From Promethearchaeota archaeon (GTDB lineage Archaea > Asgardarchaeota > Hermodarchaeia > Hermodarchaeales > Hermodarchaeaceae), in NCBI GenBank assembly GCA_048938295.1, contig JBHLMI010000003.1:91437-123436 (forward strand): a DNA stretch of 32,000 nt, read 5' to 3'. The notes below the pieces were generated by a model. It was not told the DNA's origin, made no database searches, and worked only from the letters and a program-made list of their open reading frames with translations. This document shows positions 1 through 32,000 of the stretch, one piece after another (the stretch's first letter is position 1; each line of letters starts with the position of its first letter). A program made the position numbers and the translations under genes.

Positions 1-792
1 AACGAAATCAGGTTCGTAGACAACATAGGGATTTGATACGTTGCAAAGATAGAGCCCGTACTCGCTTTCGGCAAGATAAGCGATCTGTCCATCAATAGCA
101 ATTCCACGAGTCGTTACTGAATTCCAAACTGATGGCAATAGGACAGGATTCAGTGGATCTTCAAAGTCAATAATGCGAAAGGCATGAGTGGAGCCAGATC
201 CAACTGCCGTGGCAAAGACGAAATGGCCTTGCACTTCAATATCGGTGGTCATCCCATCGAGAAAAACTGTTCCAAGGAAAGTCGGGCCTAAAGCATAATG
301 ATAGGGATTAGAGACATTGTACCGTGCAACTCCACCTGAATATCGTCCGGCGTAGAAGATGTCACCGTCAATTCTGGCACAAATCAGATCACTCAAGGAA
401 GTTCGTGATGACATAACCTCAAGATTCGTTGGATCTGTAATATTGAGGATCCTGTTGCTGTTTGCCAAGGCTCCATAGTGTACATAGTAGACCTTACGGC
501 CTTGGACATCCACTCCCATCACTGGATAAGTGGTCGTGAAGTTATCGAGCAGTGTAATTGTATATTGGCGTTCGCTCGTGATAGTACCCATTCCCCATCC
601 AGCAGCAGTAGAGGCTCCACTATCAAAGAATGTAGTGGTCAAGAAATCCTCCGAATAGCCACTGGTCGTTCCGGGGACTGGGATAATAGTAGCAAGTGAT
701 GTCATTTGTGGGTCACTAGATACTGCTGCGAAAAAGATCAATGCAAATATAGCTAAAGCTATGAAAATGCGTGATTTACGAGGAAAATTCAT
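1..792 (-). CDS. LVIVD-repeat beta-propeller surface protein, paralog of 1683..4415 (5' part only; runs off the window edge)
   Basis: Hand translation from ATG (cat at 790-792) is open to position 1 (264 codons): MNFPRKSRIFIALAIFALIFFAAVSSDPQMTSLATIIPVPGTTSGYSEDFLTTTFFDSGASTAAGWGMGTITSERQY...DVQGRKVY...ILNITDPTNL...DIEVQGHFVF...IAIDGQIAYLAESEYGLYLCNVSNPY. It has a signal-like N-terminus and aligns colinearly with the 910-aa ORF. Confidence 0.9.
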   Translation of the reverse strand, partial: MNFPRKSRIFIALAIFALIFFAAVSSDPQMTSLATIIPVPGTTSGYSEDFLTTTFFDSGASTAAGWGMGTITSERQYTITLLDNFTTTYPVMGVDVQGRKVYYVHYGALANSNRILNITDPTNLEVMSSRTSLSDLICARIDGDIFYAGRYSGGVARYNVSNPYHYALGPTFLGTVFLDGMTTDIEVQGHFVFATAVGSGSTHAFRIIDFEDPLNPVLLPSVWNSVTTRGIAIDGQIAYLAESEYGLYLCNVSNPYVVYEPDFV

Positions 793-794
793 AT

Positions 795-844
795 TATCCC
801 TTCGGAAAATCGGTAGCTCTTCTATATGACTGGCAGCATAAAAA
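795..844 (-). promoter_or_regulatory. Putative promoter/5' leader of the first LVIVD gene
   Basis: Minus-strand TTTTTATG (837-844) lies ~45 bp upstream of the start, and TTTTCCG-AA-GGGATA (795-809) lies just before the ATG. The same two elements precede the paralog. Confidence 0.5.
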
Positions 845-1039
845 TATGTTCGCTAAACTCTTTCGAAGCTAAATAGAGTAAATGGAAGAAGCTAATTCAA
901 AAATCTCTGGAATACACAGAAGTTTCTGAAAATGAATTTTTCGTAGCACGACATATGAAAGCTATGGAGAATTAATCCACAGCTGTTTATAGGCATCTGT
1001 AATACCTAGAATGTTTAGAGCAACTTAGATGAGATTTTC

Positions 1040-1255
1040 ATGATGAGAAAATGGGGTTATGCATGGCTCGTAGTGACGGGATTTTTCATTACTGTAGGTA
1101 TAGGGATAGCTCTAGAAGGTCATATCTTTGCTGAACGAACCTTTTACATCGGAACCCTTGTGGAGATATTTGGTATGGTGCTGATCATCATATTGAATTC
1201 TGCAATTATGATACGGAGCAGCCTGGAACCTTCGTTGCTAAAAACTGATAAATAG
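1040..1255 (+). CDS. Small hypothetical membrane protein (2 TM)
   Basis: 71-aa ORF with two hydrophobic segments (YAWLVVTGFFITVGIGIAL; FYIGTLVEIFGMVLIIILNSAI). No family recognised. Confidence 0.45.
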   Translation: MMRKWGYAWLVVTGFFITVGIGIALEGHIFAERTFYIGTLVEIFGMVLIIILNSAIMIRSSLEPSLLKTDK

Positions 1256-1272
1256 ATTGACAGGATAAGGAG

Positions 1273-1482
1273 GTGATTCAATTGGCAGTAGCAGCTTATG
1301 CAGCATGGGTATTGGAGCGTACTAAAAAGACACTCAAAGAAGCGGGAGCCATTTCTGAAGAGACTGCTAAAACACCCAAAGAACTCAAACTTGATGAAAA
1401 GTGGCTGAAAATGAGTGTCAATACAATCATACCTTCTGGTGTCGTTGCAACAAAGGACGAAAGATATTATCTAACTAGCTAG
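1273..1482 (+). CDS. Small hypothetical protein, possibly winged-helix-like; likely start is TTG at 1282
   Basis: A strong SD-like AGGAGGTGA at ~1268-1276 precedes an in-frame TTG at 1282. The motif GAISEETAKTPKEL...ERYYL resembles small archaeal wHTH-like hypotheticals (from memory). Confidence 0.6.
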   Translation: MIQLAVAAYAAWVLERTKKTLKEAGAISEETAKTPKELKLDEKWLKMSVNTIIPSGVVATKDERYYLTS

Positions 1483-1682
1483 ATTCTAGTTGACTCAGGT
1501 TAATCAATGAGAGGTGCTTTCCGAGATTTTTCTCCAGTTTGTAACTACCTAGTATATTTTTTTATTTTTCTTGAAAGGTTTTTTATTATTCAGAATAATC
1601 TTCGTTTTCTATGGAGTATCTTTTCGAATTTGCCTGGTTCATTTTATAAACATGAATTAGAAAAGGGAATAGGGAAGCGTGG

Positions 1683-4415
1683 TCACCGCTTCCTGCGTCG
1701 ATAGAGGATTCCACCTGAAAGGGCAATAATCGTACCTAGAGCTATAGCTGCGACGGGGAAGCCTGGAATCGGAGGTGGAGGAGGTAAGCCACCGGTGATG
1801 GTGATGTCTTCCACGTTACTCCAGGGTCCGAGTGCTCCATCATTATCGATGGCACGTACACGGAAGTAAAAGATCCCTGATGTGATTGCAGTTACGTTGT
1901 AGTTGGTTGAAGTTGTGGGGTAGGTAGCCAGTATAACAGTAAAGCTAGGATTATTCGAACTTTGGAGTTGATAGCTGTCTACGGTTCCATCGGGGTCAGT
2001 GGCTGCAGACCAGCTGACCATGATATTCCCGGCTGGTAAATCGGTTCCAGGATCAGTGAGAACGGGTGCTGTGGGTGGTTGGGTGTGAGTGTAAGCGATG
2101 GTGATATTATAGACATGAGCACCGTGGTCATTACGGCTTGTGGAGATTTCTGCACGGAACCGTAGATCTGAGCCCTGGGTAGCAAAGGCATGCAACACAC
2201 CTGGGGTAACAGATTCCCAGGTGGTTCCTCCATCAGCTGAAAGCGACCAAGCGACGCTAGTTCCTACGGGGATATAACTGGTTTGCGTGAGTGTTGCACT
2301 CACAATCGTCTCTGTTGTAACGTCAATAGTTGTAGATTGGGCAATCGTGTTTCCCGTTGTGTAATGGTATCCTGAGCTGGTATAGATGCGGCAGATGTGA
2401 AGACTATTATTGTTGGCGATGTAGGCGAAGTCACCATCAATAGTGACAGCGACGGCGGTGGTTGTACCTGTATATCGGCCTATTATTTTCATGTAATCGA
2501 TATCTGATGTGTCCCACAGATAGGTGCCATTACCATTCATGGCATAGAGTGCATAGGGACCATATCCCCAGACACCCCGTGCATCCCAACCTGTGGAGTT
2601 GGCAATTGTGTCACCGATTTGTATATTATTGGGGTTAGTGACATCGGCGGACCACACCCAAAATTCATCTGCACCGAGGAGATAGTTGCCGTCCACATAG
2701 AGATCTCTATGGGTTACGACGGACCATTCTGAGTCAGCTAAGACTATATTGGTGTGATCAGTGACATCGAAAGCGTAAATCCCATCTCCGGCTTCGTTGT
2801 GGGTAACTACATAGCAATATTGCCCCTGAACAGCAACTGCTGTCGCGTTCGCACCACCAATGCTAACAAAGTCCTGTAAGGTGGGAGTGAAGGGGTTCGA
2901 TATGTTCACGATGTAAAGGCCATAAGTTCCATCTGCCACATAAGCTATGTCTCCAGCAACGGCAACATCTGTAGCTTCACTTAATGACCGTTTACCGAGG
3001 TAGCGAAGATTAGCAGGTTCTGAGATGTCGTAGATTTGTAGCCCCCCACCACTTCCATAATCAGCGACGAAGACTTTGTGTCCTTGTATGTCCAATTTTC
3101 TGTAGGACCTACCAGAACCTGTGACATGTTCATCGAGATAGGATGGATTAGCAGGATCGGAGATATCAACCGAAAGAAGTCCGGAAGCACCAGCGGCGAT
3201 ATAGGCCACATCATCTTGAACCCGAACATCGAAAACATCGTAGCCTCCTGAATAGGTGCCCCAATGTTCAGGGATTTGGATGCCAGCACCAAGTGATAGC
3301 GTATGGACTCCGAGCCCGGTACCAATTACTACATAGGGACCATACAGGCTAACATCGTATGTATCTGCAAAGTCGATACTATCAACGAAGGTCGGATGGG
3401 TGGGATCAGCCACATCGAGGACAACCAAGCCACCAGTATAATCTGCAACGTACAAAGTGTTGCCGTGCAAAGCGAGGCGTCGCGCAATTCCCGCTGTATT
3501 ATAAGCTCCAAGTGGAACAGGACCTGATGGATCACTGACATCGAAGATAGCAACACCAGCACTGCCACCGGCTAAATAGGCTAGGTTACCATCGACTAAG
3601 ACATCATAGACTTCCCCAGCTGTTGGAGTGGTACTTATGAATGAACCACCATCATAGGGTGTGGTGAAATTCCAGATGATAAGACCACCACCAGCATGTG
3701 CCATGTAGATTAGATCCCCATCAATTTCCAACCCATAAAGGGGATAGGATTCACTTGATAGGGCATACACCTCAACCATGTTAGCGGGATCTTCAACATC
3801 ATAGACGTGGATAACATCATTAGGATAGTCGAGAGCAACGTAGAGAAAGTGCCCTTGAATTTCAATGTCGAAAATGATTCCTTCTGCTACGTTAACATTA
3901 TCTAATTCAACAGGGCTGGATGGATTACTTACATCCCATGAACGCAGATAAGAGCCCTCATTCCCAAGATATACAACAGGGCCATTCGGTTCGGAAGCGG
4001 TGATATAGGAGGCAGGGTTTCCGTAGCCAATTCGAACAAGATTGGTTGGATCTGTGATATTGAGAATATCCAATGCCCAAACGCCTGTGGATTTGTAATT
4101 CATAGCATAAATTTTACGACCATGCACATCTAATGTGTGAACTGGATAAAGTGTGTAATTGTCAAGGGACTCAAGCTGATAGTCTCTTGGGCTTGTGAGT
4201 GTGCCCATACCCCAGCCCTGGGCTGTAGTAGCACCACCATCACGAAAAGTCTGAGAGCCAAAATCCTCTGCATAGGAAGTGGTTGTGCCAGGAACTGGTA
4301 CCATTAAGCTATTGGCTCCAGAAGCCGGAATTGTGGGCTGGAAAAGAAAGGTTGCCATCGGAACGAAAGCAACCAGAAGTAGTAATACAACTAGAGCCTT
4401 GTTATTTCGTACCAC
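1683..4415 (-). CDS. Cell-surface protein: signal peptide, ~14 LVIVD-type blades (two propellers), beta-sandwich, FN3 domain, IPGF-TM-basic C-terminal anchor
   Basis: Repeated LxxxD(V/I)(S/T)(D/N)PxxP motifs. FN3 signature (VSWSAATDPDG...YQLQ...YFRVRAID...GPWS). C-terminus PPPPPIPGF-hydrophobic-RRRKR. Confidence 0.92.
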   Translation of the reverse strand: MVRNNKALVVLLLLVAFVPMATFLFQPTIPASGANSLMVPVPGTTTSYAEDFGSQTFRDGGATTAQGWGMGTLTSPRDYQLESLDNYTLYPVHTLDVHGRKIYAMNYKSTGVWALDILNITDPTNLVRIGYGNPASYITASEPNGPVVYLGNEGSYLRSWDVSNPSSPVELDNVNVAEGIIFDIEIQGHFLYVALDYPNDVIHVYDVEDPANMVEVYALSSESYPLYGLEIDGDLIYMAHAGGGLIIWNFTTPYDGGSFISTTPTAGEVYDVLVDGNLAYLAGGSAGVAIFDVSDPSGPVPLGAYNTAGIARRLALHGNTLYVADYTGGLVVLDVADPTHPTFVDSIDFADTYDVSLYGPYVVIGTGLGVHTLSLGAGIQIPEHWGTYSGGYDVFDVRVQDDVAYIAAGASGLLSVDISDPANPSYLDEHVTGSGRSYRKLDIQGHKVFVADYGSGGGLQIYDISEPANLRYLGKRSLSEATDVAVAGDIAYVADGTYGLYIVNISNPFTPTLQDFVSIGGANATAVAVQGQYCYVVTHNEAGDGIYAFDVTDHTNIVLADSEWSVVTHRDLYVDGNYLLGADEFWVWSADVTNPNNIQIGDTIANSTGWDARGVWGYGPYALYAMNGNGTYLWDTSDIDYMKIIGRYTGTTTAVAVTIDGDFAYIANNNSLHICRIYTSSGYHYTTGNTIAQSTTIDVTTETIVSATLTQTSYIPVGTSVAWSLSADGGTTWESVTPGVLHAFATQGSDLRFRAEISTSRNDHGAHVYNITIAYTHTQPPTAPVLTDPGTDLPAGNIMVSWSAATDPDGTVDSYQLQSSNNPSFTVILATYPTTSTNYNVTAITSGIFYFRVRAIDNDGALGPWSNVEDITITGGLPPPPPIPGFPVAAIALGTIIALSGGILYRRRKR

Positions 4416-4419
4416 AGGA

Positions 4420-4475
4420 TATCCCTCACGGAAAAGTGGTATGAAATATTATTGAATAGGTTTCATAAAAACCTA
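4420..4475 (-). promoter_or_regulatory. Putative promoter of the second LVIVD gene, with an inverted repeat over the TATA-like box
   Basis: TAGGTTT-CATAA-AAACCTA (4457-4475) is a perfect 7-bp inverted repeat overlapping minus-strand TTTTTATG (4464-4471). Leader TTTTCCG-TGAG-GGGATA at 4420-4436. Confidence 0.5.
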
Positions 4476-4532
4476 CGCTGGAGGCTTTTCCCTTGCTAAC
4501 TCATCAAATGAGAAAAGCCAATTTGTATGGCG

Positions 4533-5075
4533 TTAACTGCACTTGATGGCAGGTTCAAGATGCCGGCGAAATTCATTAGTTAGTTCGCCAACAATGTTCT
4601 TGATCTCCCCTCGAAGGTCGAAGCGACGATCAGCAAAATACTCGGCGAGTAAGGCTTCTAATTGGAGAATGCTTTTGGTGAGGACTTCGTGTTCATCGAG
4701 CCCCCCTTCAGCGAGGAGTTCCCAGTATCCGTCAGTGAAGGCACTCAAGAAGGCGCTCAGGGTATGAGGGTCTTGTTGTTGAGCGATGTGAAGGGCTTCG
4801 AGGGCATTCGAAAATGTGATGCTCGCCCGTCGGTCTAGCGGTAAATCGGCGATGGTTTCACAAAGCATACCATCGATAAAGGTACGACCCCGACAATCCT
4901 CCAAGTGGGCGCTGTGGGGTTCGAGGGTGCAGTGACTGAGCACAGACATATCGTAGAAAGGGCATTCACCTGGAGGGGATGTATGCTTCTCCATGATGGT
5001 CTCGATGCGCTTCCGGTGGTGGAAGAGCTTGAGAAGTTCACGCGCTGCTTCTATTCGCTTAAGCTCCCTTGGCAT
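4533..5075 (-). CDS. Hypothetical protein with a four-Cys cluster (possible metal binding) and a helical C-terminal half
   Basis: 180-aa ORF with ATG start, filling the gap between neighbours. Motif CPFY-x7-C-x11-C-x10-C. Confidence 0.7.
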   Translation of the reverse strand: MPRELKRIEAARELLKLFHHRKRIETIMEKHTSPPGECPFYDMSVLSHCTLEPHSAHLEDCRGRTFIDGMLCETIADLPLDRRASITFSNALEALHIAQQQDPHTLSAFLSAFTDGYWELLAEGGLDEHEVLTKSILQLEALLAEYFADRRFDLRGEIKNIVGELTNEFRRHLEPAIKCS

Positions 5076-5170
5076 AATTTGACATCCTACCCTCGATTGG
5101 TAGCCTGCAAGCCGACTGATTCTTGGAGATTCTCGAATTTAAACCCTTTGATATCTTCAAGTATCTATTC

Positions 5171-6484
5171 TTAGAGCTTACGGTCTCGAAGACCTAGCGC
5201 TCTCCGAACTTTTGACAGTTTTTTGGTGTAGAAAAGGAGGAAAAATATCGGAACGAGGATGATGAAGTTGTGATGCCAAATGCCTGCAGGTGCCCCGAGT
5301 AGAAATAAGGTCATGCTAATCACACTATATAATATACTCTCATCGTAATTGGGTCGATGAAGAACTTGAATCAGCAGGATAACTGTGATGATAAGAGCGA
5401 CAGCGCTAAATACAGTGCTAATACGAATACCAGCAGGTGGAAATACACCTCGTGTGGCAATTTGTAATGGATCCCCGATTCCAACCCATAAGTCAGGAGG
5501 GATTGTTGCTAGACCCAGACTCGCCCAAATACTGTTAGCCACAATCCAATAAACGTTAAAGATAACCGCAGGGATGGAACCGGTCCAGCTCCACCACGAT
5601 TGGATATGCAGTGGCCAAGGTTCATATCCGCGACCAAATTGCTCAAGTAAAAGGTCATTAACCATAGCCCAATGTCTAAGAGGATTATTATGAACAAGGG
5701 CCTCCAACGATGCCCATAACTGAAAAGCGCCAAAGATCGCAACGGCAGGCAGAACTCCAAGGATCCATTTGCGATAACTGCGGAAATGGTAAGCTATGGC
5801 GAAGAGCAGGAGGAGCCCGATGTACTGATAGGTGATAGCCCCGATACCTAGCCAGAAAACGGACCAGAAAGGATCCTTCCATTTTTCGTATCCCATCCAT
5901 AAAAGGAACAGAACGATCGTCATATGAGTGACGAAATCTAAGGTGACCATGATCGGGTTAATCCACACGAAGAGAGCCGCCAATCGATTGTCACTTCGCA
6001 TCATCCGGTCGAAGAGCAGAAAACCGAAGAAGCCATGTAGGATCATGAAGCTGGGTTGGAAATCCATACAACCAGCCAAGTCAAAGGAGTAAGGGTAAAT
6101 CATAGCAGGAATATGAAAGAGTAGGCTTCCAGGGCCATAATTGATGAAGTTTTGATAATATAGGTCACAAGGACCCTCCGCTAGGGCGGTGAGCCAATAA
6201 TCCCGATTATAGGGATTCAATCCGCTGAACATATAATTGAGCCCTTGGGTGAGAAGTTCGTTCATATCATTGACATCAGGAAAGGTAGGGTTGATACTAG
6301 CAATGTAAAGAATTAGAATGAGGGTGAGGAGCCGAATGAAAATACCAGCCCCGATCTCTTTCCACCACTGCCGATATAGCTGAAAACTATCCACGATATA
6401 CACACTAATTCGTTGAACCATGGATGGCTTAGCATCGGGATAGGATGGCAAGACTGGTTCAGTCTCTTTTGAAGATTCGTTCAT
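5171..6484 (-). CDS. Polytopic membrane glycosyltransferase, GT-C fold (GT87/DUF2029-like)
   Basis: Many TM helices. First loop reads DMNELL..GLNYMFSGLNPY...NYGPGSLLFHIP, matching the G-x-NPY / NYPP pattern. Its start overlaps the upstream paralog's stop (ATGA). Confidence 0.7.
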   Translation of the reverse strand: MNESSKETEPVLPSYPDAKPSMVQRISVYIVDSFQLYRQWWKEIGAGIFIRLLTLILILYIASINPTFPDVNDMNELLTQGLNYMFSGLNPYNRDYWLTALAEGPCDLYYQNFINYGPGSLLFHIPAMIYPYSFDLAGCMDFQPSFMILHGFFGFLLFDRMMRSDNRLAALFVWINPIMVTLDFVTHMTIVLFLLWMGYEKWKDPFWSVFWLGIGAITYQYIGLLLLFAIAYHFRSYRKWILGVLPAVAIFGAFQLWASLEALVHNNPLRHWAMVNDLLLEQFGRGYEPWPLHIQSWWSWTGSIPAVIFNVYWIVANSIWASLGLATIPPDLWVGIGDPLQIATRGVFPPAGIRISTVFSAVALIITVILLIQVLHRPNYDESILYSVISMTLFLLGAPAGIWHHNFIILVPIFFLLFYTKKLSKVRRALGLRDRKL

Positions 6485-7692
6485 GATGTTCCCTCTCTAT
6501 TTGAAACAGTTGTTGTTCGATTGAGTGAATCCTGTGTGTTTTCAGCTGCATATAAAGAATCACGATGTCTCCAAAAAAGGAAGGGTAATGTTATGCAAAG
6601 CACCCAATAATGAGCCAATCCCTCAGCTGTACTAGCTATGAAAAAGGCTAAGAGGAGCCCTGGGATGAGAATGGCTTGAGCCCAATTAAGATTCTTTATG
6701 AAGTATACCAACCCAAAAATAGCGAAAACCATTACCATCAGCATCATCACATAAGCGATTTGTGGCGATAGTGGAGGGGGAAGCCCTAAACCAATTCCGA
6801 TGTTGAAGACCCAGGAGGGGATTGAACCCATGAAAAGGAATCCCAACGGATAATACCGGTTGTAGTAGGGGCTTAAGCTGTTGTTATCTAGCCAATTGAT
6901 ATGGGGCCGTCCGACTTGCATGACCAGCAGGTCACGAACAAAGAGAATAGGATTCCAGAAAAAGAAGAGAAGAGTAATGAGAAGAAACGGTAGCATACCT
7001 AAAAAACTCCAGCGCAATTGACCTGCCTTCCAATGGTAAATGAGTATGAAAGGGATGAAGACTGCCCCCATTTGATAGGTGGCAGCGACGAGCACCGCAT
7101 ATGCTCCGCTTCGAACGGGTTTATCCAAGTTGATCAACATCAGGGTTAGTAGCATTAGAGGAAGCGACATGAAGGTAATGACGTTAACAAAAACAAAGAA
7201 TGGATTCATCCAAATAACTTTGGAAATGACTCGGTGCTCATTTTGCCACAACCGATAAAAAGTGACGAAATCAAAGAACCAGTGGAGCAAAAAGAAGGCA
7301 GGCATGAAATCCATAGTGCCAATGCTGTGTGGTCCAAGCCACAAAGCTGTTGGTAAATGGAACAGGATGGCGAAGGGTGGGTAATTGAAGTAATCTTGGG
7401 TGTAACTACCTGCAAAAGTGGAAAGAAGATAAGTTTGACCATAGGGATTGACACCATGGAGGAGATTCACCATTCCTTTGAAGACTAATTCATTCATATC
7501 GGTGAGGTCACCCGCTACATTTAGGAACATGTAAAAAGCAAAGAAGGTGGCCAGCCGGACAATAATACCAGCCCAAAAATCTGTGGCCCGAAGAAGGCGT
7601 GGAATATCATTGAGATTCAGTGTGATGCTAAGTCGTTGCCAAAGTGGTTTCTGCGGCTGTGGCTCAGACTTTGGCTCGCTCAGACTCGACAC
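6481..7692 (-). CDS. Polytopic membrane glycosyltransferase, GT-C fold (GT87/DUF2029-like), paralog of 5171..6484
   Basis: DMNELVFKGMVNLLHGVNPY...YFNYPPFAILFHLP, followed by multiple TM helices. GTG start with SD-like GAAGGTG. Confidence 0.75.
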   Translation of the reverse strand: MSSLSEPKSEPQPQKPLWQRLSITLNLNDIPRLLRATDFWAGIIVRLATFFAFYMFLNVAGDLTDMNELVFKGMVNLLHGVNPYGQTYLLSTFAGSYTQDYFNYPPFAILFHLPTALWLGPHSIGTMDFMPAFFLLHWFFDFVTFYRLWQNEHRVISKVIWMNPFFVFVNVITFMSLPLMLLTLMLINLDKPVRSGAYAVLVAATYQMGAVFIPFILIYHWKAGQLRWSFLGMLPFLLITLLFFFWNPILFVRDLLVMQVGRPHINWLDNNSLSPYYNRYYPLGFLFMGSIPSWVFNIGIGLGLPPPLSPQIAYVMMLMVMVFAIFGLVYFIKNLNWAQAILIPGLLLAFFIASTAEGLAHYWVLCITLPFLFWRHRDSLYAAENTQDSLNRTTTVSNREGTS

Positions 7693-7803
7693 ACACCTTC
7701 AACTAAAACAGACTGAGAGTGTAGGCTCTGTTACCTTTGCCCAAATAAGCCTTATGCCAATTAAATGAAGAACCAAATGTCTTGATGAGAAATACAGGTT
7801 GAC

Positions 7804-8877
7804 CTAAAGGTAGCGTCGGAACATCTTGCCCCATTCAGTTTTCATGATTCGGTCAATGTGTTTCTTCCCTCGTGTTTTCAACCAAATGTCGCGAAGGTAA
7901 TGGCTGATTTTCACGTTCACATTGAAGAATGCTGATCGCATCATGAATGGCTCCAAGAAGCTGCTCCGGAAGAAGCGGTCAAACCGAATAACAGGGTCGA
8001 GTTTGGTTTCGTATTCAAAGCAGACGCCATCAATATCGTCGCCTACAATCTCTTTCGTGCAGAGATCCCCATTACCTAAACCCTGTTCGTGTGCCATCCG
8101 CACGTGACCAATGTCCATGGGGTTGTATCCAATCATTTGTGCACAGAGGGCATCTAAGGCTACCAGATCTCCGCTAGCGGCGATATAGTTTTGTACATAA
8201 GGGCGTCCGGTGCGTGGACCTGCACCATCCATCGCGATAGTGCTGTCAGCGAAGGCGAAGAGCGGACCACAGAACTCTTGTTGGATGCGCAGCAAGTCGA
8301 CTAAGATTTCATGGATTCTGAGATGATAATGGTGGCGAACCGTTCGCAAAAACCCAAAGGCATTTTTCATCGAGCAGGTAATCGTACTGTGACCATGGCA
8401 TTTGAAGGTGGGCAAATGGATAATTTGTGCGTCGATGATGGGTTTTGGCATTAGCATATCTTCTTGACCAAAGACCATGGGTTGGGATGGATTGACTTCC
8501 ACCCATTCCTCGTCGACAAGAATCGTCCATGGAACATCAAATTTCTCGAGTAAGGGTACATAGCGATTCTTGTACATCCCTGTTCGAGCATCAGTAACAA
8601 CCGTCATATTCTCCAATGCGAGGACATCTGTGAAGTTGCGCTTAGACAACTCCCGGAGTGTCGCATCAAGCTGGTAGGGTTGAGTCGAACAGGAGGGAAA
8701 ATACTCTTGCCAAGAAATATTGAGCTTCATTACAGTTCGTGCTTTGGGATCAAAGAACGAATCAAGCTTCGCTAGGCGGAAGAGACGGGCGACATCATCG
8801 AAATAAGTTTCAGGAGTCGTTTTAACAACAGCGAGAGGCAGTTTGCTTGGGTCTATTTTCTTCATACTGTTCACCAT
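7804..8877 (-). CDS. DUF362 domain-containing protein
   Basis: Characteristic segments MKLNISWQEYFPSCSTQP, HLPTFKCHGHSTITCSMKNAFG, DSTIAMDGAGP, ASGDLVALDA and HVRMAHEQGLG. Confidence 0.85.
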   Translation of the reverse strand: MVNSMKKIDPSKLPLAVVKTTPETYFDDVARLFRLAKLDSFFDPKARTVMKLNISWQEYFPSCSTQPYQLDATLRELSKRNFTDVLALENMTVVTDARTGMYKNRYVPLLEKFDVPWTILVDEEWVEVNPSQPMVFGQEDMLMPKPIIDAQIIHLPTFKCHGHSTITCSMKNAFGFLRTVRHHYHLRIHEILVDLLRIQQEFCGPLFAFADSTIAMDGAGPRTGRPYVQNYIAASGDLVALDALCAQMIGYNPMDIGHVRMAHEQGLGNGDLCTKEIVGDDIDGVCFEYETKLDPVIRFDRFFRSSFLEPFMMRSAFFNVNVKISHYLRDIWLKTRGKKHIDRIMKTEWGKMFRRYL

Positions 8878-8913
8878 TACGCCCAGTAAAAAACACGGGG
8901 AGTTGTATCAGCT

Positions 8914-9981
8914 TTAACCTTTCGGTCTATCAACCTTCTCTGGACCTTGGGTTTCAATATATTGTGGTTCTTTCTCATTCTGAAGCGATTGATAGCCCCG
9001 TCCCATGGTGGCTAGTGAAGGCACCCCTAAAATGGACAGCCCGATGATATAGATTATACCATCAAGCAATGCAATTCCTGCAGCGTGTGTAATCCCAAAT
9101 CCAGGGAGATAGCTTTGCAAGGCAAAAAATTGGAAAAAGAAGATTCCGATACCTGCCGGAATGAGAATTGCAAGTAAATGTCCTGCGGTATAACTGATTG
9201 AAGCCACAAAGATTGATTCAAGAACTGTTAGAACTTCAGAAAATGCGGAGGCAAGAAATGCAAGTTTCATGGTCTCTATAATCCAAAGTGGCACGCTAAT
9301 TAAAAAAGCAATTCCTGAATTCCAGCTACTGATATCAGTTCGCATATCCGCAGCGAAATTCTCAACAAACGTGGGGACCTCATCTTTGAGTCGTTTTGAA
9401 GGTTTGAATAGGCGTCCTACAATTCGGGAAAACCAACTAACAAACCGCTCATTGCGAATGAGAATGAAGAACGCTACAAAGGCAATTACCAATACAATAC
9501 CGCCTAAAAGTGATGAAAAGGCTTGACCTGTTACTGCTCCGAATATCATGAAAGCAGAGAATACAATGATTAGCACAAGACTCGCGAAATCTAATACTCT
9601 AGCAAGTAGTATGGATGACAAACCTGCTGAAAATCGTGTCCCTGTTTTTTCTCGGAGCCAATAGGGAGTGGCAATATCTCCTGCACGCAATGGAATGACA
9701 TAGGTTAGGAAAATCCCACCAACCAGCATCGGGAAAAGCTGAAGGGGATTGTCCTTGGTATTAAAAGGGCGAAGGAGAAACCACCAACGAACTGCACGAA
9801 GAATATATGCAATGGCAAAGAGACCAAAGGCCGGAAGCATCCAAAATAAATTGGCAGTCATTAGAGTTTCCACTAGCGCAAATATTCCTCCCTCTCCATT
9901 AATGATTAGAGCAATATGAAGCCAAAGAACAATAAGTACTAGACTGACTCCAGCAATCAGATAGTACCATCGTTGGCGCAT
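8914..9981 (-). CDS. Lysylphosphatidylglycerol synthase TM region / UPF0104 flippase-like membrane protein
   Basis: LRAVRWWFLL...IPLRAGDIA...ARVLD motifs; about 8-9 TM helices. Confidence 0.85.
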   Translation of the reverse strand: MRQRWYYLIAGVSLVLIVLWLHIALIINGEGGIFALVETLMTANLFWMLPAFGLFAIAYILRAVRWWFLLRPFNTKDNPLQLFPMLVGGIFLTYVIPLRAGDIATPYWLREKTGTRFSAGLSSILLARVLDFASLVLIIVFSAFMIFGAVTGQAFSSLLGGIVLVIAFVAFFILIRNERFVSWFSRIVGRLFKPSKRLKDEVPTFVENFAADMRTDISSWNSGIAFLISVPLWIIETMKLAFLASAFSEVLTVLESIFVASISYTAGHLLAILIPAGIGIFFFQFFALQSYLPGFGITHAAGIALLDGIIYIIGLSILGVPSLATMGRGYQSLQNEKEPQYIETQGPEKVDRPKG

Positions 9982-10114
9982 TGAAAACAGCTCTCAAATT
10001 TGAGGCTAGCGTCCAATCTGCCCATATTCTAACCTAAATAGTTATCCCAGCTAAGAAAAACCGAAGAATGTTCCTAGTAACCTTTTTAGAAGATAACAAA
10101 GATGACACCACCAT

Positions 10115-10864
10115 ATGCCTCCAAGATATGTTGTGATTCCTGCGGCTGGTAAAGGAAGACGTATTCGACCCTATTCTGAAAAAGTGCCAAAACCCATGAT
10201 CCAGGTCTTTAACCGCCCGATTCTTGCCCATGTTATCGACCGTTGTAAGGATGCTGGAATCACGAATATCATCTTAGTCGTTAACCCCGAATCCAATGCT
10301 GTGGAAAACTACTTCGGGGACGGAAGTGAGTTCGGAGTCTCGATCGAGTACGTGAGGCAACCCAAACCTGAAGGTATTGGGCACGCCGTTGGTTTAACTG
10401 AAGGGATTGTTGAAATCCCCTTTGCGGTGTACTTGGGGGATGAACTGTATATCGATTCAGATCATCGCGGGTTTATCCGATCATTCGACGATACCGGATT
10501 TGCAGCCTCGATTGGGATCATGCGGGTCGAGGATGAGAATCTGATTCGCAAGAATTATTCTGTTGAAATAGATCTAGAAACCCATATCATCCAACATTTA
10601 GTCGAGAAACCCGTCGAATTGACCAACAATATCCTCGGGTGTGGCTCTTACATCTTCAATGAAACCGTGTTCGAAGCGATCCGTCACACTCCACGTTCGA
10701 AGAAGAATGAAATTGAAATAACCGATACCCTCAACACTCTTCGGGAATTGGGGTACGTTGTCGGTGGGTATTTTCTTGGCGGTCACTACCTTAACGTGAC
10801 ATATCCGGCAGACATTGTTGAAGCAGAAAAACTACTCAGCCGAGACCAAGACCGGATTTTATAG
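10115..10864 (+). CDS. Sugar-phosphate nucleotidyltransferase (RmlA/GraD-like)
   Basis: IPAAGKGRRIRPYSEKVPKPM signature; EYVRQPKPEGIGHAV; YLGD; LVEKP; EITDTL. Confidence 0.92.
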   Translation: MPPRYVVIPAAGKGRRIRPYSEKVPKPMIQVFNRPILAHVIDRCKDAGITNIILVVNPESNAVENYFGDGSEFGVSIEYVRQPKPEGIGHAVGLTEGIVEIPFAVYLGDELYIDSDHRGFIRSFDDTGFAASIGIMRVEDENLIRKNYSVEIDLETHIIQHLVEKPVELTNNILGCGSYIFNETVFEAIRHTPRSKKNEIEITDTLNTLRELGYVVGGYFLGGHYLNVTYPADIVEAEKLLSRDQDRIL

Positions 10865-11557
10865 ATTCAAAATGACCTTGATCATTTGAAGGCCATTTCG
10901 GAAAGCTTTTGCTTTGGAGGTTGTGATTTTTGCCTCGCCTACACGGGTCAAGTAATGGACGGGAATTTCCTTCATCTTCCCACCGTACCGAAGGACTTTC
11001 ACAATCATTTGTGGTGAAAGTGATGCCCCTTCAGCATCTAATTCTGGAAGAATCGCTTCCAACATTTCACGTCGAATCACACGAAGCGTGCACCCGACAT
11101 CAGTTAGTGGGGTATACCCGTGAAGTAGCCCAAGTAGCTTAGCCACTGCCATATTCCCGACGACCAAAAATAGCCCCATATTAGCCCCTTCCTCAAGATA
11201 AGGAGTTGCTGTCCGAGTACCAACCGCAAAGTGGCGTGTTCGGACTTCCCGTAATAATCGAAGGACATCGAATCCACGGAAGGTTTGATCTGCTTCGGTG
11301 ATGATTATAAAATCATAGTCACGGTCAAGAGCTTCACGCAATCCACGGCGAATTGCTGCTCCATACCCTTGGATGGGTTCAGGAATAACTGTGGCACCAG
11401 CAGCTTTGGCAACTTTGGCTGTGCTATCAGTCGAGTTGTTATCGATGACAATGACATCATCAACTTCTTTGGTCTTGAAGTCTTTAATTGTGGCAGCGAT
11501 CGGCTTTTCCTCGTTCCATGCAGGGATGACGACGCACACACGCTTTCCAGCGTACAT
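10859..11557 (-). CDS. GT2 glycosyltransferase, DPM1-like (polyprenol-phosphate sugar synthase type)
   Basis: VVIPAWNEE, VIDNNSTD, QGYGAA, TEADQT (DxD variant), LTDVGC, EIPVHYLTRVGEAK. SD GGTGAG upstream. Confidence 0.9.
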   Translation of the reverse strand: MYAGKRVCVVIPAWNEEKPIAATIKDFKTKEVDDVIVIDNNSTDSTAKVAKAAGATVIPEPIQGYGAAIRRGLREALDRDYDFIIITEADQTFRGFDVLRLLREVRTRHFAVGTRTATPYLEEGANMGLFLVVGNMAVAKLLGLLHGYTPLTDVGCTLRVIRREMLEAILPELDAEGASLSPQMIVKVLRYGGKMKEIPVHYLTRVGEAKITTSKAKAFRNGLQMIKVILNL

Positions 11558-11653
11558 AGCAACTCACCAGTAGTAAACGTTCTTAGAATATAGCCTTTCA
11601 TACACTAGGCTTCCTATAAAAGAATTAAAACTCAGAGACGGGAATTACACCAT

Positions 11654-12220
11654 TTACACTTTTAGCGAATAAGCTGGCTTAATAACACCTTCATCGGTTG
11701 CTTGAAGCATTTTCTCTGCTAGAAACTCGAAGAGAGTAGTGACATTCACGCCAGTTCGTGCACTAACAGGCATATAAGCACGAATCCCATAATTTTCACA
11801 GAAGGTCCTGATTTCGGTTTCCGAAGGTCCACCTTCCATATCCGCTTTTGCGCCGACAAGGATGATTGGAATCCCATTGGTGCTATTATGAATAACATCC
11901 ATCCAGAACTCCAGTTGAAGAAAGGTGGAAAAGCGAGTAAGGTCAAAGACAACAATAGCTCCATGTGCACCCAAACAAAAAATCGGCATCAATTCGCGGA
12001 AGCGTTCCTCTCCACCGAAATCCCAAATTGATAGCCCCACTTTTTGGTTTTTGATCTCAATATCCTGATAAGCAAACTCAGATCCCACAGTCATCACTGG
12101 AGACGAGCTATCTTCAAAGAGGTAACGCCGGATGATACTGGTCTTCCCCACTCCTCCTTCACCTGCAACAATGACTTTGAAGATTGGAGTCTGAGATTTA
12201 ATCACAGCTGATTGGACCAC
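11654..12220 (-). CDS. Rab-like small GTPase
   Basis: G1 GEGGVGKT, G2 TVG, G3 WDFGGEERF, G4 AKAD, G5 SARTG. RabF-like segments VGSEF, RFRELM, FCLGA and VVFDLT. Confidence 0.92.
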   Translation of the reverse strand: MVQSAVIKSQTPIFKVIVAGEGGVGKTSIIRRYLFEDSSSPVMTVGSEFAYQDIEIKNQKVGLSIWDFGGEERFRELMPIFCLGAHGAIVVFDLTRFSTFLQLEFWMDVIHNSTNGIPIILVGAKADMEGGPSETEIRTFCENYGIRAYMPVSARTGVNVTTLFEFLAEKMLQATDEGVIKPAYSLKV

Positions 12221-12461
12221 AGGCTCGGAACTACCATTGATTTGTTGATTCGTAGCCAGTGTTTACACCACTTCGGGAGCCATTTATGGCTTAGCCACTC
12301 TCTGAGCGGTTGCCACACCTTTCAAGTCAATTACAGGAGACTTGATTTTTATACTATCGGGGTTCTTCGACCGATTATCGAGTTCTTTGGATTTTTCGCA
12401 ACTACTTTAGGTGAAAAGAACTGATTATTCGTAATTCACATTTTCTGGTGAGTGTCTCACG

Positions 12462-13616
12462 ATGACTGATTCGGTTGCTGTATTTTATGATGAACGGTTC
12501 ATGAAATACGATTTGGGACCACATCATCCGCTCCATCAGAACCGAATCTTGTTGCATCATGAGTTGAGTCGAGTGTTAGGACTATTCTCGAGTAAGGGAG
12601 TGAGTCTTCCTAAGTTCCAACCAGCTACGGATGAACAACTCCGCTTCGTCCATACCCAAACATACATTGATCAAGTCCGAAATTTGAGTCAGCGTAGCGG
12701 GTATTCATCGTTGGATATGGGTGATACCGTGGCTTTTCCCGGTGCATATGATATTACTCGCCTAATGGTGGGTGCGACGTTGGCAGGTGTGGATGCTGTG
12801 ATGAGGGGAAAGGCGCATCACTCTTGGAATTCAAGTGGTGGTCTCCACCATGCTCATGCTGACCGGGCTGCAGGATTTTGTATCTTCAACGATGTAGCAA
12901 TCGCCTGCCATTACCTGAAACAAAAATATAAACAGAAGCGCATCATGTACCTGGATATTGACGTTCACCACGCTGATGGGGTCGAAGAGCAGTTTTACCG
13001 TGATCCTGAGGTACTCACGCTTTCAATCCATCAGACAGGTCGGACCCTGTTTCCCGGAACCGGTTACACTCATGATTTTGGGGATGGCGAAGGAAAAGGG
13101 TATGCAGTGAACCTGCCATTACCACCATATACTCAGGACCAACAATACCTTGATGCCTTTGAGGCTATTGTTCCCCCGATTATAGAAAATTATAAACCTC
13201 AAGTCATTGTGATGCAAAGCGGCGTAGATACCCATTTCCAAGATCAACTTGGAAACTTACTTTTAACGACCCATGCATTTGACCAAATCAGTCAAAGAGT
13301 ACATGAACTCGCACACAAACATTCTAGAGGACGGTTGATTGCGGTTGGTGGAGGTGGTTATTCGTACTACTCGGTTCCGCGGTGCTGGACTATTATTCTG
13401 GCCCGATATATGGGAGTTGATGTCGATAATAACCTCCCAGGGGAGTGGAGAGAGTTCTTCAAAAGTATTACTGGATTGGAGGCTCCTAGGTTCCTTCATG
13501 ATAAGGAGGTGCCTTCCTTATCAGAGCTTGATCAGGCACGGGTTGGCCGGATAGTTAATGAAAGTGTATCACAAGTTCAGGATATGGTTTTCCCACTGCT
13601 TGGTATTTCGAAATGA
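12462..13616 (+). CDS. acuC: Acetoin utilization protein AcuC / histone deacetylase family Zn-dependent deacylase
   Basis: GPHHP, GGLHHA, GFCIFND, YLDIDVHHADG, SIHQ..LFPGTG, VNLPLPP, SGVDTH..D.LG, GGGGY. Confidence 0.92.
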   Translation: MTDSVAVFYDERFMKYDLGPHHPLHQNRILLHHELSRVLGLFSSKGVSLPKFQPATDEQLRFVHTQTYIDQVRNLSQRSGYSSLDMGDTVAFPGAYDITRLMVGATLAGVDAVMRGKAHHSWNSSGGLHHAHADRAAGFCIFNDVAIACHYLKQKYKQKRIMYLDIDVHHADGVEEQFYRDPEVLTLSIHQTGRTLFPGTGYTHDFGDGEGKGYAVNLPLPPYTQDQQYLDAFEAIVPPIIENYKPQVIVMQSGVDTHFQDQLGNLLLTTHAFDQISQRVHELAHKHSRGRLIAVGGGGYSYYSVPRCWTIILARYMGVDVDNNLPGEWREFFKSITGLEAPRFLHDKEVPSLSELDQARVGRIVNESVSQVQDMVFPLLGISK

Positions 13617-13719
13617 ATACAGCTTCCAGAAGCGCTATCCTTCTGCTACGATAAGTTTCCTCGATTTCCCTGAATCATAATCACTTCGGGAGCTTACTAA
13701 AAAAGTCTAACCTGACATT

Positions 13720-14256
13720 CTACAAATGTTCTTTCTGGAGTGAGGAAATCACAGAATCTAAATATTTAGCCACTTCTTGGCTTTCCTTTGCTTTTTCTTC
13801 AAGTTGTTGTATCAGGTCAATAGCCGCGCGTTTTCGGTCCAGGTCATTGGGAATACCACGAAGCCGTTGAGATAGTATTAGAAGCTGGTGGATTTCCGGA
13901 TAACTCCGTTGAATGACTCCTTCAATTGTGCGTGGCTGCTGTGAACCCGGAACCACTCGGACAATTCGAATGCCTTGTGGAGTGATTTGCAGAGAGACCC
14001 GTATACTTTTCGCGAGTCGATAGTATTTACGAGGTGGTCCGCGGATGCTTTCGTCTTCATAGGTTTCTAGGAATCCGCGTTCGATGAGTTCCTGTAGGTG
14101 GCGGAGAATTGCCTGTTGGTGGGCGGCTAGTTCTCGGCTGAGCTGACCCAGAAACATCGGTTCTAGGGAGATGCGTCGAAGAATTTCGAATCGGGTGGGA
14201 TTGCCGAGGAGCCAAAAGAGGTGGATAGACTCATCGTTGGAATTGGGTTGAGACAT
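13720..14256 (-). CDS. phr: ArsR-type wHTH transcription regulator, Phr (archaeal heat-shock regulator)-like
   Basis: LGNPTRFEIL...LSRELAAHQQAILRHL..L.E.G..E....RGPPRKYY matches my recollection of the Pyrococcus Phr N-domain. It has a C-terminal coiled coil and is divergent from hsp20. Confidence 0.75.
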   Translation of the reverse strand: MSQPNSNDESIHLFWLLGNPTRFEILRRISLEPMFLGQLSRELAAHQQAILRHLQELIERGFLETYEDESIRGPPRKYYRLAKSIRVSLQITPQGIRIVRVVPGSQQPRTIEGVIQRSYPEIHQLLILSQRLRGIPNDLDRKRAAIDLIQQLEEKAKESQEVAKYLDSVISSLQKEHL

Positions 14257-14274
14257 CGGGATCGTGTCCGTAGG

Positions 14275-14298
14275 GGTTAGTCACCATGTGTTAGTGAC
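14275..14298. promoter_or_regulatory. Putative Phr operator 1 (over the predicted phr transcription start)
   Basis: GGTTAGTCACCATGTGTTAGTGAC is 17/24 identical to operator 2 and lies ~25 bp downstream of minus-strand TAAATA (14309-14314). Confidence 0.6.
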
Positions 14299-14330
14299 AG
14301 GATGAGAGTATTTAGTCTTGTGGTCATGTG

Positions 14331-14344
14331 GAAAGGTTTAAAAG
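14331..14344 (+). promoter_or_regulatory. BRE/TATA box of hsp20
   Basis: GAAAGG followed by TTTAAAAG (14337-14344), ~75 bp upstream of the ATG at 14420. Confidence 0.6.
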
Positions 14345-14362
14345 GAAGTATTACTCACAAAC

Positions 14363-14386
14363 TATTAGTCACAATATGTGAGTAAA
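14363..14386. promoter_or_regulatory. Putative Phr operator 2 (over the predicted hsp20 transcription start)
   Basis: TATTAGTCAC-AATAT-GTGAGTAAA, an imperfect palindrome (TTAGTCAC versus reverse complement TTACTCAC). An extra half-site TTACTCAC lies at 14351-14358. Confidence 0.7.
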
Positions 14387-14419
14387 TAGATGCGAATAAC
14401 TACAAGGAGACCCACTGCT

Positions 14420-15061
14420 ATGAGTTTCTTTGATGACAATGACGATTTTGATGAGCTCTTCAAGCGCCAAATGCAGGCTTTCCGCCGTATGTTCAATGAC
14501 CTGCACAAATTCGAAAGTGCACCTTCCCCACGAGTCGAAGACCATGATGGGGCTCGAACTATGCAATTTGGACCCTTTGTCTATGGGCGAACCACTTACA
14601 TGGGACCCGACGGGAAGATGCATACACAAGAATGGAGCAATCTTCCTCCCGAGGCACAGAAAGAATTCGAAGAAAAGCTGCACACACGAGGCCTTCCCTT
14701 TCAATTTCCTCCACAACCTCAAGAACGGCGTCCCTCGCCGATTCCAGATCCCTTAACCCCGGATCGCCCCTTTCCAATTCCACAAACTCAGGTTGAACTC
14801 AAGCCAGATGATTATCCCATCGATATTCTTGATACTGAAGATGGGTATACTATCATATTCGATACTCCTGCCACGAGCGCCCACGATGTTAGGGTTGATG
14901 TGAATGGGCAGCACCTACAGTTGTGGGCTCGAGGCGATTTGTTCCGGGAATTAGAACTCCCTGTTCCAGTTCAGCTTATCTCGCTCCAATTCCGTAATGG
15001 AATCGTGGAAGTGCAGCTAAGATCCAAGCCAGAGGAAGAGCCCAAAGCCTCCGGGGAATAG
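14420..15061 (+). CDS. hsp20: Archaeal small heat shock protein (Hsp20 family)
   Basis: GPFVYG...GPDGK...EW.N N-terminal motif and a C-terminal alpha-crystallin-like region (FRELELP...FRNGIVEVQL). SD AAGGAGA precedes ATG 14420, so I prefer this start to the track's 14390. Confidence 0.85.
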   Translation: MSFFDDNDDFDELFKRQMQAFRRMFNDLHKFESAPSPRVEDHDGARTMQFGPFVYGRTTYMGPDGKMHTQEWSNLPPEAQKEFEEKLHTRGLPFQFPPQPQERRPSPIPDPLTPDRPFPIPQTQVELKPDDYPIDILDTEDGYTIIFDTPATSAHDVRVDVNGQHLQLWARGDLFRELELPVPVQLISLQFRNGIVEVQLRSKPEEEPKASGE

Positions 15062-15087
15062 ACCGAACAGACGGCGTGAGGTCGAAT

Positions 15088-15109
15088 GGACGGGTTGCCA
15101 GACCCGTCC
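15088..15109. terminator. GC-rich hairpin downstream of hsp20 (possible terminator or stability element)
   Basis: GGACGGGT-TGCCAG-ACCCGTCC, a perfect 8-bp stem followed by a pyrimidine-rich tract (ttccccactatttttcc). Confidence 0.4.
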
Positions 15110-15193
15110 TTCCCCACTATTTTTCCATGCCAACGTATTGTCGGAATGATAGCCCTTCCATCAGTTTTTTAGGGTACACCTTCGCTGTGCCTT

Positions 15194-15799
15194 TTGAGGT
15201 TATTTGGCGTGGCTCATGAGGACTATGCCGAGGAATTAATGAGATTACGAGCCCGATATGGCATACCCCGAAGAGTTAATTTTGAGGTTGAGATGCTACC
15301 CGATGAATTTGCACTCGTTCAACGATCACAGAAGCGGGGGCGACAGCACGATGTCACTGTCTTTATTCAGTATCAGGGCAAGTTTGTTGTAATCGAAAAA
15401 CACGCGTATGCTAAGACCGGAATAGTTCGAGCCCCTTCTGGCGGTGCACGACCGTCAGAAAGCCTGATTTCTGCAGCCCAACGGGAGGCTAGCGAAGAAA
15501 CTGGATTTGATATCGAAATTGATCGGTTTGTATTAGAAGCCCACGTGCTGCTAAAAAGCGGAAGCCACCCTGCGGTGCCTTGGGTCTCCTATGTATTCTT
15601 GGCTCATGTTGTAGGAGGACAACTCGGTGCAAAGGATTTGGAAGAGATTTCAGATGTCCAACTCCGTTCGCGAGAAGAATTACTCAAAGATGTGCGCCCT
15701 CTTATGCTCGCTTCTGGACTTGGTGGATTCGAGTATCGGGCAAAAATGACTGATGCCTTCTTCGAGGAACTGGATGCTCTGAATATTACGCTAAAATAA
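15194..15799 (+). CDS. NUDIX hydrolase
   Basis: Complete Nudix box GGARPSESLISAAQREASEETGF. The TTG start is uncertain. Confidence 0.85.
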   Translation: MRLFGVAHEDYAEELMRLRARYGIPRRVNFEVEMLPDEFALVQRSQKRGRQHDVTVFIQYQGKFVVIEKHAYAKTGIVRAPSGGARPSESLISAAQREASEETGFDIEIDRFVLEAHVLLKSGSHPAVPWVSYVFLAHVVGGQLGAKDLEEISDVQLRSREELLKDVRPLMLASGLGGFEYRAKMTDAFFEELDALNITLK

Positions 15800-15806
15800 A
15801 CCAGGA

Positions 15807-17129
15807 TTAAAGTGGAGCACCGCAGTGTACGCAAAATCGTGCATCTGAGGCTGTTACGCGTCCACAGTTGGCACATATTTTTCCAGCTTCTGCATCCTGT
15901 TGTCTGGATTTTGGAGTCTCAGTCACAGATTCTGGCTCTTCAGGCGCCTCCGTTGACTCGATAACTTCGACTTCCTCATCACTTATAGAAGGTGAAAGTT
16001 TGGAGTCAGCAACAGTCGTTTCTTTGACTTCGAACCGGGTAATTGGTCCATTCCGCATTGCTGATTCTTTTTTCAGAATGTGCTCGCAAGCAAGAAGAGC
16101 ATAATGGAGACGGTCAGCTTTTTCAGTAAGGGTAGTCTTCCTTTTCTCATTCACCTCGGCATCTTCGTCTCCAATGAGAAGTCGGGCGTTTAAGGTATCG
16201 AGTTCTTCTTTCACTTCAGCATGATCAAGTTGGACCTGGGCCTGATATCCTTGGAGTTGAAGAACACCATTCTTGATCTGTTCATCCATACCTTCAAGTT
16301 TTTCTTCATACTCTTTGGTCAAACGGTCATAGACTCGTTCGCTGACTTCGGCTTTTTTATGGAGGTCTTCTAGTCGTTCTAACTCTCCACGTTCATTGAT
16401 ATAGCTGTCGATGAGTTCTTCTAATTCGAAATCGCTATCAGCAGCTGCTTGACTTAGTTCCTCAAGGAGTTTATCGGATACTGAACCATTGTTAGCATAT
16501 TCTTCTTCCAACACTAGCTGACGGCCTCGTGCCATTAGACTTGCCAGCACTTTTGTGGGAACTGTGATTGGTTCAACCGTCGAAATCCTCGCCGTTGCAG
16601 TGGCAGGATAGGGTGTTTCATCCGCTACTTGTTCTGGAGTCTTTGCCGTTCCAGGGATATCGCTACCACAATAGATACAGAACTTGGAACCAGGTCTTGA
16701 ATTGCGTCCGCATGAAGGGCAGGTGACTACAGAAGTCGTTTTGACTGAAGCTGATTTCTGAGTTTCAAGTTCCTGTGTTTCTGGAGCTGGAGTTGATAGG
16801 ACTTGCCCACAATTAATACAATAATTTGAAGATTCGGGATTATTGCTAAACCCACAAAGAGTACAGACATTCGATGCTGAAGTCGAGGTTATTGGGGTAG
16901 CTGTTGGTTCAACTCGATTGCCACATTTGGTACAGAACTTCATACCTTTCTTGAGTGTCGTTCCGCAGTTGCTACACTTCAGCAGGTCTGGTTTCGCTTG
17001 AGGTGTAGGCACTGGAGGGGGTGCGGCTCTACCTCCCCTTGTGGGGGTGCCACAGATGGTGCAGAATTTAGCTGATTGTTTGAGGGTTGCTCCACAGTGG
17101 CTGCATTTCTGAGTCATTGTCATCCTCAC
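15807..17129 (-). CDS. Zinc-ribbon protein (five CxxC-CxxC ribbons) with a central CdvA-like coiled coil
   Basis: Four N-terminal ribbons and one C-terminal ribbon. Central segment ERLEDLHKKAEVSERVYDRLTKEYEEKL...ELDTLNARLLIGD. The likely start is ATG 17117 or 17123 after SD GGTGAGG. Confidence 0.8.
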   Translation of the reverse strand: MRMTMTQKCSHCGATLKQSAKFCTICGTPTRGGRAAPPPVPTPQAKPDLLKCSNCGTTLKKGMKFCTKCGNRVEPTATPITSTSASNVCTLCGFSNNPESSNYCINCGQVLSTPAPETQELETQKSASVKTTSVVTCPSCGRNSRPGSKFCIYCGSDIPGTAKTPEQVADETPYPATATARISTVEPITVPTKVLASLMARGRQLVLEEEYANNGSVSDKLLEELSQAAADSDFELEELIDSYINERGELERLEDLHKKAEVSERVYDRLTKEYEEKLEGMDEQIKNGVLQLQGYQAQVQLDHAEVKEELDTLNARLLIGDEDAEVNEKRKTTLTEKADRLHYALLACEHILKKESAMRNGPITRFEVKETTVADSKLSPSISDEEVEVIESTEAPEEPESVTETPKSRQQDAEAGKICANCGRVTASDARFCVHCGAPL

Positions 17130-17254
17130 CTAGATGTAATGTTGTTGAGAGCTAATGAATCCACCCTTATTTTGTTTTGCACTGGTCTAGGAGAAAGGCG
17201 TGTATTGTTGTGTACAGTAGAAAAGGATGCCCAAAATCATGCTTTCGAGTGTAG

Positions 17255-18211
17255 CTATTTCTTTGCTTTACTCTTTACTTTTGATTTCTTCTTTTCAGGT
17301 GTGACATCAGCTGACTCCGTGGTGATTCGGAAAATGTCAATGAGTTCGCTGACATCAGCTTCTGCGATGGCATCTCGTAGACCATGGGAGTCCTCTTCGC
17401 TTTTCTTGAGAAACTCTGTGGCGAGGACTCGACCGTCTTCAACCAAAATGCGGGGTGTATAGTGGCCTCCGAAGAAAGGGCCATCAGGAAGGGTGCGGGT
17501 TCTTTCAAGTTGAGAAGTTGTCTCGGTTTTTCCTAGGAATGTAACGGTTCGATCAACACTAGTGAATACCTCTTGCCCAATGATTACCAACTCCCGGCAA
17601 TAACCTGGGGGAGGTGAAGTATTGGAAACACGTCCCACAATATCATCTTTGGCAGGAACAGGAATCATGCTTGAAATAACGGGACGTTGTGGCCATTGTT
17701 GCTCTGCGCCATTGTATTCGGTGCCTAATTGCGTCGATGCTACTGGTTCCGGTTTGGTTTCGGGAACTTTTACTGGTGTAGCTTCTACTGGTCGAGGTTT
17801 CGATGCAGTGGCAACCGGTTTGGGTGGAGGCGCATCTGGTTGAATTTCAATCGTTTTATCGGGAAAATCGACTTTGACTTCAACTTCTCTTTTGGGTGCA
17901 GGAGCCTTCGGTTTGATCCCGAGAAGGGAGAGAAAAGCATCGGGTTCTTCGCCCCCATCTATTGATAGGACTTTATATACTAATCCGCATTGGCTGCGAA
18001 CAGCTTGGCCTTGCCGGGCCGCAATGAATTTCTTGCGAACACCAGCTTCAGCGCCTTTCCAGAGCCAGATTTTGCGGTCATCGTTGTCAACTATGATCAA
18101 TACTCGGTCAGCGTTTAATTCTGATTGAAGCTTGTCTGGAACAGATAGCTCCATGAGTTCCCCGGTTTCAACGACATCGTATACTTGTAGGTGGGCGGAC
18201 AGTACCCTCAC
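17255..18211 (-). CDS. Asgard-type single gelsolin-domain protein with a Pro-rich linker and second domain (1DGelX-like)
   Basis: VLIIVDNDDRKIWLWKGAEAGVRKKFIAAR...IDGGEEPDAF is a gelsolin core. A PAPK/PPPKP linker leads to PPGYCRELVIIG...TPRILVEDGRVLATEFLKK. Confidence 0.8.
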   Translation of the reverse strand: MRVLSAHLQVYDVVETGELMELSVPDKLQSELNADRVLIIVDNDDRKIWLWKGAEAGVRKKFIAARQGQAVRSQCGLVYKVLSIDGGEEPDAFLSLLGIKPKAPAPKREVEVKVDFPDKTIEIQPDAPPPKPVATASKPRPVEATPVKVPETKPEPVASTQLGTEYNGAEQQWPQRPVISSMIPVPAKDDIVGRVSNTSPPPGYCRELVIIGQEVFTSVDRTVTFLGKTETTSQLERTRTLPDGPFFGGHYTPRILVEDGRVLATEFLKKSEEDSHGLRDAIAEADVSELIDIFRITTESADVTPEKKKSKVKSKAKK

Positions 18212-18417
18212 CTTCTAACCCTCATCATTGCCTCAATAACTTTTAAAGATGGTGTCCCTTCAAAATGAGCTAAAATCACATTTGCGGATAATTTAGGTTG
18301 CTAATTTCGTAGGGGCACCAATTCCTTCCTATTTTGGATGGTTGTAGCGTTAGATCGCTCAAAGGCTAGGTTTTTGTATGGTTAGATAGCACACCGTCCA
18401 TAGGAGGACCCTGAGCA

Positions 18418-20448
18418 GTGTTTCACACCAAATTTCGCGATGTTATTCTTGAAGAGCTCTCAGGAACCATCGCCAAGGATTATGTCTCGGAGATTATTCG
18501 ATTTCATCGTATCCAAGCATCACCTGGTTTTCACGATGCTATCTATTATGTGAAGAGCATTATTGACCAATTCCCTGGAATCCGCAGCGATGTTGAAGTA
18601 TACCCAGCAGATGGAAAAACAAAAAGCTGGCAATTCGTCGCACCCCTGGGATGGCGTGTAGCAGATGGTGAACTCCATCTGGTGAGCCCAAAGCAAGAAC
18701 TCCTCGCTCGTTTTTCTGAAACCCCAGTCAGTGTTATTGCCCACAGTCAGCCAGTCGACATCGTTGCCCCTCTCATCTACCTTGAAGAAGGCACTGCAGA
18801 GCAACACTATCGACGCATTGATGTCAAAGGCAAAATCGTCCTGACATCAGGCAAGGCGCAGCAAGTCCAACAAGAAGCGGTGATGAAACGAGGAGCGATA
18901 GGGTCAATCCATTTTCCTCCCTTAGAAACACGGACTAAACAACCGAACCTTATCATGTATCAAGGAATATGGCCCAATGCTGCAGAAAAAGACAAGATCG
19001 GATTTGCCTTCTCAGTCTCAGGACAAACAGGTTCCAGACTTCGACGATTGATTCAAACAGAGCCTGAAGTACTCGTTCATGCCAAAGTAGATGCTGAACT
19101 CTTTGAAGGTGAACAGCGTGTTCTCACAGCCGTCATCGAAGGGACAGAATTCCTCCGAGAAGAAATCGCCCTCATTGCTCATCTTTGTCATCCTCGACCT
19201 GGAGCAAATGACAATGCCAGTGGCAGCGCCCTCCTGATAGAGCTTGCCCGTGTTATCAGCACCCTCATCAAGGAAGGAAAGCTTCCGGCACCACTGCGCA
19301 CCATTCGATTCATTTGGGTACCCGAATTTTATGGTACTGCCGCTTACCTAAATGCACACCCAGAATTTGGTCCACGAACAATAAGCGCTATCAACTGTGA
19401 TATGGTGGGTGCCGACCCCTCACTTGTTGGCGGCTCATTAAATTTACACCGAACGCCAGATTCCCTTCCAAGTTTTGTAAATGACCTCCTCGAATATCAT
19501 CTATCAGCTGCAGCTAAAGAACCACGACTGATAGCTCCTAATGGTCAGAATCGACCGTTCCATTATGAAATTAGGAAGTTTGACTGGCGTAGCGACCACT
19601 TCATTTTCGTGGATCCAACTTTCAGTGTTCCTTGCCCTATGCTAAACCATTGGCCTGACGCCTTCTATCATAGTAACCTGGATACGCTGGATAAGATTGA
19701 CACGACCCAGTTGCAACGAGTAGGTTTTGCAGTGATCATGACCATCCTAACCCAAGCCTATGCTGAAGCTGATGATGCCATGTTCTTAGCAACACAAGTC
19801 CATGCCAATGCGCACACACGAATCACGCAGACAACCCAACGATACGTGCATGAAGCAATCGACGCTATCGCGAAAACCGAACGGGGCGCTCTCCTTACCC
19901 GTATTCTACGGAAAGCCATGGAAAGCATTCGGCATATCACTCGAAGAGAAAGCGTCGCCTTGCAAAGTGTCAAAGTCCTCAGCCCCCATGATTCCGAATT
20001 GCACAACTTCATTGATTTGATGTTGGAAGATTTAGTTCAAGAACGCCAAGAAGAGGTGCGCAAGCTGCGTCAAGTTGAAGACCTACTGTCCCGTTCAATT
20101 GGCTATAGCCCTCTTAAGCGATTGGTGATTCGGAAAAAGGAAAGCAAGGCCAAGACCCTTGTACCTCGTCGCAAGTTCCAGGGACCCCTCTATTTTAGAG
20201 AGCTCTTGCGATATACGAAGACCGAGGACACAATGTGGCTTCGGCACCAGCAGGAAGACCACCCTTTCTTTGTGGAAGTCCTGTTGGAACTCACCAACTT
20301 CATGGATGGCCATCGAAACCTCTATGAAATTTTGACCGCCCTTGAAGCAGAGTTTGGTGAAAGGGCAAATATTGACATCCTTGATCGGCTCATCACCATC
20401 CTTCAAGATCTAGATCTGGTCGAGATAGAGAAGGTTAAGTCCATGTAA
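18418..20448 (+). CDS. M28-family metallopeptidase (DUF4910-like) with PA domain and C-terminal extension
   Basis: AHLCHPRPGANDNASG, WVPEFYGT, INCDMVG, SDH and FYHS motifs. SD AGGAGG before the GTG. Confidence 0.88.
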   Translation: MFHTKFRDVILEELSGTIAKDYVSEIIRFHRIQASPGFHDAIYYVKSIIDQFPGIRSDVEVYPADGKTKSWQFVAPLGWRVADGELHLVSPKQELLARFSETPVSVIAHSQPVDIVAPLIYLEEGTAEQHYRRIDVKGKIVLTSGKAQQVQQEAVMKRGAIGSIHFPPLETRTKQPNLIMYQGIWPNAAEKDKIGFAFSVSGQTGSRLRRLIQTEPEVLVHAKVDAELFEGEQRVLTAVIEGTEFLREEIALIAHLCHPRPGANDNASGSALLIELARVISTLIKEGKLPAPLRTIRFIWVPEFYGTAAYLNAHPEFGPRTISAINCDMVGADPSLVGGSLNLHRTPDSLPSFVNDLLEYHLSAAAKEPRLIAPNGQNRPFHYEIRKFDWRSDHFIFVDPTFSVPCPMLNHWPDAFYHSNLDTLDKIDTTQLQRVGFAVIMTILTQAYAEADDAMFLATQVHANAHTRITQTTQRYVHEAIDAIAKTERGALLTRILRKAMESIRHITRRESVALQSVKVLSPHDSELHNFIDLMLEDLVQERQEEVRKLRQVEDLLSRSIGYSPLKRLVIRKKESKAKTLVPRRKFQGPLYFRELLRYTKTEDTMWLRHQQEDHPFFVEVLLELTNFMDGHRNLYEILTALEAEFGERANIDILDRLITILQDLDLVEIEKVKSM

Positions 20449-20463
20449 CGAGTAGTGTCTACC

Positions 20464-20916
20464 ATGAGCCAGGACCAAGCCTTGAATTTGCAGAACCGCC
20501 TTGAAATCGTTGTAGACCAGTTTGCAATGGAAGTGGCAAACATAGAGAAGATTCGAGCTCGAGAAGAATTGATAGCTGTTTTAAATGCCGCAGAACAGCT
20601 CCGGGTCGCCCTTACCCAAGTCAAGGCCTACTTCGTGGAAGTTCGAAACCAACTATCAACTGTCTCCGGAATACCTCCAGCAAAAGAACTCGCACAACTC
20701 GTCATCGGTGCGTCCACAGAGGCCCTCAGCGCAATTCGTGAAACCCTTCACTACCTCGAAGATATCAGAGATAAAATGAAAAGCCCAAGAAAAACTCCTC
20801 TTACCCTGGAAGAAACCAATTACGCCAATTTTGGCGCAACCGTCGCTATTCGTAAATCCCGTTACATCATCAATCGTATCTCGGAGCAGGTCGAGAAGTT
20901 ACCTGAACAAATATAA
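20464..20916 (+). CDS. Hypothetical alpha-helical protein
   Basis: Amphipathic helical 150-aa ORF directly downstream of the peptidase. The track starts at GTG 20455; ATG 20464 is in frame. Confidence 0.7.
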   Translation: MSQDQALNLQNRLEIVVDQFAMEVANIEKIRAREELIAVLNAAEQLRVALTQVKAYFVEVRNQLSTVSGIPPAKELAQLVIGASTEALSAIRETLHYLEDIRDKMKSPRKTPLTLEETNYANFGATVAIRKSRYIINRISEQVEKLPEQI

Positions 20917-20932
20917 CAGGAACAGAGTGCTA

Positions 20933-21217
20933 ATGAAGCTAAACCGACTAGTAATAGTTAGCCTCATCAGTATTGTCCTTACAGCATTCATGATTCTTCT
21001 CTTTTTCATCATCCCAGGATTTCCATTACTTATTTTCCTCTTTTTTCCCCCTCTGTTCTGTTGGGGACTGCAAGGCCAAGAGACAGAATCACCTCCCTCA
21101 ACCTACCCAGTACAACAAGTTCCCCGATATTGTCCGCAATGTGGAAAACAGCTGCTAGAACCTTTCGAAACCTATTGTCCCAGATGTGGAGCCCAGCTAC
21201 CCCACAATGACGAGTAG
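20933..21217 (+). CDS. Small membrane protein with a C-terminal zinc ribbon
   Basis: ATG 20933 (16 bp after the previous stop) gives two TM segments, then CPQCG...YCPRCG. The track's 20831 start overlaps the previous gene. Confidence 0.78.
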   Translation: MKLNRLVIVSLISIVLTAFMILLFFIIPGFPLLIFLFFPPLFCWGLQGQETESPPSTYPVQQVPRYCPQCGKQLLEPFETYCPRCGAQLPHNDE

Positions 21218-21218
21218 C

Positions 21219-22727
21219 CTAACCAGCTTTTATCTTGGACTCCCTATCGTGCTTTTTGCGTTTCCTTTGTTTCAGCCATTTCCATCCATATTTGGAAACA
21301 CCATAGACTAAGAGGAGTAAAAACAGAGCCAGCAGAATGACATGAGTGAAGTATCGGTGGATGGCAAAAATGCTAACACTCGCTAGTCCAACTAGAACGA
21401 ACCACCAAGTAGTAACGTTATTGACATTGCCCAGGCTCAAGTTCTGGAACCGATGAATGATATCCAGCAGCCAAGGAGGGAGAGATGCCATGTATTTCGC
21501 AGCCCGGGATTGCACGGGACAATGTAACTCCTGTACAGGAATTAGTGGGCCTTTGAGAATTGCCCCAAAGAGGATAAGAAAAGGAAGCAAGGCTATGAGA
21601 TAGAATTTGAAGATGCCACGGGCCAAGAAAATGTGTGCACTCAATGAGAGGAGGAGCGCAACCAGGAGAAGCTGCTCACGGTAGGTTGAAAGAGGTTGTT
21701 CAGAAATCATATATGAAATGATCCAGAGAGACATCAATGCAATGATAAAGGGAATCTCGTAGTAAACCAAGTTAAAGATAACGGCTTTGAAAGGTTCCGG
21801 CCAGAAGAAGGCTAACGTTGAAACGGGAATTGGATGCGTCACTGCAGGCAACTCATCATAGAACCAGTAGCCTCCTAACCCAGCCGTGAGTGCCTCAATG
21901 TATGTTGCAGGATAAAGCACAAGATACGGCAAGGAGAGCACGATTCCCACAGCGGCTGTGATCCCAATGGCTATGAGCAGCTGCTGTAACCCTCGTCGAT
22001 ACTCGAGGAACCAAATCACAGGAATCAGCAAACCAGCTGTCTGTTTGACCATGGTGGCCACAGTTACTATCACAAGCGCCCAGCGAAGATTTCCTCGGAT
22101 CATAAAGTAAAAACCTAACACAAGAAAGAAGGTGTGAATTGGTGTGCTCAACCACAGATAATTCCCCCACCATAGGGAAACTGGGTTGAGCGCAAAAACC
22201 AGGAGGGCTACCAGGGGTATAACCCGATTCTCAGTTAGGCGTTTTGCAGTTGCATAAATCACGACACAGGTCGCTAAATCAAAGATAATGAAAGCAAACG
22301 CAACGCGGAGAAAGTCAAGGTCACGGGCAAGTACAGCCGCAGTGAATTGAATATCGGGGAATAGTACTTCAGCTGGAAAGAAGTAGAAGGCACTAAGAAT
22401 GTACACAAACAAAGGAGGATAGATGTAGACCTGAGTCCCTTCGACGGTATAAAGTGCCTCTGTATAGGGGAGGTTCCCCTGGACGAAAGCCCGCACAAAG
22501 TTCATGTAATAGTAGGTAAAATCAGAATATGCTTCAACGACCTCAAAGTCCATGTTGAAATACGGATGGTAACCAGAAATGAGATATTGAGAGGCTGCGA
22601 AGTGGAAAATCCCAAGTTTGAGGACAACGATGGGTATGAAAAAAGCCAAGAACAACCAATCTGGATGCCTCAACCAGTTAAGCAATTTTAGTAGTGGTTC
22701 CCATTGCAATTGCTGTTCAGGTGGCAT
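21219..22727 (-). CDS. Polytopic membrane glycosyltransferase, GT-C fold (GT87/PIG-M-like)
   Basis: EAYSDFTYYY...VQGNLPY...YIYPPLF, then IFDLA, FALNPVSL and VKQ motifs; about 12-13 TM helices. Confidence 0.78.
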   Translation of the reverse strand: MPPEQQLQWEPLLKLLNWLRHPDWLFLAFFIPIVVLKLGIFHFAASQYLISGYHPYFNMDFEVVEAYSDFTYYYMNFVRAFVQGNLPYTEALYTVEGTQVYIYPPLFVYILSAFYFFPAEVLFPDIQFTAAVLARDLDFLRVAFAFIIFDLATCVVIYATAKRLTENRVIPLVALLVFALNPVSLWWGNYLWLSTPIHTFFLVLGFYFMIRGNLRWALVIVTVATMVKQTAGLLIPVIWFLEYRRGLQQLLIAIGITAAVGIVLSLPYLVLYPATYIEALTAGLGGYWFYDELPAVTHPIPVSTLAFFWPEPFKAVIFNLVYYEIPFIIALMSLWIISYMISEQPLSTYREQLLLVALLLSLSAHIFLARGIFKFYLIALLPFLILFGAILKGPLIPVQELHCPVQSRAAKYMASLPPWLLDIIHRFQNLSLGNVNNVTTWWFVLVGLASVSIFAIHRYFTHVILLALFLLLLVYGVSKYGWKWLKQRKRKKHDRESKIKAG

Positions 22728-22862
22728 CCCAATTCATATACCCTGCTCCATTTCTGCTTTTTAGCGTTTCAGCCCCTAATTTGGGGGTAATAATGATTGT
22801 ATCAGTCCTTCTACCATCCGTCAATCTTAATAAGCTTCATCACACAACACAAGGTCACATCA

Positions 22863-24953
22863 ATGATTCGTGATGTTTACGTTCTCCGAAGAACAGGTGA
22901 GGTCCTCGTACACAAGGCCTTCAGTAAACGTGGTGTAGATGAAGCCATTTTCAGTGGATTCTACAGCGCCCTCAGTGCCTTTGCAGAGGAACTTGGACAT
23001 GGAGGAATCGAAACTATCCGAATGGGGGATGTCAGCTTCTATTATGAGCACAGTGACGACATGCTATTTGCCCTCGCCACCGATAAATCCCACAACACCA
23101 AAGATGCTCGCATCATCCTAACCGAAGTGAAACGCCAGTTCGCTGACAAATACGGTGACCGACTCAGCGACTATGATGGCAACCCGGCCCCCTTCCAAAA
23201 ATTCACCAATGAGATCGAAAACATCGTCTCCACAAAGCGGAATGGCGATGGTGAAGACACACTTTTCACACTTCCCTTTGCACTTGATGGGACAAAACTC
23301 AAAGGAAAACAGCTAGCAGAGGCAGATATCGACGGTGAATGCATCCTCGATTCCCGGATAGAGCTGGCAGCCGTCCACCTCCTCCTTGACGACATCCGCC
23401 GAACCAATCCCGGTTATAAATCCCTTAAAGAGGGCTGTTATGAATTCATTACCAAGCTGTTATGGCCCATGTGGGTCGTAAAAGGTCATGATAAGCGACT
23501 TCTCCTAATCGACGGCCTCAAACTCCTGCAACCCCACGTCGAGCGGGGGTTTGTGCCCCCTGCTGCCCGCTATGAGGCATTACTTAACGTCAACGCGTCC
23601 CCCGAATATCTGGCGGTCATGGACAAACTCACTGAAGAAGTCCGCACAGCAGCTCGATCCTCACCCATTGAAACCCACGCCCTTCCCGCAGAGCTAGCCC
23701 GACTTGTTAGAGCCCTATCGCGTATCACCAACGGCGATAACGGCTTCGGCATTCAACTACCCCACCGGTTAAACTACAACCAAGCCAACAAGGAAGCAGA
23801 CCAATTCTTCGCTGAAGCTCTTGACACCCACCACGAAGCTGCCATTCAATGGAACGAGTTTCGCACATTTTTTGACAACGATGTGAAAAAATGGACAGAG
23901 CGCATCCACACTGAGATAACAACACTGGAGGAGCATTATGAAACTCGAAAAACCACCCTGAAACAAGACATCGATAAAGCTCTCACCGATCTGGCTAAAC
24001 AAGAAGAAAAAGAAATGGCAACGGTTGACAAATGGCATCAGGCTGAAGAGAAAAAACTCCTTGCCCCCCTCAAGACCCGACTCGACCCCATTAGTCAAGA
24101 GATCAACAGCCAACAGGCAACGATTACCCAATTTCTTACCAGCAATCCCAACGAAGACCTCCACGCTGACAAGTTCATTACGAAGCTGAATGAGACGCTT
24201 GACCAATTCAACACCTTCGCCAACGAACTACGAAATCAGGCGAAAGAAACCCGTCGACAGATTGAGCAGACAAAACGTGGAATCGATTCCCTGAAACGTG
24301 AAGCTCAGGACCGAAAAAGTAAGGTCAGACTGACCTTTGAAGCCCAAGAAAAAAAGGAGATCAAACGTCTCGACGAACTTGAAGATGAACGCCAGATTCG
24401 TATCCAAGAAACCAAAGACCGCCTTAACCAACTAGAAAGCCACGCCACTGAGATCGATAAACTCATCCAACAACATATTATTCACAGTCAAGAGCAACTT
24501 AACACATTTGAAGAGTACCTCCAAGAAGCGAGTGCACCATTGACCGGAGAGCTAACCACCCCCATTTATCTCCCTGTATATATGGCCGGGTTGAAACGAG
24601 AAGATGAATCAACCCACCTTATTATCATTCCACCCCTCACCATCCCTGCCACTAAAGAAAACGAGACCATGTCCATTGGACAAAAAACGGCTCCCATTGG
24701 CGTGCTCTCACCAGTATTGGTTCAGTATTTGAAAGAACCACTAGAAACCGCTTTAGCAACTGATGACAAATTTGCCAAACAGGTGACCCGCATCTCACCT
24801 CGACAAAACCTACTCCTTGACCCCAAGATCGAAAGTTTGCTTTACTCGGGGCTCCATGCACTGTGGCAATCCAAGCTAATTCCAGAACACACCCATACTC
24901 AGGTAAAGCTAGCCTGTATCGATATTTACCGCAGTACAAATGGCAACACATGA
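22863..24953 (+). CDS. N-terminal longin-domain protein with a long central coiled coil
   Basis: MIRDVYVLRRTGEVLVHKAF...IFSGFYSALSAFAEEL...IETIRMGDVSFYY...LFALATD fits the longin pattern. About 200 aa of heptad-rich helix follow. I prefer ATG 22863 to the track's 22797. Confidence 0.8.
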   Translation: MIRDVYVLRRTGEVLVHKAFSKRGVDEAIFSGFYSALSAFAEELGHGGIETIRMGDVSFYYEHSDDMLFALATDKSHNTKDARIILTEVKRQFADKYGDRLSDYDGNPAPFQKFTNEIENIVSTKRNGDGEDTLFTLPFALDGTKLKGKQLAEADIDGECILDSRIELAAVHLLLDDIRRTNPGYKSLKEGCYEFITKLLWPMWVVKGHDKRLLLIDGLKLLQPHVERGFVPPAARYEALLNVNASPEYLAVMDKLTEEVRTAARSSPIETHALPAELARLVRALSRITNGDNGFGIQLPHRLNYNQANKEADQFFAEALDTHHEAAIQWNEFRTFFDNDVKKWTERIHTEITTLEEHYETRKTTLKQDIDKALTDLAKQEEKEMATVDKWHQAEEKKLLAPLKTRLDPISQEINSQQATITQFLTSNPNEDLHADKFITKLNETLDQFNTFANELRNQAKETRRQIEQTKRGIDSLKREAQDRKSKVRLTFEAQEKKEIKRLDELEDERQIRIQETKDRLNQLESHATEIDKLIQQHIIHSQEQLNTFEEYLQEASAPLTGELTTPIYLPVYMAGLKREDESTHLIIIPPLTIPATKENETMSIGQKTAPIGVLSPVLVQYLKEPLETALATDDKFAKQVTRISPRQNLLLDPKIESLLYSGLHALWQSKLIPEHTHTQVKLACIDIYRSTNGNT

Positions 24954-24968
24954 GAACCTGACTGTTAA

Positions 24969-25576
24969 TTACAGGTTGGGCATAATTTCCTGGGCAATTG
25001 TTTTAATATTATATTTCATCTTTGAAGGGTGTACCAGCTGTAGAGCACGATGAGTGGCTCCTGCTTTAGCATACTCGTTGATACGGGCTAGACAGTCTGA
25101 GGGAGCTCCAAGGATGGCTCGAGACTCATCTAGTGGTTTCCCCCACTTAAGCAACTGCTGCTTAGCCTCTTGCAAAGAGGTCCCAACTTGAAAAAACACT
25201 GGCAATAATTTCCAACTCACTTAGTCGTCACCCCTGGAAATTCATCATTTCATCCAAAAGCCGTAAACGCCGACTAGCCCAGTTATGGAAAGGGCAAACG
25301 GCATCCAACCCTGCCCAAAGGTTACTATCAATTCAAGCACCCGAATCGAACCTCCCCCAATAAGAACGGTGGATGTGGCTGTTGCATAGGTTTGGGTTCA
25401 CAGGTTACATCGTCTACCTGATAGTACGTCCCCTGAAATGTAATCACGTTTTCAGTCCAGTAACTTCGAAGCAGTTGGAGACCTTCTTCGGTCTGTGAAA
25501 GACGCTTCGAATGGGGCAAAAACAGTACATCTATCCAGTCAAATTCCTCCCGATGCCATCCTGCCCCCACACCAAA
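24969..25576 (-). pseudogene. LLM-class flavin/F420-dependent oxidoreductase remnant
   Basis: GVGAGWHREEF...EEGL...TFQGTYY...CEPKPMQQPHPP / LIGGGS...GWMPFA / RLRLLDEMM..QG*RLSELEIIA / ...GAPSDCLARINEYAKAGATH. Frameshifts near 25365, 25272 and 25191-25196; in-frame TGA at 25228-25230; the N-terminal ~100 aa are missing. Confidence 0.82.
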
Positions 25577-25629
25577 TGAACACGGTGCGAAGTTATATCA
25601 GCCTTCTCCCTGAGCCGGCAGAAACCCCG

Positions 25630-26310
25630 TCACTCGGAGTTTTGCAGCTTCTTCCCTTCAGAACCTACACCTCGTCGGGAAGCCAGATGGCGCAGCAAAC
25701 TGACCGTGGTTCGTAATTTCGATGTCTCCTTCAGAATCAGGGTCTCAGCAGCCTCATTATTCGAGACCATATTCGCTCTAGTAAGCACCTTCTGCATCCA
25801 AGCCAGCTGTTCGGTATCAAAGGCCGAGTTAGTAATGGTCTTGGAGGCGACATCGATGGTCATCAGCTGCTTGGTCGAATCAGGAAGCCCAGTATATTCT
25901 TCCTTGGTCACCATATACAAACAGGCCCCGATGTCCACACTATCCGGTAACACCCGATCCATGAAATCACGGATGCCCACCGTAACCACCAAGGACCCAA
26001 TGAGCACAACGGTTTGCTCGCTAACCCCCGCTGTCAACAGCGCAGATAGAACATCAATTCCAAGATTATTGTAAGCAGTCCGCACCGTAAATTTCACAGG
26101 TCGAAAATCCTCGGGAACAGGTTCTTCTTCAGTAGGATAGCCTAAAATGAGGCCGGCACGTGAGAATTCGACCCGGAACTCATGCTCGCAGATTTTTCCA
26201 GCAACAACCCGGCCTGTAATGGTGTTACCTTGAACCTTGTCCCAAGCCCCTTCTGGCACCTCTAGTGTACCTTCTGTGTGGCAAATGGGACAGATGACTT
26301 TTAATTTCAC
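25630..26310 (-). CDS. Hypothetical protein with an N-terminal CxxC...CxH zinc-binding domain
   Basis: CPICHTEG...KICEHEFRV, followed by an alpha/beta region (LSALLTAGVSEQTVVLIGS). Confidence 0.75.
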   Translation of the reverse strand: MKLKVICPICHTEGTLEVPEGAWDKVQGNTITGRVVAGKICEHEFRVEFSRAGLILGYPTEEEPVPEDFRPVKFTVRTAYNNLGIDVLSALLTAGVSEQTVVLIGSLVVTVGIRDFMDRVLPDSVDIGACLYMVTKEEYTGLPDSTKQLMTIDVASKTITNSAFDTEQLAWMQKVLTRANMVSNNEAAETLILKETSKLRTTVSLLRHLASRRGVGSEGKKLQNSE

Positions 26311-26820
26311 AGGTACACACCTTGCAATGACAACCCACTGAGTCCAAGGCTAGGTTCTTGCTCAAATATCCTTCTTTTTCTATAAATAGCTAAGGAATGC
26401 TGATTTTCCTCGGTTGCATCTCACTTAAAGGCTTTTATTACTACGAAAACCTAATTAAATAGCATTATAGTTTAAAATTTTTCCTTTTGATTTCATTAAA
26501 AAACCTCAAGGATCATCGAGCTAAAAACCAAGTTAAAGCCATGAAGTCACCTATCGCTCCGTGCGGCAAACAACCGAAGAGTTGCACCCTGACTGAAGCC
26601 AGAGGGACAGATTTCTGTGATTCTTTACTAGCATTATTGTTTAGATAATAGTACAGCTAAATGTATTTAAGGCGTCTCATCGCCGTCTCAGTAGCGGTTT
26701 GGTTCATTTCCAGACGGAAACCAGGGATACTCAGTGGCATATGATCAGACTATGCAACCCATTTACAACGCTTGAACGCCTTGAAACCGCATACGAACCG
26801 CAACCTCAAGGTCGATATGC

Positions 26821-29800
26821 ATGAATCGTCGAATCCTGATCTGTGTGACATTTTTCGCGTTATTCTTATTTTCCTCTAATAGTGTGGCTGTACCAATTTC
26901 GGACACTTTTGGGACTTCAGCATTTGGAAAGGCAGGTGAAGGAGTCGAAGCGAATTATGTTCCTTCCCCATCAATGCCTCCACCGTTACCTGAGGGACCC
27001 ATCTATTCAGATGGTGAATTCCAGTATGCAGGACTGGGAGCCCCACTTACCACAAAGGAGTATGCTGAAGGATCCAACCGCTCCTTGCAGATTTCTAATT
27101 TTAATTATCTTGACAATAGATATGGCGAAGTCCGATTACCAAGACAGTGGACAGGTTATCGATTAGAAGCTGATGTATACAACCTATATGACCAACCCTA
27201 TTTTGTTCAAGGCATTCGTGAAAATGGAACCTTTGAATCAATCGCTGAATGGGACACTCAAAATAATGGCATGGGAGACAATACTTCGAACCCCTATTAT
27301 GGAACCAGATGGGGTTCGGCTTATGGTTATTCAGGAAATGGTGTACAAACTTGGGTTGAATGGAATACGGGATGGACCTGGAATGTGAATTCCTATGTGG
27401 TTTGGCGAAACAATATTACCATTCAACGTGACGACCCTGTCTATGCCAAACTTACCTTCCGCGTGCGAGTAAATCTTATCGCAGGTGCTAGTGAGGCGCG
27501 AGGTCGGATGGTCATTTATGCTGAAATCGCAGGTATTGTCTATCGACTACTACTGGATGAACATTGTCCAAATAATGGACAATGGTACCAATTGAGCATC
27601 TCAGTACCAGCTGATGACTTACTCACCTGGTCTGTACCTGATATCATCCAGGTTCGCTTAGGTTTGGGATTCACAGGTTTGCAAACATCTTGGGATTATG
27701 AGTATTGGGGACTGAATTTTGATGATGTAACCCTTGAAGTGCGAGGCCTCGTTAACCCCAATGATACCACCTGGCTGGATTTAGTAATGAATTCCACAAT
27801 TGCACAAACGGCAGGATATGGATATGGATCTTATTCACTTGTTGGAACCTGGCCCAACCCTACCACAGAGCATAAGCGAGTCGTGGCGCATTGGCAAGCC
27901 ACCGATACGGATGCTCGACTTGTTCAATTCACGTATAACCTTACCTTATACATTACCCGAGATTACACAACCGAACAACAAACCGGACCAGATGGTTCAG
28001 CTTTTACGGCAAAGAATGGCCCAACTGCGTATTGGACCACTTGGATGTATGCCTATCAGCCATACTTCTTTTCACAATACAACCTTTCCATGACCAGACC
28101 CACCACGGAAACTTGGACGATTTCTAATGTTACAGACCCACTCTTCACAGATCGAACAAGTGCAGTTTCAGCAAATTCAACCCACTTTCTTCTTTCAAGT
28201 TCTGCGATCAATGACATCTATGGCTGGTGGAACTTCACGTTCTCCTCGGTGAATCGCATCACATCCATTAGTGGTCTTGCTTCAAATTATTACATCGGAG
28301 ATATTCTTTCCATCGATGTCAATCATGATACGGTGACCTCTGGCCAATGCAACATCACTATCTACGATTCCAATCACCAAGTCGTCCATGAGGAGTCTAA
28401 ATCGTTGACGGGGTCCACCGTCGTCTCTTTCAGCAAACTCTTTGACAGTGGCGACACGTTCGCCGCTGGGCTGTACACCATCTGTGCCACTTACGATAAT
28501 GGTGCCACGGGGTCCATGACCAGTGCTGGATTCGTTTCGTCAACCTTCAAGATCATTCATACCACCGACATGACCATCGAAGGAGGGGCGTTAACTAAAA
28601 TCGTAGACTACTCGACTTTAACCACCTTCTTCATACGCCTCACCTATGACGATTTGGACAAAACCGTCAACCCGTGGGTTGCCAACACCACTGGAACTGT
28701 CCGAATTAACGGCACCGTCGATGGCAACTTCATAGAATTCCAACAATTCGGAAACCTCTACCAAGTCGAAATCGACAACGACCTGATGATTCCCGGGAAT
28801 TATCCGTTCGTCATTCAAGCAGATGACCCCTACCACGATTATACGACAGATTCAATTACTCTGCAGGTTCGTAGCGATGCTTCTCTCAGTTCACCTCAAT
28901 CCCCAGGTTTTACCATTGCCTATGACGAATCCTTTACAGCTGCAATATGGTATGAAGATGCAGCTCACAATGGAATTGAAAACGCGCTCATCACCACTAA
29001 CTGGCCAGGAAGTCCCGTTTCCACCCTTAACGGATCAGGGTGGTATAATATCACTTATGATACAAATGACCTAGGCTTTCCGCAAACCTTTGTATTGAAT
29101 GTCCAAGCAGAAAGGAATTACTATACACCACGGAGCATTGTCCTCACTATTGTTGTGAGAGAAATTGCGACCTCCATTACCTATTCGACACCGGGGTCAG
29201 TACCCTACGGCGAGGACATAACTATTCCGTTTAATTTCACCGTAAATGATCCAGGGCATAACCAGGATGAAGATGGCATCGGTTCGGTCCAAAAAAGCGA
29301 TCTTACACTCACTCTAGACGGTTCAGGCCTTAACCCAGCCGATTTCACATTCGCCCAAGGTCCTCAACCGGGCATGTATTCCATCACCATTCTCTTTGCG
29401 AGTACTAAAATCAGCTCAATCAAAAGTTATACCCTTCGATTGGCTGTTGCGGCGCCATCAGATGAATATGCCGATGCGTCAACCTCTATTGGGTTCAGTG
29501 TGCGGCGTTTACGATCTTCTTTGACCTACGACGCTCCGGCCGCAGAACCATGGGGCAATGACATGGTAATTGTCTTCTATTATACAGTAGACGACCCTAT
29601 TAGCGGAAGCGATGGAAACGCCATCACTACATTAGGTCTCTCAACCATAAGCTGTCAATTGAATGGCTCGGTAGTGAGTAGTTTTGGTTGGACCCAGCCG
29701 ATTAGCGGTCAATATGTGCTTACAATTTATTCCTCTGATATCACCCAGGTCATCAAATTCCGCCTTTACATCACAGCCGATAATAGCACAGACGTTTATG

Positions 29801-32000
29801 AGGGAGCAGCGCGGACACTACATTTCGTTATCCGTGCCCATCAAACCCAAGCCATTGTCGATCCGCCCGCTGAAACTGTATTAGGACAAGATACACCGCT
29901 TTCGGTTCAATGGGTAGATCTAGATGCTGGAGGCGATGTGCTAGGAAACCTTACAAGCATTGTTGTGTCGAACTGTCCGGTTGGTGGCGATCAAACTTTT
30001 GGCATACTAGCTTTCACTTTGGACACTGATAGTTGGCCTGTTGGCACACATGTCCTCACCTTGACTGTTAATCCTGATACATCACCCGGTTGGTACATAG
30101 GTGATAGCGCCACCGTCAATGTTGTAATCCGTATTCATTACACCGGAGTTACGATTCAACCACCTAACCCCACACCCCATGGGTTCAATACCCAAATCAC
30201 CGTAATCTGGACTGATTTAGATATCGGTGGAAATGTTCCTGGAGGCGAACTCTTTCAAGTAATTGTCTCTGATTGCCCGGTTGGCGGTGACCAGACTTTC
30301 ACCAGCCTCGCCTTCACCTTGGACACCACAAGCTGGACTATCAGCAGCGGCTATACCCTAAATGTCACCGTCTATGCAACCACCGGTCCACGGTCCTATA
30401 GCGATGCATGGGCAGTAGTCTCGGTAGTTATCCGCATCCACCGTGTTGAAGTCGTAATCCCGACCCCGTCACCTACCCCATGGGGCTTCAATACACCCAT
30501 GAGTGTAACATGGCGGGATCTTGATACAGGTACCACCATTTCAGGAGCTAATCTAGATAATATTACAGTCACAGATTGTCCCGTAGGTGGGGATCAAACC
30601 TTCACCAGCCTCACTTTTGCTCTCATCACCATCACCTGGAATACTGGCCAGTACGCTCTTAATGTCACCATATACCCTGAAATGAGCCCCCAAGAATACG
30701 AAATCATAAGCTACCAAGTAACTGTGACGATCCGAGCCCATTATGTCAGTGTCACCGTCGATCCACCAGCTCAGACCCCTTGGGGATCTGACACAGACCT
30801 GGTTGTCACTTGGCGAGATGTGGATACGAATTCACTCATTTTAGAAGCAAACCTAGATAATGTGACAGTAACGGGTGGCTTTGGGGGCGATCAGACCTTC
30901 AGTAGCCTAGCATTTACACTCGATACAGCTAGCTGGAGCGTTAATCCCTGGAGCCTCACTGTGTGGGTGTATGGAACAGCTGATTTTATGCCTGGGAGTG
31001 GTCCAGTCACTGTGACCATTCGTGGGCACCAGACCCAGACCGTCGTGACTCCTCCACAGCAAACACCCTTCGGATCTGATACCTTAATCACCGTTAGTTG
31101 GCTTGACCTTGACCAGGGAAGTAATCCTGTGCCGGGTGGTAACCTTCAACAAATTGTCGTTACTAATTGTCCGGTCGGCGGTGACCAAACCTTTGCCAGC
31201 CTCGCCTTCACCCTCGTGACTGATACCTGGAATGTGGGAACCTATACGTTAACTGTAACCACTACATCATCATCAAGTTCCTATCTGGGAAGTAGTTCAA
31301 ATACAACAGTTGTAATCCGGATCCATTATACTGGCGTCACAGTACAACCGCCTGACCCCAGACCCTGGGGCTTTAACACACCAATTACCGTTACCTGGAC
31401 AGATTTGGATCTGGGCGCTGCGGTGCCTGGAGGTAATCTGTTCCAAGTGATTGTTTCGGATTGCCCGGTTGGAGGCGATCAGATTTTCACCAGCCTTTCT
31501 TTCATATTAGACACGACGAGTTGGGACATTAGCACTGGTTATACTCTGAATGTAACCTTATATGCAGCTACTGGTCCACGGTCCTACAGCGATTCCTGGG
31601 GCTCTGTTTCCGTGGTCATTCGGATTCATCGTGTTGAAGTCGTCATCCCCACCCCTCCACCCACCCCATGGGGTTTTGACATCACCGGTATGACTGTGAC
31701 TTGGAAGGATTTGGATGCTGGGAGCACTATCGCGGGTACGAATCTGGATAACATCACCGTTGCGGATTGTCCCGTTGGGGGGGATCAGATATTCTCGACT
31801 CTGACTTTTACCCTGATTGCTAGCACTTGGAGCCAAGGTGCCTATACTCTGAATGTGACCGTGTATCCCGATATGAGTCCCCAGCTGTATGGCATAACGA
31901 GTTATCAGGTCACCGTGACCATTCGAGCCCATTATGTCAGTGTCACCGTCGATCCACCAGCTCAGACCCCTTGGGGATCTGACACAGACCTGGTTGTCAC
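26821..32000 (+). CDS. Giant secreted/cell-surface protein with tandem Ig-like repeats (3' end outside the window)
   Basis: Hand translation from ATG 26821 shows no stop to the window end (1726 codons). Signal peptide MNRRILICVTFFALFLFSSNSVA; Thr/Ser/Trp-rich beta composition; about 28 N-x-S/T sequons by hand count. Confidence 0.93.
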   Translation, partial: MNRRILICVTFFALFLFSSNSVAVPISDTFGTSAFGKAGEGVEANYVPSPSMPPPLPEGPIYSDGEFQYAGLGAPLTTKEYAEGSNRSLQISNFNYLDNRYGEVRLPRQWTGYRLEADVYNLYDQPYFVQGIRENGTFESIAEWDTQNNGMGDNTSNPYYGTRWGSAYGYSGNGVQTWVEWNTGWTWNVNSYVVWRNNITIQRDDPVYAKLTFRVRVNLIAGASEARGRMVIYAEIAGIVYRLLLDEHCPNNGQWYQLSISVPADDLLTWSVPDIIQVRLGLGFTGLQTSWDYEYWGLNFDDVTLEVRGLVNPNDTTWLDLVMNSTIAQTAGYGYGSYSLVGTWPNPTTEHKRVVAHWQATDTDARLVQFTYNLTLYITRDYTTEQQTGPDGSAFTAKNGPTAYWTTWMYAYQPYFFSQYNLSMTRPTTETWTISNVTDPLFTDRTSAVSANSTHFLLSSSAINDIYGWWNFTFSSVNRITSISGLASNYYIGDILSIDVNHDTVTSGQCNITIYDSNHQVVHEESKSLTGSTVVSFSKLFDSGDTFAAGLYTICATYDNGATGSMTSAGFVSSTFKIIHTTDMTIEGGALTKIVDYSTLTTFFIRLTYDDLDKTVNPWVANTTGTVRINGTVDGNFIEFQQFGNLYQVEIDNDLMIPGNYPFVIQADDPYHDYTTDSITLQVRSDASLSSPQSPGFTIAYDESFTAAIWYEDAAHNGIENALITTNWPGSPVSTLNGSGWYNITYDTNDLGFPQTFVLNVQAERNYYTPRSIVLTIVVREIATSITYSTPGSVPYGEDITIPFNFTVNDPGHNQDEDGIGSVQKSDLTLTLDGSGLNPADFTFAQGPQPGMYSITILFASTKISSIKSYTLRLAVAAPSDEYADASTSIGFSVRRLRSSLTYDAPAAEPWGNDMVIVFYYTVDDPISGSDGNAITTLGLSTISCQLNGSVVSSFGWTQPISGQYVLTIYSSDITQVIKFRLYITADNSTDVYEGAARTLHFVIRAHQTQAIVDPPAETVLGQDTPLSVQWVDLDAGGDVLGNLTSIVVSNCPVGGDQTFGILAFTLDTDSWPVGTHVLTLTVNPDTSPGWYIGDSATVNVVIRIHYTGVTIQPPNPTPHGFNTQITVIWTDLDIGGNVPGGELFQVIVSDCPVGGDQTFTSLAFTLDTTSWTISSGYTLNVTVYATTGPRSYSDAWAVVSVVIRIHRVEVVIPTPSPTPWGFNTPMSVTWRDLDTGTTISGANLDNITVTDCPVGGDQTFTSLTFALITITWNTGQYALNVTIYPEMSPQEYEIISYQVTVTIRAHYVSVTVDPPAQTPWGSDTDLVVTWRDVDTNSLILEANLDNVTVTGGFGGDQTFSSLAFTLDTASWSVNPWSLTVWVYGTADFMPGSGPVTVTIRGHQTQTVVTPPQQTPFGSDTLITVSWLDLDQGSNPVPGGNLQQIVVTNCPVGGDQTFASLAFTLVTDTWNVGTYTLTVTTTSSSSSYLGSSSNTTVVIRIHYTGVTVQPPDPRPWGFNTPITVTWTDLDLGAAVPGGNLFQVIVSDCPVGGDQIFTSLSFILDTTSWDISTGYTLNVTLYAATGPRSYSDSWGSVSVVIRIHRVEVVIPTPPPTPWGFDITGMTVTWKDLDAGSTIAGTNLDNITVADCPVGGDQIFSTLTFTLIASTWSQGAYTLNVTVYPDMSPQLYGITSYQVTVTIRAHYVSVTVDPPAQTPWGSDTDLVV
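29830..32000 (+). repeat. Intragenic tandem repeat of 96-101 codon units with a four-unit higher-order period (1188-1191 bp)
   Basis: Units start at the I of IRxH: 29830, 30127, 30430, 30730, 31018, 31315, 31618, 31921. Consensus IRxH...V.PP..TPWG.(D/N)T...V.W.DLD.G......NL..I.V.(D/N)CPVGGDQTF.SL.FTL.T..W..G.Y.L.VT. Confidence 0.95.

Follow-up and report, generated by a model that had tools for sequence, protein, structure and literature searches.

The window analysed here, a 32,000-nt stretch whose end is also the end of contig C32, closes with the 5′ part (1726 codons) of a putative giant surface-protein gene: the plus-strand frame at 26821..31998 encodes 1726 amino acids and reaches the end of the window with no stop codon, as an earlier sequence-only reading of this DNA had stated. 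The same reading called the gene unannotated, an impression that reflects only its truncation at the contig end, as a 1727-aa partial product (P0003) is already present in the public protein collection. The source is a 2.5-Mb metagenome-assembled genome (MAG) of 66 contigs with an estimated contamination of 4.3%. The gene is orthologous to a 4511-aa frame in a same-genus genome, isolate H2S.129 (G052; record JBHLPR010000006.1, 68,925 bases), and by comparison with this orthologue the complete protein probably has about 4500 residues, of which roughly the first two fifths are encoded in the window. Neighbouring genes encode an M28 peptidase, a four-zinc-ribbon protein, a luciferase-like fragment and several products without a family, and none of those within the window suggests a functional link to the array gene.

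The predicted protein begins with a Sec-type signal peptide (aa 1-23; 26821..26889, plus strand), read from the sequence as MNRR, a hydrophobic core and SNSVA, an arrangement typical of Sec signals and shared with the N-terminus of the paralogue P0002. It is followed by a Trp/Tyr-rich head (aa 24-500; 26890..28320, plus strand), in which the two aromatic residues account for 11.5% of positions as compared with 6.4% in the window's other open reading frames; both features had been recognized in the sequence-only reading and hold. A search with aa 1-500 retrieved 12 homologues of 2687-4066 aa, with E-values of 1e-74 or lower and identities of 35-83%. No name among them is more specific than 'hypothetical protein [Promethearchaeota archaeon]', and the head is conserved in all 12, with many Trp and Gly residues invariant among its relatives. 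The full-length head is found in 14 of the 18 other genomes of the window's own family, while elsewhere in the phylum only partial, weak matches were retrieved.

To what fold the head might belong is indicated by an AlphaFold2 (AF2) model, which is confident only in its core: the overall mean pLDDT is 57.8 and the model is poor outside about aa 143-313, but block-mean values reach 73-91 at model residues 121-280 (aa 144-303), within the range aligned to known structures (model residues 102-285, aa 125-308; 27193..27744, plus strand). VIA-align superposes aa 125-308 onto 8xmz_B with a Z of 11.7 and an rmsd of 2.7 over 127 residues, followed by 4d0q_A (Z 11.5), 1gny_A (Z 11.3), 2zew_A (Z 11.2) and many carbohydrate-binding modules (CBMs) at Z 10-11.6, and the predicted core displays the beta-jelly roll characteristic of CBM4/6/15/16/22-like modules, whereas a Pfam scan of the window protein matched the head to no CBM family. 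By predicted fold, the head core is thus a lectin- or CBM-like jelly roll, in agreement with the lectin-type head proposed at the outset, a resemblance that does not in itself prove sugar binding. The first 760 residues of the window protein are 80% identical to the corresponding region of P0002 and only 38% identical to that of the G052 orthologue, which identifies the window gene as a mosaic, and the ligand of its head may differ from that of its orthologues.

Downstream of the head lie about five divergent Ig-like domains (aa 501-1005; 28321..29835, plus strand), the last two of which are of a 'TYxxP..PWGxD' type that is amplified in the relatives P0005 and P0006. They lead into a higher-order array on the same strand, composed of units A1 (aa 1006-1104; 29836..30132), B1 (aa 1105-1205; 30133..30435), C1 (aa 1206-1305; 30436..30735) and D1 (aa 1306-1401; 30736..31023), and then A2 (aa 1402-1500; 31024..31320), B2 (aa 1501-1601; 31321..31623), C2 (aa 1602-1702; 31624..31926) and the first 24 codons of D2 (31927..31998). 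Taking the residue after 'IR' as the start, the units begin at 1006 (HQTQ), 1105 (HYTG), 1206 (HRVE) and 1306 (HYVS), and again at 1402, 1501, 1602 and 1703, giving periods of 396, 396, 396 and 397 aa for the four types. The order, starts and period of the eight units described in the sequence-only reading are therefore correct, except that the eighth is represented by 24 residues only. Tandem Repeats Finder reported nothing in this region, because the array period of about 1190 nt exceeds the longest period it considers (500 nt).

Units of the same type resemble each other more than they resemble their neighbours: identity is 57% for A1/A2, 80% for B1/B2, 75% for C1/C2 and 100% over the 24 residues present of D1/D2, as compared with 42-54% across types. 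In DNA, blocks 1 and 2 agree at 71.5% of positions over 871 nt, and the B1/B2 pair shows a dN of 0.13 against a saturated dS of 2.9 (dN/dS about 0.04), so that the duplication must be old and both copies have been maintained by selection. A CPVGGDQTF motif is common to the A, B and C units of the window gene and absent from single-block paralogues, which suggests homogenization within the array. A Cys-Gln thioester at CPVGGDQ was considered and dropped, as the Cys-to-Gln spacing is unlike that of known motifs and unit D has no cysteine. The His and Arg of an R-x-H linker and a loop Asp are invariant in the units; as a speculation, these residues could constitute a site between domains similar to those at which adhesin extenders bind calcium. 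N-glycosylation sequons (N-x-S/T) occur at 1.6 per 100 aa in the window protein, three times the density in the other open reading frames of the window (0.53).

The Ig-like nature of the units, proposed earlier, is supported by the AF2 model of the ABCD block (aa 1004-1403), which, on an alignment of nine rows, reaches a pLDDT of 92 and consists of four seven-stranded beta-sandwiches of about 100 residues, as expected of Ig-like (E-set) domains. Single units superpose onto PKD and BIg domains with Z 8-9.2 and rmsd 2.3-2.7 over 80-89 residues, and the block as a whole matches the GhpA grappling hook (9fls_A, E 9e-13), the MpIBP repeat (4p99_A, Z 11.2), the extender tetra-repeats of RTX adhesins (6xi1, 6xi3), complement MG domains and cadherin ectodomains, while its matches among predicted structures are archaeal Big_3_5/Big_1/PKD repeat proteins and 'adhesin-like' proteins.

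Sequence comparison, on the other hand, assigns the units to no named family, just as the sequence-only reading had failed to recognize one. In a Pfam scan of P0001 and P0002 as whole proteins and of 27 single units, no family reached threshold for units, head or tail; none of the named Ig-like families (Big_3_5, Big_1, PKD, Cadherin, fn3, CARDB) could claim the units as members, the best Ig-like score being that of Big_3_5 (E 0.017) in one of the 27 units, with nothing consistent across them. The second domain of Ribophorin II (PF23861) gave a summed whole-protein score of 24.6 bits, above the cut-off of 23.4, but this total adds up stretches that each fall below threshold, and only one of the 27 units matches (E 0.068); we read it as chance. 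Sequence profiles built from the ABCD block and from the tail described below found nothing meaningful among the solved structures of the PDB, and no account of this family emerged from literature searches. The protein is of a known kind, a giant Ig-repeat surface protein, whose sequence family appears undescribed.

Why the frame remains open becomes apparent at the contig terminus, where the last 77 nt of C32 (31924..32000) match the start of D1 (30733-30809) exactly. Exactly 77 nt are shared with another place at 80 of the 132 contig ends of the assembly, which marks these ends as k=77 graph junctions; the assembler therefore met a D start a second time and could go no further. D2 is seen in this terminal 77-nt stretch only, and the block count of the window gene is a lower bound of at least two. 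When the whole MAG was searched by tblastn with queries from the array and from the paralogue's downstream part, no contig yielded a continuation of the gene (D2, further blocks or the middle part), and of the missing 3′ part only a tail fragment at the start of contig C64 was found. Such arrays interrupt short-read assemblies repeatedly: in the window genome as well as in two other assemblies (P0014 and G022), the break falls within the array. Genes with such arrays are therefore systematically truncated or lost in MAG annotations. The fragment P0018 is cut at both ends.

Copy number and history of the array can be read from its relatives. A profile of the ABCD block matched only 116 of 1.84 billion cluster representatives, in 45 cases with an E-value of 1e-30 or lower, and the genome records carrying the block are Promethearchaeota and Ca. 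Hermodarchaeota MAGs, which supports the Asgard lineage presumed in the sequence-only reading. Judged by these sequence searches, the family is confined to one Hermodarchaeota-type family. Block counts among relatives are one, at least two, five and 11. The G052 orthologue carries four A B C D* blocks followed by an ancestral-type A' B' c d block (five blocks, 20 domains), where D* denotes a derived, short D unit to which D1 of the window also belongs. In the same-family Ca. Hermodarchaeota YT1_014 (G114; record JAEOTB010000054.1, 80,482 bases), the orthologous 7129-aa frame contains 11 blocks with a 402-aa period, whose identity is 85-90% in the centre and 36-55% at the edges, a contrast typical of tandem arrays that undergo unequal crossing-over. 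Window block 1 is nearest to G052 block 1 (73%) and window block 2 to G052 block 2 (82%), and this matching sequence of best hits indicates that the block order is orthologous. The same reading, A B C D* A and onwards, is seen in two fragments from other assemblies, P0014 and P0018.

Eight further proteins (P0002, P0004, P0007, P0010-P0013 and P0015) carry a single ABCD block each, in the same order and with types alignable across proteins, so that ABCD is an old module that was amplified later. In a unit tree, the D* units of amplified blocks stand apart from ancestral D (support 100/95), and amplified C units stand apart from ancestral C units. The earlier proposal of a stalk extended by duplication of a four-domain block is hence supported by the orthologues with five and 11 blocks and the paralogues with one, with two corrections: the block is an ancestral module that was not created in the window gene, and amplified blocks carry a D unit of a derived type, distinct from ancestral D.

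The complete relatives also disclose how such proteins end. The paralogue P0002, on contig C64 of the same genome, is complete at 2907 aa and shares the signal peptide and head, after which come one ABCD-like block, many further Ig-like domains, one transmembrane (TM) helix and a cytoplasmic tail of about 250 residues. A single TM helix followed by this conserved tail was found in P0002, P0005, P0006, P0014, G052 and G114, and three tandem genes on contig C2 attach the same helix and tail to other ectodomains; at least six genes in the window's genome share this helix and tail. A near-constant TM helix, juxtamembrane motif (R-V-F-S-I-P-W-E-V-R-R-M-R) and two helical 'IPGLGxxEK' motifs are common to paralogues with otherwise unrelated ectodomains. 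Pfam, PDB-profile and protein-atlas searches of the tail returned no recognizable family and no enzymatic or known signalling domain. Copy number and anchor, both raised for follow-up in the sequence-only reading, are accordingly visible in complete relatives (one, five or 11 blocks; TM helix and tail), whereas the window contig itself stops at two or more blocks.

The missing C-terminal part of the window protein is probably encoded at the start of contig C64, with several kilobases between C32 and C64 absent from the bin. A partial open reading frame at C64:1-498 encodes the last 165 codons of the family tail, on the strand of P0002 and 237 nt upstream of it, and is 76% identical to the tail of P0014 and 78% to that of the G052 orthologue, as compared with 58% for P0002 itself. 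On contig L004 of a relative, a spacer of 232 nt separates an array gene from a gene for a 2927-aa P0002-like protein, with a CoA-ligase gene next in line; the order of array gene, P0002-like gene and CoA ligase is alike in L004 and C64 (ligases 81% identical), and the array gene of G052 is likewise followed in tandem by a gene for a 2923-aa P0002-like protein. Together, tail identity and shared gene order suggest that the end of C32 and the start of C64 are the two ends of one gene. Judging from its complete relatives, the window protein would then be a TM-anchored type I protein whose conserved cytoplasmic tail gives it the layout of a receptor in addition to that of an adhesin.

We therefore favour, with reasonable though not full confidence, a model in which the window gene encodes a giant type I cell-surface protein, with a lectin-like head on a block-amplified Ig-like stalk, a TM anchor and a constant tail. 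Following the complete relatives, the chain would extend beyond the contig end by additional blocks and about 12 other Ig-like domains before reaching the TM helix and the tail of about 250 residues. The stalk would hold the lectin-like head far from the membrane for binding of glycans or of partner-cell surfaces, unequal recombination between blocks would alter its reach in four-domain steps, and the constant tail would couple the protein to some cytoplasmic partner. Tandem Ig and FN3 domains measure about 4 nm each, which would translate into roughly 15 nm per block and into a reach difference of about 90 nm between stalks of five and 11 blocks. The function of the window protein is probably adhesion, possibly of a lectin type.

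Several other readings deserve consideration. In one of them, the second block is an artefact of assembly, arising for instance through chimerism or through the collapse or mis-joining of a repeat, while the true gene has a single block. The 77-nt repeat junction at the contig end and the fragmentation and estimated contamination of the MAG are what such a reading would draw on; we nevertheless regard it as highly improbable, since blocks only 71.5% identical in DNA, with saturated synonymous sites, are not collapsed copies or strain variants, blocks 1 and 2 find their best G052 matches in conserved order, and A B C D* A is found in three other assemblies. More generally, a unit order repeated five and 11 times in independently assembled relatives is neither chance nor artefact. 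A rather unlikely reading assigns the protein a passive role: glycosylated Ig-like rods would form a surface coat or spacer, a glycocalyx-like layer that replaces an S-layer, fixes how far the surroundings are kept away and has no specific ligand, and block number would tune nothing but coat thickness. The high sequon density, the multigene family with at least six genes sharing TM helix and tail, and the wide length variation among relatives would all sit well with a coat, but a well-conserved head with invariant Trp and Gly residues and a lectin-like fold exceeds the needs of a spacer, and tail conservation across paralogues suggests coupling inside the cell rather than passivity.

That same tail could instead be taken as the output of a signalling receptor, in which the head would sense an external ligand, the juxtamembrane segment and tail would relay the signal to the cytoplasm, and adhesion would be secondary. 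Type I topology and variable ectodomains on a near-constant helix, juxtamembrane motif and 'IPGLGxxEK' pair speak for this possibility, which we nonetheless consider quite improbable: the tail searches retrieved no enzymatic or known signalling domain, a rod of tens of domains would be a poor transmitter of conformational signals, and no signalling partners are found among the neighbouring genes. The lectin-like head on a block-amplified, membrane-anchored stalk remains the reading we prefer. Asgard archaea and other microbes live as close physical partners, and the archaeal surface has been proposed as the interface at which the eukaryotic cell originated; to our knowledge, almost none of the surface proteins of Asgard archaea have been characterized. 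The family described here supplies three defined objects: a lectin-like head, a stalk module present at one to 11 copies between close relatives, and a shared tail.

Among known systems, the best structural matches to the ABCD model are the extenders of giant bacterial adhesins (Foldseek E 9e-13 to 1e-10, VIA-align Z 10.7-11.8), as in MpIBP region II (4p99), the Aeromonas and Marinobacter RTX tetra-repeats (6xi1, 6xi3) and Aureispira GhpA (9fls, 9flp). Like the window protein, these are strings of Ig-like sandwiches of about 100 residues, and they project a ligand-binding region off the cell as we propose here. The two groups share no sequence similarity, and bacterial extender repeats are near-identical copies of one domain, whereas the repeating unit of the window protein is a block of four distinct domains. 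Moreover, the bacterial adhesins are secreted by type 1 (RTX) or type 9 (GhpA) systems and held at the outer membrane, in contrast to an archaeal family with a Sec signal, a C-terminal TM helix and a tail. An assignment as a type 1-secreted RTX adhesin, which would entail C-terminal RTX nonapeptide repeats and a type 1 secretion signal with no N-terminal Sec signal, is at odds with the Sec-type signal and with the TM helix and cytoplasmic tail at the ends of complete orthologues and paralogues.

The nearest predicted structures are archaeal Ig-like and 'adhesin-like' proteins (Big_3_5, Big_1, MG4 and PKD; Methanobacteriota, Thorarchaeota and Bathyarchaeota), with Atlas TM-scores of 0.44-0.56 and AFDB matches named 'Adhesin-like protein' and 'Ig-like domain repeat protein'. 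These are, as here, archaeal surface proteins of tandem E-set domains, but the window units fall below all Pfam Ig-like models, and head, ABCD order and tail are lineage-specific. A similar layout, with a lectin-like jelly roll at the N-terminus of a very long archaeal protein, is found in archaeal huge proteins of unknown function with an N-terminal Laminin_G_3 domain of the concanavalin clan (PMC11573180). The window protein has no Laminin_G_3 match in Pfam and its head resembles CBM4/15/16/22-type modules by fold only, and the survey in question does not describe the ABCD array or the tail (PMC11573180). The family is characterized by a higher-order repeat of four domains that different genera have conserved, by a distribution restricted to Asgard archaea and by the cytoplasmic tail that its members share.

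Finally, the family invites comparison with metazoan cadherins and clustered protocadherins, which likewise carry tandem beta-sandwich domains outside the cell, cross the membrane as type I proteins through a single TM helix and end in a conserved cytoplasmic tail, and whose tandem genes differ in their ectodomains; the Foldseek matches of the ABCD block indeed include ectodomains of protocadherins. The likeness is one of analogy only: the window family has neither a cadherin Pfam match nor the calcium-binding linker motifs of cadherins, and its tail is encoded separately in each gene, whereas that of clustered protocadherins derives from shared exons. It is conceivable, if unlikely, that these proteins constitute an Asgard-lineage adhesion-receptor system that works like clustered protocadherins, with tandem genes, exchangeable lectin-like heads, stalks that vary in four-domain steps through unequal recombination and a constant tail that ties contacts with other cells or partners to the internal cytoskeleton or membrane machinery. 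If so, the closest relatives of eukaryotes would have a prokaryotic, forerunner-style means of regulating cell contact.

Over their first 760 aa, the giant gene (window 26821-29100) and its presumed tandem neighbour, the 2907-aa paralogue P0002 on contig C64 (L002:736-3015), share 80% identity; in the same-genus genome G052, identity between the two counterpart genes is only 34%, and heads compared across the two genomes share 37-39% identity per pair. These values suggest that the heads of the giant gene and P0002 were recently swapped or converted between the tandem paralogues, and the giant gene is thus a mosaic. The A-C units are absent from the family members P0005 and P0006, which instead amplify a distinct unit of ~112 aa (TYDP..PWGED..FYYxVND..GGGQYTLTILYSSG), in about 10 and about 15 copies, respectively, apparently also with a higher-order period. 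The stalk has therefore been lengthened by different modules in different lineages.

Two ORFs within the giant gene's repeat region, 124 and 146 aa long and running antisense to it (31558-31998, minus strand), are most likely by-products of repeat composition rather than genes. At 24969-26310 (minus strand), an 80-aa ORF (25328-25570) is possibly a broken gene: of the 314 positions in the luciferase-like monooxygenase model it covers only 104-170, and the short ORFs on either side have no assigned family. No connection to the giant gene was detected for either the 440-aa zinc-ribbon/DZR protein with four modules (15807-17129, minus strand) or the 676-aa M28-family peptidase (18418-20448, plus strand). 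Across the whole metagenome-assembled genome, 80 of 132 contig ends have exactly 77 nt in common with another place in the assembly; these overlaps are k=77 junctions and could be of use in scaffolding the bin.

On contig C2 of the same assembly, stretch L003 (C2:35000-54500) holds three tandem plus-strand genes (L003 positions 2425-6612, 1395 aa; 6779-11656, 1625 aa; 11879-18178, 2099 aa) whose ectodomains differ, one of the three having Invasin_D3/Big_1 matches. All three share with the giant-gene family its transmembrane helix, its juxtamembrane motif and its cytoplasmic tail. Searches of Pfam, PDB and Atlas with the family's cytoplasmic tail returned no matches. Within this tail (P0002:2636-2907, alignment A3), the helical motif L-x-K-I-P-G-L-G/S-x-x-E-K-x-x-L, which looks like a helix-hairpin-helix, occurs twice, with a proline-rich linker between the copies.
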